Assembly: GCF_988243305.1 (NCBI RefSeq)
Contig: NZ_OZ547136.1
Length of the DNA: 64,000 bases
Strand: one strand, 5' to 3'
Shown here: positions 1 to 64,000 of the stretch, piece after piece
How positions within the stretch are numbered: position 1 is the stretch's first letter
How the letters are laid out: the number at the start of each line of letters is the position of its first letter
Notes under the pieces: generated by a model
The model's database searches: none
What the model was told of the DNA's origin: nothing
Seen by the model: the letters and a program-made list of their open reading frames with translations, nothing else
Made by a program: the position numbers and the translations under genes

Positions 1-334
1 GACGCTCGGTGCTGCTTGGGTTGTACTCTGAGTGACGAATACCCGTACCCGCACTCATAATCTGGAACTCACCCGCCGGAACCTGCTCTTTATTGCCCAT
101 GCTGTCCTGGTGCTCAACAGTACCTTCCAGCACGTAGGTCAAAATTTCCATATCTTTATGTGGGTGAGTGCCGAAGCCCTGCCCTGCTTCAATCACGTCG
201 TCGTTAATCACGCGCAGCGCGGAGAAACCCATAAAGTTCGGGTCGTAATAGTTGGCAAAAGAGAAAGTATGCCAGGAGTCCAGCCAGCCATGATTTGCAT
301 GACCACGTTCATTTGCTTTGCGTAAGTAGATCAT
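1..334 (-). CDS. yhhW: Pirin-family quercetin 2,3-dioxygenase, N-terminal part; gene runs off the window start
   Basis: Minus-strand ATG at 332-334; translation begins MIYLRKAN, matching E. coli YhhW as recalled; frame stays open to position 1. Confidence 0.75.
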
Positions 335-456
335 TTGTATTCGCCCCCTGAATGTTTTCGATGGGCTTAGTGTGGACCCGATCTGCCTGGGATGATAGAG
401 GGTGAAAATTGACCCCTCTGTTCAAAAAAATTGAACTATTCGAGGGGCCATCAAAC

Positions 457-1494
457 TTACTTCGCGAGAGTCACTGTGGAGGGAGAGGCTTGCTCAAATC
501 CTCGTTCAAGGATTTCCAGATTGGTAAGAACTTCAGATTCCTTGACGTAATTTGGCGCACCGTTGGTGATGGTTTGATACAACGCATCATAAACGCGCCC
601 GTAATCGCCCATCTCCGGCTTCATCTCTTCTCTGACCGTCACACCCTCGTCATTGACATACTCCAGCACACCGACCGAATCATCCGCCGCGAATCCCGGT
701 TCGCCCGGCATAATATTAGCCTTGAGGCTGGTTTCCTGCTGGTCGATACCGTATTTAATAAACGAACCTTTCTTACCGTGAACGATAAATTTCGGATAAT
801 CGATTTTCACCAGATGGCTGGTTTTGACGATGGCTTTCAGGTCGCCATAAAACAGTTGCGCTTCAAAGGTGTCGTCAGGATTGGCTTTATTGCGCAGGCT
901 GCGGATGTCATAAGCGACGTGATCCGGGCGACCGAACAGAGAAATAATCTGGTCCATCGTATGCACACCAAGGCCATAGAACGCGCCATCCTGCGGCAAC
1001 CCAGGTTTGGTTTCTGCCACCGGGCGGTAATAGTCAAAATGGCTTTCCACTTCAACAATCTCTCCCAGCTTACCGCTTTCAATCGCTCTTTTCGCCGTCA
1101 GGAAGCAGGAATCAAAGCGACGATTCTGATACGGCGTGACGGTCAGCCCTTTGCTTTTCGCCAGCGCAAACAGCTCTTTCGCCTGCGCAATTGTCGGAGT
1201 AAACGGTTTTTCGACCAGCACATTTTTCCCGGCTTCCAGCGCGCGTTTCGCGTATTCGAAATGACTATCCGCGTGGGTGCAGACGACAACCAGCTTAACA
1301 TCGGGATCGTTTAGCACTTCGTCGAGATCGCTGGTGAAATGGATATGAGAGTAAATGGGAGCCTGTTCTTCCGGCTTCGCATGGCGGCGAAAAATATGCG
1401 CGACATGCCAGCTATCCTTGCGGTTAAGTACATACGGCAGATGGTAACGGGTGGTGCTTTTGCCGAAGCCAATAAAGGCGCAGTTGATGACCAT
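457..1494 (-). CDS. yhhX: Gfo/Idh/MocA-family NAD(P)-dependent oxidoreductase
   Basis: 345-aa ORF; translation recognisable as E. coli YhhX. Confidence 0.9.
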   Translation of the reverse strand: MVINCAFIGFGKSTTRYHLPYVLNRKDSWHVAHIFRRHAKPEEQAPIYSHIHFTSDLDEVLNDPDVKLVVVCTHADSHFEYAKRALEAGKNVLVEKPFTPTIAQAKELFALAKSKGLTVTPYQNRRFDSCFLTAKRAIESGKLGEIVEVESHFDYYRPVAETKPGLPQDGAFYGLGVHTMDQIISLFGRPDHVAYDIRSLRNKANPDDTFEAQLFYGDLKAIVKTSHLVKIDYPKFIVHGKKGSFIKYGIDQQETSLKANIMPGEPGFAADDSVGVLEYVNDEGVTVREEMKPEMGDYGRVYDALYQTITNGAPNYVKESEVLTNLEILERGFEQASPSTVTLAK

Positions 1495-1616
1495 GATTTC
1501 GTCCTTTTTAAGGTGGTTATTTACACCTTAGCGCAAAGCGGACGTGGTTCCTACTGGAGTGCGCATAACGAACACAAGCACTTCCCGTGGATAAATTGAA
1601 AACGAAAGATCAAAAA

Positions 1617-1706
1617 AAAAGCCAGCACCCGGCTGGCTAAGTAATACTGGAAGCAATGTGAGCAATGTCGTGCTTTCAGGTTCTCCGCGAGGGTCTTCCT
1701 GATCGC
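1617..1706 (-). ncRNA. ryhB: RyhB small RNA (Fur-repressed iron-sparing sRNA)
   Basis: Minus strand reads GCGATCAGGAAGACCCTCGCGGAGAACCTGAAAGCACGACATTGCTCACATTGCTTCCAGTATTACTTAGCCAGCCGGGTGCTGGCTTTT, matching the recalled RyhB sequence; ends in a GC hairpin plus T9 terminator; sits between yhhX and yhhY as in K-12. Confidence 0.9.
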
Positions 1707-1709
1707 AAG

Positions 1710-1730
1710 ACAATAATAATCATTCTCATT
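1710..1730 (-). promoter_or_regulatory. Fur box overlapping the ryhB promoter
   Basis: AATGAGAATGATTATTATT on the minus strand, immediately upstream of the RyhB 5' end; resembles the GATAATGATAATCATTATC consensus. Confidence 0.6.
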
Positions 1731-1828
1731 CGCACTTGTCCAACACTTTTTGCAAAAAAAATGCATTTGACTCGCATTTGAAAGTCAATGATGTTGAAAG
1801 GGACATTTACCCCAAAGAGGACAAAGGA

Positions 1829-2317
1829 ATGAGTGAGATAGTGATACGCCATGCTGAAACGCGCGATTACGAGGCCATCAGGCAGATTCACGCCCAGCCG
1901 GAGGTGTATTGCAACACGCTACAGGTGCCTCATCCTTCCGATCATATGTGGCAGGAGCGACTCGCCGATCGTCCCGGCATCAAGCAACTCGTCGCCTGTA
2001 TTGATGGAGACGTCGTGGGCCATCTCACCATTGACGTGCAACAGCGCCCACGCCGCAGTCATGTTGCAGATTTTGGTATTTGTGTCGACTCCCGTTGGAA
2101 GAATCGCGGCGTCGCCAGCGCCCTGATGCGAGAGATGATTGAAATGTGCGACAACTGGTTGCGGGTAGATCGTATTGAGCTAACGGTGTTCATCGATAAC
2201 GCGCCAGCAATTAAGGTCTATAAAAAATTTGGATTTGAGATTGAAGGGACTGGCAAGAAGTACGCATTACGTAATGGTGAATATGTCGATGCGTATTATA
2301 TGGCGCGGGTGAAGTAA
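1829..2317 (+). CDS. yhhY: GNAT-family N-acetyltransferase
   Basis: ATG at 1829 preceded by AAAGGA; 162 aa starting MSEIVIRHAETRDYEAIRQIH; the ORF-track start at 1736 is probably an upstream extension. Confidence 0.85.
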   Translation: MSEIVIRHAETRDYEAIRQIHAQPEVYCNTLQVPHPSDHMWQERLADRPGIKQLVACIDGDVVGHLTIDVQQRPRRSHVADFGICVDSRWKNRGVASALMREMIEMCDNWLRVDRIELTVFIDNAPAIKVYKKFGFEIEGTGKKYALRNGEYVDAYYMARVK

Positions 2318-2324
2318 GATAGTG

Positions 2325-2349
2325 CCCTTTTTCTGAGATGGAAAAAGGG
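2325..2349 (+). terminator. Putative hairpin after yhhY
   Basis: CCCTTTTTC-tgagatg-GAAAAAGGG inverted repeat directly after the yhhY stop; no clear U-tract. Confidence 0.3.
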
Positions 2350-2551
2350 TGTCATTCAAAATCGGCATACCTTCCTTTAATGTATTTATTTTCCCAATAA
2401 ATATATAAGATTTACCTCATAATTACGTCCTAAAGTGTAATATTTTATTATTAATATATACGCCTACAATTTCCTGGAGTAAATAAATAACAATTAACAA
2501 GCATAATAGTGCCATTAATAAAATAGCATGCCATAAAAGGACTTTTCAGGG

Positions 2552-3730
2552 ATGAGTAATATTGTTTACCTGACAGTAACGGGAGAACAACAAGGAAACA
2601 TCTCCGCAGGTTGTGGGACTACTGAATCTATAGGTAATCGCTGGCAGAGTGGGCATGAGGATGAAATATTTACATTCTCACTCGCAAATAGAATTACTAA
2701 TACGGGACTTGGTTCACAGTTACAGGGTATGACATTTTGTAAATTAATTGATAAAAGCACTCCATTACTTATTAATTCCATTAACAATAATGAGCAATTA
2801 TTTATGGAATTTGACTTTTATAGAATCAATAGATTTGGTAGATGGGAAAAGTATTATTATATACAACTAAGAGGCGCTTTTTTATCGGCTATTCATCATC
2901 AGATCATTCAAAATCAACTGGATACAGAAACAATAACTGTTAGTTATGAATTTATCCTCTGTCAACATCTTATCGCAAATACCGAGTTCAGCTATTTGGC
3001 ACTCCCTGAAAATTATAACCGTTTGTTTTTACCAAATTCAAAAAACCAAACAAATAATCGTTTCAAAACTTTAAACAGCAAAGCTATTGGCAGGCTACTT
3101 GCTGCTGGTGGCGTATACAATGGGAACATTGAAGGATTCAGAGATACTGCGGAAAAACTGGGTGGAGATGCAATAAAAGGCTATGATCAAATACTAAATG
3201 AAAAAACAGCGGGCATAGCGATAGCAACAGCATCTATTCTTTTAACAAAGCGTTCTAATGTTGATACATATACAGAAATAAATAGTTACTTAGGCAAACT
3301 TAGAGGTCAACAAAAACTTCTTGATGGTATAGACATAATAGAAATAATATACATTAAGAGACCTTCAAAAGACTTAGCTAACTTACGAAAGGAGTTTAAT
3401 AAAACTGTAAGAAAAAATTTTCTTATCAAACTTGCAAAAACCTCCGAAGCATCTGGAAGATTCAACGCCGAAGACCTTTTAAGAATGAGAAAGGGCAATG
3501 TTCCTCTAAATTATAATGTTCACCATAAACTATCTCTAGATGATGGTGGTACTAATGATTTCGAAAATTTAGTATTAATCGAAAACGAACCATATCATAA
3601 AGTTTTTACTAACATGCAATCACGAATAGCTAAGGGAGTATTAGTAGGTGAAAGCAAAATCACTCCCTGGGCCATTCCATCTGGCTCAATTTATCCTCCC
3701 ATGAAAAATATTATGGAACCCACAAAATGA
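2552..3730 (+). CDS. yhhZ: Hcp-domain protein with a C-terminal HNH-like nuclease motif (T6SS-type polymorphic toxin)
   Basis: 392 aa; N-terminus IVYLTVTGEQQGN...EDEIFTFSL...KLIDKSTPLL fits the Hcp pattern; C-terminus has NVHHKLSLDDGGTNDFENLVLIENEPYH; AT-rich coding sequence. Confidence 0.85.
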   Translation: MSNIVYLTVTGEQQGNISAGCGTTESIGNRWQSGHEDEIFTFSLANRITNTGLGSQLQGMTFCKLIDKSTPLLINSINNNEQLFMEFDFYRINRFGRWEKYYYIQLRGAFLSAIHHQIIQNQLDTETITVSYEFILCQHLIANTEFSYLALPENYNRLFLPNSKNQTNNRFKTLNSKAIGRLLAAGGVYNGNIEGFRDTAEKLGGDAIKGYDQILNEKTAGIAIATASILLTKRSNVDTYTEINSYLGKLRGQQKLLDGIDIIEIIYIKRPSKDLANLRKEFNKTVRKNFLIKLAKTSEASGRFNAEDLLRMRKGNVPLNYNVHHKLSLDDGGTNDFENLVLIENEPYHKVFTNMQSRIAKGVLVGESKITPWAIPSGSIYPPMKNIMEPTK

Positions 3731-4221
3731 TGACTAAGACCCAAATAAATAAATTAAAAAAAATGATGAATGATTTAGACTATCCATTTGAAGCACCGCT
3801 TAAGGAATCATTTATTGAAAGTATAATCCAAATAGAATTTAATTCTAATTCAACTAATTGCCTGGAGAAGTTATGTAATGAAGTTAGTATTCTTTTTAAG
3901 AATCAACCTGATTATCTTACTTTTTTAAGAGCAATGGATGGATTCGAAGCTAATGGATTACGATTATTTAGCCTCTCGATTCCAGAACCTTCAGTTAAAA
4001 ACCTTTTTGCCGTAAATGAATTTTATAGAAATAATGATGATTTCATAAACCCTGATCTACAAGAACGGTTAGTGATCGGTGATGATAGCATTTCAATATT
4101 TACTTATGACATTAAAAATAACTTTTTTGAAATTAGAGATAATATTGGCACCGAAAATATATTCAGTTCGTTTAGTGATTTCTCTTCATTCTTAAACGAA
4201 ATCATGGACAGTTGTTCATAA
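3727..4221 (+). CDS. yrhA: Putative cognate immunity protein, translationally coupled to yhhZ
   Basis: 164-aa ORF overlapping the yhhZ stop (ATGA); AT-rich; intact here, whereas the K-12 locus is recalled to be interrupted by IS1. Confidence 0.6.
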   Translation: MMTKTQINKLKKMMNDLDYPFEAPLKESFIESIIQIEFNSNSTNCLEKLCNEVSILFKNQPDYLTFLRAMDGFEANGLRLFSLSIPEPSVKNLFAVNEFYRNNDDFINPDLQERLVIGDDSISIFTYDIKNNFFEIRDNIGTENIFSSFSDFSSFLNEIMDSCS

Positions 4222-4670
4222 TAATCAAAAGATAACAAAAATCATTGTAAACCATGCCATCTTTTTAGAGATTACCAGCAGAAAATTCCTTGTTCGAAAC
4301 TTAGCAATGCAAGCTATGGAAAAACTTACAACGGAACTACACTCCTTAAGTGAGATGGACCGAAGACATGTAATCTCTATTTTAGCCGAAATAGCTAATG
4401 GCTATGATGATTTTAGTGACATGTTGATTTAGTTAGAATTTCACCCGAATCATAAGATTCTGATATCTTAAATAAGAAAATCCCGTTCGACGTTCTGAAA
4501 AAGAAATCACAAAATATTAGCAGATACTTATTTCGTGACTGTATATTATCCGATGAACTTTTTTCAAAACTAGCATTTAATAATATCTTTGACGAAGATG
4601 AACGCGTCTTTGCTCAAAGTATAACGCAGGAATAATAATATAACGTTCAACAATAATATTTATTATAATT

Positions 4671-4955
4671 ATGATTACTTATCACGACGCATTCGCGAAA
4701 GCGAACCATTACCTTGATGATGCAGATCTCGCCGTCGTCATTACTCTACATGGACGCTTTAGCCAGGGCTGGTATTTCTGTTTCGAAGCACGAGAATTTC
4801 TCGAAACTGGTGATGAGGCCGCGCGTTTATCCGGTAACGCACCTTTTATTATTGATAAAGACAGTGGTGAAATTCATTCCCTTGGAACGGCAAAGCCGCT
4901 GGAAGAATATCTACAGGATTATGAAATAAAAAAGGCTACCTTCGGCTTGCCCTGA
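4671..4955 (+). CDS. yrhB: Small protein YrhB
   Basis: 94-aa ORF MITYHDAFAKANHYLDD... matching E. coli YrhB as recalled. Confidence 0.8.
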   Translation: MITYHDAFAKANHYLDDADLAVVITLHGRFSQGWYFCFEAREFLETGDEAARLSGNAPFIIDKDSGEIHSLGTAKPLEEYLQDYEIKKATFGLP

Positions 4956-4961
4956 CAATAC

Positions 4962-4985
4962 GGCCCTCTTCCCACGAAGAGGGCC
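4962..4985. terminator. GC-rich hairpin between convergent yrhB and ggt
   Basis: GCCCTCTT-cccacg-AAGAGGGC inverted repeat; no clear U-tract on either strand. Confidence 0.3.
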
Positions 4986-4992
4986 GCTAACC

Positions 4993-6735
4993 TTAATACC
5001 CCGCCGTTAAATCATCCACCGAGCGCGGATCGGATGCACCGTACAGCTCACCGTCCGGCCCAACCATAATGCTTTGTGTACTGCCCATCGCCTCTTTCAG
5101 CGCCACTTTCTGACCTTTTGCTTCCAGCAGCTTGAGCGTATCCGGGCTAAACCCTTTTTCGACACGCAGCTCGTCCGGCAACCACTGATGGTGGAAACGC
5201 GGTGCATTGGTCGCTTCGGCGACATTCATACCATAATCGATGCTGTTCACCACCATTTGCAGCACGGTAGTGATAATCCGGCTCCCGCCAGGGCTACCGG
5301 TAACCAGCCAGGTTTTACCGTCTTTCACCACAATGGTTGGGGACATCGACGACAGCGGGCGTTTATTCGGCCCGACCGCGTTGGCGTCACCACCCACCAG
5401 CCCGTAAACGTTCGGTACGCCAGGTTTGGCGGAGAAATCATCCATTTGGTTATTAAGCAGAATACCGCTCTCGCCCGCGACAATGCCCGTCCCGAAGGTG
5501 GTGTTCAGCGTATAGGTCACCGCTACCGCGTTGCCGTCTTTATCCACCACTGAGTAATGGGTAGTTTGATTACTCTCATAAGGCGCAAGCTTGCCGGGGC
5601 GAATTTCGCTGGATGGCTTCGCTTTATTGATATCGATTTGATCGGCAATAGATTTGGCATAGGCTTTATTGGTCAGCGCCTGCCACGGAACTTTGACAAA
5701 ATCCGGGTCGCCAAGATATTCCGAGCGGTCGGCGTAGGCATATTTCTCAGCTTCTGCCATGATTTGCATCGCGTCGGCGCTGCCAAAGCCGTATTTCTTC
5801 ATATCGAAGTTTTCCAGAATATTGAGGATTTGTACGATATGGATCCCGCCGGAAGATGGCGGTGGCATGGAGTAAACCTGATACCCGCGATAATCGCCGC
5901 TTATTGGTGTGCGCTCGACCGCTTTATACGCCGCTAAATCTTCTTTCGTGATCAGGCCGCCGTTTTTCTGCATCTCCTGAGCGATCTGCTCCGCTATTGT
6001 GCCTTTATAGAATTCGTCCGGGCCATTTTCGGCAATCATCTCCAGGCTCTTTGCCAGGTTCGCCTGCACCAGTTTGTCGCCCTTTTTCAGCGGCTCGCCC
6101 TCTTTCCAGAAGATAGCCTTGCTGTTTTCGTGATTCGGCAACACTTCGCTACCGTAGGTTTTGAGATCGTCAGCCAACGCGTCGTTAACGATAAAACCAT
6201 CGCGTGCCAGTTTAAACGCTGGCTGCACCACTTTGTTTAACGGCATGGTGCCGTATTTATCCAACGCCAGCGAGAAACCTGCTACCGTACCGGGCGTACC
6301 AGAAGCCAGATGCGAAGTGAGTGATTTTTTGCTGTCCGGGTTACCCTGATCATCAAGGAACATATCGCGGGTCGCTTTGGCGGGTGCCATTTCGCGGAAA
6401 TCGATAGCGGTGGTATTGCCATTTTTCGAGCGGATTAACATAAAACCACCACCGCCCAGATTCCCTGCCTGCGGATGCGTTACCGCCAGCGCGTAGCCCA
6501 CCGCCACGGCGGCATCAACGGCATTCCCACCCTCCTTGAGGATATCCACGCCCACCTGAGTGGCAGTAGCATCTACAGACGCCACCATCCCCTGTTTCGC
6601 GCGTACCGGATGGAAGACATCTTCCTCCACGCCATAAGAAACAGGTGGCGGAGGAGGCGCGGCGGCGGCGCTAAAACAACTTCCTGAGAGCAGAGCAGCA
6701 ATGGCCACCCGGCGTAAAAACGTCGGTTTTATCAT
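4993..6735 (-). CDS. ggt: Gamma-glutamyltranspeptidase
   Basis: ORF 4993..6762; start placed at MIKPTFLRR (580 aa) as in E. coli Ggt; signal peptide present. Confidence 0.95.
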   Translation of the reverse strand: MIKPTFLRRVAIAALLSGSCFSAAAAPPPPPVSYGVEEDVFHPVRAKQGMVASVDATATQVGVDILKEGGNAVDAAVAVGYALAVTHPQAGNLGGGGFMLIRSKNGNTTAIDFREMAPAKATRDMFLDDQGNPDSKKSLTSHLASGTPGTVAGFSLALDKYGTMPLNKVVQPAFKLARDGFIVNDALADDLKTYGSEVLPNHENSKAIFWKEGEPLKKGDKLVQANLAKSLEMIAENGPDEFYKGTIAEQIAQEMQKNGGLITKEDLAAYKAVERTPISGDYRGYQVYSMPPPSSGGIHIVQILNILENFDMKKYGFGSADAMQIMAEAEKYAYADRSEYLGDPDFVKVPWQALTNKAYAKSIADQIDINKAKPSSEIRPGKLAPYESNQTTHYSVVDKDGNAVAVTYTLNTTFGTGIVAGESGILLNNQMDDFSAKPGVPNVYGLVGGDANAVGPNKRPLSSMSPTIVVKDGKTWLVTGSPGGSRIITTVLQMVVNSIDYGMNVAEATNAPRFHHQWLPDELRVEKGFSPDTLKLLEAKGQKVALKEAMGSTQSIMVGPDGELYGASDPRSVDDLTAGY

Positions 6736-6854
6736 CGTTATTCTCCAGAGATTAAGGGGCAACCCCAGCTAAGCCTGGTATATAACTCTGAATTAATCCT
6801 GATGATTGCAGGAAAGGAGTAAACTTAAAGAATATCTTCAGAGGAGGATACGCG

Positions 6855-7295
6855 ATGAAACGACTTCTGATTCTTACGGCACTCCTGCCGTTTGTCGGCT
6901 TTGCACAGCCCATTAATACTCTGAACAACCCTAACCAGCCGGGGTATCAGATCCCCAGTCAGCAGCGGATGCAAACCCAGATGCAAACGCAGCAAATCCA
7001 GCAAAAAGGGATGCTGAATCAGCAACTGAAAACGCAAACTCAGTTGCAACAACAGCATTTAGAAAACCAGATAAACAATAATTCACAGCGGGTGTTGCAG
7101 TCACAGCCGGGGGAGCGAAATCCCGCCCGGCAGCAAATGCTGCCCAACACCAACGGCGGGATGTTAAACAGCAACCGTAATCCGGATAGTTCGTTGAATC
7201 AGCAGCATATGCTGCCGGAGAGGAGAAACGGCGACATGCTGAATCAGCCCGGCACGCCGCAGCCTGATATACCGTTGAAAACTATTGGGCCGTAA
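6855..7295 (+). CDS. yhhA: Secreted Gln/Asn-rich protein YhhA (DUF2756)
   Basis: 146 aa with an N-terminal signal peptide and a low-complexity Q/N-rich body; 14-bp overlap with the convergent ugpQ. Confidence 0.85.
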
Positions 7296-8025
7296 AGTTC
7301 GGACCAATCACGTCAATCGCATCGGTGCAGATGCAATCCACGCCCCAGCGCAGCAACTCTGCCGCGCGCTGGGGTTTATTGACGGTATAAACCAGAATCC
7401 GTAATCCGGCGTCTTTCAACTGCATCACTCGCGCTTTATCGAGCAACTTATGATTGAGATGAATAGAGACGCAGCCCAGCCGCGCGGTCAGTTCTCGCCA
7501 GTCGTCGCGCCACTCATCAAGCAATAAACCGCGCGGCAGTTCTGGTACTGCTTGTTGCGCGGCTTCTAAAGCATCAATCTCAAACGATGACAGCAGCGGC
7601 GGCGTCATATCGGCCCACAGTTCGCGTGCCGCCAGCGCCACCATTTTGCCCGTTAATGGCCCGGTGCCAGTGGTAGGTTTGATTTCGATATTCGCCATCA
7701 TCCCGTGTTCGCGACAGCGTTCCGCCACCTGCGAAAGCAACGGCAGCGGCTCACCTTTAAACGCTTTGCTGTACCAACTGCCCGCATCCACGCGCAGTAA
7801 ATCCTGCCAGTTCAGTTCACCCGCGACGCCCCAGCCGTTGCTGGTACGTTCAAGATTGTCGTCATGGAGCAGGAAGATCTCGCCATCTTTCGATAACTTC
7901 GCGTCAAATTCGATCATCTTATGACCGTATTTTGCCCCAACGTCGATTGCCGCCAGGGTGTTTTCCGGGGCCAGCTTACCGCCACCACGATGAGCGACGA
8001 TGCGGGGATAAGGCCAGTTACTCAT
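7282..8025 (-). CDS. ugpQ: Glycerophosphodiester phosphodiesterase
   Basis: 247-aa ORF matching UgpQ; last gene of the ugp operon. Confidence 0.95.
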
Positions 8026-9092
8026 ACTCGTTGTCCTGTTTCACCATCAAAAAGATGCAGCTGATTTTCTGGCAGATGCAGCCACAGCGTGCTGCCTGCT
8101 GTCGGGCGCTCCTGATGCGCCAGCCGAACCACCAGCTTCTGTTCGCCCCAGCGTCCGTGCGCCAGATTATCAGCGCCGAGGATCTCCAGCGTGTCCATCA
8201 CCAGCGGTACGCCGCCTTCTGCCTGCGAGCTTAGCGCTATATGTTCCGGGCGAATGCCGAGAGTCATTTTACGCCCGGCATACTGACGGTAGCCACCGTT
8301 TAGCGGCAGCGCGATACCGCCGTCCAGTTCGAAATGCGTGCCTTCGTTATTCACACGCCCTGCCAGCAGATTCATCGCCGGACTGCCGATAAAACTCGCC
8401 ACAAACAGGCTGGCGGGCTTTTCGTACACTTCAACTGGCGTGCCAATCTGTTCGGCAACGCCGCCGTTCATCACCATTACTCGCTGGGCGAGCGTCATCG
8501 CTTCAACCTGATCGTGAGTAACGTAGAGTGAAGTCGTTTTCAGGCGACGGTGCAGCTGTTGCAGTTCAAGACGCATCTGCACACGCAACTTGGCATCGAG
8601 GTTAGAGAGCGGCTCATCAAACAGGAACACTGCCGGCTCACGCACAATCGCACGCCCCATCGCCACGCGCTGACGCTGACCGCCAGATAGCTCACGCGGG
8701 CGGCGCTTAAGCAGGCCGTCCAGCTCCAGAATGCGCGCCGCTTCTTTAACACGTTCGGCAATTTGTTGCTTGCCCATGCCGCGAATTTTCAGCCCCCACG
8801 CCATGTTCTCCTCTACGCTCATATGCGGATAGAGCGCGTAGTTCTGGAACACCATCGCAATCCCGCGATCTTTCGGCTCCATTTCGGTGACACGCTTGCG
8901 GTCGATCCAGATATCGCCCGTCGTTACCCGCTCCAGTCCGGCCACCATTCGCAATAACGTCGATTTCCCGCAGCCAGACGGCCCGACCATCACGATAAAT
9001 TCGCCATCCGCCACATCAAGGGTCAGCGGTTTAATGACCTGGGTTTTGCCATCCCAGCTTTTGGTTACTGCCTGTAATTTCAGTCCTGCCAT
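8022..9092 (-). CDS. ugpC: sn-glycerol-3-phosphate ABC transporter ATPase
   Basis: Walker [10 protein letters not shown] and ABC signature LSGGQRQR; start placed at MAGLKLQAV (356 aa), not at the ORF-track start. Confidence 0.95.
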
Positions 9093-9093
9093 C

Positions 9094-9939
9094 TTATTTC
9101 TCACTATCGACCAGGCCGCGCACGAAGGCACGCTGCATCACTAAAACAATCACTACTGGTGGGATCAGGGTTAACAACATCGCCGCCATCACCGAGTTCC
9201 ATTCCGTTGTGCCTTCGCCTGTGGCGATCATCCCTTTAATCCCTGCCACGGTGGTGCCGAGATCCACGTCGGTAATAATCAACAACGGCCACAAATACTG
9301 GTTCCAGCCGTAAATAAAGGTGATCACAAACAGCGCCGCCAGATTAGTTTTGGAGAGCGGAAAAACGATGTCGCAAAAGAAGCGCATTGGTGACGCACCG
9401 TCGATCCGCGCCGCTTCCACCAGCTCATCCGGCAGCGTCATAAAGAACTGGCGGAAAAGAAACGTGGCGGTCGCCGAGGCCATCAGCGGCAGCGTTAAAC
9501 CGGCGTAGCTGTCGAGCATCTTCAGGTTGGCGATGACTTCCACCGTCGGGAAGATACGCACTTCAACCGGCAACATCAGAGTAATAAAAATCATCCAGAA
9601 GAAGAGGTTACGCAGCGGAAAACGAAACCAGACAATGGCAAATGCCGAGAGCATCGAGACGGTAATTTTGCCGAGCGTAATGCTGAACGCCATCACAAAG
9701 CTGTTAAGCAACATCCGCCAGAAAGGCGCACTATTCGTGCCTACCCCGTTCACCCAGATGTTGTGGATGTTTTCCAGCAGATGTGGGCCGGGGATGAGCG
9801 TCATCGGCGCGGCGTAGACGGCCTGTTTATCCAGCGTCGCCGCGACAAACGCCACGTACAGCGGGAAGAGGATCACCGCGATCCCGAGGATCAGCATGGT
9901 ATGGCTGAATATCGTCAGCCACGGACGGTTCTCAATCAT
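9094..9939 (-). CDS. ugpE: sn-glycerol-3-phosphate ABC transporter permease
   Basis: 281-aa polytopic membrane protein matching UgpE. Confidence 0.95.
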
Positions 9940-10823
9940 TGGTAACGCACCTTGCTTTCAACATAGCGGAACTGCACCACCGTCAGCACGATGACGAGGA
10001 ACATCAACACCACCGACTGCGCGGCAGACGAAGCCAGATCCAGTCCGGTAAAGCCTTCGCGGTAGATCTTATAAATCAGCGTCGTGGTAGCCTGAACCGG
10101 CCCGCCGGACGTAGCGGCGTCGATCACCGGGAAGGTGTCGAAGAAGGCGTACACCAGGTTCACCACCAGCAGGAAAAAACTCACCGGAGCGATAAGCGGC
10201 AGAGCAATCTTAAAGAAGCGGCGAATCGGGCCTGCACCGTCGATGGCTGCGGCTTCGATCAACGAACGGGGAATGGATTGCAGCGCGGCATAGAAGAACA
10301 GAAAGTTGTAGCTAATTTGCTTCCACACCGAGGCAAACACCACCAGGAACATCGCCTGACCGCTGTTTTGCGCATGGTTCCAGTCGTAGCCGAACTCAGC
10401 GAGAAAATGGGTGATCAACCCGCGACCGGGATTAAACAGGAAGATCCATAATACGGCAGCAACGGCGGGAGCCACGGCATACGGCAGCAGCATTAAGGTT
10501 TGATAGAAACGGCTGCCGCGCACGATGTACTCCACCAGCGCCGCAAAGAACAGCGACACCAGCAAACCGCTGACGGTGACAAAGGTGCTGAATTTTATCG
10601 TCGTCCAGAAGGAGTCGAGATAGTAGCTGTCATGAAACAGCGTGACGAAGTTATCCAGGCCGACAAACTGGCTGGAGAAACCAAACGGATCGACGCTTTG
10701 CAGCGAGTACCACAACGCTTCGCCCGCAGGCCAGATAAAAAAGATAACGGTGATGATGAGCTGCGGCGCGACCAGCAAATAGGGCAGCCAGCGCGAGCGG
10801 AACACCGGACGGGATGATGACAT
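9936..10823 (-). CDS. ugpA: sn-glycerol-3-phosphate ABC transporter permease
   Basis: 295-aa membrane protein matching UgpA; 4-bp overlap with ugpE. Confidence 0.95.
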
Positions 10824-10845
10824 AGTTAAACTCTTCGTGTTGTGT

Positions 10846-10990
10846 TCCCCTCACCCCGGCCCTCTCCCCAAAGGGGCGAGGGAGAAAGGCGGTGCATACT
10901 TTCCCACCGAGCGAAGTTGCAAACCGACACGGCACCTGGATACCACGCCGATCGGTCCCCTCTCCCTTTGGGAGAGGGTTAGGGTGAGGG
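10846..10990. repeat. Pair of inverted GC-rich REP-like extragenic palindromic elements between ugpA and ugpB
   Basis: 10846-10890 ...CCCTCACCCCGGCCCTCTCCCCAAAGGGGCGAGGGAG and 10955-10990 GTCCCCTCTCCCTTTGGGAGAGGGTTAGGGTGAGGG in opposite orientation; a third copy lies at 30131-30172. Confidence 0.6.
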
Positions 10991-10998
10991 TAAGAGAA

Positions 10999-12315
10999 TT
11001 AAGACTTCGTAGACTGCTCAAAGCGGCGCAGTAACTGGTTCCCACGCTCAACGGCGGTATCCAGTGCCTGCTGTGGTGTCTTCTTACCGGTCCACACGCT
11101 CTCCAGCTCTTCATCCACAATCACGCGGATCTGCGGCATGTTGCCCAGACGCAGCCCTTTGGTGAACGGTAACGGCGGCTTATTCAGCATCTGACGCGTC
11201 GCGGTATCCGCCCCTGGGTTTTTCTCATAAAAACCCTGCTCACGGGTCAGGTCATACGCCGCTTTGGTGATTGGCAGATAACCAGTTTTCTGATGCCACT
11301 CGGCAGCGTTTTCTGGCTTCGCGAGGAAGTCGAGGAACTTCGCCACACCCGTATAAGTTTCTTTATCTTTACCCTGCATTACCCACAAGCTGGCTCCGCC
11401 GATAATGGCGTTTTGTGGCGCATCTTTCGCATCGGCGTCGTAAGGCATCATGCCTACGCCGTAGTTAAATTTGGCGTACTCGCGAATGTTGGCAAGAGAA
11501 CCGGAAGAGGCGGTGGTCATCGCGCAATCACCGTTATAGAACTTCTCAGTGGATTCATCCTTACGCCCGACGTAGCTGAAATCGCCCTTCTTGTTCATCT
11601 CTTCGAGCATAGCGATGTGTTTCACCTGCTCCGGCTTGTTGAACTCCAGCACCGCGTCTGTGCCGTCAAAGCCGTTGTTTTTGCTGGCAAACGGCAGACC
11701 GTTCCAGGCGCTAAAGTTTTCCAGTTGGATCCAGCCCTGCCAGCCGCTGGCGTAGCCGCACTTCATACCGGAGGCTTTCAGTTTTGCGGCATAGTCCGCC
11801 AGATCCTGCCAGGTTTTCGGCGGCTGTTCCGGGTCTAAACCGGCTTTCTTGAAGGCGTCTTTGTTGTAATAGAGAACGGGAGTCGAGCTGTTGAACGGCT
11901 GGGAGAGTAAGTGGCCGGTTTTGCTGTCGGAGTAGTAGCCTGAAACCGTCGGCACAAACTGCGACTCATCGAACTGAATCCCCGCCTCTTTAAACACGTC
12001 ATATACCGGTTTAATGGCCTTCGACGCCATCATGGTGGCGGTGCCAACTTCATAAACCTGCAAAATAGCCGGCGCGTTGCCGGTACGAAATGCGGCAATC
12101 CCCGCGCTTAAATTCTGTTCGTAGTTGCCTTTATAGGTCGGTACAATTTTGTAATCCGGGTTTTCGGCGTTAAAACGTTGGGCCAGAGAATCCACCTCTT
12201 TACCCAGTTCCCCTTCCATAGAATGCCAGAACGGAATGGTCGTCACTGCCTGTGCATTCCCCATTAACGCCAGTCCGAGCGCCAGTGCTGAAGCTGTATA
12301 ATGTAACGGTTTCAT
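10999..12315 (-). CDS. ugpB: sn-glycerol-3-phosphate periplasmic binding protein
   Basis: 438-aa ORF with signal peptide, matching UgpB. Confidence 0.95.
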
Positions 12316-12433
12316 CGTTTATCTCTCTTGTTGTACCGAATGCGCGAATTCACGCGTTTTATGCTCGCGGGGTAACATGACATGCTCGAATTACAGAAAA
12401 ATAACTTTTTTGTTACATTTGTAAGATAGTAAG

Positions 12434-12451
12434 GTGTCAGAAAGATGACAA
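12434..12451 (-). promoter_or_regulatory. Pho box (PhoB site) in the ugpB promoter
   Basis: Minus strand TTGTCAT-cttt-CTGACAC, two 7-bp repeats 4 bp apart as in CTGTCAT-N4-CTGTCAT; about 120-135 bp upstream of the ugpB ATG. Confidence 0.5.
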
Positions 12452-12510
12452 GGCGGTGACGGCGTGGGTGAGGGAAAATGGGAGATGGGGCACGGATAAT
12501 GCTACGTTGG

Positions 12511-12542
12511 GGAAAATTAACGCGCCAGAGACTATCTGGCGC
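12511..12542 (-). terminator. Putative rho-independent terminator of the 248-aa TPR-like gene
   Basis: GCGCCAG-atagtct-CTGGCGC hairpin followed on the minus strand by TTAATTTTCCCC, just after the ORF stop at 12548. Confidence 0.4.
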
Positions 12543-12547
12543 AGCGC

Positions 12548-13294
12548 TTACTGAACAATACTCTGCTTCAGCCGTTCATTGGCGGTCTTAATCCATTCCC
12601 GGTGGTGTTTTCTATAATGCGGTCTTGAGCGTTTAGCCGTATCAACCACGGCAACATACTGCTCGTTGGCTTCACGTAACCGACTCATTTTCGCCAGCAT
12701 TTCCGCATAATAAATACGCGCCTGCGGGCCGGGGTAATAAGAAATCAATACTTCAAACTCGCTTTCCGCATCAGCGTATTTTTCTTGTGCGGCTAACGTT
12801 CTGGCAAATAACAAATGCCCGTCTGCCGACTGAAAATCAGGGTTATAACGCATCACATCTTCCAGCGTCTGCTGACAGGCGGCGAACTCCTGAATAGCAA
12901 ACTGCGCCTGCGCCAGGCTGAGCATCATTGCCGCTTCATGGACGAATATCCCGCTTAACGCCTGCTGATAATGGGGAACGGCTTCGTGATAACGCCCCAG
13001 ACGCGCCAGTTCATTAGCCAACGCATAATGGTTTTGATTCGTCTCGGCAATCGCCATTTCTTCGGTTAATTTGCGCAGGTGGCGCTCAGGGTTGACTTTG
13101 TCCTGCAGGCGCATCAGCAAAGTATGCCCGTGACGGTCAGCGCCCGTTTCAGGCAGCATCACTATGACGAAATACGCCACGCAGCCAATCACCGGAAAAC
13201 AGAAAATGATAAAAATCCAGTACCGCTCTTGTCCGGTACGGTAAGCGTGAATACAGCAAAGCAGTTCAAGCATGACAACAACGGCATAATGCAT
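12548..13294 (-). CDS. Hypothetical membrane-anchored protein: N-terminal two-helix PLDc_N-like domain plus TPR-like helical repeats
   Basis: 248-aa ORF; hydrophobic N-terminus YRTGQERYWIFIIFCFPVIGCVAYFVIVMLPE then amphipathic repeats (YALANELARLGRYHEAVPHYQQAL...); lies between the liv terminator and ugp promoter; host-like GC content. Confidence 0.65.
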   Translation of the reverse strand: MHYAVVVMLELLCCIHAYRTGQERYWIFIIFCFPVIGCVAYFVIVMLPETGADRHGHTLLMRLQDKVNPERHLRKLTEEMAIAETNQNHYALANELARLGRYHEAVPHYQQALSGIFVHEAAMMLSLAQAQFAIQEFAACQQTLEDVMRYNPDFQSADGHLLFARTLAAQEKYADAESEFEVLISYYPGPQARIYYAEMLAKMSRLREANEQYVAVVDTAKRSRPHYRKHHREWIKTANERLKQSIVQ

Positions 13295-13370
13295 GGGAGG
13301 GAACCTTTCCGTGGCAAATAAGTGGTCTGGTTTTAATCCTCCCGGTCAGTTGAAACAAGTCTGTATACGG

Positions 13371-13402
13371 ACGAAAAGCCCGGCAGAACGTGGCTGCCGG
13401 GT
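13371..13402 (-). terminator. Rho-independent terminator after livF (end of liv operon)
   Basis: CCCGGCAG-ccacgt-TCTGCCGGG hairpin followed by CTTTTCGT on the minus strand, 11 bp after the livF stop. Confidence 0.55.
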
Positions 13403-13412
13403 ATTCGATAAT

Positions 13413-14126
13413 TTACCCGCCTAAATACGCACTTCTCACCGCTTCGTTCGCCAGTAGTGCATCACCAGTATCGGAGAGCACCACATGACCGTTTTCCAGC
13501 ACGTAGCCGCGATCCGCCAGCTTTAGCGCCTGGTTGGCGTTCTGCTCGACGAGGAAGATAGTCATCCCCTGCTCGCGCAGCTGCTCGATGGTGTCGAAAA
13601 TTTGCTGGATGATAATCGGCGCCAGTCCGAGCGAGGGTTCATCAAGCAACAACAAACGCGGGTTGCTCATCAGCGCACGACCAATCGCCAGCATCTGCTG
13701 TTCACCACCAGACATCGTTCCCGCCCGCTGAACACGGCGCTCATGTAGACGCGGAAACAGTTCATAGACCCACTTTATGCGCTCCTGAAACTGGTCGCGT
13801 TCGGCAAAAAAGCCGCCCATCGCCAGGTTCTCTTCCACCGTCATCCGCGAGAAGACGCGACGCCCTTCCGGGACAATCGCTACCGCTTCGCGCATGATTT
13901 TCGCCGTCTGCCAGTCGGTAATGTCTTTATCATCAAACACAATTCGCCCACTGGTGGCGCGCGGATCGCCGCATAACGTGCCGAGCAAGGTGGTTTTCCC
14001 CGCCCCGTTCGCGCCAATAAGGGTGACAATCTCGCCCTGATTGATATGCAGGCTCACCTCATGCAGCGCCTGGATTTTGCCGTAGTGGGCGCTGACTTTG
14101 TCAAAGGACAACATGACTTTTTCCAT
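13413..14126 (-). CDS. livF: Branched-chain amino acid ABC transporter ATPase
   Basis: Start placed at MEKVMLSFDKVSAHYG (237 aa); Walker A GANGAGKTT. Confidence 0.95.
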   Translation of the reverse strand: MEKVMLSFDKVSAHYGKIQALHEVSLHINQGEIVTLIGANGAGKTTLLGTLCGDPRATSGRIVFDDKDITDWQTAKIMREAVAIVPEGRRVFSRMTVEENLAMGGFFAERDQFQERIKWVYELFPRLHERRVQRAGTMSGGEQQMLAIGRALMSNPRLLLLDEPSLGLAPIIIQQIFDTIEQLREQGMTIFLVEQNANQALKLADRGYVLENGHVVLSDTGDALLANEAVRSAYLGG

Positions 14127-14127
14127 C

Positions 14128-14895
14128 TTATGCCTCACCTAAATAGGCACGGATCACGTCCGGGTTATTACGGATTTGCTCCGGCGTACCGTTTGCCAGC
14201 GGCGTCCCCTGGTTGACCACGTAAATTCGGTCTGAAATCCCCATCACCAGCTTCATATCGTGTTCAATCAACAAGATAGTGGTGTTGTGATGGTTACGCA
14301 GTTCGGCAATCAGCTCATCCAGCTCTTTCGTCTCTTTCGGGTTAAGACCTGCCGCAGGTTCGTCGAGCATTAAAATCTCCGGCTGCGTCACCATACAGCG
14401 GGCGATCTCCAGACGGCGCTGGTCGCCATAGGCCAGGTTACTCGCCTGGCGGTTGGCGTGTTCCAGCAAACCAATGCGCTCAAGCCAGGTGGCGGCGCGG
14501 TCGAGCGCTTCGCTCTGGGCGCGACGGAAAGAAGGCGTTTTCAACAGGCCAGAGAACAGCCCGGTTTTCAGTTGCTGATGCTGCGCCACCAGCAGGTTTT
14601 CAATTACCGTCATTTCACGGAACAGACGCACATGCTGGAAGGTGCGCACCACGCCCATGCGGGCGATTTGCTGCCCCGGTAAACCTTCAAGATGCTGATC
14701 ACGCAATAAAATAGTGCCGCCGGTGGGTTTGTAGAATCCGGTCAGGCAGTTAAAAACCGTGGTTTTTCCGGCACCGTTAGGGCCGATTAACGAGACGATC
14801 TCCTGCGGGTACAGTTCAAGATTGACGTTGTTCACCGCCAGCAGGCCGCCGAAGCGCATCATCAGGCCGTTAACAGATAATAATGGCTGACTCAT
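14128..14895 (-). CDS. livG: Branched-chain amino acid ABC transporter ATPase
   Basis: 255 aa; Walker [10 protein letters not shown]; matches LivG. Confidence 0.95.
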
Positions 14896-16169
14896 GCCTG
14901 CTCTCCTTTCGCTGCGCCGTTTTTCAGCTTCAGTTGCGGGCGCGTCATGGGCAGCAAACCCTGCGGACGCCAGATCATCATCAGCACCATCAAACCACCG
15001 AGCATTAACATGCTGTATTCGTTGAAATCACGCATCAATTCGCGCGACACCACCAGCAAAATTGCCGCCAGAATTACCGCAAATTGCGAGCCCATACCGC
15101 CGAGCACCACTATCGCCAGCACAAACGCCGATTCGGCAAAGGTGAAGGATTCCGGGCTGACAAAGCCCTGACGCGCAGCAAACAGCGTTCCGGCAAAACC
15201 GGCAAACGCGGCACTGATGGTAAAGGCAGTCAGCTTGATACGACGCGGGCTTAAGCCCAGCGAACGGCAGGCGATCTCGTCTTCACGCAACGCTTCCCAC
15301 GCACGGCCCAGCGGCATCCGCAGCAGGCGGTTAATGACAAACAGGCTTAGCACCACCAGCAGCAACGCCACCAGGTACAGGAAGATGACGCGATCGGAGG
15401 GATCGTATTTCAGGCCAAAGAAATTACTGAACGTGTCCCAGCCGCCTTCGCGGGCGGTACGGCTGAACTCGAGGCCGAAGAAAGTCGGTTTCGGGATCTG
15501 ACTAATTCCGTTCGGGCCACCAGTGATTTCAGTGTTATTGAGCAGCAATATGCGCACAATTTCGCCGAAACCGAGGGTAACGATCGCCAGATAGTCACCG
15601 CGCAGACGCAGCACCGGAAAGCCGAGCAGGAAGCCCGCCGCCGCCGCCATTAACCCGGCAATCGGCAGACAGGTCCAGAAGCCCAGACCGTAATAGTGAT
15701 TGAGCAGCGCAAAAGTGTAAGCGCCGATGGCGTAAAAGCCGCCGTACCCCAGCACCAGCAGACCAGAAAGACCTACCACCACGTTCAGCCCGAGGCCAAG
15801 GATAATGTAGATCATGGTCAGGGTGGCAATATCCACCGTCCCGCGTGAAACCATAAACGGCCACGCCACCGCAAGCACCAACAGCGCCACGAGGAACAGT
15901 TTCTGTTTCACCGTGGAGCCATCAATCGCGGGCAGAATAAACTTCGGTCCGGAAACGCTTTTCAGCCCTTTCTGGAAAGCCGGTCGCAAAAGCTGGAAGA
16001 AAAAGACCACCGCCGTGCCGATAAACACCCACTGCCAACGGATGTCTGAAGCCGTGTCGACCACCAGTTTGGTGCCATCCAGCTCCAGTTGCACGCCCAT
16101 AAAGACGCCAGCGAGGACAAAGAACATCGCGGCAGAGAGCAACGCCATTGCAATATGCATCGGTTTCAT
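14892..16169 (-). CDS. livM: Branched-chain amino acid ABC transporter permease
   Basis: 425-aa polytopic membrane protein matching LivM. Confidence 0.95.
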
Positions 16170-17092
16170 ACTTTCTCTACCTCCGGGCGACCCAGAATAC
16201 CGGTCGGCATCACCAGCAACACAAGAATCAGCAGGGCGAATGAGACCACATCTTTATATTCCGTACTCAGATAGGCAGAAGAGAGCGCCTCCGCAATCCC
16301 CAGGATCAGCCCGCCAATCATCGCTCCCGGAATGCTGCCAATCCCACCGAGCACCGCAGCGGTAAAGGCTTTCATCCCGGCCATAAAGCCGATGTAGGGG
16401 TTAATGACGCCGTAGAACTGACCGAGTAGCACACCCGCCACCGCCGCCATCGCCGCGCCAATCACAAAGGTCAGCGCAATCACCCGATCGGTGTTGATGC
16501 CAAGCAGGCTCGCCATTTTCAGATCTTCCGCGCAGGCACGGCAGGCGCGCCCCATACGGGAATAGCGAATGAAAATCGTCAGCGCCAGCATGGCGAGGAA
16601 AGTAACAATCCATATCACCGCCTGCATGGTGGTAATAGAGGCAGAGAAGTTTTCGCTATGGCCCACCACCCACTGACCGTTAAACAGACTGGGCAGCGCC
16701 ACGTCGCGCGAACCTTCGGTCAGACTGACATAGTTTTGCAGGAAGATGGACATGCCGATTGCGGAAATGAGCGCAATCAGGCGCTTAGAGTTACGCACCG
16801 GGCGATAGGCCACCCGTTCGATACTCCAGCCGTAGGCGCTGGCAATGACGATTGCGCCGACGAATCCCGCCGCCACCAGTAGCCAGCCGGTATCAATGCC
16901 CAGCATCATCAGTGCGGCGATGATCATAAAGGAGACATAGCTACCAATCATATAAACCTCGCCGTGGGCGAAGTTGATCATGCCGATAATGCCGTAAACC
17001 ATGGTGTAGCCGATGGCTATCAGCGCGTAGGTACTGCCCAGCGTGACGCCGTTAAACATCTGCTGCAAGAAATACAAAAACTGCTCAGACAT
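16166..17092 (-). CDS. livH: Branched-chain amino acid ABC transporter permease
   Basis: 308-aa membrane protein matching LivH. Confidence 0.95.
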
Positions 17093-17139
17093 AAGGTAAC
17101 CTTTCTAAACCCGCCCGTTTTTCACGGGCGGTGGGATGA

Positions 17140-18249
17140 TCACTTGGCTGCCGTGGATGAACCGTCGGCGTGCCACTGGAAGACACCAAAATCAAATCCC
17201 TTAAGATCGCCTTTTTCATCCCAGTTCAGCGGCCCAATCACGGTGTTCGCACCGTTAGCTTTTAAATCTTTCACCAGTGCCAGCGGCTCATCGCTGCCGG
17301 TACGCTCAAGGGCAGTCGCCAGAGATTGCACCGCCGCGTAAGTGATCCAGACATAAGGCCCGGACGGATCTTTCTTGTCTGCTTTCAACGCATCAACAAT
17401 GCCCTGGTTTGCCGGATCCTGGTCATAGCGTTTTGGCATAGTGACCAACATGCCTTCGGCAGCATCGCCAGCAATATTCGACAACGACGCATTACCCACA
17501 CCTTCCGGCCCCATAAACTGAGTTTTCAGGCCAACGGAACGGGCCTGGCGCAGCATCTGCCCCATTTCCGGGTAGTAACCGCCGTAGTAAACGAAGTCGA
17601 TGTTTTCTTTTTTCAGGCGGGCGATCAGCGCGGAGAAATCTTTCTCCCCGGCGGTAATACCGTCGAAGAAAACGACGTTGGCATTGGCTGCTTTCAATCC
17701 GTCCTGCACCGAACGCGCCAGCCCTTCACCATACTGTTGTTTGTCGTGAATGATCGCGATGCGCTGGGGCTTCACCGTCTCAAGAATGTATTTTGCCGCC
17801 GTTGGCCCCTGGGAAGAGTCCAGCCCGGCAGTGCGCATGATGTGTTGATAACCGCGTTGGGTCAGCTCCGGGTTGGTCGCTCCCGGCGAGATCATCAGAA
17901 TACCTTCGTCTTCGTAGATATCTGAAGCAGGCTGGGTAGAGGAGGAACACAGATGGCCGATGACGTATTTAATGCCGTCGTTAACGATTTTGTTGGCGAC
18001 CGCAACGGCTTGTTTCGGATCGCAGGCGTCGTCATATTCCACGCCCACCAGCTTATCGCCCTTAATTCCCCCTTTGGCATTAATGTCTTTAATGGCCTGA
18101 CGCGCGCCGTTAAATTCCATATCGCCCCACTGAGCAATCGGACCGGACATCGCGCCGACAACGGCAACTTTAATATCATCGGCTAAAGCGGTGTGTGAAA
18201 TTGCCAGTGCAATCATCCCTGCGATGATAGTTTTCGCATTCCGTTTCAT
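17140..18249 (-). CDS. livK: Leucine-specific periplasmic binding protein
   Basis: Start placed at [11 protein letters not shown] (369 aa, signal peptide); paralog of livJ. Confidence 0.9.
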
Positions 18250-18672
18250 AGTCAAAAATCCCCACTCGTAATGTTGTGTTGCTTTGTTTTTATGTGTTAA
18301 CAAATCAGGCTGTTCTTTTTTTATACTGCGCTGTTTTTACCTGTCTGATTAAGGGTTTAGCGCAGTATTTTGTGATAATAGCGATTAAAATCCCTATTTT
18401 TCAGTCGATTAAGAACAGATAATATTCTGAATTAATTGATAGATAAACAGAAAAAAGCACCGTTGTCAGCATAAAATAACGGAACAAAGGGCAGAATAAT
18501 TCACTACCATTCAGGGGATTATGCTGGACATTTTTCATTCTCTAATGTTTTAACTTTGTAATTATTGCTGAAAAAAAATTAATCACCTGCCAAAAGAAAT
18601 AAAAAAGAGAAAGCCTCCGATTAAATTATTTCGCTACACTGGTTCCTCTTTTGTGATTTACACGGGTTACCC

Positions 18673-19056
18673 ATGAAGCTGACCATCATTCGATTAGAAA
18701 ACTTTAGCGACCAGGACCGGATTGACCTGCAAAAGATCTGGCCGGAGTATTCCCCTTCCTCTTTACAGGTTGACGATAACCACCGTATCTACGCCGCGCG
18801 TTTTAACGAGCGCCTCCTAGCGGCCGTGCGGGTAACCTTAAGCGGCACCGAGGGGGCACTGGATTCTCTACGTGTGCGGGAAGTCACCCGCCGTCGCGGT
18901 GTGGGGCAATATCTGCTGGAAGAGGTTTTGCGTACCAATCCTGGCGTTTTAGGCTGGTGGATGGCGGATGCTGGCGTGGAAGATCGCGGTGTGATGACGG
19001 CGTTTATGCAGGCGCTGGGGTTTACGGCACAACAGGGCGGCTGGGAGAAGCGTTAA
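18673..19056 (+). CDS. panM: PanD maturation factor (PanZ/PanM)
   Basis: 127-aa ORF MKLTIIRLENFSDQDRIDLQKIW... matching E. coli PanM/YhhK. Confidence 0.9.
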   Translation: MKLTIIRLENFSDQDRIDLQKIWPEYSPSSLQVDDNHRIYAARFNERLLAAVRVTLSGTEGALDSLRVREVTRRRGVGQYLLEEVLRTNPGVLGWWMADAGVEDRGVMTAFMQALGFTAQQGGWEKR

Positions 19057-19580
19057 TCGCTCTGTGTAAAAAGCAGTTCAATGGATTTGGTTGGGAAAAA
19101 TAACGCATTTTCGTTTTCTCCGACCAGCGGGATAAAGCCCAGCGACTGATAAAACGTATGGGCTTTTTCATTCAGCGCCTCGACAAAAAGACCGTGAATA
19201 CCTACCGCTAAAGAGGCTGACCAGACGACTTTCATGGCATGAGCAACCAGTGTTGCTCCCCATCCCTGTCCCTGTAATGAACGATCAATTGCCAGACGCC
19301 CAAGAGTGACGCTGGGAATATTTTTGTAGGGAATTTTTTTCTGTTTCGATTTCGAGGGCAATGCGGCTCGTTCAAAACAACTGCCGGATAATGTGTAATA
19401 TCCCAGGACCTGACGTTCTGGAGTGTTGCGACAAAGGATATACGCTCGCAGAATTTTATTGCGATGTTGACGAATCAGATGTGCCGTCAGAAAGAGATTT
19501 AACGCTTCCTCGCCGCAGTCGAATCGCTGTAGATCATAATCTGCATCATCGGTCAGAATCTCTATCGTCAGATCATCCAT
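19053..19580 (-). CDS. ataT: GNAT-family acetyltransferase toxin of a type II TA system (AtaT/TacT/ItaT family)
   Basis: 175-aa ORF MDDLTIEILTDDADYDLQRFDCGEEALN...; immediately downstream of a DUF1778-like gene; resembles AtaT of E. coli O157 as recalled. Confidence 0.75.
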   Translation of the reverse strand: MDDLTIEILTDDADYDLQRFDCGEEALNLFLTAHLIRQHRNKILRAYILCRNTPERQVLGYYTLSGSCFERAALPSKSKQKKIPYKNIPSVTLGRLAIDRSLQGQGWGATLVAHAMKVVWSASLAVGIHGLFVEALNEKAHTFYQSLGFIPLVGENENALFFPTKSIELLFTQSD

Positions 19581-19586
19581 AAATGA

Positions 19587-19853
19587 TTACATTCCCTGAA
19601 GACGTTTTGTCGCACGTTTTAGCTTTTCACCTGGCGACGGTGGATTACTCAGCGCATCCATCACCCGCGTCCAGGATTCCTCATTGAGGATCACCCGCCG
19701 ATGCTGTTCAATCACTTCCGCAGCCCGCTGCGAAGCGCTGTTCAACATAAATTGGCTGACGGACTGATTAGATATCGCTGCCGCTTCCTCAATCATACTT
19801 TTGTCATCGTCAGTTAAACGCAGATCGATACGCTGCTTTTTAACAGCAGACAT
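19587..19853 (-). CDS. ataR: DUF1778 antitoxin (AtaR/TacA family)
   Basis: 88-aa ORF MSAVKKQRIDLRLTDDDKSMIEEAAAISNQSVSQF...; upstream of and co-oriented with the GNAT toxin gene. Confidence 0.75.
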   Translation of the reverse strand: MSAVKKQRIDLRLTDDDKSMIEEAAAISNQSVSQFMLNSASQRAAEVIEQHRRVILNEESWTRVMDALSNPPSPGEKLKRATKRLQGM

Positions 19854-19950
19854 GTGAACTCTCCTGCTCCGTATAATATGTACGGCATATCACCGTACAA
19901 TAAGCATATCCTGGATTGTTTAATCTTTCTACAACCATTTCGACAAACAC

Positions 19951-19983
19951 AAAAAAACCCGATGGACGTTAAGCGCATCGGGC
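19951..19983 (-). terminator. Rho-independent terminator after livJ
   Basis: CCCGATGCGCTTAACGTCCATCGGG hairpin followed by T7 on the minus strand, 20 bp after the livJ stop. Confidence 0.6.
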
Positions 19984-20002
19984 ATTTTCATTTATCTATC
20001 TG

Positions 20003-21106
20003 TTACTTCGCATCTGTCGCCGTGCCGTTGGCGTGCCAGTCAAATACGCCGAACTCAAAGCCTTTCAGATCGCCTTTCTCATCCCACGTCAGCGGCCCCA
20101 TCACCGTATCAACCGAGTTTGCTTTCAGGTATTTGGCGATCTCCGCCGGATCGTCAGACTGATTCAGCCCCGCCTGCAAAGATTGCAGCGCCGCGTAGGT
20201 GGTCCAGACGAATGCGCCGCTTGGATCTTGTTTTTTCGCTTTGATCGCGTCAACAATCGGTTTGTTCGCCGGAACCTGATCGTAGTTCTTCGGCTTGGTC
20301 ACCAGCAGTCCTTCCGCTGACTCGCCCGCGATATTAGACAGCGAGACGTTAGCCACACCTTCCGGCCCCATAAACTGAGTTTTCAGCCCCGCCGCGCGCG
20401 CCTGACGCAGGATCTGCCCCATTTCCGGGTGATAACCGCCGTAGTAAACGAAGTCGATATTCTCTTTCTTCAGGCGTGCCACCAGCGTCGAGAAATCTTT
20501 TTCCCCGGCGGTGATGCCATCAAAGAACACTACGTTAGCATTGCCTTTCTTCAGGCCGTCCTGCACCGCACGCGCCAGACCTTCGCCGTACTGTTGTTTG
20601 TCGTGAACGATAGCAATACGCTGCGGTTTCACTTTCTCAAGAATATATTTCGCCGCCGTTGGTCCCTGGTCGGAGTCCAGGCCAGTGGTGCGCATAATCA
20701 ACTTATAGCCGCGCGCGGTCAGTTCTGGCGCGGTTGCCGCAGGGGTTATCATTAAAATGCCTTCATCTTCATAGATGTCTGACGCTGGCTGCGTTGATGA
20801 AGAACAGAGGTGACCAATCACATATTTAATGCCGTCGTTAACGACTTTGTTCGCCACCGCAACCGCCTGTTTCGGGTCACAGGCATCGTCATATTTCACG
20901 ATTTGCAGTTTGTTGCCTTTGATACCACCTTTAGCATTGATATCCGCAACCGCCTGCTCAGCACCAGTAAACTCCTGGTCACCGTACTGGGCCACCGGAC
21001 CGGACATTGCGCCCACGACCGCGACTTTAATATCTTCTGCCAGAGCCATATTGCTGAATGCCAGCGCGATACATCCTGCCAGTAACGCTTTACCCTTCAT
21101 GTTCAT
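20003..21106 (-). CDS. livJ: Leu/Ile/Val periplasmic binding protein
   Basis: Start placed at [18 protein letters not shown] (367 aa; K-12 has MNIKGK); the ORF-track start is an upstream extension. Confidence 0.9.
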
Positions 21107-21321
21107 CCTGAGGTTCCCCATTCTTCTGGTTATTACGTGTGTTGTGATGTTGTTGTTCAGCACTTTATTTCGTTTTATGCATAACTACCCGTGCTTTAGC
21201 AGCATACTCTGCTAAAACATACCCGATTTTTATGATATTGGAATAGCTATTTTGACAGTTTATTAACAATCTGCGTGGGGATTGGCGTTTTGCCGGAGGG
21301 GGAAACTGATTATTGCAGAGG

Positions 21322-21358
21322 CCCAAAAAACAAAAACCCCGGATTCTCATCCAGGGTT
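21322..21358 (-). terminator. Rho-independent terminator after rpoH
   Basis: AACCCTGG-atgagaat-CCGGGGTT hairpin followed by TTTTTGTTTTTTGGG on the minus strand. Confidence 0.6.
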
Positions 21359-21377
21359 CTCTGCTAAGTAGCGGAAA

Positions 21378-22232
21378 TTACGCTTCAATGGCAGCGCGAA
21401 GTTTTTTCATCGCGTTCTTTTCCAGCTGGCGCACACGCTCAGCGGAAACACCGTAACGGTCAGCCAGTTCCTGCAACGTGGACTTGTTGTCTTCGTCCAG
21501 CCAGCGCGCGCGGATGATATCCTGGCTACGCTCGTCCAGACCTTGCATCGCGTCGGTCAGACGGTTTGCCGCCTGCTCTTCCCAGTTATCATCTTCAATG
21601 CCGTCAGCAAAGTTAGATGATTTATCCTGCAGATAGAGCACCGGAGCCATCGGCTGGCTATCGGAATCGTCGTCGGAAGACAGGTCAAAGGTCATGTCCT
21701 GTGCCGCCATACGCGATTCCATCTCAAGTACGTCTTTGCTGGTTACGCCCAGTTCACGGGCCACCATTTCGACTTCATCCTGGTTAAACCAGCCCAGACG
21801 CTGCTTGGTTTTACGCAGGTTGAAGAACAGTTTGCGCTGCGCTTTGGTGGTCGCAACTTTGACGATACGCCAGTTACGCAGAACGTATTCGTGGATCTCT
21901 GCTTTGATCCAGTGGACGGCGAAGGAGACCAGGCGCACACCCACTTCCGGGTTAAAACGGCGCACTGCTTTCATCAGGCCGATGTTACCTTCCTGAATCA
22001 AATCCGCCTGTGGCAGGCCATAGCCCGCATAATTACGAGCAATATGAACAACAAACCGCAGGTGAGACAGGATCAGCGTTTTAGCTGCTTCCAGATCGCC
22101 ATGGTAATGCAGCTTTTCAGCCAGCGCCCGCTCCTCGTCAGCCGACAACATCGGCCACGCGTTAGCTGCCCGGATGTAAGAATCCAGGTTGCCAACTGGG
22201 GCTAAAGCTAAACTTTGCATTTTGTCAGTCAT
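21378..22232 (-). CDS. rpoH: RNA polymerase sigma-32 (heat-shock sigma factor)
   Basis: 284-aa [30 protein letters not shown]... matching RpoH. Confidence 0.97.
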
Positions 22233-22476
22233 TCAAATCCTCTCAATCGATATCTTCTGGCGCTTCAGTGGTAGCAACAACTGTGCCAGAGCTTAAGAGC
22301 AACGAGGTTATCATTCACTGTTTTATCAGACCGTGATTTTATCCACAAGTTCAATGCAAGCTTGTGAATAAATTACGCACAAAATGTGACATAGAGATGA
22401 AATACCGGGAAGAGACAACGGGGTCTCTTTCCCTGCTACGGAACCCATTGCAGGGAAAGAGTATAACACGCTTTTA

Positions 22477-23535
22477 TTATTCAGGCGTAAAGTGGCGTAA
22501 ATGTTGTACCGTGGCAAGCCACGCTGCCACCCAGCCAATCATCGAGCATACCAGCAGCAACAGCAGGCATTCATCGAACGATAAGCCATTGATATCAAAC
22601 TTCGTTCCGAAAACCTGTGCCACTTCTGCAACCGCCGATGACAAACGCAGTACCAGAATTTCTGACAAAATTAATGACAGCAATGCGCCAGAAAATCCCA
22701 GCAATGCGCCTCCGTACAGGAACGGGCGCAGGATGAAACCATCCGTCGCACCAATCAGTTTTTGTACGTTAATGGAGTCACGGCGAGCAAAGATGCTCAG
22801 ACGCACACTGTTGCCGATGACGAGGAACACTGCTGCCACCATCAACACGCCGATCATCGCGGAAACGCGCCCGACCAGCCCGGTCAACGCCGCCAGACGG
22901 GCAAACCAGCTGTCATCCATCCGCACTTCGTCAATGCCGTTGATCTGGGTGATACGATCACGCAGCGTATTCAGTGATTCCGTCCCCTGAAAATCGAGTT
23001 TCGGGATCACCACCGCCACTGCCGGAAGCGGGTTTTCTTCCAGCATATCCAGCGCGCCGCCAAAACCAGACCAGTTACGGAACTCGCCCAGCGCGTCTTC
23101 ACGAGAAAGATAGTTCACTTTCTCTACGCCCTGCTCGGCCTGTAGCTGTGCCACCACGCCCGCAGCGGCGTCATCGTCCAGCGTTTTTTGCAGATAAACA
23201 GTGATTTGCGGTGACGGATAATACTGCGTCGCCGCCTGGTTAACGTTTTTGTACACCATATAACAGACGCTGGGCAGCGTCAGGGAGATGGCGATAACCA
23301 TCACCGTTAAAAACGTGGCGAACGGTTTGCTTTTCAGATCCTGCAATGCGCCGTGGAAGGCATAGCGCACCTGTTCGTTGAAAACGTTGGTTTTGCGATT
23401 TACCGGTTTTGGCGAGGATTTCGCGCGTTTCGGTGCGTTACGACCGCCGTCGCCTGAGCCGCCGACCGATTTACGGAAGCGATCCAGACGCCCGCCAAAC
23501 TGCCGAATATGATTGATTGCATCGCGCTTATTCAT
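22477..23535 (-). CDS. ftsX: Cell division ABC-type permease-like protein
   Basis: Start placed at [15 protein letters not shown] (352 aa); 8-bp overlap with ftsE. Confidence 0.93.
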
Positions 23536-24196
23536 GGCCCACGCCTCCATGCAAGTGACCATCGCTCAGGGTGAGCATGCGATAGGAACGCCGCGAAATC
23601 AGGTTGATGTCGTGCGTTGCCATCAATACGGTTACCCCAACGCGGTTAAACTCTTCAAACAGACGTAAAATGCCTTCCGACAACGCGTCGTCCAGGTTAC
23701 CAGTCGGTTCGTCCGCCAGCAGTACCGCGGGCTTGTTCACCACCGCGCGGGCAATGCCAACACGCTGTTGTTCACCGCCGGAAAGCTGAATAGGGAAGTT
23801 CTTCGCTTTGTCCAGTAGCCCGACTTTATCCAGCGCCGCCGACACCCGGCGACGAATATCGTCACCGCTGGCACCAGCGATAATCAGCGGGATCGCCACG
23901 TTATCGTAGACAGTACGGTCCATCAGTAGATGGTGATCCTGGAAAATCATGCCAATCTGGCGGCGCAGAAACGGAACTTCACGGTTTTTCAGACGCGTGA
24001 TGTCATGGCCGCTAAACCAGATTTTCCCGGCGCTGGGCCGCTCAATCCCACAGATCAGCTTCAGGAGGGTACTTTTCCCTGCGCCGGAATGACCGGTCAG
24101 AAACGCCATCTCACCCGGCTGCATATGGAACGTAACGCCCTGCAGCGCCTGTCTCCCACCGAGATAAGCCTTGCTGACATGTTCAAAGCGAATCAT
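23528..24196 (-). CDS. ftsE: Cell division ATP-binding protein
   Basis: 222 aa; Walker [10 protein letters not shown] and signature LSGGEQQR. Confidence 0.95.
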
Positions 24197-24198
24197 TG

Positions 24199-25695
24199 TT
24201 AATCCTCTCGGGCAAAAAGTGCCTCTATAAAGTCGTCCGCCTTAAACGGACGCAAATCCTCAATACGTTCGCCGACACCAATGTAGCGGATAGGGATACC
24301 AAACTGGTCAGCCACCGAGAAAATTACCCCGCCTTTCGCCGTGCCGTCCAGTTTCGTTAGCGTGATGCCGGTTAAGCCAACGGCTTCGTGGAACAGTTTG
24401 GCCTGGCTTACCGCGTTCTGCCCGGTGCTGGCATCAATAGTCAGCATAACTTCATGCGGCGCTTCAACGTCGAGTTTCTTCATCACGCGGACGATTTTCT
24501 TCAACTCTTCCATCAGGTGCGATTTGTTCTGCAGGCGTCCGGCGGTATCGGCAATCAGGACGTCGATATTACGCGCTTTAGCGGCCTGAATGGCGTCGAA
24601 GATAACAGAGGCGGAATCCGCCCCGGTATGCTGGGCAATCACCGGAATATTGTTGCGCTGACCCCAGACCTGAAGCTGTTCAACCGCTGCTGCACGGAAA
24701 GTATCGCCCGCCGCCAGCATCACCGATTTACCCTGCTGCTCAAACTGACGCGCCAGCTTACCAATCGTCGTGGTTTTACCCACACCGTTGACGCCCACCA
24801 TCAGGATCACGAACGGCGTTTTACCTTCAACATTCAGCGGCTCATCGACTTTCGCCAGAATCTCGCCCATCTCTTCTTTCAGCAGGCCATAGAGCGCCTC
24901 GGCATCACGAAGCTGCTTGCGGGATGCGCCTTCCGTCAGATTGGTGATAATTTTACGTGTGGTTTCCACGCCCACATCGGCGATCAACAGCTGTTCTTCC
25001 AGCTCTTCAAACAGATCATCGTCGATTTTTTTACCGCGGAACAGGCTGATAAATCCGGAACCGAGGTTTTCTTTGGTTTTTAACAGGCTGCGTTTCAGGC
25101 GCGCGAAGAAACCTTCTTTGGTCGGTTTTTCCTGCTCCTGAGCGATTTCATCCACCGGCTGCTCTTCTTCTGCCGGAGGAACCACCATCACCGCCTCTTC
25201 TGCCGCTTCGGCAGCCAGCGCCTGTGTTTCCAGCTCTTCGTCGGTGATTTCTTCTTTAGCCGCTTCTTCTTCCGCCGCTTCGACAATCTCTACGGTTTCC
25301 GCTTCAGCCCGCCACTCTTCTGGCGAAACCTCTTCGGCGTTGACGTCTTCCGGCAACGGCAGCTCTTCACGTTCGATAGCCACTAGCTCCGGCGTTTCTT
25401 CTGCGATCAGTTCCGGCTGTGCAACGACTTCCGCTTCAGGCTGCGCTTTTTCACTTTCAGCAACCTGTTCAGTGACTTCCACAACTTCGGCAGCAAAAGT
25501 TTCCGCTTCGGCCTCAGTATGCGCCTGCGGCTGCTCTTCAACGGCGTGTTCAGAAGCCTTCGCAGGCTCTTGCGCCTGAACGATTTCTTCTACAACCGGT
25601 TGTTCATTCTGAACTTCTGTCTCTTTTTCCGGGGTCTGCTCTTTTTGACCAAAGCCCAGCCAGGAAAAAAAGCCACGTTTTTTTTCTTTCGCCAT
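24199..25695 (-). CDS. ftsY: Signal recognition particle receptor
   Basis: 498 aa; acidic A/E-rich N-terminal domain then an SRP-type GTPase domain (GVNGVGKTTT). Confidence 0.95.
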   Translation of the reverse strand: MAKEKKRGFFSWLGFGQKEQTPEKETEVQNEQPVVEEIVQAQEPAKASEHAVEEQPQAHTEAEAETFAAEVVEVTEQVAESEKAQPEAEVVAQPELIAEETPELVAIEREELPLPEDVNAEEVSPEEWRAEAETVEIVEAAEEEAAKEEITDEELETQALAAEAAEEAVMVVPPAEEEQPVDEIAQEQEKPTKEGFFARLKRSLLKTKENLGSGFISLFRGKKIDDDLFEELEEQLLIADVGVETTRKIITNLTEGASRKQLRDAEALYGLLKEEMGEILAKVDEPLNVEGKTPFVILMVGVNGVGKTTTIGKLARQFEQQGKSVMLAAGDTFRAAAVEQLQVWGQRNNIPVIAQHTGADSASVIFDAIQAAKARNIDVLIADTAGRLQNKSHLMEELKKIVRVMKKLDVEAPHEVMLTIDASTGQNAVSQAKLFHEAVGLTGITLTKLDGTAKGGVIFSVADQFGIPIRYIGVGERIEDLRPFKADDFIEALFARED

Positions 25696-25844
25696 TTGCG
25701 ACTACACTCCTCGCTGTTGCTTCATGGCACAGCGTTAACGCTATGTACATAGCAGCTAAAAAAATGATGAAATAGTCTATCACTTAACTTAATTCACATC
25801 ACCGCCTGCAAGTATGTGTTATCTGGCGGATTGAGCAATTTATC

Positions 25845-26441
25845 ATGAAAAAACCGAATCATTCCGGCAGCGGCCAAATCCGCATTATTGGCGGGCAGTG
25901 GCGAGGCCGTAAACTCCCGGTTCCTGATAGCCCAGGTCTGCGCCCCACCACCGACCGCGTACGCGAAACGTTGTTTAACTGGCTGGCTCCGGTCATTGTT
26001 GACGCCCAATGTCTGGATTGCTTCGCCGGAAGCGGCGCGCTGGGGCTGGAAGCGTTGTCGCGCTACGCTGCGGGGGCCACGTTGATTGAGATGGATCGCG
26101 CGGTTTCTCAGCAGTTAATTAAGAATCTGGCGACACTAAAAGCAGGCAATGCACGCGTGGTGAACAGCAACGCGATGTCATTCCTGGCGCAAAAAGGCAT
26201 ACCGCATAATATCGTGTTTGTCGATCCACCGTTCCGCCGTGGCTTGTTAGAAGAGACGATAAATTTACTGGAAGATAACGGCTGGCTGGCTGACGAAGCC
26301 CTGATTTATGTCGAAAGCGAAGTCGAAAACGGTCTGCCCACCGTTCCGGCGAACTGGTCATTACATCGGGAAAAAGTGGCGGGTCAGGTGGCTTATCGGC
26401 TGTATCAACGCGAAGCACAAGGAGAAAGTGATGCTGATTAA
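25845..26441 (+). CDS. rsmD: 16S rRNA m2G966 methyltransferase
   Basis: 198-aa ORF MKKPNHSGSGQIRIIGGQWRGRKL... with DPPF motif. Confidence 0.93.
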   Translation: MKKPNHSGSGQIRIIGGQWRGRKLPVPDSPGLRPTTDRVRETLFNWLAPVIVDAQCLDCFAGSGALGLEALSRYAAGATLIEMDRAVSQQLIKNLATLKAGNARVVNSNAMSFLAQKGIPHNIVFVDPPFRRGLLEETINLLEDNGWLADEALIYVESEVENGLPTVPANWSLHREKVAGQVAYRLYQREAQGESDAD

Positions 26442-26700
26442 TATTGGTCGTTTGTTAATGCTCTGTGTTTGGGGATTTTTAATCCTCAACCTGGCGCATC
26501 CCTTCCCGCGTCCGCTGAATATTTTCGTTAACGTGGCGCTGATTTTTACCGTGCTGATGCATGGTATGCAACTGGCGCTATTGAAATCCACTTTACCGAA
26601 AGATGGCCCGCAGATGACCACCGCCGAAAAGGTGCGGATTTTCCTTTTCGGCGTGTTTGAACTGCTGGTCTGGCAGAAGAAATTTAAAGTTAAAAAATAA
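26431..26700 (+). CDS. yhhL: Small inner-membrane protein (DUF1145)
   Basis: Start placed at MLINIGRLLMLCVWGF (89 aa); overlaps the rsmD 3' end by 11 bp. Confidence 0.8.
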   Translation: MLINIGRLLMLCVWGFLILNLAHPFPRPLNIFVNVALIFTVLMHGMQLALLKSTLPKDGPQMTTAEKVRIFLFGVFELLVWQKKFKVKK

Positions 26701-26702
26701 CC

Positions 26703-27062
26703 TTATTGTTCGCCTACAAAGCTGACAAAGCGCGTTCCTTTATAGCTCAGCGTACCTTTATCGCCCACTGTCAGGGCGTGGTACTGCTGGGCGTCGAGGC
26801 GAAACGTCTGCTCCATTCCTCCGCTTTGCGGTTTGAAGCTTGCCTCATAGCGCATACTGGTGCCTGCCGGAGTCACTTCCTGCTGGCGCGAACGGCGATC
26901 GTTAATCGGTTTTTCCCGCTTATTGCTCACCACCACCAGCTTTTGCTGGAGCGGTGCCATATCATTATCAGCTTTTTCCCGTCGTTGTTGCATAAAACGA
27001 AACGATGCGGCGACGACAATTAAGCCAATGATAACAATAAAGAAAAGAGGTGGTTTGCTCAT
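26703..27062 (-). CDS. yhhM: DUF2500 membrane-anchored protein
   Basis: 119-aa ORF with one N-terminal TM helix; convergent with yhhL. Confidence 0.85.
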   Translation of the reverse strand: MSKPPLFFIVIIGLIVVAASFRFMQQRREKADNDMAPLQQKLVVVSNKREKPINDRRSRQQEVTPAGTSMRYEASFKPQSGGMEQTFRLDAQQYHALTVGDKGTLSYKGTRFVSFVGEQ

Positions 27063-27202
27063 CTTTATCCCTCATCGGAAAATGCGGAATTAAGCATACC
27101 CTGCCAGTTATGGTGTTGTCATCCGTCCACCCTCGCCACTAAACTGGAAGCAAGACCGTAGGCATTCCGCTTACGAAAAAATAACGAATTCAAGGAACTA
27201 AG

Positions 27203-27829
27203 ATGCTTTGGTCGTTTATCGCTGTCTGTCTTTCCGCATGGCTATCTGTGGATGCATCGTATCGTGGGCCAACCTGGCAACGCTGGGTGTTTAAACCGTT
27301 AACCCTTCTTCTCCTGCTGTTACTGGCCTGGCAAGCGCCGATGTTCGACGCCATTAGCTATCTGGTGCTGGCAGGGCTGTGCGCCTCACTGCTGGGCGAT
27401 GCGCTAACCCTGTTGCCACGTCAACGTCTGATGTACGCCATCGGCGCGTTTTTCCTCTCGCACCTGCTGTACACCATCTATTTCGCCAGTCAGATGACAC
27501 TCTCTTTCTTCTGGCCTCTGCCACTGGTGTTGCTGGTTCTGGGTGCGCTGTTACTGGCGATTATCTGGACGCGGCTAGAAGAGTATCGTTGGCCTATCTG
27601 CACGTTTATCGGCATGACGCTGGTGATGGTGTGGCTGGCAGGTGAACTGTGGTTCTTCCGTCCGACCGCTCCGGCGCTCTCTGCGTTTGTTGGCGCTTCA
27701 TTGCTGTTTATCAGTAACTTTGTCTGGCTGGGTAGCCACTATCGCCGCCGCTTCCGGGCAGATAACGCGATTGCTGCGGCCTGCTACTTTGCCGGTCATT
27801 TCCTCATCGTCCGCTCGCTGTATCTCTGA
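27203..27829 (+). CDS. yhhN: YhhN-family inner-membrane protein
   Basis: 208-aa polytopic membrane protein matching YhhN. Confidence 0.88.
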
Positions 27830-27838
27830 TAAAACTTG

Positions 27839-27860
27839 ACTCTGGAGTCGACTCCAGAGT
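27839..27860 (+). promoter_or_regulatory. ZntR (MerR-family) operator within the zntA promoter spacer
   Basis: Perfect palindrome ACTCTGGAGTCGACTCCAGAGT between a -35-like CTTGAC and a -10-like TATCCT, about 45 bp before the zntA ATG. Confidence 0.7.
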
Positions 27861-27902
27861 GTATCCTTCGGTTAATGAGAAAAAACTTAACCGGAGGATG
27901 CC

Positions 27903-30101
27903 ATGTCGACTCCTGACAATCACGGCAAGAAAGCCCCTCAATTTGCTGCGTTCAAACCGCTAACCAAGGTACAGAACGCCAACGACTGTTGCTGCGACGG
28001 CGCATGTTCCAGCACGCCAACGCTCTCTGAAAACGTCTCCGGCACCCGCTATAGCTGGAAAGTCAGCGGCATGGACTGCGCCGCCTGTGCGCGCAAGGTA
28101 GAAAATGCCGTGCGCCAGCTTGCAGGCGTGAATCAGGTGCAGGTACTGTTCGCCACCGAAAAACTGGTGGTTGATGCCGACAATGACATCCGTGCACAAG
28201 TTGAATCTGCGGTGCAAAAAGCGGGCTATTCCCTGCGCGATGAACAGTCCGCCGACGAACCGCAAGCATCACGCCTGAAAGAGAATTTGCCGCTGATTAC
28301 GCTAATCGTGTTGATGGCAATCAGTTGGGGGCTGGAACAGTTTAATCATCCGTTCGGGCAACTGGCGTTTATCGCGACCACGCTGGTTGGGCTGTACCCG
28401 ATTGCTCGTCAGGCATTACGGCTGATCAAATCCGGCAGCTACTTCGCTATTGAAACCTTAATGAGCGTAGCCGCTATTGGTGCACTGTTTATTGGCGCAA
28501 CGGCTGAAGCTGCGATGGTGTTGCTGCTGTTTTTGATTGGTGAACGACTGGAAGGCTGGGCCGCCAGCCGCGCGCGTCAGGGCGTTAGCGCGTTAATGGC
28601 GCTGAAACCAGAAACCGCCACGCGCCTGCGTAACGGTGAGCGTGAAGAGGTGGCGATTAACAGCCTGCGCCCTGGCGATGTGATTGAAGTCGCCGCAGGT
28701 GGACGTTTGCCTGCCGACGGTAAACTGCTCTCACCGTTTGCCAGTTTTGATGAAAGCGCCCTGACCGGCGAATCCATTCCTGTGGAGCGCGCGACGGGCG
28801 AAAAAGTTCCTGCAGGAGCCACCAGCGTAGACCGTCTGGTAACGCTGGAAGTGCTGTCAGAACCGGGTGCCAGCGCCATTGACCGGATTCTGAAACTGAT
28901 CGAAGAAGCCGAAGAGCGTCGCGCCCCCATTGAGCGGTTTATCGACCGTTTCAGCCGTATCTACACGCCCGCGATTATGGCCGTCGCCCTGCTGGTAACG
29001 CTGGTGCCGCCGCTGCTGTTTGCCGCCAGCTGGCAAGAGTGGATTTATAAAGGGCTGACGCTGCTGCTGATTGGTTGCCCGTGTGCGTTAGTTATCTCCA
29101 CGCCCGCGGCGATTACCTCCGGGCTGGCGGCAGCAGCGCGTCGTGGGGCGTTGATTAAAGGCGGTGCGGCGCTGGAACAACTAGGTCGTGTTACCCAGGT
29201 GGCGTTTGATAAAACCGGTACCCTGACCGTCGGTAAACCGCGCGTTACCGCGATTCATCCGGCAACGGGTATTAGTGAATCCGAACTGCTGACACTGGCG
29301 GCGGCGGTCGAGCAAGGCGCGACGCATCCACTGGCGCAAGCCATTGTGCGCGAAGCACAGGTTGCTGAACTCGCCATTCCCGCCGCCCAATCACAGCGGG
29401 CGCTGGTTGGGTCTGGCATTGAAGCGCAGGTTAACGGTGAGCGCGTGTTGATATGCGCTGCCGGAAAACATCCGGCTGTTGCATTTGCTGGTTTGATTAA
29501 TGAACTGGAAAGCGCCGGGCAAACGGTAGTGCTGGTAGTGCGTAACGATGACGTGCTTGGCGTAATTGCATTGCAGGATACCCTGCGCGCCGATGCTGCA
29601 ACTGCCATCAGTGAACTGAACGCGCTGGGCGTCAAAGGGGTGATCCTCACCGGCGATAATCCACGCGCAGCGGCGGCAATTGCCGGGGAGTTGGGGCTGG
29701 AGTTTAAAGCGGGCCTGTTGCCGGAAGATAAAGTCAAAGCGGTGACCGAGCTGAATCAACATGCGCCGCTGGCGATGGTCGGTGATGGTATTAACGACGC
29801 GCCAGCGATGAAAGCCGCCGCTATTGGGATTGCAATGGGCAGTGGCACAGACGTGGCCCTGGAAACCGCCGACGCAGCATTAACCCATAACCACCTGCGC
29901 GGCCTGGTGCAAATGATTGAACTGGCACGCGCCACTCACGCCAATATCCGCCAGAACATCACTATTGCGCTGGGGCTGAAAGGGATCTTCCTCGTCACCA
30001 CACTTTTAGGGATGACCGGACTGTGGCTGGCAGTGCTGGCAGATACCGGTGCGACGGTGCTGGTGACGGCGAATGCGTTAAGGCTGTTGCGCAGGAAATA
30101 A
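27903..30101 (+). CDS. zntA: Zn/Cd/Pb-exporting P-type ATPase
   Basis: 732 aa; N-terminal metal-binding GMDCAAC, CPC motif (IGCPCALVISTP), DKTGT phosphorylation site. Confidence 0.97.
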   Translation: MSTPDNHGKKAPQFAAFKPLTKVQNANDCCCDGACSSTPTLSENVSGTRYSWKVSGMDCAACARKVENAVRQLAGVNQVQVLFATEKLVVDADNDIRAQVESAVQKAGYSLRDEQSADEPQASRLKENLPLITLIVLMAISWGLEQFNHPFGQLAFIATTLVGLYPIARQALRLIKSGSYFAIETLMSVAAIGALFIGATAEAAMVLLLFLIGERLEGWAASRARQGVSALMALKPETATRLRNGEREEVAINSLRPGDVIEVAAGGRLPADGKLLSPFASFDESALTGESIPVERATGEKVPAGATSVDRLVTLEVLSEPGASAIDRILKLIEEAEERRAPIERFIDRFSRIYTPAIMAVALLVTLVPPLLFAASWQEWIYKGLTLLLIGCPCALVISTPAAITSGLAAAARRGALIKGGAALEQLGRVTQVAFDKTGTLTVGKPRVTAIHPATGISESELLTLAAAVEQGATHPLAQAIVREAQVAELAIPAAQSQRALVGSGIEAQVNGERVLICAAGKHPAVAFAGLINELESAGQTVVLVVRNDDVLGVIALQDTLRADAATAISELNALGVKGVILTGDNPRAAAAIAGELGLEFKAGLLPEDKVKAVTELNQHAPLAMVGDGINDAPAMKAAAIGIAMGSGTDVALETADAALTHNHLRGLVQMIELARATHANIRQNITIALGLKGIFLVTTLLGMTGLWLAVLADTGATVLVTANALRLLRRK

Positions 30102-30130
30102 GGCAAACCGATCGCAACATTGAGCGCGAT

Positions 30131-30172
30131 CGGTCCCCTCGCTCCTCTGGGGAGAGGGTTAGGGTGAGGGGA
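30131..30172. repeat. REP-like GC-rich palindromic element between convergent zntA and tusA
   Basis: CGGTCCCCTCGCTCCTCTGGGGAGAGGGTTAGGGTGAGGGG, near-identical to the copy at 10955-10990. Confidence 0.6.
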
Positions 30173-30202
30173 AAAGGCGGCATCGAAGCCAATCAGCCCC
30201 CA

Positions 30203-30448
30203 TCAACCGCCTTTGCGAATCAAATAACGATAAGGCAGTCCATCCGTCTCTTTAGCAACCAGTTCGTGTTCCATAAAGGTACAAAACCCAGGAATATCGC
30301 GGGTAGTGGCCGGATCGTCGGCGATAATCAGCAACGTTTCGCCAGGCTGCATATTGCGCACGGTTTTGCGCACCATCATCACCGGTTCCGGGCAGCGCAG
30401 GCCAAGCGCGTCGAGTGTGTGGTCAGGGCTGGAAAAGAGATCGGTCAT
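30203..30448 (-). CDS. tusA: Sulfur carrier protein TusA
   Basis: 81-aa ORF with the [11 protein letters not shown] active-site cysteine motif. Confidence 0.95.
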
Positions 30449-30627
30449 TTTCTTCTCATCACTTAAAAAAACGGCGCTAGTTTACGCCCTGTGAGTCCGT
30501 AAGCAAACCAGGTTAACGATTGCGTGAAAATTAACCATTGCATTGTCAACGTAAAGCAGTATCATGCGGCGGCTCGAAAAAAGGGTAAGAACGTTATTTA
30601 ATCAAGGTAAAATAGCGTGTCGTACGT

Positions 30628-30663
30628 ATTGGGTTCCCTCACCCCAATGGTTAATCAAAAAGG
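30628..30663 (+). ncRNA. Candidate preQ1-I riboswitch aptamer in the yhhQ leader
   Basis: AUUGGG-UUCCCUCA-CCCCAAU stem-loop then GGUUAAUCAAAAAGG tail overlapping the yhhQ SD; resembles the class I aptamer of Thermoanaerobacter as recalled (CUGGGUCGCAGUAACCCCAGUUAACAAAACAAGG). Confidence 0.4.
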
Positions 30664-30669
30664 TACAAT

Positions 30670-31335
30670 ATGAACGTTTTCTCGCAAACTCAACGCTATA
30701 AGGCGTTGTTCTGGTTATCGTTATTTCATCTTCTGGTGATCACCTCCAGTAACTATCTGGTTCAGCTTCCGGTCTCCATTTTTGGTTTTCATACCACCTG
30801 GGGCGCGTTTAGCTTTCCGTTTATCTTTCTCGCTACTGACCTGACCGTGCGTATTTTTGGCGCACCGCTGGCCCGTCGTATCATCTTTGCGGTGATGATC
30901 CCGGCGTTGCTGATCTCCTACGTCATCTCGTCGCTGTTCTATATGGGCTCCTGGCAGGGATTCGGCGCACTCGCTCACTTCAACCTGTTTGTCGCCCGTA
31001 TCGCCACCGCCAGTTTCATGGCCTACGCGCTGGGCCAGATCCTCGACGTGCACGTTTTTAACCGCCTGCGTCAGAGTCGCCGCTGGTGGCTGGCACCAAC
31101 AGCTTCCACCCTGTTTGGGAACGTCAGCGACACGCTGGCCTTCTTCTTCATTGCCTTCTGGCGCAGCCCCGATGCCTTTATGGCTGAACACTGGATGGAA
31201 ATCGCGCTGGTCGATTACTGTTTCAAAGTGTTAATCAGTATCGTTTTCTTCCTGCCAATGTATGGCGTATTACTCAATATGCTGTTGAAAAGACTGGCAG
31301 ATAAATCTGAAATCAACGCTTTGCAGGCGAGTTAA
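30670..31335 (+). CDS. yhhQ: Queuosine precursor (preQ0/preQ1) transporter, COG1738
   Basis: 221-aa polytopic membrane protein matching YhhQ. Confidence 0.92.
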   Translation: MNVFSQTQRYKALFWLSLFHLLVITSSNYLVQLPVSIFGFHTTWGAFSFPFIFLATDLTVRIFGAPLARRIIFAVMIPALLISYVISSLFYMGSWQGFGALAHFNLFVARIATASFMAYALGQILDVHVFNRLRQSRRWWLAPTASTLFGNVSDTLAFFFIAFWRSPDAFMAEHWMEIALVDYCFKVLISIVFFLPMYGVLLNMLLKRLADKSEINALQAS

Positions 31336-31407
31336 AGGTTCGTGATCAGAGTTGTGATAAGATGGATGAATGAGCCGTTATGGCCGTTTATCGAAAGGAA
31401 GAAGTCA

Positions 31408-31965
31408 ATGCGCAATCTGGTTAAATATGTCGGAATTGGCCTGCTGGTTATGGGGCTTGCGGCCTGTGATGATAAAGACACTAACGCTACGGCGCAGGGT
31501 TCGGTCGCGGAAAGTAACGCTACCGGGAATCCCGTCAACCTGCTTGATGGCAAGTTAAGTTTCTCGCTGCCAGCGGATATGACCGACCAGAGCGGTAAGC
31601 TGGGAACGCAGGCCAATAACATGCATGTCTGGTCCGACGCCACCGGGCAGAAAGCAGTCATCGTCATCATGGGCGATGACCCGAAAGAAGATCTGGCGGT
31701 GCTGGCGAAGCGTCTGGAAGATCAGCAACGTAGCCGCGATCCGCAGCTGCAAGTGGTAACCAATAAAGCCATTGAGCTGAAAGGTCACAAAATGCAGCAG
31801 TTAGACAGCATTATCTCCGCGAAAGGCCAGACGGCGTACTCTTCCGTTATTCTGGGTAACGTGGGTAATCAACTGCTGACCATGCAAATTACGCTGCCCG
31901 CTGACGATCAGCAAAAAGCGCAGACCACCGCAGAAAACATCATTAATACGCTGGTTATTCAGTAA
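31408..31965 (+). CDS. dcrB: Periplasmic lipoprotein DcrB
   Basis: Start placed at [22 protein letters not shown] (lipobox LAAC) after AAGGAAGAAG; 185 aa. Confidence 0.9.
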
Positions 31966-31968
31966 GTT

Positions 31969-33186
31969 TTAAGATGATGAGGCGGCCTCAGGGACGTGTT
32001 CCGGAGGCCGTTTTTTTAATCGCCACGTCAGTAATAACGCGATTGCGACCAGTCCCGCCGCCGCCAGATAAATCACCGGTACGCCCGCCCAGCTCATCAC
32101 CAGCCCAGCCAGTGGTCCGGTCACGCCAAGCGATAAATCCATAAATACGGTGTAAGTTGCCAGCGCCGCCCCCTGATTTTGCTGCGGAACCGCTTTTACC
32201 GCCACTACACCCAATGCAGGGAACACCAGCGAAAACCCTGCCCCCGCCAGTAAGACGCCGATTTTCGCCATCCACGGCATAGTCGCCACGCCAACCAGTA
32301 GCAGGCCGATTATCTCAACGCTAAAGCAAATCATCGCCACGTTTAAGCCGCCGATACGGTTAATACCATTAGGGAATAACAAACGCGTACCGACAAACGC
32401 ACAGCTAAACAGCGTCAACGCGAAAGCCGCACCGTCCCAACCTTTAGCGTCATAAAACAGCGTGATAAAGGTGGCGATGACGCCAAATCCGGCGGAAGCC
32501 AGTGCCAGCGCCATACCGTACAGCCAGACGCGCCCAAGCACCGCGCGAAACGGCAGCGGTTTGCCTTTACTGGCTTTTACCGTCGGACGCGGGATCGCCA
32601 ACAAAATGGCCACCAGCGCCACGCCCATAATGATTAACGCTAACGCCTGCAAGCCGCCCCAGTGATAAAACACGACACCTAACGGCGCACCCATCGCCAT
32701 CGCCCCGTAAGTGACAATGCCGTTCCACGAAATCACCCGCCCGATATGCAGCGAGCCAACCACGCCAACGCCCCACAGGGTCGATCCCGTTCCGGCAAAA
32801 CTTTGCCCAATCCCAAGGATGACGCGTCCCAGGCAAAGTAATAACAGGCTGATGACGGGCAGACTGGCGGTTAATCCTGCCGTCAGATATCCCAAACCGC
32901 TCAAAAAGCAGCCGCATAAACCGAAGACGACAATCTTTTTGGGGCCCAGCAAATCGGCGTAACGTCCGGCATGAGGGCGGCTCAGCAAGGTGGCGAAATA
33001 TTGCAGGCTGATAACCAATCCTGCCCAGAAAGCGCTAAAGCCCATCACATCATGGACATAGCCCGGTAATACAGCGAGCGGCAACCCGATGGTGAGGTAG
33101 CTGGCGAAGTTAAACATGACAATGGAGACAATGCGCAAATTCAGGCGCAATCCGTTTAGCGCGGGTTCGGCTACGGGTTCGGGCAT
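31969..33186 (-). CDS. yhhS: MFS-family transporter
   Basis: Start placed at MPEPVAEPALNGLRLN (405 aa); 12-TM-type membrane protein. Confidence 0.9.
   Translation of the reverse strand: MPEPVAEPALNGLRLNLRIVSIVMFNFASYLTIGLPLAVLPGYVHDVMGFSAFWAGLVISLQYFATLLSRPHAGRYADLLGPKKIVVFGLCGCFLSGLGYLTAGLTASLPVISLLLLCLGRVILGIGQSFAGTGSTLWGVGVVGSLHIGRVISWNGIVTYGAMAMGAPLGVVFYHWGGLQALALIIMGVALVAILLAIPRPTVKASKGKPLPFRAVLGRVWLYGMALALASAGFGVIATFITLFYDAKGWDGAAFALTLFSCAFVGTRLLFPNGINRIGGLNVAMICFSVEIIGLLLVGVATMPWMAKIGVLLAGAGFSLVFPALGVVAVKAVPQQNQGAALATYTVFMDLSLGVTGPLAGLVMSWAGVPVIYLAAAGLVAIALLLTWRLKKRPPEHVPEAASSS
31983..32017 (+). terminator. Rho-independent terminator after dcrB, embedded in the 3' end of the convergent yhhS coding region
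   Basis: CGGCCTC-agggacgtgttccg-GAGGCCG hairpin followed by T7 on the plus strand. Confidence 0.55.
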
Positions 33187-33317
33187 GAGGATCACCACAT
33201 TTTTACAACAGTGTTTCATTTTTACCACGTGCTGACGTGAAAATCAGCAGTAAGAATCAGAATATTGCTGGCGTGACTCCCGCTACACTTAATACAAAAA
33301 GTCACAAGGAAGCCCCA

Positions 33318-34367
33318 ATGGAAACCCCTCAACCCGATAAAACGGGCATGCACATTCTGCTCAAGCTGGCCTCGCTGGTAGTGATCCTCGCGGGCATTCA
33401 CGCAGCGGCAGATATCATTGTGCAGCTGTTACTGGCGCTGTTTTTTGCCATCGTCCTCAACCCGCTCGTCACCTGGTTTATTCGTCGGGGAGTACAACGC
33501 TCCGTTGCCATTACGATTGTGGTGGTGGTGATGCTGATCGCACTAACTGCGCTGGTCGGCGTACTGGCGGCATCGTTTAACGAATTTATCTCTATGCTGC
33601 CGAAGTTTAATAAGGAGCTGACGCGCAAACTTTTTAAATTGCAGGAGATGTTGCCTTTTCTTAATTTGCATATGTCGCCGGAGCGAATGCTGCAGCGGAT
33701 GGACTCGGAAAAAGTGGTTACCTTCACCACGGCGCTAATGACCGGGCTTTCCGGGGCAATGGCGAGCGTGCTTTTGCTGGTGATGACCGTAGTTTTCATG
33801 CTGTTTGAAGTGCGCCACGTCCCTTACAAAATGCGTTTCGCGTTGAATAATCCACAGATTCACATCGCCGGACTACACCGCGCACTTAAAGGCGTTTCGC
33901 ATTATCTGGCGTTAAAGACGCTACTCAGTTTATGGACGGGTGTCATCGTCTGGCTGGGGCTGGCGCTAATGGGCGTACAGTTTGCGCTGATGTGGGCAGT
34001 ACTGGCGTTTTTGCTCAACTACGTGCCCAATATCGGTGCGGTAATTTCCGCCGTACCGCCAATGATTCAGGTGCTGCTGTTTAATGGTATTTACGAATGT
34101 ATTCTGGTCGGCGCATTGTTTTTAGTGGTCCATATGGTCATCGGCAATATTTTAGAGCCACGGATGATGGGCCATCGCCTGGGGATGTCCACCATGGTGG
34201 TATTTCTTTCATTGTTAATTTGGGGATGGCTGCTCGGCCCGGTAGGGATGCTACTTTCGGTGCCATTAACCAGCGTGTGTAAAATCTGGATGGAAACCAC
34301 CAAAGGCGGTAGCAAACTGGCGATTTTACTGGGACCAGGCAGACCGAAAAGTCGGTTACCGGGATGA
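33318..34367 (+). CDS. yhhT: AI-2E/UPF0118-family membrane transporter
   Basis: Start placed at METPQPDKTGMHILLK after AAGGA; 349 aa. Confidence 0.9.
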   Translation: METPQPDKTGMHILLKLASLVVILAGIHAAADIIVQLLLALFFAIVLNPLVTWFIRRGVQRSVAITIVVVVMLIALTALVGVLAASFNEFISMLPKFNKELTRKLFKLQEMLPFLNLHMSPERMLQRMDSEKVVTFTTALMTGLSGAMASVLLLVMTVVFMLFEVRHVPYKMRFALNNPQIHIAGLHRALKGVSHYLALKTLLSLWTGVIVWLGLALMGVQFALMWAVLAFLLNYVPNIGAVISAVPPMIQVLLFNGIYECILVGALFLVVHMVIGNILEPRMMGHRLGMSTMVVFLSLLIWGWLLGPVGMLLSVPLTSVCKIWMETTKGGSKLAILLGPGRPKSRLPG

Positions 34368-34421
34368 GGCGACAAGTGTTACGATACGCACTTTCATTTT
34401 CCATTAAACGTTGGCCCTGAT

Positions 34422-35009
34422 ATGTATCGGATAGTTCTGGGGAAAGTTTCGACCTTAAGCGCAGCTCCTCTGCCACCGGGTTTACGCGAGCAAGCACCGC
34501 AAGGTCCACGACGTGAACGCTGGCTGGCGGGGCGTGCATTGCTTTCGCACACGCTTTCCCCGCTACCGGAGATCATCTATGGCGAACAAGGCAAACCGGC
34601 ATTCGCGCCGGAAACGCCGCTATGGTTCAACTTAAGCCATAGCGGTGACGATATCGCCCTGCTGTTGAGCGATGAAGGCGAAGTCGGCTGCGATATCGAA
34701 GTGATTCGCCCGCGCGCCAACTGGCGCTGGCTGGCGAACGCCGTGTTCAGCCTCGGGGAACACGCTGAGATGGACGCCGTGCATCCTGATCAGCAACTGG
34801 AAATGTTCTGGCGCATCTGGACGCGCAAAGAAGCCATCGTTAAACAGCGTGGCGGCAGCGCCTGGCAAATCGTCAGCGTAGACAGCACCTATCAGTCATC
34901 ACTGTCAGTCAGCCATTGTCAGCTAGAAAATTTAAGCCTGGCGATCTGCACCCCTACCCCCTTTACGCTCACCGCCGACAGTGTGCAATGGATCGATTCA
35001 GTTAACTGA
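34422..35009 (+). CDS. acpT: 4'-phosphopantetheinyl transferase
   Basis: 195-aa ORF matching AcpT. Confidence 0.9.
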   Translation: MYRIVLGKVSTLSAAPLPPGLREQAPQGPRRERWLAGRALLSHTLSPLPEIIYGEQGKPAFAPETPLWFNLSHSGDDIALLLSDEGEVGCDIEVIRPRANWRWLANAVFSLGEHAEMDAVHPDQQLEMFWRIWTRKEAIVKQRGGSAWQIVSVDSTYQSSLSVSHCQLENLSLAICTPTPFTLTADSVQWIDSVN

Positions 35010-35054
35010 TCCGCCCACCCGACTGCCCATCTATTGATCCAGAACAGGTAATCA

Positions 35055-35082
35055 GTATGACGAATACTTAAAATCGTCATAC
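35055..35082 (+). promoter_or_regulatory. NikR operator in the nikA promoter
   Basis: GTATGA-N16-TCATAC dyad about 40 bp before the nikA ATG; an FNR-like half site TTGATccagAACAG lies at 35034-35047. Confidence 0.75.
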
Positions 35083-35119
35083 TTATTTCCGCCATCTATT
35101 TTAATCCATTGGGGTTACC

Positions 35120-36694
35120 ATGTTCTCTACACTCCGCCGCACTCTATTTGCGCTGCTGGCTTGTGCGTCTTTTATCGTCCATGCCGCTGCACCAGATGAA
35201 ATCACCACCGCCTGGCCGGTGAATGTCGGGCCACTAAACCCGCACCTTTACACGCCTAACCAAATGTTCGCCCAGAGCATGGTTTATGAACCGCTGGTGA
35301 AATATCAGGCAGACGGTTCGGTGATCCCGTGGCTGGCAAAAAGCTGGACTCATTCAGAAGATGGTAAAACCTGGACCTTCACCCTGCGTGATGACGTGAA
35401 ATTCTCCAACGGCGAACCGTTTGATGCAGAGGCGGCGGCAGAAAACTTCCGCGCAGTGCTCGATAACCGTCAACGTCACGCCTGGCTGGAGCTGGCAAAC
35501 CAGATTGTTGATGTCAAAGCACTCAGTAAAAACGAGCTGCAAATCACCCTGAAAAGCGCCTACTATCCTTTCCTGCAAGAACTGGCCCTGCCCCGTCCTT
35601 TCCGTTTTATCGCACCCTCGCAGTTTAAAAACCACGAAACCATGAACGGAATTAAAGCGCCGATTGGCACCGGGCCGTGGGTTTTACAGGAATCGAAACT
35701 GAATCAGTACGATGTCTTCGTCCGTAACGAAAACTACTGGGGCGAAAAGCCGGCGATTAAAAAGATCACCTTTAACGTGATCCCGGACCCGACTACCCGC
35801 GCGGTGGCGTTTGAAACTGGCGATATCGACCTGCTGTACGGAAACGAAGGGTTATTACCGCTCGATACCTTCGCCCGCTTTAGCCAGAACCCGGCTTACC
35901 ACACCCAACTGTCACAGCCGATCGAAACCGTGATGCTGGCGCTCAATACCGCCAAAGCCCCCACCAACGAGCTGGCCGTACGTGAAGCTCTTAATTACGC
36001 GGTAAACAAAAAATCGCTGATTGATAACGCGTTGTATGGCACCCAGCAGGTCGCCGACACCCTGTTTGCTCCTTCTGTGCCCTATGCCAACCTCGGCCTG
36101 AAACCGCGCCAGTACGATCCGCAGAAAGCGAAAGCGTTGCTGGAAAAAGCCGGTTGGACGTTGCCTGCGGGCAAAGACATCCGCGAGAAAAATGGTCAGC
36201 CGCTGCGCATTGAACTGTCGTTCATCGGCACCGATGCGTTAAGCAAATCGATGGCGGAAATCATTCAGGCTAATATGCGCCAGATTGGCGCAGATGTCTC
36301 ACTGATTGGCGAAGAAGAGAGCAGTATCTATGCTCGTCAGCGCGACGGTCGTTTTGGCATGATTTTCCATCGCACCTGGGGCGCGCCATACGATCCACAC
36401 GCCTTCCTGAGTTCAATGCGCGTACCGTCGCACGCTGATTTCCAGGCACAGCAAGGATTAGCCGACAAGCCGCTGATTGATAAAGAGATCGGCGAAGTGC
36501 TGGCGACCCATGACGAAACGCAACGTCAGGCGCTGTATCGCGACATTCTGACCCGTCTGCATGACGAGGCGGTTTATCTGCCTATCAGTTACATCTCAAT
36601 GATGGTGGTATCAAAACCGGAGCTGGGTAACATCCCCTACGCGCCGATCGCCACCGAAATTCCGTTCGAACAGATTAAACCGGTGAAACCTTAA
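35120..36694 (+). CDS. nikA: Nickel ABC transporter periplasmic binding protein
   Basis: 524 aa with signal peptide; matches NikA. Confidence 0.95.
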
Positions 36695-37634
36695 TGTTGC
36701 GTTACGTATTACGCCGCTTTCTGCTGCTGATCCCGATGGTGCTCGCCGCCTCGGTGATCATTTTTCTGATGCTGCGCCTCGGCACCGGCGACCCGGCGCT
36801 CGATTATCTGCGTCTGTCTAACCTGCCGCCGACGCCGGAGATGCTGGCTTCTACCCGCACCATGCTGGGGCTGGATCAGCCGCTGTATGTCCAGTACGGC
36901 ACCTGGTTGTGGAAGGCGCTGCATCTTGACTTTGGTATCTCATTCGCCAGCCAACGCCCGGTGCTGGACGATATGCTGAACTTCCTGCCCGCCACGCTGG
37001 AACTTGCAGGTGCCGCGCTGGTGTTAATTCTGCTCACTTCCGTACCGCTCGGTATCTGGGCGGCGCGCCATCGCGATCGTCTGCCGGATTTCGCCGTACG
37101 TTTCATCGCGTTTCTCGGCGTGTCGATGCCCAACTTCTGGCTGGCGTTTTTACTGGTGATGGCGTTTTCGGTGTATCTGCAATGGCTACCCGCGATGGGC
37201 TACGGCGGCTGGCAGCACATCATTTTGCCTGCGGTTTCCATTGCCTTTATGTCGCTGGCGATTAATGCACGGCTACTGCGCGCCAGTATGCTGGACGTCG
37301 CCGGTCAGCGTCACGTCACCTGGGCGCGGCTACGCAGCCTGAACGACAAACAGACCGAACGTCGTCATATTCTGCGCAATGCCTCGCTGCCGATGATCAC
37401 CGCCGTGGGGATGCACATTGGCGAACTGATTGGCGGGACGATGATTATCGAAAACATCTTTGCCTGGCCGGGCGTCGGGCGCTATGCGGTATCGGCGATT
37501 TTTAACCGTGACTATCCGGTGATCCAGTGCTTTACGCTGATGATGGTGGTGGTTTTTGTGGTCTGTAATTTGATTGTTGATTTGCTCAACGCCGCGCTGG
37601 ACCCGCGCATTCGTCGTCATGAAGGAGCCCACGC

Positions 37635-37638
<4 letters not shown>
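36694..37638 (+). CDS. nikB: Nickel ABC transporter permease
   Basis: 314-aa membrane protein; start overlaps the nikA stop. Confidence 0.95.
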
Positions 37639-40441
<2,803 letters not shown>

Positions 40442-40639
40442 CACCTCCCAACGCGCCGTTATTTCCTGACGGCGCAGTAGACTTCTGCCAAATATCGACT
40501 CACGTCACATTTTTTTGATCACGATTTGGTCCCTCAAAATGTGAGACGCTTCGATCCTCTTTTTCTCCCGTTCACCTACTATACGCTTGAAGTTGTCCAT
40601 GATTGTCCATAGACAACTGTAAATGTTCAGGTGCGCGCC

Positions 40640-41386
40640 ATGAAATCATTAAGTAAGTCGTCACAAATACCGCTCTATCAACAAGTGGTGGAGTGGATAA
40701 GAGAAAGTATTTATACCGGGGATTTGGTGGAAGACGATCGCATTCCTTCGGAATACCAGATTATGGATATGCTGGAAGTGAGTCGGGGAACCGTTAAAAA
40801 AGCAGTCGCCCAACTGGTAAAAGAAGGCGTGTTGATTCAGGTCCAGGGGAAGGGAACATTTGTCAAAAAAGAGAACGTGGCATATCCGTTAGGTGAAGGA
40901 TTATTGTCATTCGCGGAATCGCTGGAAAGCCAGAAAATACACTTTACCACTGAAGTTATTACGTCACGGATTGAACCGGCTAATCGTTATGTGGCAGAGA
41001 AATTAAGAATAACGCCCGGTCAGGATATTCTTTACCTTGAGCGTTTACGTTCAATTGGTGATGAAAAAGCGATGCTGATAGAGAACCGTATCAATATTGA
41101 GCTATGCCCCGGCATCGTGGAAATCGATTTTAATCAACACAATTTATTTCCAACAATAGAAAGTTTGTCGCAAAGAAAAATTCGTTACTCGGAAAGTCGC
41201 TATGCCGCGCGATTAATTGGTAATGAACGCGGTCATTTTTTAGATATCAGTGAAGATGCACCCGTTTTGCATCTGGAGCAGTTAGTCTTTTTCTCCCGAG
41301 AGTTACCCGTTGAGTTTGGCAACGTCTGGTTAAAAGGAAATAAATATTATCTGGGTACCGTGCTGCAACGGCGGGAATTGAGTTAA
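40640..41386 (+). CDS. GntR/HutC-family transcriptional regulator (winged HTH plus UTRA-type effector domain)
   Basis: About 248 aa; N-terminus IPLYQQVVEWIRESIYTGDLVEDDRIPSEYQIMDMLEVSRGTVKKAVAQLVKEGVL is a typical GntR HTH; not in K-12 at this position. Confidence 0.8.
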   Translation: MKSLSKSSQIPLYQQVVEWIRESIYTGDLVEDDRIPSEYQIMDMLEVSRGTVKKAVAQLVKEGVLIQVQGKGTFVKKENVAYPLGEGLLSFAESLESQKIHFTTEVITSRIEPANRYVAEKLRITPGQDILYLERLRSIGDEKAMLIENRINIELCPGIVEIDFNQHNLFPTIESLSQRKIRYSESRYAARLIGNERGHFLDISEDAPVLHLEQLVFFSRELPVEFGNVWLKGNKYYLGTVLQRRELS

Positions 41387-41410
41387 ATACACTTTTTTAT
41401 GAGGAATAAA

Positions 41411-41884
41411 ATGCAAGGCATACAGTTTCAGGAAAATTATATTCAACGACTTCCGTCAGGGTTAAGCGTTGAACAGATCATCCGTCAGTTAGCGCAACCG
41501 TTGGTTGCTGCTGAGCTGGTGGTCCCTGATTTTGCCGATCACGTACTGAAACGTGAGGCGACGTACCCAACGGGGCTGCCTACCGAACCACCGTGCGTCG
41601 CCATTCCGCACACGGACCATAAATATGTCAGGCACAATGCAATTGCCGTCGGCATCCTGCCGGAACCGGTAGAGTTTGCCGATATGGGCGGCGATCCTGA
41701 CCCCGTACCTGTCAGGGTGATTTTTTTGCTCGCCTTAAGCGAAAGTAATAAACAATTAAATGCCCTGGGCTGGATTATGGAGATGATTCAGGATACGCCC
41801 TTTATGTGCGCCCTGCTTACGATGGAAACAACAGAAATACACACAGTAATCTTAAACAAAATGAAAGAACGAGGTGAAATATGA
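41411..41884 (+). CDS. PTS enzyme IIA, type-2 (fructose/mannitol/galactitol class)
   Basis: ATG at 41411 after GAGGA; contains VAIPHTDH, a candidate phospho-His site; about 157 aa. Confidence 0.75.
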   Translation: MQGIQFQENYIQRLPSGLSVEQIIRQLAQPLVAAELVVPDFADHVLKREATYPTGLPTEPPCVAIPHTDHKYVRHNAIAVGILPEPVEFADMGGDPDPVPVRVIFLLALSESNKQLNALGWIMEMIQDTPFMCALLTMETTEIHTVILNKMKERGEI

Positions 41885-42162
41885 GTCAAACCATTTTATT
41901 TGTCTGCGCCACGGGTATTGCCACATCCACGGCGGTAACAGAAAAAGTCATGGAATATTGTAAAGAGCACGGTCTTAACGTCAATTATTCCCAAACCAAC
42001 GTTGCCTCTTTACCTGGAAATACTGACGGCGTAGCACTGGTAGTCTCAACGACTAAAGTGCCTTATGAACTCGACGTCCCGGTGGTTAACGGCTTGCCGA
42101 TTATTACCGGTATTGGCGAAGAGAAAGTACTGGCGCAAATTGTTTCGATCCTTAAAAAGTAA
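41881..42162 (+). CDS. PTS enzyme IIB, galactitol family
   Basis: 93 aa; MSQTILFVCATGIATSTAV resembles GatB with the phospho-Cys in the C(A)TG motif; 4-bp overlap with IIA. Confidence 0.8.
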   Translation: MSQTILFVCATGIATSTAVTEKVMEYCKEHGLNVNYSQTNVASLPGNTDGVALVVSTTKVPYELDVPVVNGLPIITGIGEEKVLAQIVSILKK

Positions 42163-42238
42163 TTAATAATAATTAATTTCAACCCACTCCATCAGGCGCT
42201 AACGCGAGGTGCGCTCTCGCCTGAAAAAGAGGTTTATT

Positions 42239-43597
42239 ATGAACGATATCGCGCATACCCTCTATAATATTGTGCAATATATATTGGGATTTGGTCCCAC
42301 GGTAATGTTGCCGTTGGTGTTATTTATTCTTGCTCTCTTTTTTAAAGTAAAACCCGCTAAAGCCTTACGTTCGTCATTAACGGTCGGCATTGGTTTTGTC
42401 GGTATTTATGCCATTTTCGATATTCTTACCAGCAATGTCGGGCCAGCGGCCCAGGCGATGGTTGAACGCACCGGAATTAATTTACCGGTGGTGGATTTAG
42501 GCTGGCCGCCGCTTTCCGCTATTACATGGGGTTCGCCAATTGCCCCGTTTGTTATTCCCCTGACTATTCTGATTAACGTGGCGATGCTGGCGTTAAATAA
42601 AACCCGCACCGTTGACGTAGATATGTGGAACTACTGGCATTTTGCCCTTGCCGGTACGCTGGTTTATTACAGCACCGGCAGCCTGTTCTTTGGTTTGCTG
42701 GCAGCGGCGATTGCTGCGGTGGTAGTACTTAAACTCGCCGACTGGTCTGCGCCACTGGTACAAAAATACTTTGGCCTGGAAGGGATCTCTTTGCCGACGC
42801 TCTCTTCGGTGGTGTTCTTCCCGGTCGGTCTGCTGGTCGACAAAATCATCGACCATATCCCCGGCCTCAATCGTATTCATATCGATCCGGAAACCGTGCA
42901 GAAAAAGTTTGGCATCTTCGGTGAACCGATGATGGTTGGCACTATTCTGGGCATTCTGCTCGGCGTAATTGCCGGATACGATTTCAAAAAAGTCTTGCTG
43001 CTTGGCATCAGCATTGGCGGTGTGATGTTCATCCTGCCACGCATGGTTCGCATTCTGATGGAAGGTTTATTACCGCTGTCTGAAGCCATTAAAAAGTATC
43101 TCAATGCCAAATACCCTGACCGTGACGATCTCTATATCGGCCTGGATATCGCCGTTGCCGTAGGTAACCCAGCGATTATCTCCACCGCCCTGCTGCTGAC
43201 GCCAATCTCGGTCTTTATCGCGTTTGTCCTTCCGGGTAATGAAGTCCTGCCGCTTGGCGACCTTGCCAACCTGGCGGTAATGGCGTCGATGATTGCTTTA
43301 GCCAGCCGTGGCAACATTTTCCGCACCGTTCTGGCGGCGATTCCGGTGATTATTGCCGATCTGTGGATTGCGACTAAAATCGCGCCGTTTATTACCGGAA
43401 TGGCGAAAGACGTTAATTTCAAATTTGCCGAAGGCTCCAGCGGCCAGGTCTCCAGTTTCCTTGATGGCGGTAACCCATTCCGCTTCTGGCTGCTGGAAAT
43501 CTTCAACGGCAATCTCATCGCCATTGGTCTGGTGCCGGTTATCGCCCTGGTACTGTATGGTATTTTCCGAATGACGCGGAGCACGGTTTATGCCTGA
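42239..43597 (+). CDS. PTS enzyme IIC, galactitol family
   Basis: ATG at 42239 after AAGAGG; polytopic membrane protein with clear similarity to GatC (GPTVMLP..., ...VDVGWP..., ...PRMV..., ...GNEVLPLGDLA...). Confidence 0.85.
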   Translation: MNDIAHTLYNIVQYILGFGPTVMLPLVLFILALFFKVKPAKALRSSLTVGIGFVGIYAIFDILTSNVGPAAQAMVERTGINLPVVDLGWPPLSAITWGSPIAPFVIPLTILINVAMLALNKTRTVDVDMWNYWHFALAGTLVYYSTGSLFFGLLAAAIAAVVVLKLADWSAPLVQKYFGLEGISLPTLSSVVFFPVGLLVDKIIDHIPGLNRIHIDPETVQKKFGIFGEPMMVGTILGILLGVIAGYDFKKVLLLGISIGGVMFILPRMVRILMEGLLPLSEAIKKYLNAKYPDRDDLYIGLDIAVAVGNPAIISTALLLTPISVFIAFVLPGNEVLPLGDLANLAVMASMIALASRGNIFRTVLAAIPVIIADLWIATKIAPFITGMAKDVNFKFAEGSSGQVSSFLDGGNPFRFWLLEIFNGNLIAIGLVPVIALVLYGIFRMTRSTVYA

Positions 43598-45098
43598 TAA
43601 CAGCGCAGCTATCGTTATCGATATTGGCACCACCAATTGCAAAGTCACCTGCTTTTCCTGCCTGGACGCAACGACGTTGGGCGCGCATAAATTCGTGACG
43701 GCAAAACAGATCTCCCCACAGGGCAATGTCGATTTCGATATCGACGCCCTCTGGCAGGAGGTCCGCCAGGCGATAGCGCAACTGAACGCCGCTTCGCCGC
43801 TGCCAGTCAGGCGGATAAGCATTGCCAGTTTTGGCGAGTCAGGCGTGTTCCTTGACGAGCATGGCGAGATCCTGACGCCAATGCTGGCATGGTATGACCG
43901 TCGCGGTGAAGAGTATCTGGCTACACTTAGCGAGGCAGACAGTGCGGCACTTTATGACATTTGCGGGTTACCGCTGCACAGCAATTACTCTGCCTTCAAA
44001 ATGCGTTGGTTGCTGGAACATTACCCACTGCGTAATCGCCGCGGCCTGCGTTGGCTACATGCGCCGGAAGTACTGCTCTGGCGGCTGACCGGCGAACAGC
44101 GCACGGATATCACCTTAGCCAGCCGCACGCTGTGTCTTGACGTGCGCAAAGGCGAATGGTCAGCGAAAGCGGCGGCGTTGTTACACGTTCCCTGTTCAGC
44201 ATTTGCGCCATTGGTGCAGCCAGGCGAACACGCCGGATGGGTCAGCGAGTCGCTCTGCAAAATGCTTGGGTTCTCGCAACCGGTCAGCGTGACGCTGGCC
44301 GGACATGACCATATGGTGGGTGCGCGAGCGTTGCAGATGATGCCGGGCGATATCCTTAACTCGACGGGGACCACAGAAGGCATTCTGCAACTGGATACAC
44401 AACCGACGCTGGATGAACAGGCCAAACGTGACAAGCTGGCAAACGGCTGTTATTCGCTTGCAAACCAGTTCACCCTGTTTGCGTCGCTGCCCGTGGGCGG
44501 TTTCGCTCTGGAGTGGCTGCGTAACACGTTCCGGCTAACCGATGAGGAGATCGCCGCATCACTTACTCGCGGACATGCGGATTACCTGGCGGGGAACTGG
44601 TCGCTCGATGACATTCCCCTCTTTATTCCACATCTTCGCGGTTCGGGTTCGCCCTATAAAAATCGCCATACTCGTGGATTATTTTATGGGCTTGGCGATA
44701 CGTTAAATATCGACATGTTAATTGCCAGCGTCTCACTGGGATTAACCATGGAATTTGCCAACTGCTTCGCCTGTTTTAATGTGCCTGGCACCAGCGCGTT
44801 AAAAGTGATAGGTCCGGCAACCCAAAATCCCCTTTGGCTGCAATTAAAAGCGGATATTTTACAGCGTCCGGTTGAAGCAATTGCATTTAACGAGGCGGTT
44901 TCTGTCGGAGCATTATTAACTGCCGCACCGGATATTCCACCGCCGCAAGTTACCATAGCCCAACGTTTGTTACCGAATCGGGCGAGATACCATCAATTAC
45001 AGCGTTATCAGCACAAATGGAAAAGCTGGTATCAGTTGAAATTACAACAAGAAGGCGTGATGCCATTACATCATCGGGAGGAACACTATGTTGAATAA
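43590..45098 (+). CDS. FGGY-family carbohydrate kinase
   Basis: 502 aa; N-terminal VIDIGTTNCKV is an FGGY/actin-fold ATPase motif; overlaps IIC and the HPr-like gene. Confidence 0.75.
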   Translation: MPDNSAAIVIDIGTTNCKVTCFSCLDATTLGAHKFVTAKQISPQGNVDFDIDALWQEVRQAIAQLNAASPLPVRRISIASFGESGVFLDEHGEILTPMLAWYDRRGEEYLATLSEADSAALYDICGLPLHSNYSAFKMRWLLEHYPLRNRRGLRWLHAPEVLLWRLTGEQRTDITLASRTLCLDVRKGEWSAKAAALLHVPCSAFAPLVQPGEHAGWVSESLCKMLGFSQPVSVTLAGHDHMVGARALQMMPGDILNSTGTTEGILQLDTQPTLDEQAKRDKLANGCYSLANQFTLFASLPVGGFALEWLRNTFRLTDEEIAASLTRGHADYLAGNWSLDDIPLFIPHLRGSGSPYKNRHTRGLFYGLGDTLNIDMLIASVSLGLTMEFANCFACFNVPGTSALKVIGPATQNPLWLQLKADILQRPVEAIAFNEAVSVGALLTAAPDIPPPQVTIAQRLLPNRARYHQLQRYQHKWKSWYQLKLQQEGVMPLHHREEHYVE

Positions 45099-45357
45099 AA
45101 CCGTGGAGGTCAGAAACAGTACTGGCCTGCATGCACGTCCGGCGGCCTGTCTGGCGAAAGCCGCCAAAAAATATAGCTGTAAAGTGACGCTGCACTATGA
45201 GGGTAATGATATTAATGCCACCAGCATGATGAATATTATGCGCGCCGGAATAAAAGGCGGAAAAACGGTGGAAATACGCTGCGACGGTGATGATGAAAAC
45301 GAGGCCATACAGACTCTCACCGACTTATTTCGCGACCGCTTCGGTGAAGCTGAATAA
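45088..45357 (+). CDS. HPr-family phosphocarrier protein
   Basis: 89 aa; GLHARPAA contains the conserved active-site His; preceded by GGGAGGA. Confidence 0.8.
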   Translation: MLNKTVEVRNSTGLHARPAACLAKAAKKYSCKVTLHYEGNDINATSMMNIMRAGIKGGKTVEIRCDGDDENEAIQTLTDLFRDRFGEAE

Positions 45358-45388
45358 TTAACTGATATTAAAAGATGAGGTTTTCAAT

Positions 45389-46249
45389 ATGCCATTAGTT
45401 AATGGACGGATACTGCTCGACCGCATTCAGGAAAAACGGGTATTAGCGGGCGCGTTTAATACCACCAATCTGGAGACGACGATTTCAATTTTAAACGCCA
45501 TTGAGCGTTCAGGATTACCCAACTTCATTCAGATTGCGCCCACCAATGCACAACTCTCGGGATACGATTACATTTATGAAATCGTGAAACGTCACGCCGA
45601 TAAAATGGATGTTCCGGTCAGTCTTCATCTGGATCACGGGAAAACTCAGGAGGATGTTAAACAGGCGGTGCGCGCGGGCTTTACCTCGGTCATGATTGAC
45701 GGTGCCGCATTATCTTTTGAAGAGAATATCGCTTTCACCCAGGAAGCTGTCGATTTCTGTAAATCCTATGGCGTACCGGTTGAAGCGGAGCTGGGGGCGA
45801 TTCTCGGCAAAGAAGATGATCACGTCAGCGAAGCCGATTGCAAAACGGAACCGGAAAAGGTGAAGACCTTTGTCGAGCGCACCGGTTGCGACATGCTGGC
45901 AGTTTCTATTGGCAACGTTCATGGCCTGGACGATATACCGCGTATCGATATCCCCCTGCTGAAGCGCATTGCCGAAGTCTGCCCGGTGCCGCTGGTTATT
46001 CACGGCGGCTCCGGTATCGCCCCGGAAATATTACGCAGCTTTGTTAATTATCGCGTCGCTAAAGTAAATATCGCCAGCGATCTGCGCAAAGCGTTTATCA
46101 CCGCCGTCGGCAAAGCGTATGTGAATAATCACAACGAGGCGAATCTGGCACGAGTGATGGCATCAGCAAAAAACGCCGTCGAGGAAGATGTGTATAGCAA
46201 AATCCTGATGATGAATGAGGGGCATCGGTTGATTAGAAAGGCATCTTAA
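45389..46249 (+). CDS. Class II ketose-bisphosphate aldolase (tagatose/fructose-bisphosphate aldolase family)
   Basis: 286 aa; LHLDHG and VIHGGSG motifs typical of class II aldolases such as GatY/KbaY/FbaA. Confidence 0.8.
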   Translation: MPLVNGRILLDRIQEKRVLAGAFNTTNLETTISILNAIERSGLPNFIQIAPTNAQLSGYDYIYEIVKRHADKMDVPVSLHLDHGKTQEDVKQAVRAGFTSVMIDGAALSFEENIAFTQEAVDFCKSYGVPVEAELGAILGKEDDHVSEADCKTEPEKVKTFVERTGCDMLAVSIGNVHGLDDIPRIDIPLLKRIAEVCPVPLVIHGGSGIAPEILRSFVNYRVAKVNIASDLRKAFITAVGKAYVNNHNEANLARVMASAKNAVEEDVYSKILMMNEGHRLIRKAS

Positions 46250-46262
46250 GAGCCACAAAAAT

Positions 46263-46297
46263 ATAGCGGCGCAACAGAAATTGTTGGGCCGCTATAA
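46263..46297. terminator. Strong hairpin between convergent aldolase and hicB-like genes
   Basis: ATAGCGGCGCAACA-gaaa-TTGTTGGGCCGCTAT inverted repeat; A/T-rich flanks on both sides. Confidence 0.35.
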
Positions 46298-46298
46298 G

Positions 46299-46658
46299 TT
46301 ATAAATGATTCAAACGCTCATTCAGTGTTTCAATAATATAGGTATTTACAGAGACTTGTTGCTGCGCAGCCGCATTATTAAGGCGTTCACTCAGCGATTC
46401 TGGATAGCGTAATGTAAAGGTCTTAATCTTTTCTGTACGCGCATACGGCTCAATACCCGCAGCTTTACAATCCTCAAGATACTCTCGCAGGGAAAGCTCC
46501 CCTTCTTTTTGCAGCCCCTGAATGCTGTCAGAGACAAAATCACAATAACCTGACAAGCCCAGGAATTTGCCACGAAATGCATTCAGTTCTGGCACGTAAG
46601 TGATAACTGCAGGTTGCCCGGCAATCTCCATAGAGTTTGGTGTCTTCAGTTTGATCAT
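46299..46658 (-). CDS. hicB: HicB-family antitoxin (UPF0150 domain plus C-terminal ribbon-helix-helix)
   Basis: 119 aa; C-terminus TFTLRYPESLSERLNNAAAQQQVSVNTYIIETLNERL is RHH-like; 4-bp overlap with the upstream toxin gene. Confidence 0.7.
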   Translation of the reverse strand: MIKLKTPNSMEIAGQPAVITYVPELNAFRGKFLGLSGYCDFVSDSIQGLQKEGELSLREYLEDCKAAGIEPYARTEKIKTFTLRYPESLSERLNNAAAQQQVSVNTYIIETLNERLNHL

Positions 46659-46930
46659 GGTTTTACCCCTATACTTAGTAACCAGTCACGCACGCTTTCT
46701 ACAGCGCCTTTATCGGTATCTGGCGACGGATGAGGCCGATGGAAACACGCAACGCTCATATTTAGTATGAACTTACAACGCGAACCTCTTCCTTCCTTAA
46801 TTTCTCCGCCTAATGCTTTAACCAGTGACTCTATATCAGACCACTTAATCCCTTGAGGAACAGGAGATTTAAATATTTGATCCAATGTATTTTTTTGTTT
46901 CTTCCGTAAAGCCTGTACCTGGGTTCTCAT
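46655..46930 (-). CDS. hicA: HicA-family (YcfA-like) toxin
   Basis: 91 aa; LVKALGGEIKEGRGSRCKF...FHRPHP...VRDWLLSIGV fits the HicA pattern; lies upstream of the antitoxin gene as in hicAB. Confidence 0.6.
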   Translation of the reverse strand: MRTQVQALRKKQKNTLDQIFKSPVPQGIKWSDIESLVKALGGEIKEGRGSRCKFILNMSVACFHRPHPSPDTDKGAVESVRDWLLSIGVKP

Positions 46931-46940
46931 GGCATGTCCT

Positions 46941-46990
46941 TATGACTTCACTTTATGACATCAATAGTATGACATCACAATATGAAGTCA
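46941..46990 (-). promoter_or_regulatory. Candidate hicAB promoter/operator with reiterated TATGAC(A/T)TCA motifs
   Basis: TATGACTTCA, TATGACATCA, GTATGACATCA and TATGAAGTCA (the last is the reverse complement of the first) within 50 bp upstream of hicA. Confidence 0.4.
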
Positions 46991-47002
46991 AGTTTCCCTT
47001 CC

Positions 47003-48127
47003 TTACGCCATTGTCCCAATCGTCTTCCTGAATCGCAGCAGTGCGATGGTGAAAAATGCGCCGCCAATTGCCATCAGCGTCAGGAACTGCGGCCAGACGA
47101 TTTCGAATCCGGCACCACGGTAGAGAATGGCCTGCGCAAGGCTAACAAAGTGTGTCGTCGGCATGGTCAACATAATGTCCTGCACCGTCTGCGGCATACT
47201 TTCGCGCGGCGTGGATCCACCGGAAAGCATTTGCAGCGGTAGCAGCACCAGAATCACCAGCAGCCCCAGTTGCGGCATTGAACGCGCTATCGTCCCCATA
47301 AAAATGCCGATTGACGTGGTGGCAAACAGACTGAGCGCCACGCCCAGCATAAACAGCGGGATCGAGCCTTCAATCGGTACGCCCAGCACGCCTTTCACCA
47401 TCAGTACCAGCGATAATCCCGACACCATCAGCACCACCAGCCCCATCGACCAGACCTTCGCCATCATGATCTCAAACGGCGTTATCGGCATCACCAATAA
47501 GTGTTCCACCGTGCCGTGTTCACGCTCGCGGATCAGCGCCGATCCGGTCAATACAATCGCCAGCATGGTAATGTTGTTGATGATCGCCATCACCCCACCG
47601 AACCACGCGGGATCAAGGTTCGGGTTAAAGCGCATCCGGGTTTCCAGCGATACCAACGGTTCGCTGTTATCACGGTAGCGCGCGACAAAGCTGTTCACTT
47701 CACCGTTGATAATATTCTGGATATACCCATTGCCGGTAAATGCCTGGCTCATGCGCGTGGCATCGACGTTCACCTGAATATCTGGCTGGCGTCCGGCGAG
47801 GACATCACGCTGAAAATTAGGCGGAATATTTATCGCGAAGGTATAGCATCCGGCGTCCAGCCCGGCATCCATCTCATCGGCGGTGATCATCTCCGGTGGC
47901 AAAAACCACGGGCGATAGAAGCTGTTAACGATCCTGTTCGATAACTGCGATTGATCCATATCGGCAATGGCGATCGGCGCGAGGTTCAACGATCCTGGCG
48001 TAACGGTCGCTGACGAATACACCGACACCGTAAACGAGAAGACAATCAGCGTCAGCATCGCTTTATCACCGAGCAAACTGCGCAACTCTTTGATACCCAG
48101 ATTAAAAATATTGCGTAAATGGCGCAT
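47003..48127 (-). CDS. yhhJ: ABC-2-type efflux permease
   Basis: Start placed at [20 protein letters not shown] (374 aa); ATGA overlap with the rbbA stop. Confidence 0.9.
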   Translation of the reverse strand: MRHLRNIFNLGIKELRSLLGDKAMLTLIVFSFTVSVYSSATVTPGSLNLAPIAIADMDQSQLSNRIVNSFYRPWFLPPEMITADEMDAGLDAGCYTFAINIPPNFQRDVLAGRQPDIQVNVDATRMSQAFTGNGYIQNIINGEVNSFVARYRDNSEPLVSLETRMRFNPNLDPAWFGGVMAIINNITMLAIVLTGSALIREREHGTVEHLLVMPITPFEIMMAKVWSMGLVVLMVSGLSLVLMVKGVLGVPIEGSIPLFMLGVALSLFATTSIGIFMGTIARSMPQLGLLVILVLLPLQMLSGGSTPRESMPQTVQDIMLTMPTTHFVSLAQAILYRGAGFEIVWPQFLTLMAIGGAFFTIALLRFRKTIGTMA

Positions 48128-50862
48128 CATCCCTCCTGTTTTTTCAGCAGCAGGATGCTTAAGCCCATCACCAGCGGGATGGCTATCAGCAACGGGATAA
48201 AAAGTTGCCACAAATCAGTCAAATCCAGCGCCTTCGAGAACGTCCCGCGGGCAATAGTCAGAAAATGACTGGTCGGGTAAACCTCGCCGATCCAGCGTCC
48301 TGGACCTTCCAGCGAAGCTACCGGATCAATCATCCCGGAAAACTGTGTCGCCGGGATCAACGTGATAATCGCCGTACCGAAAATAGCGGCAATCTGGCTT
48401 TTCATAAAGGTGGAGATCAGCAGCCCCATTCCGGTGGCGATGATGATATACAGCAGCGCCGCCAGGGTGAGCGTCAGGAAACTGCCTTTATGCGGTACGC
48501 CAAACACAAACACCGACAGGCCGCAGAGCAGGAAAAAGTTCAGCATCCCCAGCGCGATGTATGGCAACTGTTTACCAAGCAAAAATTCGCTACGGGTGGT
48601 GGGGGTCACGTAAAGGTTGATAATCGACCCTAGCTCTTTTTCCCGCACCACGCTAAGGGCGCTTAGCATTGACGGGATCATCATCAGCAGAAGCGGGATC
48701 ACCGCCGGAACAATCGCTGGCAGGCTTTTTACGTCCGGGTTATAGCGATAGCGCGTCTCAATGTTCATCAGCCCGCTTTGGCTGGAGGGTGTGGATTGTC
48801 GGCTCGCCACATCCTGTAGCCAGCTCTGGTGCATAGCCTGCACGTAACCTTTTACCGTTTCGGCACGACTGGGCATCGCACCGTCGATCCAGACACCGAG
48901 TTCCACGGGCGTACCACGCGCGATATCGCGCCCGAAATTGGGCGGGATCTCAATCGCCACCGTGATATCGCCCGCACGCATCCGACGATCAAGCTCGTCA
49001 TAACTGGTGAGCGGCGGCTGTTCGATAAAGTAACGGGAACCGGAGAGATTGAGCGTCCACGCCTGGCTACTGACGGTCTGGTCGCGGTCGAGCACCGCAA
49101 AGCGCAGGTTTTCCACATCCATACTGATGCCGTAACCCATTATCAGCATCAGGATCACCGTTCCCATCAGCGCCAGCGTCGAACGTACCGGATCGCGTCG
49201 CAGCTCCAGTGCTTCGCGGCGGCTGTAGCTAAACAGACGGCGCAGGCTAAATCCCTGACGCGGCGCGTGGGTGGTGTCGTGTATCACGGGCGGCGCTTCG
49301 GCTTCGTTGCTCTGCCCTGCCGCTTCCTGCAAATAGGCGATAAATGCCTCTTCCAGACTGGCGGCTCCGCGTTTTTCAACCAGCTCCTGCGGTGTACCGC
49401 TGGCAAGCACTTTTCCGGCGTGCATCAGGGAGATGCGGTCGCAACGTTCCGCTTCGTTCATAAAGTGGGTGGAGATGAAGATAGTCACTTTGTCCTGACG
49501 CGAGAGATCGACCATCAACTGCCAGAACATATCCCTCGCCACCGGATCAACACCAGAAGTAGGCTCATCGAGGATTAACATCTCCGGGCGATGAATCACC
49601 GCCACCGCCAGCGAAAGCCGCTGGCGAATGCCGAGCGGTAATGACTCCGGCAGAACATCTTCAACGTCGTTGAGCTTAAAACGCTCGCTCATTTCAGCCA
49701 CTCGCGCGGGAATTTCCGCTTCCGGGATGTGAAACAAACGGGCATGTAACTCCAGGTTTTGCCGCACGGTGAGCTCGTTATAGAGCGAAAACGCCTGCGA
49801 CATATAGCCTACCCGACGGCGAGTATCGATATCTTTTGGATCAACCGGTTGCCCGAACAACCACGCCTCACCTTCGCTGGCGGGCAACAATCCGGTAAGC
49901 ATTTTCATGGTGGTGGATTTACCGCAGCCGTTCGAACCAAGAAAACCAAAAATCTCCCCGCGTGGAATGCGGAAATTGACGTGATCAACGGCAACGAAGG
50001 AACCAAAACGCATGGTCAGATCGCGCGCTTCGATGGCAATCTCTGCGTTTTCCGGTTGATATGGTGGGATCACTACCGCCTGATGCGCCTGGCGTTGCGC
50101 TTGCGGTAACAGATTTATAAACGCCTCTTCCAGCGTCGCACTTTGCGTTTGCTGCCGCAGCTCTTCGGCGCTGCCGGTTGCCAGCACTTCTCCGGCATTC
50201 ATCGCTACCAGCCAGTCGAAGCGTTCGGCCTCTTCCATATAGGCGGTGGCGACCAGCACGCTCATATTGCTCTGCCGCTGGCGAATACTGTCGATCAGAT
50301 CCCAGAACTGGGCACGGGAGAGCGGGTCAACCCCCGTTGTTGGCTCATCAAGAATCAACAGTTCCGGGTCGTGGATTAACGCACAGCACAGCCCAAGTTT
50401 TTGCTTCATCCCGCCGGAGAGCTTCCCCGCAGGACGATCGCGAAACGGTGCTAACCCGGTGCTGGTCAGCAGCTCATTGATTCGGACTTCCCGCTCCGCT
50501 TTGTCGTGACCGAACAAGCGGGCGAAAAAATCGACGTTTTCATACACCGATAAGGTGTGGTAGAGGTTTTTGCCCAGCCCTTGCGGCATCCAGGCGATGC
50601 GCGGGCAGACGTCGCGGCGATGCTTCGGGTCGCGCATATCGCCGCCCAGCACTATCACATTGCCCTGCTCAATGACACGGGCACCGGAAATCAACGACAA
50701 CAAACTCGACTTACCGACGCCGTCCGGGCCAATCAGCCCGACCATGCAGCGTGCCGGAATATCGAGAGTGATATTGTTCAGCGCAACGGTTTTTCCATAA
50801 TGCTGGCTCACGCCCGCCAGTTGCGCGACAGGCGGGACGGGAACCAGTTCCAGATGCGTCAT
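48127..50862 (-). CDS. rbbA: Ribosome-associated ATPase: fused tandem ABC ATPase domains plus a permease domain
   Basis: 911 aa; two Walker A motifs ([18 protein letters not shown]) and C-terminal TM segments. Confidence 0.93.
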
Positions 50863-51926
50863 TGCGGCAACCTCACCACCAGGTCTTCAGGCCACGGACG
50901 TTCTTCGTTCACCCGCACCCACGCCACGCCCGGCAAACCCGTTTTGACATATTCCAGATGCTGCTGGAGTAATTCCGGTGGGATACGCGCTTTGACGCGG
51001 AACATCAGTTTCAGCCGCTCATCGCTGGTTTCGACGGTTTTTGGCGTGAACTGGGCGACGCTGGCGACAAAACTGATGGTTGCAGGAATACGCAGATCTG
51101 GCGCGGCATCGAGGATCAGCCGGGCTTCACCGCCCAGTTTCAGCGTGCCCGCCTGTTCGGTTGGCAGGAAGAAGGTCATATAGACGTCGCTGAGATCGAC
51201 CATATTCAGCACCCGACCGCCTGCCGCCAGCACTTCCCCTGGCTCGGCAACCCGATACTGCACGCGTCCGTCACGCGGGGCTTTCAGTTCGCTGTCATCG
51301 ATATCTGCGGCAATGCGCCGTTCAGTGGCTTGCGCGGCTTCGACGCGAGTTTGCGCCTGAATGATATTGGTGCGTGCCGCTTCTATAGCGGCTTTAGAAG
51401 CCGAAACCTGGGCTTTTGCCGATTCCAGCGCAGCTCGGGCGCTCTCAGCGGCGGCGCGGTCGTCATCCAGCTGTTGCGCAGAAATAGCCCCTCGTTGGGC
51501 GAGCGAGCGGGAACGCGTATGACGTTTGGCAACGGAGTCCAGTTCGGCCTGGCGTTGATTAACCAGCGACTGTGCGGCGCGAGTTTCGCTTTGCCGTTGC
51601 TCCAGCAAAGCCTGCGCGGCGGCAACGGCGCTTTGTGCCTCTTTGATTTGCGCGATGGCTTCCAGTCGCTGTTCCTGCAACACGCGAGTATCCATCTTCG
51701 CCAGCACTTCACCTTCGCGAACAAACTGGCCTTCTTTCACCAGAATGGTGTCGATACGCCCGGCAATTTTGCTGGCGATATCGACTTCCGTCGCTTCAAT
51801 GCGCCCATTGCTGACGGCAAAGCCTTCCGGCACACCTGCCGGGCGCAACAGCCACCACGCCACGATAGCAGCCACCGCCAGTAACCCGACAACCCACCAC
51901 GCCAGATGGCGCTTACTCTTATCCAT
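50859..51926 (-). CDS. yhiI: HlyD-family membrane fusion protein
   Basis: 355 aa; N-terminal TM anchor, coiled coil and beta-barrel regions; 4-bp overlap with rbbA. Confidence 0.9.
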
Positions 51927-52291
51927 AATCGACCCGCCATAATCCCTGTAAGCAAACGACGCGTGTTACAACTGCCGCCGAACGACGTTCAGCGGATTCT
52001 TCCATCCGGGATAAGAAGGAAACGGCAAATACGACCAGCGCGCAGAGCATTGAGCGCCAACGTGGAAGGCTTAGTGAAAACGGGTAGTAATGTTGTCATC
52101 ATCAGCATTCCTGGCCGTAAATGAAACACGCATACTCATAAGTGTGATCTATAAAACTGGCTGACAAAACGGTATCCATCCTGTTGGATAGCGTTTCACG
52201 CCTGTTCAGTTGCAGGAACAGAGCATTCCTTATTACGTTTTATCAACAGTCTCAACCAGATAGTAACATTAATATTCATGTTGTCTATGGT

Positions 52292-53914
52292 TCAGAGCTG
52301 TAACATTGTGCGCCTTCTAATCAAAGGCATAAGTCCATTTCTGTTTTTTTCATGCTGGTAAGACTTCCAGGGAGTGGTTATCTCAGGCCCTGCACCAGGG
52401 TTAATTTGGCAATTATGCATGCTGAACATTCTTCCAGCATGTTTACTGTCACGGGCGTTAAGACCTAAAACTGTCCCCGTTTCACCTATGCGTTCTCTTC
52501 CACCATTACCGTTATGTGCAACAACTTGATTTATACCTAACATTTGTGAGCATGCTAATAGTTCTTCAAGTTTCGGTCTGTAATCTGTCGAAACAGAAAA
52601 ATAACGATTAAAGGATCGACAAGAGATAGCCCGGCTAGTTTTAAACTTTTTACCATTAATTATAGTATGATGCTTTTTATTAATAATTGCCGCTAATTCG
52701 ACCGGATCGAGAGCATTGGCCATTTCATCAATAGAGACTGTTATCGGTCCTATAATGTAACGTTTTCGCTGATCATCAAAAGTTATCCCATGATGATTTG
52801 CCATTATTTTGTATTTGGGGTCATAGAAACATACAGGATAATCTTTTATCCCAGCGTAGGTATCCTCATCAAGTGGTTTCATACGCGTGAAGTTCTGCAT
52901 ATAGTTACCATTGCAATTCGTTTCATGATTACCAGCTAATACATGAACATTTTTATTAATACTCATTATGCGTTTTAACAAATCGATGATAAATTGATCG
53001 CCACAGATATTACTAAATCGATCGCCGGTTTGGTCACCCAGAAACGTACATGGCGTCACAGCGTCTTTATTAATAACTAAATAAGGCTGAAGACTTTCTA
53101 AAACTATATCTCTTCTGTTCAGAATACTGATTATTGTATTAACATTAGTGTCAAGTTGCTCATTAAAGTTCTCCCTTAGCAATACGTTGAGAACTTCATC
53201 TTCTATATTAAGCAACTGGCTAAGGAAATTTTCCCCTTCAGCCATGATTCCCAAATATCCCGTTGCGAAAAGCGCGTATAAAACTGCACCAACTGAGCCA
53301 TCGGTATCGCCAAAATAGGTTGGTCTGGTACTTGTGGGATCAACAGGTGAACAATTGGAGAAATAGATTCTGTCAGCGAACTGGGGTTTTATCATTGTTT
53401 CGAATTTAATATCAGATACATTGTATTGCGATATTTTCCAGTTCCAGATGGGTTTGTACGACTCAGTAACTGCAACATCATTAGCATTATCATTTACTGT
53501 CATATTATTAAGTAAATAAACAATGCTGCACCAATTAATATCGGTATCATCAAGAGGGCAACCGTAATTTTTACTATTAATTGTCACAATAAACTGATAA
53601 CTATTATTCCTACGTAGAATATGGGCACGCATGCCCGATAGCATACTATATTTTTCTGAATGATTCGTTTCTATGGTAAATGAAATTTTGTCATCTTGAA
53701 AAGATTGTTGGAAACGTTCTATTTGCCAATCATCAATTTTTTCCACAACTTCACCGAGCATTGTCCTGGCAATACTTGATATATCATCACCTATACCATT
53801 TGCAATATACCCAAACAGTTCTTTAGTGAAGTTAGTAACATGCTCTTGCACCATATCATTTGTTGCGATAGTCGTTATACTGTCGTTAGTACCTGCCACA
53901 GTTCCAATTTTCAT
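52292..53914 (-). CDS. yhiJ: DUF4049-type protein with metallophosphoesterase-like motifs
   Basis: 540 aa; AT-rich; contains YFGDTDGSVG, FLGDQTGDRF and, 29 aa later, LAGNHETN, then HHG; recognisable as E. coli YhiJ. Confidence 0.85.
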   Translation of the reverse strand: MKIGTVAGTNDSITTIATNDMVQEHVTNFTKELFGYIANGIGDDISSIARTMLGEVVEKIDDWQIERFQQSFQDDKISFTIETNHSEKYSMLSGMRAHILRRNNSYQFIVTINSKNYGCPLDDTDINWCSIVYLLNNMTVNDNANDVAVTESYKPIWNWKISQYNVSDIKFETMIKPQFADRIYFSNCSPVDPTSTRPTYFGDTDGSVGAVLYALFATGYLGIMAEGENFLSQLLNIEDEVLNVLLRENFNEQLDTNVNTIISILNRRDIVLESLQPYLVINKDAVTPCTFLGDQTGDRFSNICGDQFIIDLLKRIMSINKNVHVLAGNHETNCNGNYMQNFTRMKPLDEDTYAGIKDYPVCFYDPKYKIMANHHGITFDDQRKRYIIGPITVSIDEMANALDPVELAAIINKKHHTIINGKKFKTSRAISCRSFNRYFSVSTDYRPKLEELLACSQMLGINQVVAHNGNGGRERIGETGTVLGLNARDSKHAGRMFSMHNCQINPGAGPEITTPWKSYQHEKNRNGLMPLIRRRTMLQL

Positions 53915-54175
53915 CTTTTACCTCATATAATTCACCGCGAGGAATACATAGTTATCATTTAATCTTATGACAAACACCTCATGTTCGATGGAAAAATAAT
54001 TATATTTTGCACAAATCATTCAGCCTTAAAGCATAATATGAAATTTCTTATCTCATAGTAGAGAAAGTCCCTAAAGATTGTAGAGGCGTCATCAGAACAT
54101 GCCTCTACAATCGATTAAGAAAAACTATGAAATACTGGCAGGATTAAAAAGATATACCACCGTATTCATGGAGTT

Positions 54176-64000: not shown

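What the first reader, a model, noticed from the sequence alone, without database searches (positions are those of the whole stretch)
31969..32017. Terminator of dcrB embedded in the coding 3' end of the convergent yhhS
The hairpin plus T7 that should terminate dcrB on the plus strand lies within the last roughly 15 codons of yhhS on the minus strand (encoding ...KKRPPEHVPEAASSS). The same sequence therefore serves as coding sequence on one strand and terminator on the other. Similar tight convergent overlaps occur at yhhA/ugpQ (14 bp) and panM/ataT (4 bp).
Basis: seen in the sequence. Interest (0 to 1): 0.2.

Follow-up and report, generated by a model that had tools for sequence, protein, structure and literature searches.

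The report
dcrB terminator inside yhhS coding end
The stem-loop and T-run that should end transcription of the E. coli gene dcrB lies inside the last 13 codons of the oppositely oriented transporter gene yhhS, and cross-species comparison shows the RNA hairpin, not the protein tail, is what selection preserves; the arrangement itself is an ordinary, already catalogued kind.

Summary
In this E. coli window, dcrB (+, 31408-31965) and yhhS (-, 31969-33186) have stop codons 3 bp apart. A 28-nt hairpin (31983-32010, -17 kcal/mol) plus T7 (32011-32017) starts 17 nt after the dcrB stop. It covers yhhS codons L390-A402.

- **Covariation:** in 56 distinct Enterobacteriaceae sequences the 12-bp stem is 94% paired, and 8 of 12 pairs show compensatory changes.
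- **Strand:** G·U pairs occur almost only on the dcrB strand (54 vs 3).
- **Codons:** yhhS codons under the arms and T-run are frozen at synonymous sites (AAA AAA in 52 of 52). The residues under the inner stem and loop are hypervariable.
- **Natural experiments:** genomes that lost yhhS keep the hairpin and T-run. Kosakonia, which has a separate intergenic terminator, lacks the YhhS tail.

Published Term-seq lists contain no 3' end at the hairpin. Rho-dependent termination regions lie about 230 nt further on the + strand, and inside antisense dcrB on the - strand.

The class is known: dcrB-yhhS is listed among E. coli convergent "excludons". Interest is low.

The parts
31408..31965 (+). dcrB coding sequence (185 aa lipoprotein, Pfam DcrB); stop TAA at 31963-31965
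31966..31982 (+). 17-nt spacer between the dcrB stop and the hairpin. It contains the complement of the yhhS stop (31969-31971) and of the SSS codons. Its sequence diverges freely between species.
31983..31994 (+). 5' arm of the terminator hairpin (CGGCCTC-A-GGGA). It corresponds to yhhS codons A402 (first base) to V398.
31995..31998 (+). tetraloop CGTG
31999..32010 (+). 3' arm of the hairpin (TTCC-G-GAGGCCG). It corresponds to yhhS codons E396, P395, P394 and R393.
32011..32017 (+). T7 (U-tract) of the terminator. It corresponds to yhhS codons K392 and K391 (AAA AAA) plus the third base of L390 (TTA).
31969..33186 (-). yhhS coding sequence (405 aa MFS transporter); stop at 31971-31969
31972..32010 (-). 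YhhS C-terminal tail RPPEHVPEAASSS. It is hydrophilic, follows TM12 and the RLKK anchor, and is specific to lineages with the embedded terminator.
32018..32340 (+). C-rich, G-poor untranslated + strand RNA (C/G about 1.8), antisense to yhhS. It contains the published Rho-termination peak (MG1655 3610794, which maps to window position about 32247). Probably a Rho backstop for read-through.
31440..31600 (-). Approximate position of the published Rho-dependent termination region for - strand RNA (MG1655 3610066, about window 31519), antisense to dcrB. This is the likely end of yhhS transcripts.

Best explanation
The element is the Rho-independent (intrinsic) terminator of dcrB.

**Mechanism.** RNA polymerase transcribing the + strand passes the dcrB stop. 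It then synthesises a GC-rich 11-12 bp hairpin (31983-32010) followed immediately by U7 (32011-32017) and releases the transcript there (inferred from anatomy and conservation). Read-through RNA is untranslated and C-rich, and is probably cleared by Rho about 230 nt further on.

**Consequence for yhhS.** The two stop codons are only 3 bp apart, so the whole terminator sits in the last 13 sense codons of the convergent yhhS. Selection in this stretch acts on the + strand RNA structure and T-run. The YhhS C-terminal tail (KK-R/W-PP-xxxx-EA-x-SSS) is largely a translated by-product of the terminator.

**Direction.** The terminator works one way only. On the - strand the hairpin is weaker and has no U-tract, so yhhS transcripts run on into antisense dcrB and end by Rho. 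This produces the overlapping convergent transcripts already catalogued as an 'excludon'.
For: **Anatomy**
- Stem of 7+4 bp, tetraloop, U7 abutting the stem, 17 nt after the dcrB stop.

**Conservation**
- In 80 species loci, a hairpin plus T6-T8 sits 28-49 nt after the dcrB stop, usually at +46, in nearly all genera.

**Covariation**
- 93.9% of cells are paired, against 36-53% when the partner is slid.
- 8 of 12 pairs show double changes, and 0 of 500 shuffles reach any measure.
- The closing pair is CG 40, UA 12, AU 2.

**Strand test**
- There are 54 G·U cells on the + strand against 3 on the - strand.
- The + hairpin is more stable in 43 of 56 sequences.

**Codon evidence**
- Lys-Lys is AAA AAA in 52 of 52.
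- The preceding Leu is TTA or CTA in 96%.
- CGG/TGG/AGG, CCG, GAG and GCC are 98-100% fixed at third positions. TM12 codons with invariant amino acids vary freely at third positions.
- Residues 41-44 (inner stem and loop) show 7-10 amino-acid types.

**Natural experiments**
- yhhS is deleted in the E. cloacae group, Cedecea, Buttiauxella, Yokenella, R. terrigena and one more locus. The hairpin and T-run are kept in all of them: identical in three E. cloacae-group species whose spacers have diverged, and out of the former frame in Cedecea.
- L068 has a 1-nt deletion that frameshifts the tail but keeps the hairpin.
- Eight species have an in-frame 9-nt shorter hairpin.
- In seven Kosakonia-type loci plus L060, a different intergenic A-tract/hairpin/T-tract terminator is used. 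There YhhS ends shortly after its last membrane helix, with no KKRPP..EA..SSS tail and the A7 run broken.
- Distant YhhS homologues align only to about residue 390.

**Experiment from the literature**
- + strand 3'-end reads drop from 171 (800 nt upstream) to 16 (800 nt downstream) of MG1655 3610794 in untreated cells.
- dcrB-yhhS is listed as a convergent excludon.
Against: - No dominant 3' end at the U-tract (expected near MG1655 3610560-3610566, + strand) appears in the curated Term-seq tables of Adams et al. 2021, in three growth conditions. The files were not truncated.
- A bicyclomycin-sensitive (Rho) termination region is reported about 230 nt downstream on the same strand: Rho score 7.2, downstream reads 16 rising to 124 with BCM. 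So the hairpin is either leaky or not the only terminator.
- The E. coli version has an A·G internal mismatch. It is weaker (-17 kcal/mol) than the perfect 12-bp stems of Klebsiella or Raoultella (about -26 kcal/mol).
- One Salmonella arizonae locus has a degraded stem (-9 kcal/mol).
- Termination efficiency was not measured here.
Confidence: 0.82

Rival explanations
1. The hairpin is mainly a 3'-end stabiliser. dcrB transcripts are terminated by Rho about 230 nt downstream and trimmed back by 3' exonucleases to the stem-loop, which then protects the mRNA.
For: A Rho termination region lies at MG1655 3610794 (+), downstream of the hairpin. The RNA between them is C-rich and rut-like. Dar & Sorek 2018 (PMC6061677, found) describe trimming of Rho-dependent transcripts; that description is from my own knowledge of the paper, whose supplements are not held here.
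Against: A protective stem-loop needs no U-tract. Yet T6-T8 directly abutting the stem is kept in every locus with this hairpin, even at the cost of fixing AAA AAA and TTA/CTA codons in yhhS. Where the T-run is not needed (Kosakonia yhhS), the A7 run is broken. No trimmed 3' end was reported at the hairpin either.
Confidence: 0.08
2. Conservation reflects a functional YhhS C-terminal peptide motif (KKRPP...EA..SSS), and the hairpin is an incidental by-product of those codons.
For: The reading frame through the tail is kept in more than 50 species, and indels are mostly in frame (9-nt deletion class). RLKK fits the positive-inside rule after TM12.
Against: - Synonymous third positions are frozen only under the arms and T-run.
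- Radical R-to-W replacement co-varies with the pairing partner.
- The middle residues are hypervariable.
- The hairpin persists where yhhS is deleted or the tail is frameshifted.
- The tail is absent in Kosakonia and in distant homologues.
- G·U pairs are specific to the + strand.
Confidence: 0.02
3. The element acts in the yhhS mRNA (- strand). Possible roles are a bidirectional terminator, an A AAA AAA slippery site plus hairpin causing -1 frameshifting or ribosome stalling at KKRPP, or an exonuclease barrier that would leave a non-stop yhhS mRNA.
For: On the - strand an in-frame A AAA AAA heptamer directly precedes a hairpin. The stop codon lies only 12 nt after the stem (seen in the sequence). 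yhhS transcripts seem to end by Rho further on.
Against: - The - strand hairpin is weaker (-18.9 kcal/mol, z = -1.8; 86% vs 94% paired and 3 vs 54 G·U cells).
- No U-tract follows it in any genus.
- The spacer between heptamer and stem is 0 nt, not the 5-9 nt typical of -1 frameshift sites (my own knowledge).
- The hairpin and T-run are retained in genomes without yhhS.
- No - strand 3' end is listed there.
Confidence: 0.04
4. Chance inverted repeat next to a T-run, or a copy of a dispersed repeat such as REP, with no function.
For: None beyond the fact that the simple scanner did not flag it.
Against: It is unique in the window and expected 0 times by chance. About 0.12 comparable hairpin+T7 sites are expected per 64 kb. 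It is conserved with covariation across about 60 species. There is no Rfam match.
Confidence: 0.01

Closest known systems
Canonical Rho-independent (intrinsic) terminators of E. coli
   Same: GC-rich stem-loop with a tetraloop, immediately followed by U7, a short distance after a stop codon. It acts on the nascent RNA of one strand.
   Different: It lies entirely inside the coding sequence of the convergent gene, so each base is also a codon position. The E. coli allele carries a 1x1 internal loop. No mapped 3' end has been found so far.
Convergent excludons / overlapping terminators (ExcludonFinder, PMC12288877)
   Same: dcrB-yhhS (and yhhA-ugpQ, yhhL-yhhM) are listed among the 165 convergent excludons of MG1655. 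According to that paper, 146 of the 165 have predicted terminators lying within the neighbour's transcription unit.
   Different: That paper describes the overlap as involving the neighbour's 3' UTR or transcription unit. Here the terminator is inside the neighbour's ORF. The paper gives no per-pair sequence or evolutionary analysis.
Bidirectional intrinsic terminators between convergent genes (SEnd-seq work of Ju et al. 2019; model in bioRxiv 10.1101/2022.10.23.513370)
   Same: One hairpin placed between or within a convergent gene pair. The Kosakonia dcrB/yhhS loci have exactly this A-tract/hairpin/T-tract form.
   Different: The E. coli element has a T-run on one side only. The - strand version has no U-tract and a weaker stem, so it is unidirectional.
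arfA-type hairpin inside an ORF that yields non-stop mRNA (my own knowledge)
   Same: A stable hairpin lies in the last codons of an ORF, just upstream of its stop codon.
   Different: There is no evidence here of cleavage or termination of yhhS mRNA at the hairpin. Conservation follows the opposite strand, and the element survives loss of yhhS.

Membership tests
Intrinsic (Rho-independent) terminator | GC-rich stem-loop in the nascent RNA | tested here: met
   7+4 bp stem with a tetraloop, -17.2 kcal/mol alone. Other genera have 12-bp perfect stems of -23 to -28 kcal/mol.
Intrinsic (Rho-independent) terminator | U-rich tract immediately 3' of the stem | tested here: met
   T7 at 32011-32017 abuts the stem. 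T6-T8 is present in all loci with this hairpin.
Intrinsic (Rho-independent) terminator | Located downstream of a gene end on the same strand | tested here: met
   The stem starts 17 nt after the dcrB stop. The T-run is at +46 to +52 in most species.
Intrinsic (Rho-independent) terminator | Structure under selection on the transcribed strand | tested here: met
   8 of 12 pairs are compensatory, and 93.9% of cells are paired against about 50% when slid. G·U cells number 54 on + against 3 on -.
Intrinsic (Rho-independent) terminator | Transcript 3' ends mapped in the U-tract | tested here: inconclusive
   No such 3' end appears in the curated Term-seq tables of Adams et al. 2021. + strand 3'-end reads do fall 171 to 16 across the region. 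Other data sets are not held.
Intrinsic (Rho-independent) terminator | Termination independent of Rho | not testable with these tools
   This needs in vitro transcription or 3'-end mapping with and without BCM at single-nucleotide resolution. A Rho region lies about 230 nt downstream.
Bidirectional terminator | Hairpin flanked by an A-tract upstream and a T-tract downstream, so both strands read hairpin plus U-run | tested here: not met
   After the stem the - strand reads CCUCAUCAUCUUAAAAC. No U-run is present in other genera. The Kosakonia loci do meet this feature.
Convergent excludon | Overlapping transcripts of a convergent gene pair | tested here: met
   The pair is listed in Table 1 of PMC12288877, meaning it was found in at least 50% of 58 RNA-seq sets. 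This is a literature result, not re-computed here.
Overlapping genes (CDS-CDS overlap) | Two coding sequences share nucleotides | tested here: not met
   The dcrB and yhhS CDSs are separated by 3 bp. Only the terminator overlaps yhhS.
REP / dispersed palindromic repeat | Multiple copies of a shared palindromic consensus | tested here: not met
   There is a single copy in the window at up to 3 mismatches and one place per genome in E. coli.
-1 programmed frameshift site in yhhS | X XXY YYZ heptamer followed at 5-9 nt by a stable structure, with a conserved -1 frame product | tested here: not met
   An A AAA AAA heptamer is in frame, but the spacer is 0 nt. The - strand hairpin is the weaker one. 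The element persists without yhhS. The spacing rule is from my own knowledge.

The most novel reading that the evidence does not exclude
The embedded hairpin might also act on yhhS expression. One route: Rho-terminated yhhS mRNA is trimmed back to the hairpin, whose base lies 12 nt before the stop codon, leaving an arfA-like non-stop message. Another: the in-frame A AAA AAA run plus hairpin and the KKRPP motif cause ribosome slippage or stalling. Either way, dcrB termination and YhhS synthesis would be mechanistically coupled. A milder version is well supported: the YhhS tail is a translated terminator whose residues co-vary (R393/W with A,V/T,I,M at 402) because of RNA base pairing.
Probability: 0.04. 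Interest if true: 0.55.

Novelty: already known. Interest (0 to 1): 0.2.

Why it matters
- **Annotation and engineering.** The last 13 codons of yhhS cannot be altered or deleted without touching the dcrB terminator. Likewise, yhhS knock-outs that remove its 3' end may change dcrB and antisense RNA levels.
- **A clean example of layered constraint.** An RNA-level constraint overrides a protein-level one. Synonymous sites are frozen, an Arg/Trp replacement is driven by a base pair, and a protein tail disappears when the terminator moves elsewhere.
- **A caution for sequence analysis.** Stretches like this can mislead codon-based selection tests and residue-coevolution analyses.

None of this changes current understanding of termination or of convergent gene pairs.

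Tried and rejected
**Searches for direct 3'-end evidence**
- TERMITe supplements had no dcrB or yhhS rows.
- SMRT-Cappable-seq supplements had none either.
- The supplements of Dar & Sorek 2018, the 3'-seq comparison preprint and ExcludonFinder are not held.
- Ju et al. 2019 is not held under the id I tried.
- Only Adams et al. 2021 gave usable data.

**Checks that gave nothing**
- The simple consensus terminator scan did not list the site because it allows no internal loop. My own scan with ViennaRNA recovered it.
- The Rfam search of 31300-32400 gave no match.

**Readings considered and rejected**
- REP-like repeat: single copy.
- Bidirectional terminator: no - strand U-tract.
- Protein-motif conservation: ruled out by synonymous-site, deletion and frameshift evidence.
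- -1 frameshift signal: wrong spacing and wrong strand asymmetry.

**Not attempted**
- I did not pursue which state is ancestral (embedded vs intergenic terminator) beyond noting the distribution. The single genome-collection scan kept only the 80 closest loci, all apparently Enterobacteriaceae (one MAG is labelled only Proteobacteria).
- Structure prediction of YhhS was judged unnecessary.

Full report
**1. What is there**

The window is E. coli chromosome. The 2-kb stretch around the finding is present in 5425 of 5426 complete E. coli genomes. It is identical to K-12 MG1655 across the hairpin.

RefSeq annotation of a 99.8%-identical strain and of MG1655 gives the following:
- dcrB lies on the + strand at window 31408-31965.
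- yhhS lies on the - strand at 31969-33186 and encodes 405 aa.
- The two stop codons are 3 bp apart.

The + strand then reads CGGCCTC-A-GGGA-CGTG-TTCC-G-GAGGCCG (31983-32010), followed by T7 (32011-32017). On the - strand the same bases encode L390 K K R P P E H V P E A A402. S S S and the stop codon follow.

The hairpin alone folds at -17.2 kcal/mol. The 76-nt context folds at -28.1 kcal/mol, z = -3.15.

A hairpin this strong abutting T7 is found once in the window. About 0.12 are expected per simulated 64-kb window on both strands. The element is single-copy and matches no Rfam family.

**2. Comparative evidence**

Using a DcrB alignment, I fetched 80 dcrB loci from different species. All appear to be Enterobacteriaceae, though one MAG is labelled only Proteobacteria.

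In about 55 of them the dcrB and yhhS stops are -7 to +6 bp apart. These span Escherichia, Salmonella, Citrobacter, Enterobacter, Lelliottia, Leclercia, Klebsiella, Raoultella, Trabulsiella, Phytobacter, Pluralibacter, Siccibacter, Franconibacter and others. In each, a hairpin plus T6-T8 lies in the last yhhS codons. In most, the T-run sits at +46 to +52 from the dcrB stop.

On a gap-free alignment of 56 distinct sequences, the 12-bp stem gave these results:
- 93.9% of cells are paired, against 36-53% when the 3' partner is slid by 1-3 columns.
- 8 of 12 pairs show changes on both sides.
- No shuffle out of 500 reaches the observed values.
- The closing pair occurs as C-G (40), U-A (12) and A-U (2).

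In yhhS, the closing-pair variants correspond to CGG (Arg), TGG (Trp) or AGG (Arg) at residue 393. The partner is the first base of codon 402, giving Ala/Val with G, Thr/Ile/Met with A, and Ser with U. An Arg/Trp replacement in the protein is thus explained by a base pair in the opposite-strand RNA.

**3. Which strand, and which layer, is selected**

G·U pairs are tolerated in RNA but become A·C mismatches on the complementary strand. There are 54 G·U cells on the + strand and 3 on the - strand. The + strand hairpin is the more stable one in 43 of 56 sequences, with mean -20.6 vs -17.8 kcal/mol. The - strand has no U-run after the stem in any genus.

At the codon level, in 52 species:
- The two Lys codons are AAA AAA in all 52.
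- The preceding Leu is TTA or CTA in 96%.
- The third positions of CGG/TGG/AGG, CCG, GAG and GCC are 98-100% fixed.
- TM12 codons with invariant amino acids vary freely at third positions.
- The four residues under the inner stem and loop show 7-10 different amino acids.

The conserved residues of the tail are therefore exactly those dictated by the T-run and the outer stem.

**4. Natural experiments**

- **yhhS lost, hairpin kept.** In eight loci no yhhS lies downstream of dcrB, yet the hairpin and T-run remain. These are three E. cloacae-group species, Cedecea, Buttiauxella, Yokenella, Raoultella terrigena and one more.
  - In the E. cloacae group the hairpin is identical in three species while the spacer in front of it has diverged.
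  - In Cedecea a 5-nt loop puts the former 'EA' arm out of frame.
- **Frameshifted tail.** One species (L068) has a 1-nt deletion that changes the YhhS tail to KKSPRLNNRRP*, with the hairpin kept.
- **Shorter hairpin.** Eight species have an in-frame 9-nt shorter version with 8 bp.
- **Terminator elsewhere.** Seven Kosakonia-type loci and one other (L060) use a different intergenic A-tract/hairpin/T-tract terminator. There YhhS ends shortly after its last membrane helix (in the Kosakonia-type loci after WRLK, e.g. WRLKQKPVLEG*), without the tail and with the A7 run broken.
- **Distant homologues.** YhhS homologues at 35-49% identity align only to about residue 390. Their tails are short and unrelated.

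The tail itself is hydrophilic and follows the last hydrophobic segment.

Together these results say the hairpin plus T-run belongs functionally to dcrB. The YhhS tail is largely a passenger.

**5. Experimental data available**

Adams et al. 2021 (PMC7815308) is the only held data set with rows for this locus. The MG1655-to-window offset is 3,578,547.
- **Term-seq.** The curated tables, covering three conditions and not truncated when stored, contain no 3' end at the hairpin. The only dcrB row is an ORF-internal end at 3609992, about window 31445.
- **+ strand Rho region.** The Rho-termination table lists 3610794 (+), about window 32247, antisense to yhhS. Reads upstream/downstream were 171/16 untreated and 183/124 with bicyclomycin. 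The Rho score is 7.2, p = 1e-15.
- **- strand Rho region.** The same table lists 3610066 (-), about window 31519, antisense to dcrB. Its Rho score is 3.2.

The + strand RNA beyond the U-tract is C-rich and G-poor for about 320 nt, which fits a Rho loading region.

My reading is that most + strand RNA ends before about 32250. The hairpin is probably the primary but leaky stop, backed up by Rho. yhhS has no intrinsic terminator and ends by Rho inside antisense dcrB. This part is inference, and the missing Term-seq peak is the main weakness.

ExcludonFinder (PMC12288877) lists dcrB-yhhS, yhhA-ugpQ and yhhL-yhhM among 165 convergent excludons of MG1655. It states that 146 of them have predicted terminators within the neighbour's transcription unit.

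**6. Comparison with known kinds, and novelty**

The element meets the sequence and evolutionary criteria of an intrinsic terminator. It fails those of a bidirectional terminator, a REP element, a CDS-CDS overlap and a -1 frameshift signal (see membership table).

Terminators lying within a convergent neighbour are a known and frequent arrangement in E. coli, and this gene pair is already catalogued as transcriptionally overlapping. What I add is the evolutionary dissection: covariation, frozen synonymous sites, and the deletion, frameshift and relocation cases. That is a neat illustration, not a new kind of system.

**7. Verdict**

- Direct 3'-end evidence is still lacking.
- The finding is ordinary, and interest is low (0.2).

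Noticed in passing
window 31983-32010; E. coli loci L085-L088: Within E. coli the hairpin is dimorphic. A 101-nt query is at least 99% identical in 3937 genomes and 90-95% identical in 1473. In the three divergent strains I looked at, most or all differences fall inside the hairpin: GGGA/CGTG/TTCC (tail EHVP) against GGTA/CTTC or TTTC/CACC (tail VEVP/VEIP), plus a C/T variant at the closing pair. In FDAARGOS_1285 all 7 differences lie within the hairpin or the base immediately 5' of it, and the rest of the 101 nt is identical. All alleles still fold at about -16 to -17 kcal/mol. This may reflect clustered compensatory change or a small conversion or template-switch event in a quasi-palindrome.
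   Followed up: partly
window about 31445 (MG1655 3609992, + strand): Adams et al. 2021 report a Term-seq 3' end 37 nt inside the dcrB ORF (in the signal-peptide region), found in at least two conditions. It is not Rho-dependent (Rho score 0.5) and has a low intrinsic-terminator score. Its origin is unexplained.
   Followed up: no
window 7282-7295 and 19053-19056: yhhA/ugpQ CDSs overlap by 14 bp, and panM and the ataT-like GNAT toxin ORF overlap by 4 bp. Neither junction has a hairpin plus T-run terminator on either strand, so these pairs must end transcription in some other way.
   Followed up: partly
window 19053-19853: An AtaT-like GNAT toxin ORF (175 aa) and an AtaR-like antitoxin ORF (88 aa) lie between panM and livJ. 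They are absent from the otherwise 99.8%-identical strain 2012C-4221, where the livJ-panM gap is 199 bp. This looks like a strain-variable insertion.
   Followed up: no
window about 26701-26704 (mapped from L082 5350-5353): yhhM and yhhL are convergent with only a 2-bp gap in the RefSeq annotation of the related strain. The pair is also listed as a convergent excludon. The coordinates were not re-checked in the window.
   Followed up: no
loci L052, L062, L063, L067, L070, L073, L075 (Kosakonia-type) about 20-50 nt after the dcrB stop: In these loci dcrB is followed by an intergenic AAAAA-GGGAACC...GGTTCCC-TTTTTT element, the classical bidirectional form. yhhS ends 45-1716 bp away with a short unrelated tail.
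   Followed up: partly
locus L051 (Salmonella enterica subsp. arizonae) about 3074-3108: The hairpin has two adjacent disruptions (CGCCC.../...GAGTCCG, -9.1 kcal/mol). yhhS gives only fragmentary tblastn matches there. Gene and terminator may be decaying together, or this may be an assembly error.
   Followed up: no
window about 21290-21335, - strand: This is the strongest hairpin plus T-run in the window (-20.8 kcal/mol, 13-bp stem). It lies just downstream of rpoH (21378-22232, -) and is presumably the rpoH terminator.
   Followed up: no

Follow-up and report, generated by a model that had tools for sequence, protein, structure and literature searches.

The interval between nikR and yhhJ, where K-12 carries rhsB, holds in the genome studied here a compact set of sugar-catabolic genes, which raises the question of what kind of substrate these genes serve and by which route it would be degraded. 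A preliminary description had outlined a co-oriented, partly overlapping cluster without a dehydrogenase, probably acting on a ketose or similar compound that is phosphorylated twice and cleaved by an aldolase. We followed this up in a window of 64,000 nucleotides (contig NZ_OZ547136.1 of RefSeq assembly GCF_988243305.1), to which all coordinates refer.

An intact seven-gene island at the rhsB site of K-12

The island extends from 40442, the first base past the nikR stop (40441), to 46298, the last base ahead of the hicB stop (46299). Its genes span 40640-46249 on the + strand and encode a GntR/HutC regulator, Gat-family PTS IIA, IIB and IIC, an FGGY kinase (K1), an HPr paralog and a class II aldolase. 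In K-12 (strain C600) the interval from nikR to yhhJ instead reads rhsB-yhhH-lyase fragment-ISEc1, which bears out the placement given in the preliminary description. The layout described there also held, as all seven ORFs share one orientation and three neighboring pairs overlap (IIA/IIB by 4 nt, IIC/kinase by 8 nt and kinase/HPr by 11 nt); each ORF is intact, with no internal stops. For the regulator, IIA and IIC we favored starts at ATG 40640, 41411 and 42239 over the longest ORFs, based on RefSeq starts in close relatives and cross-species conservation. When ORFs and Pfam domains across 40442-46298 were inspected, no dehydrogenase, isomerase or GatZ-like gene was observed, in agreement with the earlier reading. 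Pfam calls for all seven proteins were far over gathering scores and every family assignment passed the Pfam/NCBIfam check without reassignment, while the protein names given by sources for the cluster members are all generic. GC content (0.42-0.54 vs 0.51 for the window) carries no clear foreign signature.

A hicAB toxin-antitoxin pair on the - strand (46299-46930), absent from the preliminary description, separates the aldolase gene from yhhJ as an independent insert. The aldolase and hicB genes converge, and in the gap between them we read a hairpin, TATAGCGGC...GCCGCTATA (46262-46296), which a simple terminator scan did not report. Since its T-run lies on the - strand, the hairpin is probably the hicAB terminator, and it may act bidirectionally.

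A Gat-family PTS with a dedicated HPr paralog

The assignment of the three PTS components to the galactitol family is confirmed by Pfam (PTS_EIIA_2, PTS_IIB and EIIC-GAT). IIA, of the EIIA_2 type (157 aa, 41411-41884), scored 112.7 bits against PF00359, missed the GatA equivalog in NCBIfam (52 vs 139) and carries its phosphorylatable His in VAIPHT; it evolves fast, with 34% identity to Enterococcus. IIB (93 aa, 41881-42162), with Cys9 in FVCATGIATS, reached 42.2 bits against PF02302 and 60 bits as GatB-like, where the cut-off is 95. IIC (452 aa, 42239-43597) matched PF03611 over residues 24-408 with 307 bits against a cut-off of 24.2, and is strongly conserved (76% identity to the Enterococcus ortholog; pN/pS 0.01-0.04). 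Because its score for TIGR00827 (GatC) of 475.6 lies below the cut-off of 542.2, the PTS is, by sequence, a Gat-family member yet not a galactitol transporter. The dedicated HPr paralog proposed earlier (89 aa, 45088-45357) is likewise upheld (PF00381 101 bits; TIGR01003 103 vs a cut-off of 48), has His15 (GLH15ARPA) and Ser46, and is not the PtsH equivalog (51 vs 153 in NCBIfam). It is present in enterobacterial clusters and missing from most Firmicute ones.

An aldolase with retained catalytic residues and two altered motifs

The class II (Zn) aldolase (286 aa, 45389-46249) was correctly called as a ketose-bisphosphate aldolase by family (PF01116 274.7 bits; PRK07998 556.9 vs 364; TIGR00167 220.9 vs 215.6), and its orthologs share 67% identity in Enterococcus and 81% in the Pantoea variant. 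The best PDB match was AgaY at 165 bits; D82, H83, H178, H205, the GKEDD loop with Glu142, and N227 align with AgaY D82, H83, H180, H208, the GVEDD loop and N230, so Zn ligands and catalytic residues are retained. All tagatose-1,6-bisphosphate aldolase cut-offs were missed (GatY 239.8 vs 383, KbaY 179.9 vs 542 and TIGR01858 219 vs 443.6).

Two motifs deserve closer inspection. The distal-phosphate D-P-R motif, which contains AgaY Arg257 and FbaA Arg331, is replaced in this aldolase family by N-L-A-R or N-L-I-K, so that the basic residue sits one position away, and 4 of 45 scored members lack it; in addition, Ala50 stands where FbaA has Ser61 and AgaY has Thr. AgaY Arg257, together with FbaA Arg331 and Ser61, belongs to the distal-phosphate site. 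The second motif is N-I-A-S-D, as in AgaY/GatY, in place of FbaA N-I-D-T-D, with Ala229 replacing FbaA Asp288, a residue modelled in contact with the C4-OH (PMC5434028). Ala at this position points to a non-fructose, tagatose-like or relaxed, C3/C4 configuration of the substrate.

K1 is an FGGY kinase outside the characterized specificity groups

The FGGY assignment of K1 (502 aa, 43590-45098) was corroborated by both domains (FGGY_N PF00370 155 bits; FGGY_C PF02782 87.5 bits). Its AF2 model (pLDDT 92.5) superposes on glycerol, xylulose and gluconate kinases with TM scores of 0.80-0.84, and the nearest solved structures are glycerol kinases; a Foldseek search with the model returned generic FGGY matches of ~20% identity and singled out no specific characterized subfamily. 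D240 of the catalytic AGHDH motif aligns with GlpK Asp245, and all of 36 homologs carry DIGTTN and NSTGTTE without change. Compared with the XylB, GlpK, FucK, RhaB, GntK, LsrK and AraB groups, K1 fell below every characterized equivalog (best NCBIfam scores XylB 146 vs 380, GlpK 129 vs 590 and FucK 122 vs 471).

The catalytic motif itself is AGHDH in K1, AGHDT in FucK and ASHDT in RhaB, as opposed to GDQQ in GlpK and GGGDNA in XylB. K1 thus shares the His-Asp motif of the ketose 1-kinases FucK and RhaB, an argument that is thin because K1 is only 19-23% identical to K-12 FucK, RhaB, XylB and GlpK. The GHDH motif was present in 73 of 80 loci, while overall conservation of K1 between E. coli and Enterococcus (36%) is far under that of IIC (76%) and the aldolase (67%). 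The start/stop overlap of IIC and K1 is kept in all dehydrogenase-free clusters with called gene coordinates. We also considered co-variation of K1 with the PTS as an argument for the order of steps toward a bisphosphate and dropped it, as the kinase is ~36-39% identical across groups whatever the IIC identity.

An invariant kinase-aldolase pair with interchangeable partners

Comparison across E. coli, as the preliminary description had suggested, found the island in 1631 of 5426 complete genomes (~30%), O157:H7 and ST131 among them. Internal stops were absent, and pN/pS over the seven genes was 0.069 vs O157:H7 and 0.082 vs ST131. The island is under strong purifying selection (pN/pS ~0.07).

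The same gene set without other enzymes was observed in Salmonella, Sodalis, Enterococcus, Listeria, a Clostridium-like genome, Pectinatus and Mitsuokella, and at least 35 species, from three orders or phyla, carry the dehydrogenase-free set at unrelated chromosomal sites. We annotated 80 loci, one per species genome, of which 79 were complete. In all 79 the aldolase adjoins K1; 57 have a Gat-type PTS without K2, a XylB-type second FGGY kinase with a G[SAG]GDNA motif, 22 have K2 without the PTS, and none has both. In Actinobacteria the PTS gives way to an ABC or MFS transporter, of CUT2 ABC or MFS monosaccharide types, together with the second kinase. These data identify K1 and the aldolase as a pair kept without exception in Proteobacteria, Firmicutes and Actinobacteria, and the Gat-type PTS and xylulokinase-type K2 as mutually exclusive partners of that pair; both observations are new here. 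Mutual exclusivity suggests that PTS and K2 are alternative providers of one phosphorylation, with K1 providing another, and supports two phosphorylations around a single aldol cleavage. The comparison therefore lends weight to the earlier proposal of a twice-phosphorylated, aldolase-cleaved ketose, as the minimal dehydrogenase-free set recurs in Enterobacterales, Enterococcus, Listeria, Clostridia and Negativicutes.

Of the 79 related loci, 27 carry Zn-dependent polyol(-phosphate)-type dehydrogenases. These variants parallel the galactitol pathway, where the ketose-6-phosphate requires a 1-kinase, but their IIC (57% identity to that of the island) and K1 (39%) differ clearly, suggesting that they form a distinct specificity class. 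Truncated or fused copies occur occasionally. Gene content, intactness, selection, distribution, operator conservation and PTS/K2 exclusivity are all shown by the sequences.

A conserved operator candidate precedes the regulator gene

The regulator (248 aa, 40640-41386, pN/pS 0.06-0.09) combines an N-terminal GntR winged HTH (PF00392 58.9 bits) with a C-terminal UTRA effector domain (PF07702 93.4 bits) and attained no NCBIfam equivalog. Upstream of the regulator gene, the stretch that follows the nikR stop (40442-40639, + strand) contains three blocks kept with Salmonella and Sodalis (40494-40520, 40536-40555 and 40577-40639), while the remainder of the alignment has diverged. Within the third block lies a predicted operator, GAAGTTGTCCATGATTGTCCATAGACAACT (40589-40618, + strand), near-invariant in the three genera and enclosing the palindrome TTGTCCATAGACAA (40603-40616), which is a perfect 14-bp palindrome in Salmonella and Sodalis. 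This conserved TTGTCyATAGACAA candidate operator is new in this analysis. TTGTACA-type repeats spaced ~11 bp apart were observed upstream of Firmicute, Pantoea/Gibbsiella and actinobacterial clusters.

The alignment also suggests a -10 hexamer, TACTAT (40577-40582, + strand), that reads TATTAT in Sodalis and TATCAT in Salmonella and lies 6 nt ahead of the operator block in all three. A consensus promoter scan did not report it, promoter and terminator scans of the region gave nothing exceeding shuffled expectation, and the -35 of the E. coli promoter is poor. A CRP-like site, TGTGAGACGCTTCGAT (40540-40555, + strand), has 3 mismatches and is centered 41.5 bp upstream of the predicted transcription start, with its TGTGA half-site unchanged in the three genera. 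The E. coli CRP-like sites (two, 3 mismatches each) are not above chance, the window containing 156 such matches vs 206 expected, and CRP control is a weak, conservation-based hypothesis only.

The Salmonella counterpart

Judged from sequence, the island is the ortholog of a Salmonella enterica island, matched to STM3779-STM3785 by the LT2 locus tags together with a published description. That description assigns the Salmonella island to "unknown carbohydrate utilization" and reports repression by H-NS (PMC3604774); in 2024 it was still placed among "unknown sugars" (PMC11000858). All seven genes are shared (regulator 81%, IIA 61%, IIB 83%, IIC 89%, kinase 63%, aldolase 89% and HPr 47% identity), as is the operator sequence ahead of the regulator, whereas the last two genes stand in reverse order (aldolase-HPr) and the island is located near uhp rather than between nikR and yhhJ. 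A permissive chicken caecal community gave a positive expression score for the Salmonella genes, whereas control medium and the exclusion product did not (PMC11000858). A full-text literature search with the cluster genes, enzyme families, STM locus tags and rare ketoses found no characterization of the cluster.

Comparison with known ketose pathways

The galactitol/D-tagatose systems (gatYZABCD and the Klebsiella tagatose genes) share with the island a Gat-family three-component PTS and a class II AgaY/GatY-type aldolase, which has the same Ala at the FbaA-Asp288 position. A second phosphorylation yields a ketose-1,6-bisphosphate there, a step that is proposed for the island as well. The systems differ in that the former include a GatD dehydrogenase and a GatZ partner, neither of which is in the island, and have a DeoR-type GatR in place of a GntR/HutC regulator and PfkA or a PfkB-family enzyme in place of an FGGY-family second kinase. 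GatY and AgaY are 32-36% identical to the island aldolase, which scores beneath their NCBIfam cut-offs, as IIC does for GatC.

The L-fucose and L-rhamnose pathways (FucK/FucA and RhaB/RhaD) offer a parallel in the His-Asp motif of their FGGY kinases, which phosphorylate C1 of a 2-ketose ahead of cleavage by a DHAP-releasing metal aldolase. Their aldolases, however, are of the unrelated AraD-like fold, and their substrates are free 6-deoxy-ketoses imported by symporters. In the K-12 ydj cluster, an accessory sugar pathway with a long-unknown specificity, the PF01116 aldolase YdjI is 33% identical to that of the island and likewise lacks the DPR motif; the cluster differs in its PfkB kinase (YdjH), the absence of a PTS and, per the RefSeq product name of YdjI, a monophosphorylated octuluronate as substrate.

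Proposed pathway and alternatives

From these comparisons we infer in which order the steps occur, which positions are phosphorylated and what class of substrate is used. Without sugar, the GntR/HutC repressor would bind its TTGTCyATAGACAA-type operator, located immediately past a weak promoter that is possibly CRP-assisted and H-NS-silenced. The HPr paralog would take phosphate from enzyme I and hand it to IIA and IIB, and the sugar would be imported by the Gat-family IIC and phosphorylated by IIB on its terminal (omega) hydroxyl. K1, translationally coupled to IIC, would then put a second phosphate on C1, and the aldolase would split the ketose-1,omega-bisphosphate into DHAP and an aldose phosphate, namely glyceraldehyde-3-phosphate from a D-ketohexose or erythrose-4-phosphate from a heptulose. 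Slightly more than evenly, we lean toward reading the island as a working and horizontally mobile operon for catabolism of a ketose, with PTS, K1 and aldolase acting in sequence.

The same count of two phosphorylations fits equally a route in which cleavage precedes the second kinase step: the PTS would yield a ketose-1-phosphate, the aldolase would release DHAP and a free aldehyde (glyceraldehyde or erythrose), and K1 would phosphorylate the aldehyde, as in the mammalian fructose-1-phosphate, aldolase B and triokinase route. No characterized FGGY kinase is known to act on anything but an unphosphorylated substrate or to accept a sugar phosphate, so action of K1 on a ketose phosphate would be unprecedented; the nearest solved relatives of K1 being glycerol kinases also favors this route, as does an aldolase that lacks the DPR motif and the bisphosphate-aldolase Ser/Thr, like the monophosphate aldolase YdjI (QPF there). 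We nonetheless regard it as unlikely. It needs the opposite assignment of kinases, given the ketose 1-kinase His-Asp motif of K1 and the omega-kinase motif of the xylulokinase-type PTS substitute in Actinobacteria, while the conserved IIC-K1 coupling suggests that K1 works on the transport product. Judging from the Gat, Mtl and Gut pathways, the dehydrogenase variants would moreover be expected to yield a ketose-omega-phosphate, which is uncleavable before C1 phosphorylation.

If the substrate were instead a polyol or aldose, a dehydrogenase or isomerase would have to be encoded elsewhere on the chromosome and the island would be part of a galactitol-like pathway, consistent with the polyol substrates known for Gat-family PTS (galactitol and D-arabitol) and with the 27 dehydrogenase-bearing loci. 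Those loci, however, appear to form their own specificity class, and the unchanged recurrence of the self-contained set at unrelated sites makes reliance on a host gene unlikely; we consider this reading improbable. It is very improbable that the island has no present function, as a passenger that is silent or decaying, or that its PTS proteins and HPr paralog are purely regulatory. H-NS repression of the Salmonella ortholog (PMC3604774), the poor -35 and the occasional damaged copies would fit such a role, but low pN/pS over the full set of seven genes when deep E. coli lineages are compared, intact reading frames, a conserved operator and ribosome-binding region, expression in the caecal community (PMC11000858) and retention of the core across three phyla argue against it.

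Returning to the route in which both ends are phosphorylated before cleavage, we tentatively propose, at somewhat less than an even chance, that K1 is the first FGGY kinase to act on a sugar phosphate, a ketose-omega-phosphate 1-kinase analogous to PFK. Together with the always adjacent PRK07998-type aldolase it would define a previously unrecognized route in which a rare ketose is phosphorylated at both ends and then cleaved, the ketose being a heptulose or a ketohexose other than fructose, for example D-tagatose, D-psicose or D-sorbose. Such a route would span more than 300 species in three phyla, with either a Gat-type PTS or a xylulokinase-type kinase supplying it. As the preliminary description held, the sequence does not name the sugar. 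L-sorbose, considered because the Enterococcus avium group has the cluster, was rejected as a specific proposal on weak grounds: it would give L-glyceraldehyde-3-phosphate, and Salmonella carries the cluster.

The invariant kinase-aldolase core with its interchangeable PTS or second kinase narrows the question to a few ketoses and three proteins. Carriers include major pathogenic E. coli lineages (O157:H7 and ST131), and naming the sugar would reveal a niche-specific carbon source unusable by K-12 and fill a gap in metabolic models. Should K1 indeed phosphorylate a ketose phosphate, the range of reactions known for FGGY kinases would be widened.

Gene content and genomic setting of the island

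Seven intact genes in a single orientation (40640-46249) make up the island between nikR and hicB, and each product was assigned by Pfam far over the gathering threshold: the regulator to GntR and UTRA, PTS IIA to PTS_EIIA_2, IIB to PTS_IIB, IIC to EIIC-GAT, the kinase (43590-45098, hereafter K1 together with its orthologs) to FGGY_N and FGGY_C, the HPr paralog to PTS-HPr, and the aldolase to F_bP_aldolase. The IIA and IIB genes overlap, and the kinase gene overlaps both of its neighbours, IIC and HPr. With NCBIfam in agreement, these assignments confirm every component named in the preliminary description and support its overall reading of a sugar-catabolic cluster; the limits it gave, 40442-46298, delimit exactly the interval between the nikR and hicB stops. 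At the level of NCBIfam subfamilies, the aldolase passed the cut-offs of both the PRK07998 equivalog 'class II aldolase' (557, cut-off 364) and the ketose-bisphosphate aldolase subfamily (221, cut-off 216) and scored below the GatY, KbaY and FBA equivalogs. IIC belongs to the Gat family yet lies under the galactitol cut-off (476 versus 542), the HPr paralog is a member of the HPr family and not PtsH, and K1 attained no characterised NCBIfam equivalog, its best scores being 146 versus 380 for XylB, 129 versus 590 for GlpK and 122 versus 471 for FucK.

When the region 40300-47100 was compared by megablast with 5426 complete E. coli genomes, at least 80% of the query was found in 1631, in every case on the chromosome. 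Among the window and the relatives' loci L001-L003, L008 and L009, the hot spot between nikR and yhhJ takes at least five alternative forms: the island with hicAB (the window and O157:H7), the island with a REP-like element and without hicAB (ST131), hicAB alone, an empty junction with 8 bp between two convergent stop codons, and, in a K-12 derivative, rhsB, yhhH, a lyase fragment and ISEc1, which bears out the earlier placement of rhsB at this site. All of these states diverge right after the nikR stop and right before the yhhJ stop (40441/40442 and 47002/47003), and neither flanking direct repeats nor an integrase was seen at the junction in the window or these loci. The hicAB toxin-antitoxin pair (PF05534, PF07927), comprising hicB (46299-46658) and hicA (46655-46930) on the minus strand between the aldolase gene and yhhJ, is an insert independent of the island (46299-46930); many E. 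coli have it at this junction without the island, and the ST131 version of the island lacks it. The REP/BIME-like element (GCCGGATGCGGCGTGA..CTTATCCGGCCTAC), absent from the window, is common to ST131 (L002 7941-8050), where it lies downstream of the aldolase gene, and K-12 (L009 about 18720-18830), where it lies upstream of yhhJ. The ST131 aldolase terminates three codons early. Within nikR (40040-40441) the window is just 95.5% identical in DNA to O157:H7 and 92.8% to ST131, and the NikR protein accession is identical across all genomes inspected. Overall, the nearest complete genome belongs to a sediment isolate (NZ_LR778147.1, 99.1%), and the window is probably from an E. coli lineage that has been sequenced less often.

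Conservation, relatives and predicted regulation

Given that all seven ORFs are intact relative to both O157:H7 and ST131, with pooled pN/pS of 0.069 and 0.082, respectively, the island genes are kept by selection. Conservation of the aldolase is unusually high: the E. coli protein shares 67% identity with the Enterococcus one and 81% with that of the Pantoea variant; in the E. coli-Enterococcus comparison, IIC reaches 76%, K1 36% and IIA 34%. Comparison of the window genes with O157:H7, ST131, Salmonella and one further locus (L001, L002, L004 and L005) separated a slower-evolving group (IIC 89%, IIB 83% and aldolase 89% identity, E. coli versus Salmonella) from a much faster one (IIA 61%, HPr 47% and kinase 63%). 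IIA and HPr are known to engage in protein-protein contacts, and FGGY kinases bind or are phosphorylated by PTS proteins, as with GlpK (IIAGlc and HPr) and LsrK (HPr). By analogy with these contacts, the shared fast evolution makes a physical link of the kinase with HPr or IIA conceivable.

Kinase homologs at 61-80% identity occur in Citrobacter, Salmonella, Sodalis, Pantoea, Cedecea and others, followed by a gap down to approximately 35-40% in Firmicutes and other groups. The Salmonella locus carries the same seven genes, and the island is orthologous to the uncharacterised Salmonella island STM3779-STM3785, the match to these tags following the LT2 annotation and the description in PMC3604774. 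The Salmonella island has been described as an acquisition of the subspecies I ancestor that encodes a full PTS whose specificity is unknown, and as H-NS-repressed (PMC3604774). In 2024 it was still grouped under 'unknown sugars', and in a permissive chicken caecal community it was scored as expressed (PMC11000858).

Several other genomes carry a minimal set of regulator, aldolase, IIA, IIB, IIC and kinase with no further enzyme: Enterococcus, Listeria, a Clostridium-like genome, Mitsuokella and Pectinatus, the last with a PRD regulator replacing the usual one. Pantoea, Gibbsiella and Gilliamella have a variant form, extended by dehydrogenases of the Zn-dependent polyol(-phosphate) type and by a phosphatase. 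In bee-gut Gilliamella and a metagenome (L022, L059, L065 and L103), the kinase and dehydrogenase are followed by a conserved 121-aa protein without a match in Pfam and by a His_Phos_1 phosphatase, which in Pantoea-type variants is replaced by a SurE-family phosphatase. In Enterococcus raffinosus, malodoratus and avium (L051, L052 and L054, about 10.9-19 kb), the dehydrogenase-free cluster is followed immediately downstream by genes for a second aldolase paralog, a PRD-type regulator, a Zn-dependent dehydrogenase and a xylulokinase-type kinase, possibly a second, related pathway.

The DNA preceding the regulator gene is conserved in just three blocks when E. coli, Salmonella and Sodalis are compared. 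The strongest is a predicted operator (40589-40618, GAAGTTGTmCATrATTGTCyATAGACAACT) holding a 14-bp palindrome, with perfect symmetry in Salmonella and Sodalis, and TTGTACA-type repeats approximately 11 bp apart precede the Firmicute, Pantoea/Gibbsiella and actinobacterial clusters. This pattern fits a HutC-type repressor of conserved DNA specificity that would target its own operon. A -10-like hexamer, TACTAT (40577-40582), lies at a fixed distance ahead of the operator, and a TGTGA half-site, also conserved, has its centre at -41.5 relative to the implied start; since the CRP-like matches in E. coli alone are no better than chance, CRP control of the operon is only hypothesized.

A kinase-aldolase core with alternating partners

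Scanning one genome per species (100,044 species) with the kinase alignment yielded 317 relatives, and the best 80 of these loci were annotated by tblastn with the cluster components. Of these 80, 79 are complete, and every one of the 79 has the aldolase adjoining K1. Within 7 kb of K1, 57 loci carry a Gat-type PTS without a second FGGY kinase (K2), 22 loci, all in Actinobacteria, carry a XylB-type K2 without the PTS, none carries both, and a single 1.3-kb contig carries neither. Against the xylulokinase model K2 reaches 305 bits, and it has the XylB motif G-x-G-D-N-A; the sugar transporters of the actinobacterial clusters are of the CUT2-type ABC or MFS kind. Around a constant K1 and aldolase, the PTS is thus interchangeable with an omega-type sugar kinase, as expected if the sugar is phosphorylated at two positions and cleaved once. 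Behind K2, most actinobacterial clusters have a third FGGY paralog (L094 11976-13319; L063, L072 and L078), which in some retains GHDH; other copies read A-G-A-D-L-A, match only the N-terminal Pfam domain and may be degenerate or regulatory.

Predicted roles of the kinase and the aldolase

We aligned K1 with FucK, RhaB, GlpK and XylB of K-12, to which its overall identity is only 19-23%. The catalytic motif of the K1 family is A-G-H-D-H, with GHDH found in 73 of the best 80 of the 317 relatives, and the N-terminal substrate loop is F-G-E-S-G; the corresponding pairs are A-G-H-D-T and F-G-V-D-G in FucK and A-S-H-D-T and W-G-V-D-F in RhaB, both ketose 1-kinases, G-D-Q-Q and N-Q-R-E-T in GlpK, and G-G-G-D-N-A and G-Q-M-H-G in XylB. 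An AlphaFold model of K1 (pLDDT 92.5) matched solved FGGY kinases, generically only. With moderate confidence, we infer that K1 would add a phosphate at C1 and the PTS or K2 at the terminal carbon, in which case K1 would act on a sugar phosphate. To our knowledge, no FGGY kinase with such a substrate has been described.

The Zn ligands and catalytic residues of the aldolase align with those of AgaY, and the residue two positions past the conserved Asn varies by enzyme type: N-[IVL]-A-S-D in the island family, N-V-A-T-E in the tagatose-bisphosphate aldolases AgaY and GatY, N-I-D-T-D in FbaA and N-I-H-T-E in YdjI. Because the island family has Ala at the position of FbaA Asp288, modelled to contact the C4 hydroxyl (PMC5434028), the alignment suggests a non-fructose or relaxed stereochemistry. 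The D-P-R motif (AgaY Arg257) is replaced by N-L-A-R or N-L-I-K, and Ala50 stands where others have Ser/Thr, which would count against a standard hexose-bisphosphate site. The same replacements could reflect a distal phosphate placed differently, for example on a chain of another length, or allow a monophosphate substrate; the latter is the main rival reading, in which the monophosphate would be cleaved first.

In its working, the operon resembles the galactitol/tagatose pathways, which likewise combine a Gat PTS, a second phosphorylation and a class II aldolase, but it is not a member of them: GatD and GatZ are lacking, the regulator is GntR rather than DeoR, the kinase is FGGY rather than PFK or PfkB, and its proteins fall under all specific equivalog cut-offs. 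The cluster is already annotated in thousands of genomes, so that its existence is no novelty. The new elements are the kinase-aldolase core across phyla, the alternation of the PTS with a second kinase and the predicted operator, together with the specific hypothesis that K1 may be an FGGY ketose-phosphate 1-kinase.

Follow-up and report, generated by a model that had tools for sequence, protein, structure and literature searches.

The accessory island and its regulator

The window, a 64,000-nucleotide stretch of DNA, is part of an Escherichia coli chromosome in which nikABCDE-nikR is followed by an accessory island and then by yhhJ-rbbA. The left edge of the island lies directly after the nikR stop codon (40441), and island-free genomes align to the query only as far as this codon. 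A total of 1637 of 5426 complete E. coli genomes (~30%) carried the island, including O157:H7 and Nissle 1917. The island genes are listed below; the regulator gene was identified from its GntR wHTH and UTRA domains and its RefSeq annotation, and the remaining genes from domain/family searches and annotation.

40640–41386, + strand: GntR/HutC-family regulator gene (248 aa), first gene of the apparent operon
41411–41884, + strand: PTS IIA
41881–42162, + strand: PTS IIB
42239–43597, + strand: PTS IIC-Gat (galactitol family)
43590–45098, + strand: FGGY kinase
45088–45357, + strand: HPr-like protein
45389–46249, + strand: class II ketose-bisphosphate aldolase

Intergenic spacing within this set ranged from overlaps up to 76 bp at most, so that the genes appear to form a single seven-gene operon with the regulator first; the structural genes (41411–46249, + strand) are presumed to be co-transcribed with the regulator.

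Several other features were observed at the island edges and beyond. A perfect 7-bp stem, GCGCCGT-N9-ACGGCGC (40453–40475), is situated 12 bp past the nikR stop codon, inside the left edge of the island; it is without a trailing T-run, is kept in Escherichia and may be the nikR terminator or an insulator of the island promoter. A HicB/HicA toxin-antitoxin pair (PF05534, PF07927) is encoded at 46299–46930 (− strand), in the interval that separates the aldolase gene from yhhJ; the pair is missing in strain AF40, where the distance from the aldolase gene to yhhJ is 90 bp, and the right island edge thus differs among strains. Two large paralogous ORFs on the − strand, 52292–53914 (540 aa) and 54176–55849 (557 aa), are unrelated to the operator considered below, and the former matched DUF4049 (E = 1.9e-176) and gave a faint metallophosphatase signal.

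The regulator contains a GntR-type wHTH domain (PF00392, residues 12–75, E = 3.8e-16) and a UTRA effector domain of the chorismate-lyase fold (PF07702, residues 98–236, E = 1.3e-26). A structural-genomics structure of the effector domain, PDB 3HFI, corresponds almost exactly to residues 79–248 of the protein, with one substitution in the alignment. The regulator aligned over its full length with NagR/YvoA (E = 2.6e-21 to 4U0V), placing R49 at NagR Arg48, G70 at the wing residue Gly69 and Tyr39 at the position equivalent to Arg38. R49, G70 and the whole SRGTVKK helix were invariant in 21 homologues, down to 52% identity. No named equivalog (PhnF, HutC, TreR, LSA1692 and others) could be assigned, the best NCBIfam scores being 119 bits (cut-off 275) and 117 bits (cut-off 157).

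A three-box array upstream of the regulator gene

The first-pass annotation of this DNA had described a dyad, AGTTGTC-N14-GACAACT, about 25 bp upstream of the regulator gene, with an internal direct repeat. The dyad is present at 40591–40618, and its arms (40591–40597 and 40612–40618) are perfect reverse complements separated by the 14-nt spacer CATGATTGTCCATA. The direct repeat is likewise real, with TTGTCCAT occurring at 40593–40600 and again at 40603–40610 with a period of exactly 10 bp, and the distance given was close, as 21 bp separate the end of the dyad from the ATG at 40640, the same start that is annotated in RefSeq. A tighter second dyad, TTGTC-N4-GACAA (40603–40616), was absent from that description. 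Accordingly annotated, the region comprises the following candidate elements:

40591–40618, + strand: whole putative operator array, coinciding with the dyad described earlier; three half-site units in 10-bp register, AGTTGTCCAT, GATTGTCCAT and inverted ATAGACAACT (from sequence and matrix score)
40603–40616, no strand: inner palindrome TTGTCCATAGACAA (TTGT-N6-ACAA), proposed core site for one regulator dimer (from the pairing of columns 13–16 with 23–26)
40593–40600, + strand: upstream direct-repeat box TTGTCCAT, 10 bp from the second box, proposed auxiliary third half-site (T3, T4, G5, A9 and T10 invariant or nearly so)

The TTGT/ACAA boxes occupy 40593–40596, 40603–40606 and 40613–40616, with centres at ~40594.5, 40604.5 and 40614.5, so that neighbouring centres are offset by exactly one helical turn (10 bp). 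Boxes 2 and 3 make the palindrome TTGT-N6-ACAA, and box 1 directly repeats box 2. In several genera, the inner site TTGTCCATAGACAA takes the form of a perfect palindrome, TTGTCTATAGACAA.

Taken alone, the dyad was statistically insignificant, since 13% of shuffled 199-bp intergenic regions held a perfect 7-bp dyad with a spacer of 0–20. This frequency would suit a chance inverted repeat without function, but such an origin is effectively refuted by the conservation seen in the comparative evidence presented below, and we assign it a negligible probability. For specificity, an operator matrix of 28 columns was trained on 23 non-Escherichia sites, with 20 shuffled 64-kb windows as background. 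The position 40591 (+ strand) scored 36.8 bits and was the sole significant match in the 64-kb window, the runner-up scoring 13.9 bits and the shuffled maximum being 16.0 bits. The matrix scan detected no second operator within the E. coli island, whether upstream of the IIA gene or of the aldolase gene. The runner-up, AGTTGTTCATAATAATCAAAAGATAACA (4210–4237), is located at the 3' end of an ORF (3727–4221) and is probably a chance match because its score falls below the shuffled maximum. When a degenerate regular expression for two phased units was applied to 729 kb of related loci, it matched predicted promoters only, apart from one stray match beside a PTS promoter. Moreover, among eight Escherichia sequences, 22 positions were variable in 40442–40569 vs. 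none in 40570–40639 (Fisher p = 6e-5).

Alignment of 24 distinct orthologous sites revealed which parts of the array are constrained. Columns T4, G5, A9, T10, T13, G15, T16, A19, G22, A23 and A26 were invariant, and all four core pairs of the inner TTGT-N6-ACAA (columns 13–16 with 23–26) were essentially so. By comparison, 67.9% of arm cells paired in the outer 7-bp arms, with pair 1-28 unpaired in 13 sites, pair 2-27 in 14 and pair 7-22 in 19. A single dimer bridging two 7-bp arms across a non-specific 14-bp spacer, which was the site unit originally drawn, would fit the perfect arms of Escherichia and Citrobacter, the lineage to which the perfect form is specific, as well as the pairing of TTGT (columns 3–6) with ACAA (columns 23–26) in most orthologous sites. 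However, the outer and innermost arm pairs are mostly unpaired and the spacer, which holds the invariant A9, T10, T13, G15, T16 and A19, is conserved like the arms, and for these reasons the 7-N14-7 dyad is not the working unit. The centres of its boxes are also 20 bp apart, whereas half-sites are spaced by 10 bp in a HutC-family dimer on DNA (PMC4333415), and the arrays of Gilliamella and Enterococcus are mainly direct repeats. We consider the dyad as drawn to be quite improbable; instead, the aligned sites indicate that the working unit is a set of three TTGT boxes spaced by 10 bp, consisting of the inner palindrome and one direct box.

The further expectation of a GT/AC palindrome, typical of the HutC subfamily, held for the form of the site. 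The operator does conform to the palindromic pattern Ny-GT-Nx-AC-Ny, with half-sites TTGT (40603–40606) and ACAA (40613–40616) and 6 nt between them. The distance from GT to AC is 6 nt (GT-CCATAG-AC), and not the 4 nt found in the HutC-subfamily consensus GTMTAKAC, which puts the site with the exceptions that the same survey lists (PMC4494728). In the NagR-dre crystal, a HutC-family dimer contacts 4-nt half-sites that are six nucleotides apart, GTGG-TCTAGA-CCAC (PMC4333415).

Conservation of the array in orthologous loci

Briefly, an alignment of 21 homologues of the regulator (52–89% identical) was scanned against one genome per species, which gave 53 loci spanning Enterobacterales, Gilliamella, Enterococcus, Selenomonas/Centipeda, Clostridia, Sporolactobacillus and one Coriobacteriaceae MAG. 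The gene set of the E. coli island was kept, in several orders, in essentially all full-length loci. Inspection of the 120 bp upstream of the regulator gene identified a phased TTGTnnAT box array directly before this gene in 53 orthologous loci from several phyla, the common pattern being 3–4 nnTTGTnnAT units in strict 10-bp register right after the −10 region. The arrays took the following forms:

Group-1 Enterobacterales and Salmonella: AGTTGTACATGATTGTC(C/T)ATAGACAACT
Group-2 Enterobacterales: ACTTGTGCATAGTTGTATATAGACGATC and variants
Gilliamella: AGTTGTCCAT AGTTGTACAT AGTTGTCTAT GGATGTATAT
Enterococcus and Clostridia: ACTTGTACAT GGTTGTCTAT AGTTGTCCAT GGTCGTGTAC
Selenomonas: nearly perfect 38-bp palindrome of two direct and two inverted units

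Box polarity therefore varied by clade: Gilliamella, Enterococcus and Clostridia have 3–4 direct boxes, E. coli combines two direct boxes with an inverted one, and Selenomonas has two of each orientation. A fourth, inverted box in E. coli (ATGTTCA, 40623–40629, kept in group 1) was considered and rejected, as it lies 14 rather than 10 bp from box 3 and overlaps the Shine-Dalgarno region.

In group-1 loci, the operator motif is unchanged, and the stretch from the CRP-like site described below to the −10 has freely diverged. The regulators of these loci are 84–99% identical, so recent common ancestry or horizontal transfer may account for some of the conservation seen within group 1. The conservation argument, as judged from the aligned promoters, is carried by the group-2, Gilliamella and Firmicutes loci; in Gilliamella, Enterococcus and Clostridia, 3–4 phased TTGTnnAT units directly follow the −10 and nothing else is alignable.

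A second copy of the motif was found upstream of the IIA gene in 14 group-2 loci that have a separate IIA-IIB-IIC-kinase(-dehydrogenase) unit. This copy, e.g. ACTTGAACATGGTTGTACATAGACAACC, is located ~50–60 bp before IIA, and a near-perfect CRP site (TGTGA-N6-GCACA) lies 69–70 bp upstream of it. The presence of a motif at two promoters of one cluster is a classical signature of the cluster's own regulator. In E. coli, the IIA gene starts 24 bp past the regulator gene within one operon, and a separate IIA operator is accordingly not expected there. Both comparative checks that had been proposed for the candidate operator thus came out in its favour: the motif occupies the same promoter position in the orthologous islands (53 loci) and recurs upstream of the PTS IIA gene wherever the 14 group-2 loci place that gene in a unit of its own, with no separate copy in the single operon of E. 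coli.

The group-2 loci (L021–L034, L051) also encode two extra Zn-dependent dehydrogenases, e.g. at 4777–5811 and 7936–9114 of L023, which are missing from the E. coli island. This hints at use of a polyol by group 2 and, possibly, at direct uptake of the corresponding ketose through the E. coli island.

Proposed promoter layout

CRP and −10 sites were placed by fixed-offset inspection across loci. Together with the ribosome-binding region, the elements flanking the array in the window are:

40540–40555, + strand: CRP-like site TGTGAGACGCTTCGAT, a 7/10 match to TGTGA-N6-TCACA with its centre ~43.5 bp upstream of the first base of the operator; putative function, from conserved spacing
40577–40582, + strand: putative −10 TACTAT, 8 bp upstream of the operator, 4/6 consensus; TATCAT or TATTAT in orthologues
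40629–40633, + strand: Shine-Dalgarno AGGTG of the regulator gene, from sequence; kept in group-1 loci

In nearly all Enterobacterales regulator promoters, TGTGA was found at −49 to −52 from the operator start with diverged intervening sequence, and Gilliamella has a perfect TGTGA-N6-TCACA. A strict sigma-70 scan (40300–46400) called no promoter in the intergenic region, which is consistent with an activator-dependent promoter without a −35; the proposed promoter draws on conserved spacing and not on consensus strength. The −10 lies 29.5 bp downstream of the centre of the CRP-like site. From this arrangement, transcription would start near 40589–40591, which would put the CRP centre at ~−41.5 to −43.5 and the operator at ~+1 to +29. 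In the PTS promoters of group 2, the CRP centre is ~61–62 bp upstream of the operator, which corresponds to class I geometry and implies the same start. The array of Enterococcus and Clostridia begins 2–3 bp after a TACAAT or TATAAT −10. Repression would thus act at initiation, given that the array follows the −10 in all of these promoter layouts.

Additional conserved sequences were observed in these promoters. In group-1 loci and Salmonella, a box of the form TGATC-N6-7-TTGG/TTGAA-C(A/C)CC (40516–40535) lies ~5–25 bp upstream of the CRP-like site, and Salmonella has a second TGTGA within the corresponding region; candidate roles for this box are those of a second CRP half-site, of an UP element or of a target for some other factor. 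The Enterococcus/Clostridia loci (L039–L050, L053) contain cre-like sequences, e.g. TGATACCGATTACA, ~60–100 bp upstream of the regulator gene, which overlap the −35 to −10 spacer and the −10. These were called by eye against the cre consensus, and they suggest CcpA-type catabolite control in Enterococcus and Clostridia where the gammaproteobacterial loci would use CRP.

A start near 40589 would also put a hairpin at the extreme 5' end of the mRNA, and the repeat might then function as an RNA stem-loop (40591–40597 with 40612–40618) that stabilises the transcript or modulates translation, instead of or besides serving as a DNA site. The minimum-energy fold of 40589–40660 contains the hairpin (−16.1 kcal/mol), but its z-score is modest (z = −2.08, with 6/200 shuffles folding as well) and the changes among orthologues are not compensatory: both sides of a pair had changed in one of 168 cells, covariation stayed under the shuffled mean, and substitutions broke pairs. 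Conservation is seen at the level of sequence, predicted loop included, and neither the second copies of group 2 nor the direct-repeat arrays of Firmicutes and Gilliamella are able to form the same hairpin. An RNA element is, on balance, unlikely; a side effect of the hairpin might be a more stable transcript in E. coli. In the same minimum-energy fold, the Shine-Dalgarno (AGGUG) and AUG of the regulator gene were paired in a second hairpin, 40622–40650, a region that is nearly invariant in group-1 loci.

Probable assignment of the operator and proposed mechanism

Overall, the three-box array at 40591–40618 is best explained as the operator of the downstream HutC-family regulator, through which this protein would repress its own operon, and the comparative evidence leads us to place the probability of this reading at about 80%. 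It is very probable that the regulator does bind DNA at the inverted repeat before the GntR/HutC gene. The original proposal of an operator for the adjacent regulator, placed for autoregulation, is therefore upheld at the level of comparative genomics by conservation at 53 loci and by the second copies before IIA. Autoregulation would follow because the regulator is encoded by the first gene of the repressed operon.

As the assignment of protein to site was made by sequence comparison, and as CRP-like and cre-like sites indicate that other factors do act on the same promoters, the array might in principle be bound by a different transcription factor, global or unlinked, rather than by the adjacent HutC-family protein. 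This is very unlikely, since the motif follows the regulator gene through unrelated chromosomal contexts and across phyla (it adjoins nikR in E. coli and uhp in Salmonella, and has other surroundings in other taxa). Furthermore, the motif is essentially confined to promoters of the regulator's gene cluster in the DNA scanned, its GT...AC palindromic signature and half-site spacing fit the GntR/HutC family, and the recognition helix and wing of the regulator are invariant, as is the motif core.

With the adjacent regulator as the binding protein, we propose that one dimer would occupy the palindrome TTGT-N6-ACAA in the manner of NagR on dre, and that the extra box 1 would help to recruit a second dimer or stabilise the first. 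On a CRP-dependent (class II-like) promoter, the array would span ~+1 to +29, and repressor bound there would prevent initiation or promoter escape, affecting all seven genes of the operon. Binding of a phosphorylated intermediate of the PTS substrate to the UTRA domain would then relieve repression. Several points count against this model: direct repeats are no obvious match for a symmetric dimer, the GT-to-AC distance is 6 nt where 4 nt is typical of HutC-subfamily motifs, and the CRP-like site and the −10 agree with their consensus at only 7/10 and 4/6 positions.

A broader and more tentative reading, which we regard as doubtful, joins these observations differently. The regulator may bind as a higher-order head-to-tail or mixed-polarity assembly on one face of the DNA, reading 3–4 TTGT boxes 10 bp apart in an architecture kept from Firmicutes to Enterobacterales, and its operon may specify a PTS pathway not previously described, one that would pass a PTS-phosphorylated ketose to an FGGY kinase and a class II aldolase.

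Through the operator, an uncharacterised accessory island for sugar utilisation becomes open to experiment; Salmonella subspecies I carries a counterpart. Combined with the probable arrangement of the promoter and with the effector-domain structure (3HFI), the operator should ease reporter fusions and inducer screens, and the inducer would reveal the substrate. The layout of three to four boxes at 10-bp spacing, with polarity varying by clade, also constitutes a small, clean case for the use of auxiliary half-sites by HutC-family dimers. The finding leaves general principles unchanged and concerns a feature of an ordinary kind.

Comparison with known systems

The searched literature (by locus tag, gene content and operator sequence) contained no description of an operator site or regulon for this locus, and no published report of binding, footprint, transcription start or expression. 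The motif sequences were also absent from the supplementary files of the GntR-motif survey (PMC4494728). Identity with the published vpe PTS locus was considered and rejected, as vpe adjoins deoK on a different island. The operator prediction is thus apparently new; as a sequence-based prediction it is solid and testable, with a multi-box layout that is somewhat unusual.

The closest counterpart is Salmonella STM3779–STM3785, an orthologous cluster with an 82% identical regulator and nearly the same gene order, which adjoins uhp and thus occupies a different chromosomal site from the E. coli island. This cluster carries the same operator, AGTTGTACATGATTGTCTATAGACAACT. It has been described only as an H-NS-silenced PTS of unknown specificity (PMC3604774), and no operator report for it was found in the searched literature.

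The regulator resembles NagR (YvoA) and DasR of B. subtilis and Streptomyces in its domain architecture and full-length alignment. The similarity extends to the site, which like that of NagR on dre has a core 14-bp palindrome with 4-nt half-sites 6 nt apart (PMC4333415). It also extends to the setting, a promoter from which a PTS/sugar catabolic operon is expressed along with the regulator gene, with a sugar phosphate as the presumed effector. Unlike the dre system, the half-sites are TTGT/ACAA and not GTGG/CCAC, Tyr39 occupies the position of NagR Arg38, and a third phased box is present (and a fourth in other taxa); the substrate of the dre system is GlcNAc.

The layout of the array is reminiscent of FarR/MngR operators, FarR recognising 10-bp direct repeats, TGTATTAWTT (PMC4494728). 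Both consist of 10-bp head-to-tail units starting with TGT; boxes 1 and 2 of E. coli are direct repeats, and Gilliamella, Enterococcus and Clostridia have 3–4 direct TTGTnnAT units at exact 10-bp spacing. In contrast to FarR/MngR operators, Enterobacterales and Selenomonas have their distal unit(s) in inverted orientation, the last Enterobacterales box making a true palindrome, and the unit sequence is different, so that the likeness is one of operator layout.

The array can also be compared with GntR-family palindromes that have an auxiliary half-site. The survey of the family by Suvorova, Korostelev and Gelfand (2015) described weaker extra boxes 7–12 nt from the palindrome centre in four HutC orthologous groups (PMC4494728). 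The upstream box in the present array is a feature of this kind, although its centre lies farther out, ~15 bp from the palindrome centre and 10 bp from the nearer half-site. Unlike the weaker extra boxes of the survey, this upstream box is as conserved as the half-sites of the palindrome.

Follow-up and report, generated by a model that had tools for sequence, protein, structure and literature searches.

Gene content of the island

Within the window, i.e. the whole stretch of 64,000 nucleotides that was analyzed, we found an operon that constitutes a seven-gene island of Escherichia coli, flanked by nikR on one side and hicBA on the other. All seven genes are situated on the plus strand, with intergenic gaps of no more than 46 nt:

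40631-41386, plus strand: GntR/UTRA (HutC-type) transcriptional regulator (Pfam GntR plus UTRA)
41399-41884, plus strand: PTS EIIA, fructose/mannitol/galactitol type (PF00359, E 2e-32)
41881-42162, plus strand: PTS EIIB, Gat type (PF02302)
42209-43597, plus strand: PTS EIIC, galactitol family permease (PF03611, E 3e-91)
43590-45098, plus strand: FGGY-family kinase of a distinct subfamily, proposed ketose-phosphate kinase (FGGY_N, FGGY_C)
45088-45357, plus strand: HPr-like phosphocarrier paralogue (PF00381, E 3e-29)
45389-46249, plus strand: class II (Zn) DHAP-dependent aldolase, NF005943/PRK07998 type (PF01116, E 1e-81)

The kinase ORF, which starts with ATG and includes AAIVIDIGTTNCKVTC, encodes 502 amino acids and overlaps both of its neighbors, just as the initial annotation had described. 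Its ATG (43590) still falls within the EIIC gene, which stops at 43597; the shared 8 nt are ATGCCTGA, and a GGAG is found 8 nt upstream of this ATG. At the other end, the kinase stop (45098) falls 11 nt into the HPr-like gene, whose own ATG at 45088 is preceded by GGGAGGAA. An identical gene set is annotated by RefSeq in other strains. The RefSeq start of the GntR/UTRA gene is 9 nt later, and in strain 2012C-4221 this gene is a pseudogene. A promoter and terminator scan of the island gave matches no better than chance level.

The island was identified in 2174 out of 5426 complete E. coli genomes (40%), including O157:H7 Sakai, and its Salmonella counterpart is, judging from gene order, probably STM3779-3785, with ECs_4353 and STM3781 as the kinase genes. 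Provided that this is the Salmonella locus, one genomics paper lists it among the acquisitions made by the S. enterica subsp. enterica ancestor (PMC3604774). For an accessory sugar operon of enteric bacteria, the module is comparatively common. A full-text literature search turned up no published characterization of it; the module is mentioned incidentally in transcriptomic and genomic work, and once with the words 'unknown specificity'. A link to the PTS is not mentioned in the FGGY family review. Database names for the module genes are all generic or wrong (e.g. 'fucK', 'gatY'), with 'fucK' assigned automatically to the kinase gene in some RefSeq records.

Domains and catalytic motifs

The set of EIIA, EIIB and EIIC is complete and has its catalytic His and Cys intact, as seen in the 'AIPH' histidine motif of EIIA and the N-terminal Cys10 of EIIB, located within ILFVCATGIATS. 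EIIB scored 60 bits against the GatB-like NF007643 (cut-off 95), and EIIC 476 bits against TIGR00827, under the cut-off of 542. The HPr paralogue reached 103 bits against TIGR01003 (cut-off 47.9) and keeps both His15 (GLHARPA) and Ser46 (TS46).

The aldolase matched NF005943 with 557 bits (cut-off 364), and is 36%, 33% and 32% identical to AgaY, YdjI and GatY, respectively. Its Zn ligands, catalytic Asp and Glu and DHAP phosphate site are intact; the residues H80/D82/H83, E142, H178, H205-G-G-S, K225 and N227 align with AgaY and are invariant in 86 subfamily members. Lacking from the subfamily is the 'DPR' arginine conserved in GatY and AgaY, which we take to be the residue that binds the distal (C6) phosphate in FBP and TBP aldolases. 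The corresponding position reads N-L-(A/I)-(R/K/S), the same as in YdjI, and residue 255 (Arg here) varies among the 86 members (R in 44, K in 21, S in 11). Lys141 is both invariant in and specific to the subfamily, and it might, speculatively, stand in for the DPR arginine.

In the kinase, FGGY_N (155 bits against a gathering score of 28.8, E 3e-45) and FGGY_C (87.5 bits against 27, E 1e-24) span residues 7-446, and these were the only Pfam domains identified; a PfkB domain (PF00294) was not found. The AlphaFold2 model (mean pLDDT 95.3) displays the canonical FGGY fold of the two-domain actin-like ATPase type, and a Foldseek search with this model gave TM scores of 0.8-0.85 to XylB, GlpK and GntK. 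When aligned with five characterized kinases, D240, the catalytic Asp, and D11 of the DxGTT motif are invariant. The PDB search yielded no solved structure above 23% identity, glycerol kinases being the top sequence matches. As there is no close relative among the solved structures, the structure and fold searches give no clue to the substrate.

By the initial annotation's own standard, its reading would fall if the kinase belonged to a well-characterized subfamily with a free-sugar substrate, and the profile search speaks against such membership. The kinase scored under every NCBIfam cut-off, including all those of equivalogs, with 146 bits against the XylB model TIGR01312 (cut-off 380), 129 bits against the GlpK model TIGR01311 (cut-off 590) and 122 bits against the FucK model TIGR02628 (cut-off 471), the latter match being limited to residues 7-314. 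Identity to E. coli FucK, RhaB, XylB, GlpK and LyxK amounts to 18-23%, with 23% for both XylB and FucK. A kinship with YgcE of E. coli K-12, an uncharacterized FGGY kinase, was rejected, the identity being 21% in a partial-length alignment. The island kinase has the catalytic motif GHDHM, as opposed to GGGDNA in XylB, and the HD and GTxE motifs are held in common with FucK. Three glycerol-binding residues of GlpK are replaced in the alignment (Arg83 by Gly82, Tyr135 by Asn132 and Phe270 by Gly264). Judging from sequence, the kinase fits no characterized FGGY subfamily and defines one of its own, marked by the motifs GHDHMxG and LNSTGTTEG and by about 39 residues that are invariant over 100 members. 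The gene is also under strong purifying selection, with a dN/dS of 0.04-0.05 against other Escherichia species.

Genomic neighborhoods of the kinase subfamily

Members of the subfamily are found in Enterobacterales, Enterococcus, Listeria, Bacillaceae, Negativicutes, Coriobacteriia and Actinobacteria, and neighborhoods were counted over 80 species-level loci. In 78 of these, no more than 5 kb separate the kinase from an NF005943-type PF01116 aldolase; the remaining two are truncated contigs. In 52 out of 80 loci the module comes with a GntR/UTRA gene. HPr occurs in 36, namely all 32 Enterobacterales loci with flanks and four Bacillales loci; the remaining PTS-bearing lineages of the 80-locus set are devoid of it. 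In Salmonella and most Enterobacterales the HPr gene is placed 3' of the aldolase gene rather than of the kinase gene.

The association of kinase and PTS, on which the initial annotation had remarked for this one operon, proved to be widespread: a Gat-type PTS, as judged by EIIC, is present in 64 of the 80 loci, none of which has another FGGY gene. The 16 loci without a PTS all belong to Actinobacteria, and in all 15 informative ones a second FGGY gene is located directly downstream, often overlapping, and MFS or ABC uptake genes are present. (Gene content of the high-GC actinobacterial loci was obtained from called genes and targeted Pfam scans.) PTS and second FGGY kinase are thus mutually exclusive partners of the module, which implies that the pathway needs two phosphorylations, one of them supplied by the PTS. 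The pattern shows that two phosphorylations occur, and it would fit one of them coming after cleavage as well as both before it. Since the PTS-less loci are all actinobacterial, the exclusivity may go back to one event in evolution.

Among the actinobacterial partner kinases, the one examined (L090) proved XylB-like, with 305 bits against TIGR01312 and a GGGDNAA motif, which suggests a kinase acting on the distal end of the sugar. The subfamily motifs AGHDHMxG and GTTE, on the other hand, match those of the ketose 1-kinases FucK (AGHDTQ/GTWE) and RhaB (ASHDTA), and the regiochemistries of the two kinases would therefore seem to be complementary.

Polyol variants of the module add Zn-dependent dehydrogenases, one of which is GatD-like (238 bits to galactitol-1-P 5-dehydrogenase); GatD yields a ketose 6-phosphate, which is still in need of a C1 kinase. 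These variants also hold phosphatase genes, SurE or HAD. Outside of them, the kinase start overlaps or abuts the EIIC stop in most loci, and the kinase is kept in every PTS-bearing lineage. The module of E. coli, Salmonella, Enterococcus, Listeria, Pectinatus and Mitsuokella comprises no isomerase, hydrolase or dehydrogenase gene. A hydrolysis product as the kinase substrate, one of the suggestions of the initial annotation, was abandoned, as neither the E. coli island nor the other loci annotated gene by gene contain any hydrolase.

The arrangement is not rare, being conserved over Enterobacterales, Firmicutes, Negativicutes and Coriobacteriia. Its description as atypical in the initial annotation therefore applies only in part: a sugar-phosphate kinase in a PTS operon is standard (e.g. 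FruK, TagK and LacC), and what is unusual is that the job apparently falls to an FGGY fold here. The likeness to FruK, TagK and LacC would be one of functional analogy, not homology.

A proposed pathway and its alternatives

The observations are that the module has this set of genes, that its catalytic motifs are intact, that synteny is conserved and that PTS and second kinase exclude one another. From these we infer a route together with its substrate class, the order and regiochemistry of its two phosphorylations, its aldolase products and a role for its regulator. By itself, the island would suffice to catabolize a ketose with at least six carbons in three steps. In the first step, the Gat-family PTS would import the sugar and phosphorylate one terminal hydroxymethyl group, with EIIA/B/C fed by their own HPr paralogue in Enterobacterales. 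The FGGY kinase would then, with ATP, phosphorylate the opposite end of the sugar phosphate to a ketose 1,n-bisphosphate, the target position probably being C1, beside the keto group, given the FucK/RhaB-like His-Asp catalytic motif. Lastly, cleavage of this bisphosphate by the class II aldolase would yield DHAP together with a phosphorylated aldehyde, i.e. glyceraldehyde-3-P for a hexulose. The GntR/UTRA protein, presumably a repressor, would keep the operon silent until an intermediate builds up.

With modest confidence, we lean towards this central claim, that the kinase adds a second phosphate to the ketose phosphate coming from the PTS and thereby makes the ketose bisphosphate on which the aldolase acts. 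It is supported by the kinase falling in no characterized free-sugar subfamily, by its almost constant position next to one type of aldolase and by the mutual exclusivity of PTS and second kinase. A further argument is that known PTS ketose pathways follow exactly the same logic, e.g. the fructose route of FruBA and then FruK; to our knowledge, all bacterial PTS routes by way of a ketose 1-phosphate pass via a bisphosphate. The claim is weakened by the aldolase lacking the distal-phosphate DPR arginine. A sugar phosphate as the kinase substrate, feeding the aldolase, was one of the options offered by the initial annotation, and it is the one that comparative genomics supports best, a kinase acting on a free aldolase product being the rival that persists.

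This main rival, which we regard as unlikely, has the kinase acting after cleavage in the manner of a triokinase. A ketose 1-phosphate, made by the PTS or, in Actinobacteria, by the XylB-like kinase, would be cut by the aldolase into DHAP and a free aldehyde or aldose, e.g. glyceraldehyde or erythrose, which the kinase would phosphorylate. Exactly two phosphorylations are needed here too, so the exclusivity pattern fits, and Gat- and Fru-type PTS for tagatose do give a 1-phosphate (PMC9720028). The XylB-like enzyme would, however, have to phosphorylate C1. The missing DPR arginine is shared with the monophosphate aldolase YdjI, which favors cleavage of a monophosphate, but all PF01116 aldolases known to us have substrates whose distal group is anionic (phosphate, carboxylate or sulfonate), and the PTS precedents named above all run through a bisphosphate. 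As for the kinase itself, glycerol kinase accepts glyceraldehyde and the glycerol kinases are its top PDB matches, yet the glycerol-binding residues of GlpK are not retained, and the catalytic motif resembles those of the ketose 1-kinases FucK and RhaB, not that of GlpK.

Less probable still is a parallel entry or salvage function, in which the kinase would phosphorylate free intracellular sugar, originating from facilitated diffusion, phosphatase action or internal production, at the same position as the PTS, while a housekeeping phosphofructokinase makes the bisphosphate. Such redundancy would leave the PTS loci one phosphorylation short, with no second FGGY gene in any of the 64. In the gat pathway, the second phosphorylation is indeed performed by the host PfkA, and the phosphatase genes of the polyol variants could release free sugar. 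Nevertheless, purifying selection on the kinase gene, its retention in each PTS-bearing lineage and its start at the EIIC stop in most non-polyol loci argue against this function. Also in favor is that FGGY kinases characterized to date all use unphosphorylated substrates (PMC3245297).

A scheme where the HPr paralogue serves the kinase as regulator or phosphate donor seems very improbable: in E. coli the two genes overlap translationally by 11 nt, His15 and Ser46 of HPr are intact, and precedents exist in the activation of Firmicute GlpK by HPr~P, the inhibition of LsrK by HPr and the PTS-driven DhaKLM, but the module lacks HPr in Enterococcus, Listeria, Negativicutes, Coriobacteriia and Actinobacteria, HPr follows the aldolase instead of the kinase in Salmonella and most Enterobacterales, the kinase loop (LGFSQP, located by alignment with E. 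coli GlpK) has no histidine at the site of the phosphorylatable His232 of Enterococcus GlpK, and a dedicated HPr is most simply seen as a phosphocarrier for the horizontally acquired EIIA, like FPr.

Returning to phosphorylation of a sugar phosphate, we know of no FGGY enzyme that accepts a phosphorylated substrate. The kinase could well be the first in its family with a sugar phosphate as natural substrate, acting in an undescribed bisphosphate route with a non-canonical class II aldolase, a prospect that we place slightly short of even. The ketose served by such a route would be one for which this mode of catabolism is so far not known in E. coli and Salmonella, with D-psicose, D- or L-sorbose and a heptulose among the candidates, and a PTS-free two-kinase version of it would exist in Actinobacteria. 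If true, the FGGY family would be extended to phosphorylated substrates, and the kinase would represent a clean non-homologous replacement of PfkB-type sugar-phosphate kinases. Metabolic models have a gap here; naming the sugar would close it and could also point to a niche nutrient. Other rare-ketose loci have been tied to fitness, e.g. the psicose locus of Klebsiella (PMC6020474) and the tagatose cluster of E. coli B2 (PMC9720028).

Comparison with known systems

Two loci considered as the same system were rejected: the tagatose cluster of E. coli Nissle has an ABC transporter and a sugar kinase of roughly 320 amino acids, and the psicose locus of K. pneumoniae a permease, a ribokinase-like kinase and an allulose-6-P epimerase.

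Close in logic is the PTS-dependent D-tagatose pathway (tagKTH and gatYZ) of Klebsiella oxytoca and Salmonella, with a counterpart in Bacillus licheniformis. There, TagTH forms Tag-1-P and TagK converts it to TBP for GatYZ; as in the proposal made here, a PTS-made monophosphate is turned by an operon kinase into a 1,6-bisphosphate, which a PF01116 aldolase splits into DHAP and GAP (PMC9720028). The island differs by having no GatZ-like partner, by its aldolase without the DPR arginine, and by a Gat-family PTS with a dedicated HPr in Enterobacterales. Its kinase has the FGGY fold and no PfkB domain, whereas TagK is presumably of the PfkB/FruK type. The galactitol pathway of E. coli (gatYZABCD) shares Gat-family EIIA/B/C and a class II aldolase with the island, as well as GatD-like Zn-dependent dehydrogenases with the polyol variants of the module. 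In contrast to the gat operon, which has no kinase of its own and makes use of the host PfkA, the E. coli island has its own kinase and no dehydrogenase.

L-fuculokinase/FucA and rhamnulokinase/RhaD likewise pair an FGGY kinase with a DHAP-dependent aldolase. The catalytic G/S-H-D is common to the island kinase and both FucK and RhaB, GT(W/T)E is shared with FucK, and the N-domain accounts for the 122 bits to the FucK model, but with 18-23% identity the kinase is far under the FucK and RhaB cut-offs. The island aldolase belongs to PF01116, while FucA and RhaD have the PF00596 fold, and the island substrate, entering via the PTS, would already be phosphorylated, unlike those of FucK and RhaB.

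Lastly, in the ydj cluster of E. coli K-12 (YdjH, YdjI and YdjJ/L), a kinase is likewise joined by a PF01116 aldolase that lacks the DPR arginine, and the cluster further includes Zn-dependent dehydrogenases and a transporter. YdjH is, we assume, a PfkB-type kinase. YdjI cleaves a ketose 1-monophosphate, and according to RefSeq product names its substrate is a ketouronate 1-phosphate. Uptake by the putative transporters YdjE and YdjK, and not by a PTS, means that the ydj route involves one phosphorylation only, as against the two predicted for the island.

Organization and distribution of the island

The chromosomal gene order in the E. coli window is ggt ... zntA ... nikABCDE-nikR, the island, hicBA, yhhJ-rbbA-yhiI ... 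pitA and dtpB. The island comprises seven co-directional genes, identified by domain and family profile matches.

Genes of the island (position, strand, product)
40631-41386, +, GntR/UTRA regulator
41399-41884, +, EIIA
41881-42162, +, EIIB
42209-43597, +, EIIC-GAT
43590-45098, +, FGGY kinase
45088-45357, +, HPr
45389-46249, +, class II aldolase

The initial annotation described an FGGY gene overlapping both of its neighbors, and this was confirmed: the reading frame is real, starts with ATG and encodes 502 aa including VIDIGTTNCKV, its start shares 8 nt with the EIIC stop (ATGCCTGA; GGAG upstream), and its own stop lies 11 nt into the HPr-like gene. The PTS catalytic residues are in place, i.e. 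the EIIA AIPH motif, EIIB Cys10, and HPr His15 and Ser46.

At the right edge, in the gap between the aldolase and yhhJ, a hicB/hicA toxin-antitoxin pair is found (46299-46930, -), similarly placed in O157 Sakai (ECs_4356/4357), and may flag the island's insertion boundary. In E. coli 2012C-4221 (locus L001, 4241-4987), the island GntR gene is annotated as a pseudogene with an internal stop and all downstream genes are intact. Operon expression may be constitutive in some strains.

The island was found in 2174 out of 5426 complete E. coli genomes, chromosomal in every case and nearly always as a single copy; E. coli K-12 is not known to carry it at the nikR-hicBA site. In O157:H7 Sakai it corresponds to ECs_4349-4355, with the automatic names fucK for the kinase and gatY for the aldolase. 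The names that databases give the kinase are all generic, and full-text literature searches returned no functional study. An orthologous cluster adjoins uhpABCT in Salmonella enterica (kinase identity 63%). From gene order and published descriptions, we infer this to be the STM3779-3785 island, reported as a complete PTS "with unknown specificity" together with a regulator and an FBP aldolase, acquired by the ancestor of subspecies enterica, H-NS-repressed and induced by H2O2 (PMC3604774).

Two further features of the window lie outside the island. Beside ggt, in a 35% GC stretch (2001-4000), a 392-aa reading frame (2552-3730, +) combines an N-terminal Hcp domain (type VI secretion tube) with a C-terminal extension of ~250 aa, and may be an Hcp-effector fusion. 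At 52292-55849 (-), a strongly AT-rich block (GC 34-38%) contains two adjacent DUF4049 paralogues, which the Sakai annotation calls yhiJ and yheL.

The kinase subfamily

Both Pfam FGGY domains were matched in the kinase. Its AlphaFold2 model, built with 100 homologues as input, had a mean pLDDT of 95.3 and superposed on XylB, GlpK and GntK structures with TM 0.8-0.85. Comparison with two other Escherichia species gave dN/dS values of 0.04-0.05, a sign of strong purifying selection. The kinase scored under every curated NCBIfam cut-off.

Kinase scores against NCBIfam models
XylB: 146 bits (cut-off 380)
GlpK: 129 bits (cut-off 590)
FucK: 122 bits, N-domain only (cut-off 471)
GntK: 87 bits (cut-off 649)
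LsrK: 46 bits (cut-off 528)

Identity to E. coli FucK, RhaB, XylB, GlpK and LyxK was 18-23%; YgcE was rejected as a relative, being unrelated by sequence comparison. The homologue search gave Enterobacterales orthologues at 60-98% identity and a broad second tier at 33-40% (about 310-380 bits), far over any match to a characterised kinase. Among 100 subfamily members ~39 positions are invariant, including A-G-H-D-H-M-x-G and L-N-S-T-G-T-T-E-G. The catalytic Asp stands next to a His, as in the ketose 1-kinases FucK (AGHDTQ) and RhaB (ASHDTA) but unlike XylB (GGGDNA) and GlpK (AGDQQA), and GTTE resembled the GTWE of FucK. The substrate pocket was compared by alignment, in which the glycerol contacts of GlpK are changed (Arg83 to Gly, Tyr135 to Asn, Phe270 to Gly).

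Genomic contexts of the kinase

Eight contexts were obtained by exact-protein look-up and 80 species-level loci by genome scan, the latter selected by the subfamily motifs and annotated with the island's own proteins and the FGGY profile. This co-occurrence check, suggested in the initial annotation, placed Gat-type EIIA, EIIB and EIIC in 64 of the 80 loci. In 78, a PF01116 aldolase that shares the NF005943 type of the island enzyme is encoded no more than 5 kb from the kinase; of the other two, one lies on a contig of 1.3 kb and one at the end of a contig. In PTS loci not of the polyol type, the start of the kinase gene generally lies directly against the EIIC stop or overlaps it, as seen in Enterobacterales, Enterococcus, Listeria, Anaeromonas/Clostridium, Mitsuokella and Pectinatus. 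In polyol-type variants the two genes are usually separated, by at most about 200 nt. These variants add two Zn-dependent dehydrogenases, one GatD-like, and a phosphatase, which is SurE in the Pantoea/Erwinia/Raoultella type; the Bacillaceae/Staphylococcus type has an MtlR-like regulator and, in Staphylococcus, also a HAD phosphatase. No hydrolase or isomerase was found inside the module in loci annotated gene by gene.

The polyol-type phosphatases (loci L007, 5706-14596, and L059 and L062, 1400-11500), SurE in the Pantoea type and a Cof-type HAD enzyme in Staphylococcus, are odd inside a phosphosugar catabolic operon and fit none of the models proposed here.

No second FGGY gene occurred in any of the 64 PTS loci. 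The 15 informative PTS-less loci are all Actinobacteria and have MFS or ABC uptake genes. In each, the aldolase gene is followed by those for the subfamily kinase and another FGGY kinase, in some loci also a third, and these consecutive genes often overlap. The second kinase of L090, the one example scanned, is XylB-like (305 bits, GGGDNAA).

Three kinases in a row follow the aldolase in L066, L084, L086, L089 and other actinobacterial loci (about 7000-12500), the third matching only FGGY_N in Pfam. A divergent GntR gene comes next, and L086 also has a monosaccharide-type ABC transporter (Peripla_BP_4).

Directly downstream of the module in an Enterococcus avium-type contig (L098, 10001-19617; also L035, L036 and L039) lies a different PTS cluster. 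It encodes a subfamily-like aldolase, a regulator resembling MtlR, EIIA/B/C/D of the mannose family, a Zn-dependent dehydrogenase, a DUF4428 protein, a XylB-like FGGY kinase sharing 24% identity with that of E. coli, and a third PF01116 aldolase (35% identity). The presence of FGGY kinases in PTS and aldolase operons is thus not confined to one FGGY subfamily or one PTS family.

A proposed pathway

The perfect exclusivity of PTS and second kinase implies a pathway needing two phosphorylations, one of them supplied by the PTS. The PTS-less set is confined to one phylum, so this exclusivity may stem from few evolutionary events. As the minimal module is only a transporter, the kinase and a DHAP-type aldolase, three steps are the simplest chemistry. 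The PTS would convert a ketose to a ketose phosphate, the FGGY kinase would convert this to a ketose 1,n-bisphosphate, and the aldolase would cleave the latter into DHAP and an aldehyde phosphate. Judged from sequence, we somewhat favor placing kinase and aldolase in such a bisphosphate route after the PTS. The FucK/RhaB-like His-Asp motif, the XylB-like actinobacterial partner and the GatD-like dehydrogenases of the polyol variants suggest that the kinase acts at C1, on a ketose whose far end has already received its phosphate; a reversed order would leave the overall picture unchanged. A useful aldehyde-phosphate product demands a sugar with six or more carbons. Candidate substrates are D-psicose, D- or L-sorbose, D-tagatose and a heptulose.

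The aldolase keeps the Zn ligands, catalytic Asp82 and Glu142, and the DHAP-phosphate site, but lacks the "DPR" arginine of GatY and AgaY, which we take to bind the distal phosphate. The 86 subfamily members have N-L-(A/I)-(R/K/S) there, and the arginine is also missing from YdjI, which carries the annotation of a ketouronate-1-phosphate (monophosphate) aldolase. Lys141, invariant in the subfamily (GKEDD) and Val in AgaY, might speculatively stand in. The missing arginine keeps alive a triokinase-like scheme, also with exactly two phosphorylations, in which the aldolase would cleave a ketose 1-monophosphate and the kinase phosphorylate the free aldehyde half; we consider this rather unlikely. 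Still less probable is a salvage kinase for free sugar, against which the exclusivity of PTS and second kinase speaks. An HPr gene goes with the module in 36 loci, namely every Enterobacterales locus with flanks (32) and four from Bacillales, and it follows the aldolase rather than the kinase in Salmonella and most Enterobacterales; its absence from most lineages, the unconserved adjacency and the missing GlpK-type phosphorylatable His loop make an HPr-coupled kinase highly improbable.

Comparison with known systems

Three aspects are new: the enzyme family that would perform the second phosphorylation, a non-canonical subtype of aldolase, and the substrate of a very common enteric accessory operon. 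We know of no FGGY enzyme described with a phosphorylated substrate. The logic of PTS, sugar-phosphate kinase and class II aldolase is already known. The fructose pathway (FruBA/FruK) follows the same order of PTS and kinase. So does the tagatose pathway, in which TagTH makes Tag-1-P, TagK makes TBP and GatYZ splits it (PMC9720028). The island would use an FGGY-fold enzyme for the kinase step in place of one with a PfkB fold.

What the first reader, a model, noticed from the sequence alone, without database searches (positions are those of the whole stretch)
46299..46990. HicA/HicB-like toxin-antitoxin pair at the island boundary, with a variant toxin motif and reiterated operator
The 91-aa toxin-like protein fits the HicA/YcfA pattern but carries GSRCKF where canonical HicA has a GSH-type motif that I recall as catalytic, so it may be a divergent or attenuated toxin. 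The antitoxin has a HicB-like N-terminal domain and an RHH C-terminus. Upstream are four copies of a TATGAC(A/T)TCA motif in both orientations, a likely autoregulatory operator. The pair sits exactly at the junction between the sugar island and core yhhJ, a typical location for stabilising addiction modules.
Basis: partly seen in the sequence, partly recalled or inferred. Interest (0 to 1): 0.4.

Follow-up and report, generated by a model that had tools for sequence, protein, structure and literature searches.

The report
HicAB toxin-antitoxin pair, histidine-less toxin
This is a real, already annotated two-gene HicA/HicB toxin-antitoxin cassette beside yhhJ in E. coli; its toxin belongs to a large, untested branch of the family that carries arginine where studied HicA toxins need a histidine, and it is not tied to the neighbouring sugar island.

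Summary

GSR is real: R51 sits in the column of the catalytic His. It is not a local decay. G-S-R and F-H-R-P-H-P are near-invariant across a clade of about 1,000 clusters at 50% identity. The clade is under purifying selection and is common cargo of the variable region of P2-like prophages. "Divergent" is supported; "attenuated" is not.

The TGAnnTCA boxes are conserved upstream of more than 20 relatives in unrelated contexts, which supports an operator.

The island-addiction idea fails. hicAB and the sugar island occur independently in E. coli, and Citrobacter has yhhJ-hicAB-nikR with no island. About 38% of E. coli copies carry a stop at hicA codon 2 while HicB stays identical.

No toxicity, RNase or DNA-binding data were found for this clade. 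Interest is modest.

The parts
46655..46930 (-). hicA, 91-aa toxin-family protein: an N-terminal two-helix extension (residues 2-19) followed by a dsRBD-like alpha-beta-beta-beta-alpha core (residues 30-86)
46778..46786 (-). Codons for G49-S50-R51, the beta1-beta2 turn and start of beta2. Arg occupies the position of the catalytic His of studied HicAs
   Evidence: Invariant G49, S50, R51 in 39 diverse homologues. GSR in most of the 120 closest homologues and the 150 best cluster representatives. hhalign places R51 in the GSH His column. Strand E51-56 in the model.
46727..46744 (-). Codons for F63-H64-R65-P66-H67-P68, at the end of beta3 and the start of the beta3-alpha2 loop. H64 is specific to this clade. 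H67 matches His40 of B. pseudomallei HicA
   Evidence: F63, P66, H67 and P68 invariant; H64 and R65 at 90% or more. FHRPHP in 90 of the 119 best representatives that the motif search parsed, out of 147. Column correspondence from hhalign. Residue 40 is 'close in space to His24' (PMC3969222).
46299..46658 (-). [quoted passage not shown]
46986..46991 (-). -35-like hexamer TTGACT of the hicAB promoter; it overlaps box 1
   Evidence: Promoter scan, 9 of 12 matches, 16-nt spacer. TTGACTTCA is conserved at this position in every orthologous locus examined.
46964..46969 (-). -10-like hexamer TACTAT
   Evidence: Promoter scan. It is removed by the 14-bp deletion of the S51-type allele.
46981..46990 (-). 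Operator box 1 (minus strand TGACTTCATA), over the -35
46968..46977 (-). Operator box 2 (TGATGTCATA), inside the promoter spacer. Present in the Escherichia and Citrobacter chromosomal version only; missing in the S51-type allele
46954..46963 (-). Operator box 3 (TGATGTCATA), immediately after the -10, over the expected transcription start
46941..46950 (-). Operator box 4 (TGAAGTCATA), in the 5' leader just before the Shine-Dalgarno AAGGA (46941-46937)
46257..46296 (-). Intrinsic terminator after hicB: a 14-bp interrupted stem followed by UUUUU. The junction with the sugar island lies inside or next to it, because homology with island-free alleles ends about 14 nt after the hicB stop
   Evidence: RNA fold -20.2 kcal/mol, z -4.5. 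Comparison of sequences downstream of hicB.
47003..47005 (-). yhhJ stop codon, the left edge of the cassette. Homology with K-12, which lacks hicAB, ends exactly here

Best explanation
[quoted passage not shown] It lies between the stop codon of yhhJ and the variable nikR-yhhJ region.

Shown here:
- HicA has the HicA dsRBD-like fold plus a 28-residue N-terminal helical extension.
- HicB has a HicB-type N-domain and an RHH domain.
- The genes overlap by ATGA.
- Four TGAnnTCA boxes cover the -35, the spacer, the start-site region and the leader of a sigma-70-like promoter. This box architecture is conserved upstream of relatives in unrelated contexts.
- The toxin belongs to a large clade in which the catalytic His at the start of beta2 is replaced by a near-invariant Arg (G49-S50-R51), and in which F-H-R-P-H-P at the end of beta3 is near-invariant.

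Inferred:
- HicA is still a growth-arresting, RNA-targeting toxin.
- H64 is the predicted cross-strand neighbour of R51 in the beta2-beta3 hairpin. H64 and/or H67 supply the imidazole, while R51 binds or polarises the scissile phosphate.
- HicB neutralises HicA through its N-domain.
- RHH dimers of HicB oligomers occupy the box pairs and repress the operon.
- Biologically the cassette is an accessory, selfish or defence-type module related to cargo of P2-like prophages. It is not the maintenance device of the sugar island.
For: Family and fold:
- Pfam scores above the cut-offs for both proteins; RefSeq annotates them as HicA and HicB.
- A Klebsiella variicola orthologue pair is listed as class 4 with a -4 overlap in Gerdes' Table S1.

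Active site:
- hhalign against solved HicAs gives 90% probability and puts R51 in the His column, P66-H67-P68 on P39-H40-P41, and H64 on Thr37.
- G49, S50, R51, F63, P66, H67, P68, D73 and G75 are invariant in 39 homologues down to 49% identity.
- 987 clusters at 50% identity match at E<=1e-10. Most of the top 150 have GSR, and FHRPHP is the commonest form of the second motif.

Evidence that the gene is functional rather than decayed:
- E. coli versus Citrobacter hicA has 42 synonymous-only against 13 amino-acid-changing codons, with dS saturated.
- It is always followed by hicB.
- 32 viral contigs carry relatives. In those inspected, the pair sits between gpA and the portal/terminase genes of P2-like genomes, once beside a retron RT-Toprim.
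- A 2052-aa haemagglutinin-repeat protein ends in a GSR-type HicA domain.

Operator:
- 4 of the 5 window matches cluster in 50 bp.
- Boxes at fixed positions relative to the promoter in Citrobacter, Serratia, Leminorella and 20 distinct phage-borne upstream regions whose flanks differ.
Against: - No experiment on any member of this clade was found, so toxicity, RNase activity, neutralisation and DNA binding are all inferred.
- The one residue shown to be essential in every HicA tested is absent (PMC3969222, PMC12297915).
- The proposed H64/H67 substitution rests on the secondary-structure register of an AF2 model. I could not read coordinates to measure distances.
- His40 of gonococcal HicA, the equivalent of H67, is dispensable there.
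- The toxin is dispensable in E. coli. 793 of 2073 loci carry TAA at codon 2 together with a 14-bp operator deletion, and a frameshift allele hits the GSR codons.
- Neither protein matches PADLOC or NCBIfam models.
Confidence: 0.75

Rival explanations
1. Attenuated or inactive toxin. Loss of the catalytic His has turned HicA into a harmless partner, for example a co-repressor of HicB, and the pair is a decaying relic.
For: The catalytic His is absent and that His is essential in all tested HicAs. Toxin-null alleles are common in E. coli.
Against: - Arg is a near-invariant clade character, not a lesion.
- hicA is under strong purifying selection.
- The clade is retained as paired cargo in phage variable regions.
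- A polymorphic-toxin-like giant protein carries this domain type at its C-terminus.
- Where E. coli inactivates the gene, it does so by a stop codon or a frameshift.
Confidence: 0.12
2. Addiction module that stabilises the adjacent sugar (PTS/kinase/aldolase) island.
For: In the window the pair lies exactly between the island and yhhJ. The island junction is about 14 nt after the hicB stop.
Against: - Citrobacter has rbbA-yhhJ-hicA-hicB-nikR with no island.
- E. coli S51 and the frameshift-allele strains have the same island-free arrangement.
- ST131 EC958 has the island directly next to yhhJ with no hicAB.
- hicAB is in 2073 genomes, the aldolase in 1637 and either in 2857. So only about 853 have both, and 581 share this junction.
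- All copies are chromosomal.
Confidence: 0.05
3. Defence or anti-addiction role. The cassette is the chromosomal counterpart of cargo carried in the variable region of P2-like prophages. It either aborts phage infection, or is kept mainly for HicB, which would neutralise the 76-79% identical HicA brought in by such phages. This concerns the biological role and is compatible with the best explanation.
For: - 32 viral contigs carry relatives. In those inspected the pair sits between gpA and portal/terminase, once beside a retron RT-Toprim I-C.
- A Serratia copy lies in a prophage.
- The HicB protein is identical in the intact, codon-2-stop and frameshift alleles, with 4-6 synonymous and 0 replacement changes, while the toxin is lost.
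- Gerdes argues for a defence role for HicA loci in general.
Against: - No PADLOC model matches.
- No phage-challenge data exist.
- The hicB comparison rests on very few substitutions.
- The P2/P4 hotspot papers held in the library do not mention HicA in their main text.
Confidence: 0.3
4. A toxin with a different chemistry. The GSR clade keeps the HicA fold and HicB control but does not cleave RNA. It might block translation by binding RNA, or it might need the ribosome or another cofactor.
For: The only residue assigned to catalysis in HicAs is absent. The clade has a conserved N-terminal extension (L16, F20, P23, W30 invariant) that canonical HicAs lack.
Against: Two conserved histidines (H64, H67) remain next to the old site, and the other conserved loop residues are kept: Gly in the turn, P-x-P, Asp and Gly.
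Confidence: 0.15

Closest known systems
Yersinia pestis HicA3-HicB3 (PDB 4P78), the structural model for Gerdes class 4 hicAB
   Different: HicA3 has the G-S-H motif (sequence), whereas this toxin has G-S-R. HicA3 lacks the 28-residue N-terminal extension. Sequence similarity is too low for phmmer to detect.
Burkholderia pseudomallei HicA/HicAB (PDB 4C26, 6G26) and Neisseria gonorrhoeae HicA
   Different: In these toxins His24 is the most conserved residue, and H24A abolishes toxicity. Here that position is Arg, and an extra conserved His (H64) sits where they have Thr37.
E. coli K-12 HicA-HicB (yncN/ydcQ; PDB 6HPB)
   Different: It is a different locus. The motif is GSNH, with His. According to the literature its HicB carries an HTH, which makes it class 3 rather than the RHH class 4. 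K-12 lacks the yhhJ-linked cassette entirely.
Klebsiella variicola PIA10432.1/PIA10431.1 and other 84-92-aa 'GSR' HicAs in Table S1 of Gerdes 2024 (mBio 15:e03293-23)
   Same: A direct orthologue: 91-aa HicA with GRGSRCKF...FHRPHPSPDTDKG, 119-aa RHH HicB and a -4 overlap. It is listed as class 4. Many GSRVRF-type toxins are listed in classes 3 and 4.
   Different: They are only catalogued. The paper's main text does not mention histidine or catalytic residues, and no member has been tested. The paper notes that class 4 splits into two clusters. Whether these correspond to the GSH and GSR types is my inference.

Membership tests
HicA toxin family (Pfam PF07927 / YcfA-like dsRBD fold) | Sequence match to the family profile above the curated threshold | tested here: met
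   37.7 bits against a gathering score of 27, residues 30-80. hhalign against five solved HicAs: probability 90%, E 1.5e-6.
HicA toxin family (Pfam PF07927 / YcfA-like dsRBD fold) | alpha-beta-beta-beta-alpha dsRBD-like fold | tested here: met
HicA toxin family (functionally studied His-dependent RNases) | Catalytic His at the start of beta2 (G-S-H), essential in the B. pseudomallei and N. gonorrhoeae toxins and reported essential in other tested HicAs | tested here: not met
   The position is R51, near-invariant in the clade. Essentiality of the His: PMC3969222 and PMC12297915.
HicA toxin family (functionally studied His-dependent RNases) | Conserved Gly in the beta1-beta2 turn and the P-x-P/Asp/Gly residues of the beta3-alpha2 loop | tested here: met
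   G49, P66, P68, D73 and G75 are invariant; D71 is present in 90% or more. Correspondence to Bp G22, P39, P41, D44 and G48.
HicA toxin family (functionally studied His-dependent RNases) | Growth arrest on expression and RNA cleavage in vitro | not testable with these tools
   No experimental report for this clade was found.
HicB antitoxin family | N-terminal partial RNase-H-like (HicB) fold | tested here: met
HicB antitoxin family | C-terminal DNA-binding domain (RHH in class 4) | tested here: met
HicB antitoxin family | Binds and neutralises the cognate HicA | not testable with these tools
   The only support is indirect: the genes are always adjacent and overlapping.
Type II TA operon with antitoxin autoregulation | Repeated or palindromic operator overlapping the promoter | tested here: inconclusive
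   The sequence evidence is strong. Four boxes lie over the -35, spacer, start site and leader. They are conserved across unrelated contexts. Binding was not tested.
Gerdes class 4 hicAB | Bicistronic, hicA upstream of hicB, HicB with a C-terminal RHH | tested here: met
   An orthologue is listed as class 4.
Island-linked addiction module | Co-inheritance with the element it is supposed to stabilise | tested here: not met
   hicAB occurs without the island. The island occurs without hicAB. Counts are 2073, 1637, 2857 and 581.

The most novel reading that the evidence does not exclude
The 'GSR' HicAs are a mechanistically distinct branch of the HicA fold. Either the active site has been re-wired, with the imidazole moved from the start of beta2 to the cross-strand position H64 (or to H67) and Arg taking the old place, or the toxin no longer acts as a simple ribosome-independent RNase. 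On this reading the branch is a frequent cargo of the variable region of P2-like prophages and acts in phage conflict, and the chromosomal E. coli HicB is kept in toxin-null lineages as immunity against incoming phage-borne toxins.
Probability: 0.3. Interest if true: 0.55.

Novelty: new variant of a known kind. Interest (0 to 1): 0.35.

Why it matters
HicA is treated as a His-dependent mRNA interferase on the strength of a handful of small G-S-H toxins. This locus represents a large clade: about 1,000 clusters at 50% identity, including 38% of complete E. coli genomes and many P2-like prophages. The clade keeps the fold, the partner and the operator logic, but carries Arg at the catalytic position and has two other conserved histidines nearby.

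If it is toxic, it shows how the active site of a minimal RNase fold can be rebuilt. It would also mean that annotation pipelines are lumping two chemistries under one name. If it is not toxic, a very common 'toxin' annotation is wrong.

The natural series of E. coli alleles (intact, codon-2 stop with operator deletion, frameshift in the GSR codons), all with an identical HicB, is a ready-made system for asking why antitoxins outlive their toxins. None of this is surprising enough to rank highly, and the locus itself is ordinary and already annotated.

Tried and rejected
- phmmer of HicA against PDB sequences found nothing. A family profile found only a marginal HicA hit, 9svk_A at E=1. Fold comparison was therefore needed.
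- NCBIfam had no model for either protein, and PADLOC had none.
- Literature searches for the RefSeq accessions, for hicAB with yhhJ or O157, and for HicA with conserved or catalytic histidine or arginine found no study of this locus or clade.
  - The O157:H7 faeces paper measures 'hicA/hicB' without saying which locus.
  - S. meliloti HicA keeps the His, so it is not a tested GSR member.
- Megablast with the frameshift allele returned nothing, probably because its G-run is masked. I repeated it in blastn mode and read the identity bands.
- Nei-Gojobori dS was saturated and the tool returned -1. I report raw codon counts instead.
- I looked for a HicB-like immunity gene after the giant haemagglutinin-repeat protein that ends in a GSR-HicA domain. 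There is none in the 228-bp gap, and the next genes are a YafQ/ParE-type pair. That protein is therefore only weak support for toxicity.
- I considered that the boxes might be chance, or sites for a host regulator such as a CRP-like TGTGA half-site. I rejected this because the boxes travel with hicA into unrelated genomic contexts.

Full report
**What is there.** The window is an E. coli chromosome segment; the best matches are 99.4-100% identical to complete E. coli genomes.

On the minus strand the yhiI-rbbA-yhhJ genes end with the yhhJ stop at 47005-47003. Seventy-two bases later an ATG at 46930 opens a 91-codon ORF (46930-46655). Its TGA overlaps the ATG of a 119-codon ORF (46658-46299).

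After the second ORF comes a strong hairpin followed by UUUUU: -20.2 kcal/mol, z -4.5, at 46296-46257. Next, on the other strand, is the end of a class II aldolase gene. This is the last gene of a GntR/PTS/FGGY-kinase/HPr/aldolase block.

RefSeq annotates the two small genes as 'type II toxin-antitoxin system HicA family toxin' and 'HicB family antitoxin'.

**The two proteins.**

*Toxin-family protein:*
- It matches Pfam HicA_toxin at 37.7 bits (cut-off 27) over residues 30-80.
- No solved structure is detectable by sequence.
- An AlphaFold2 model built on 39 homologues has pLDDT 90.9. It shows two N-terminal helices (residues 2-19) followed by alpha(30-39)-beta(43-46)-beta(51-56)-beta(59-64)-alpha(74-86).

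*Antitoxin-family protein:*
- It matches Pfam HicB (PF05534) at 56.8 bits, with sub-threshold Arc and CopG hits at the C-terminus.
- Its model (pLDDT 86.9) has a beta-beta-beta-beta-alpha N-domain and two C-terminal helices after a conserved FTLRY strand segment.

The pair fits Gerdes' class 4, defined as hicAB with an RHH HicB. A Klebsiella variicola orthologue pair (91 aa and 119 aa, overlap -4) is listed there.

**The GSR motif.**
- Profile-profile alignment of the family with five solved HicAs (probability 90%) puts G49-S50-R51 on the G-S-H column. It puts P66-H67-P68 on P39-H40-P41 of the B. pseudomallei protein, and H64 on its Thr37.
- In the model R51 is the first residue of beta2. That is where the literature places the catalytic His. 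His24 is the most conserved HicA residue. H24A and G22C abolish toxicity in B. pseudomallei, and H24A and G22C do so in N. gonorrhoeae (PMC3969222; PMC12297915).
- The substitution is therefore real and sits at the key position.

It is not peculiar to this copy:
- G49, S50, R51, F63, P66, H67, P68, D73 and G75 are invariant, and H64 and R65 near-invariant, in 39 homologues down to 49% identity.
- GSR occurs in most of the 120 nearest clusters and in most of the 150 best cluster representatives. One has GSH.
- The profile finds 987 clusters at 50% identity at E<=1e-10.
- Many such 'GSRVRF' toxins appear in Gerdes' Table S1 in classes 3 and 4. However, that paper's main text never mentions histidine.
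- I found no experimental work on any member.

**Is the toxin attenuated?** The evidence points the other way.
- Between E. coli and Citrobacter, hicA has 42 codons with synonymous-only changes against 13 replacements. Synonymous sites are saturated against more distant relatives.
- The gene is always followed by an overlapping hicB.
- Relatives 66-79% identical are carried by many of 32 viral contigs. In those inspected they sit between the replication gene gpA and the portal/terminase genes of P2-like genomes, among variable cargo. In one case the neighbour is a retron RT-Toprim defence gene.
- PHROGs files the family as a moron 'toxin'.
- A 2052-aa haemagglutinin-repeat protein ends in this domain type. 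HicA domains as polymorphic-toxin tips have a precedent (PMC9424270). This is weak support only, because I found no HicB-like immunity gene downstream.

*My mechanistic proposal (inference).* The clade is still an RNA-targeting toxin. With a two-residue turn at 57-58, R51 and H64 are cross-strand partners in the beta2-beta3 hairpin, so their side chains should lie side by side. H67 corresponds to the residue that Butt et al. describe as 'close in space to His24'. The imidazole may thus have moved to beta3, with Arg left to bind the phosphate. I could not check distances. The equivalent of H67 is dispensable in the gonococcal toxin. The alternative of a different chemistry stays open.

**The operator.** Read on the coding strand, the 72-bp gap is:

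GGAAGGGAAAC-TTGACTTCATA-TTG-TGATGTCATA-CTAT-TGATGTCATA-AAG-TGAAGTCATA-AGGACATGCC-ATG.

- The four boxes share TGAnnTCATA in one orientation at 13/14/13-bp spacing.
- Box 1 contains the -35 (TTGACT). Box 2 fills the spacer. The -10 (TACTAT) follows. Box 3 covers the expected start site. Box 4 abuts the Shine-Dalgarno sequence.
- Four of the five TATGANNTCA matches in 64 kb fall here, against 1.56 expected.
- The 8-mer core alone is not rare in the window: 13 matches against 9 expected. The evidence therefore lies in the clustering and in the comparative data.

*Comparative data.*
- TGACTTCA/TGAAGTCA boxes occur at fixed positions upstream of hicA in syntenic Citrobacter, in a Serratia prophage, in Leminorella and in 20 distinct phage-borne upstream regions whose flanks are otherwise unrelated.
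- The phage-borne layout is box, 5 nt, box (-35), 19 nt containing the -10, box, 5 nt, box.
- The Escherichia/Citrobacter chromosomal version lacks the outermost box, which is cut off at the yhhJ stop. It has an extra box in the spacer.

An 8-bp two-fold-symmetric core in pairs 13 bp apart is what an RHH dimer-of-dimers would be expected to read. That, and toxin-dependent derepression as described for other HicAB systems, are inferences. No terminator separates yhhJ from hicA, so read-through from the yhiI-rbbA-yhhJ operon is also possible.

**Relation to the island.**
- Homology with K-12 ends exactly at the yhhJ stop. K-12 has rhsB-yhhH-yhhI there and no trace of hicAB.
- Homology with island-free alleles ends about 14 nt after the hicB stop.
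- hicAB is therefore its own two-gene accessory cassette.
- Citrobacter has rbbA-yhhJ-hicA-hicB-nikR with no island. So do E. coli S51 and the strains with the frameshift allele.
- ST131 EC958 has the island directly next to yhhJ with no hicAB.
- Among 5426 complete E. coli genomes, hicAB is in 2073 (always chromosomal), the aldolase gene in 1637 and either one in 2857. By inclusion-exclusion about 853 have both. Only 581 have the junction seen in the window.
- All four combinations of island and cassette exist.

**Allelic states in E. coli.** There are three.
- *Window type.* This is intact and is present in about 1277 genomes, including O157:H7 and O145.
- *S51 type.* It has ATG-TAA at codon 2 and a 14-bp deletion that removes box 2 and the -10. 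It is present in 793 genomes. RefSeq annotates a 76-aa remnant from codon 16.
- *Frameshift type.* It has a 1-nt deletion inside the G-S-R codons. It is rare in complete genomes (6) but frequent in draft assemblies.

HicB is identical in protein sequence in all three, with 4-6 synonymous and 0 replacement differences. The toxin is thus dispensable and repeatedly lost while the antitoxin persists. That fits a selfish or defence-type cassette and hints at an anti-addiction role for HicB, but the numbers are small.

**Verdict.** This is a genuine, intact and already annotated class-4 hicAB cassette with a well-supported operator. Its toxin belongs to a large, catalogued but uncharacterised branch that fails one defining feature of the studied HicA RNases, the catalytic His. 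The locus is ordinary. The clade-level active-site change is a modestly interesting and directly testable question. The island-addiction idea is not supported.

Noticed in passing
L012:6588-6690 (E. coli S51), aligned to window 46931-47002: A common E. coli allele (793 complete genomes) has a 14-bp deletion that removes operator box 2 and the -10 hexamer. It also has AGA to TAA at hicA codon 2. The rest of the ORF and hicB are untouched. RefSeq annotates a 76-aa 'HicA family toxin' starting at codon 16, apparently at a CTG.
   Followed up: partly
L009:3001-3168 (E. coli draft genomes), aligned to window 46778-46786: A second null allele has a 1-nt deletion exactly within the Gly-Ser-Arg codons (GGTTCGCGT becomes GG-GGGCGC). 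This gives a 55-aa product named 'HicA-like protein', seen in 858 blocks of the assembly collection but in only 6 complete genomes.
   Followed up: partly
window about 38,000-46,249, and L001:9137-16050: The nikR-yhhJ interval is a variable hotspot. Depending on the strain it holds a DUF3829 gene plus a GntR/PTS-IIA-IIB-IIC/FGGY-kinase/HPr/class II aldolase block, or only hicAB, or the island without hicAB (EC958), or the rhsB-yhhH-yhhI element (K-12). The substrate of the sugar block was not examined.
   Followed up: partly
L046:3001-9159 (metagenome contig, protein P0223): A 2052-aa protein with filamentous-haemagglutinin repeats ends in a GSR-type HicA domain (...EGNGSRMSVTL...FHRPHSKDTDKG...). 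No HicB-like gene follows it; a YafQ/ParE-type pair lies downstream.
   Followed up: partly
protein P0189 (337 aa): A GSR-type HicA domain is fused to a roughly 250-residue N-terminal region with no Pfam match. This may be another fused architecture.
   Followed up: no
L017:4948-6726: In one P2-like viral contig the gene immediately after hicAB is a retron-type reverse transcriptase (PADLOC RT-Toprim I-C, E 5e-205). The two modules therefore share the same variable region.
   Followed up: partly
proteins P0053, P0059, P0061, P0079: Several database entries for this HicA clade in Pectobacterium, Leminorella and E. coli are named 'hexulose-6-phosphate synthase'. For an 84-102-aa HicA-fold protein this looks like a propagated misannotation.
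   Followed up: no
window 47003-48211: The mechanical ORF for yhhJ starts at a GTG and gives 402 aa, whereas RefSeq annotates 374 aa. There is no terminator-like structure between yhhJ and hicA, so the cassette may also be read through from the yhiI-rbbA-yhhJ operon.
   Followed up: no
protein P0203: One member of the long-HicA clade has G-S-H together with I-H-R-P-Y-P. That is His at both the old and the proposed new position, with the PHP histidine lost. It may be an evolutionary intermediate.
   Followed up: no
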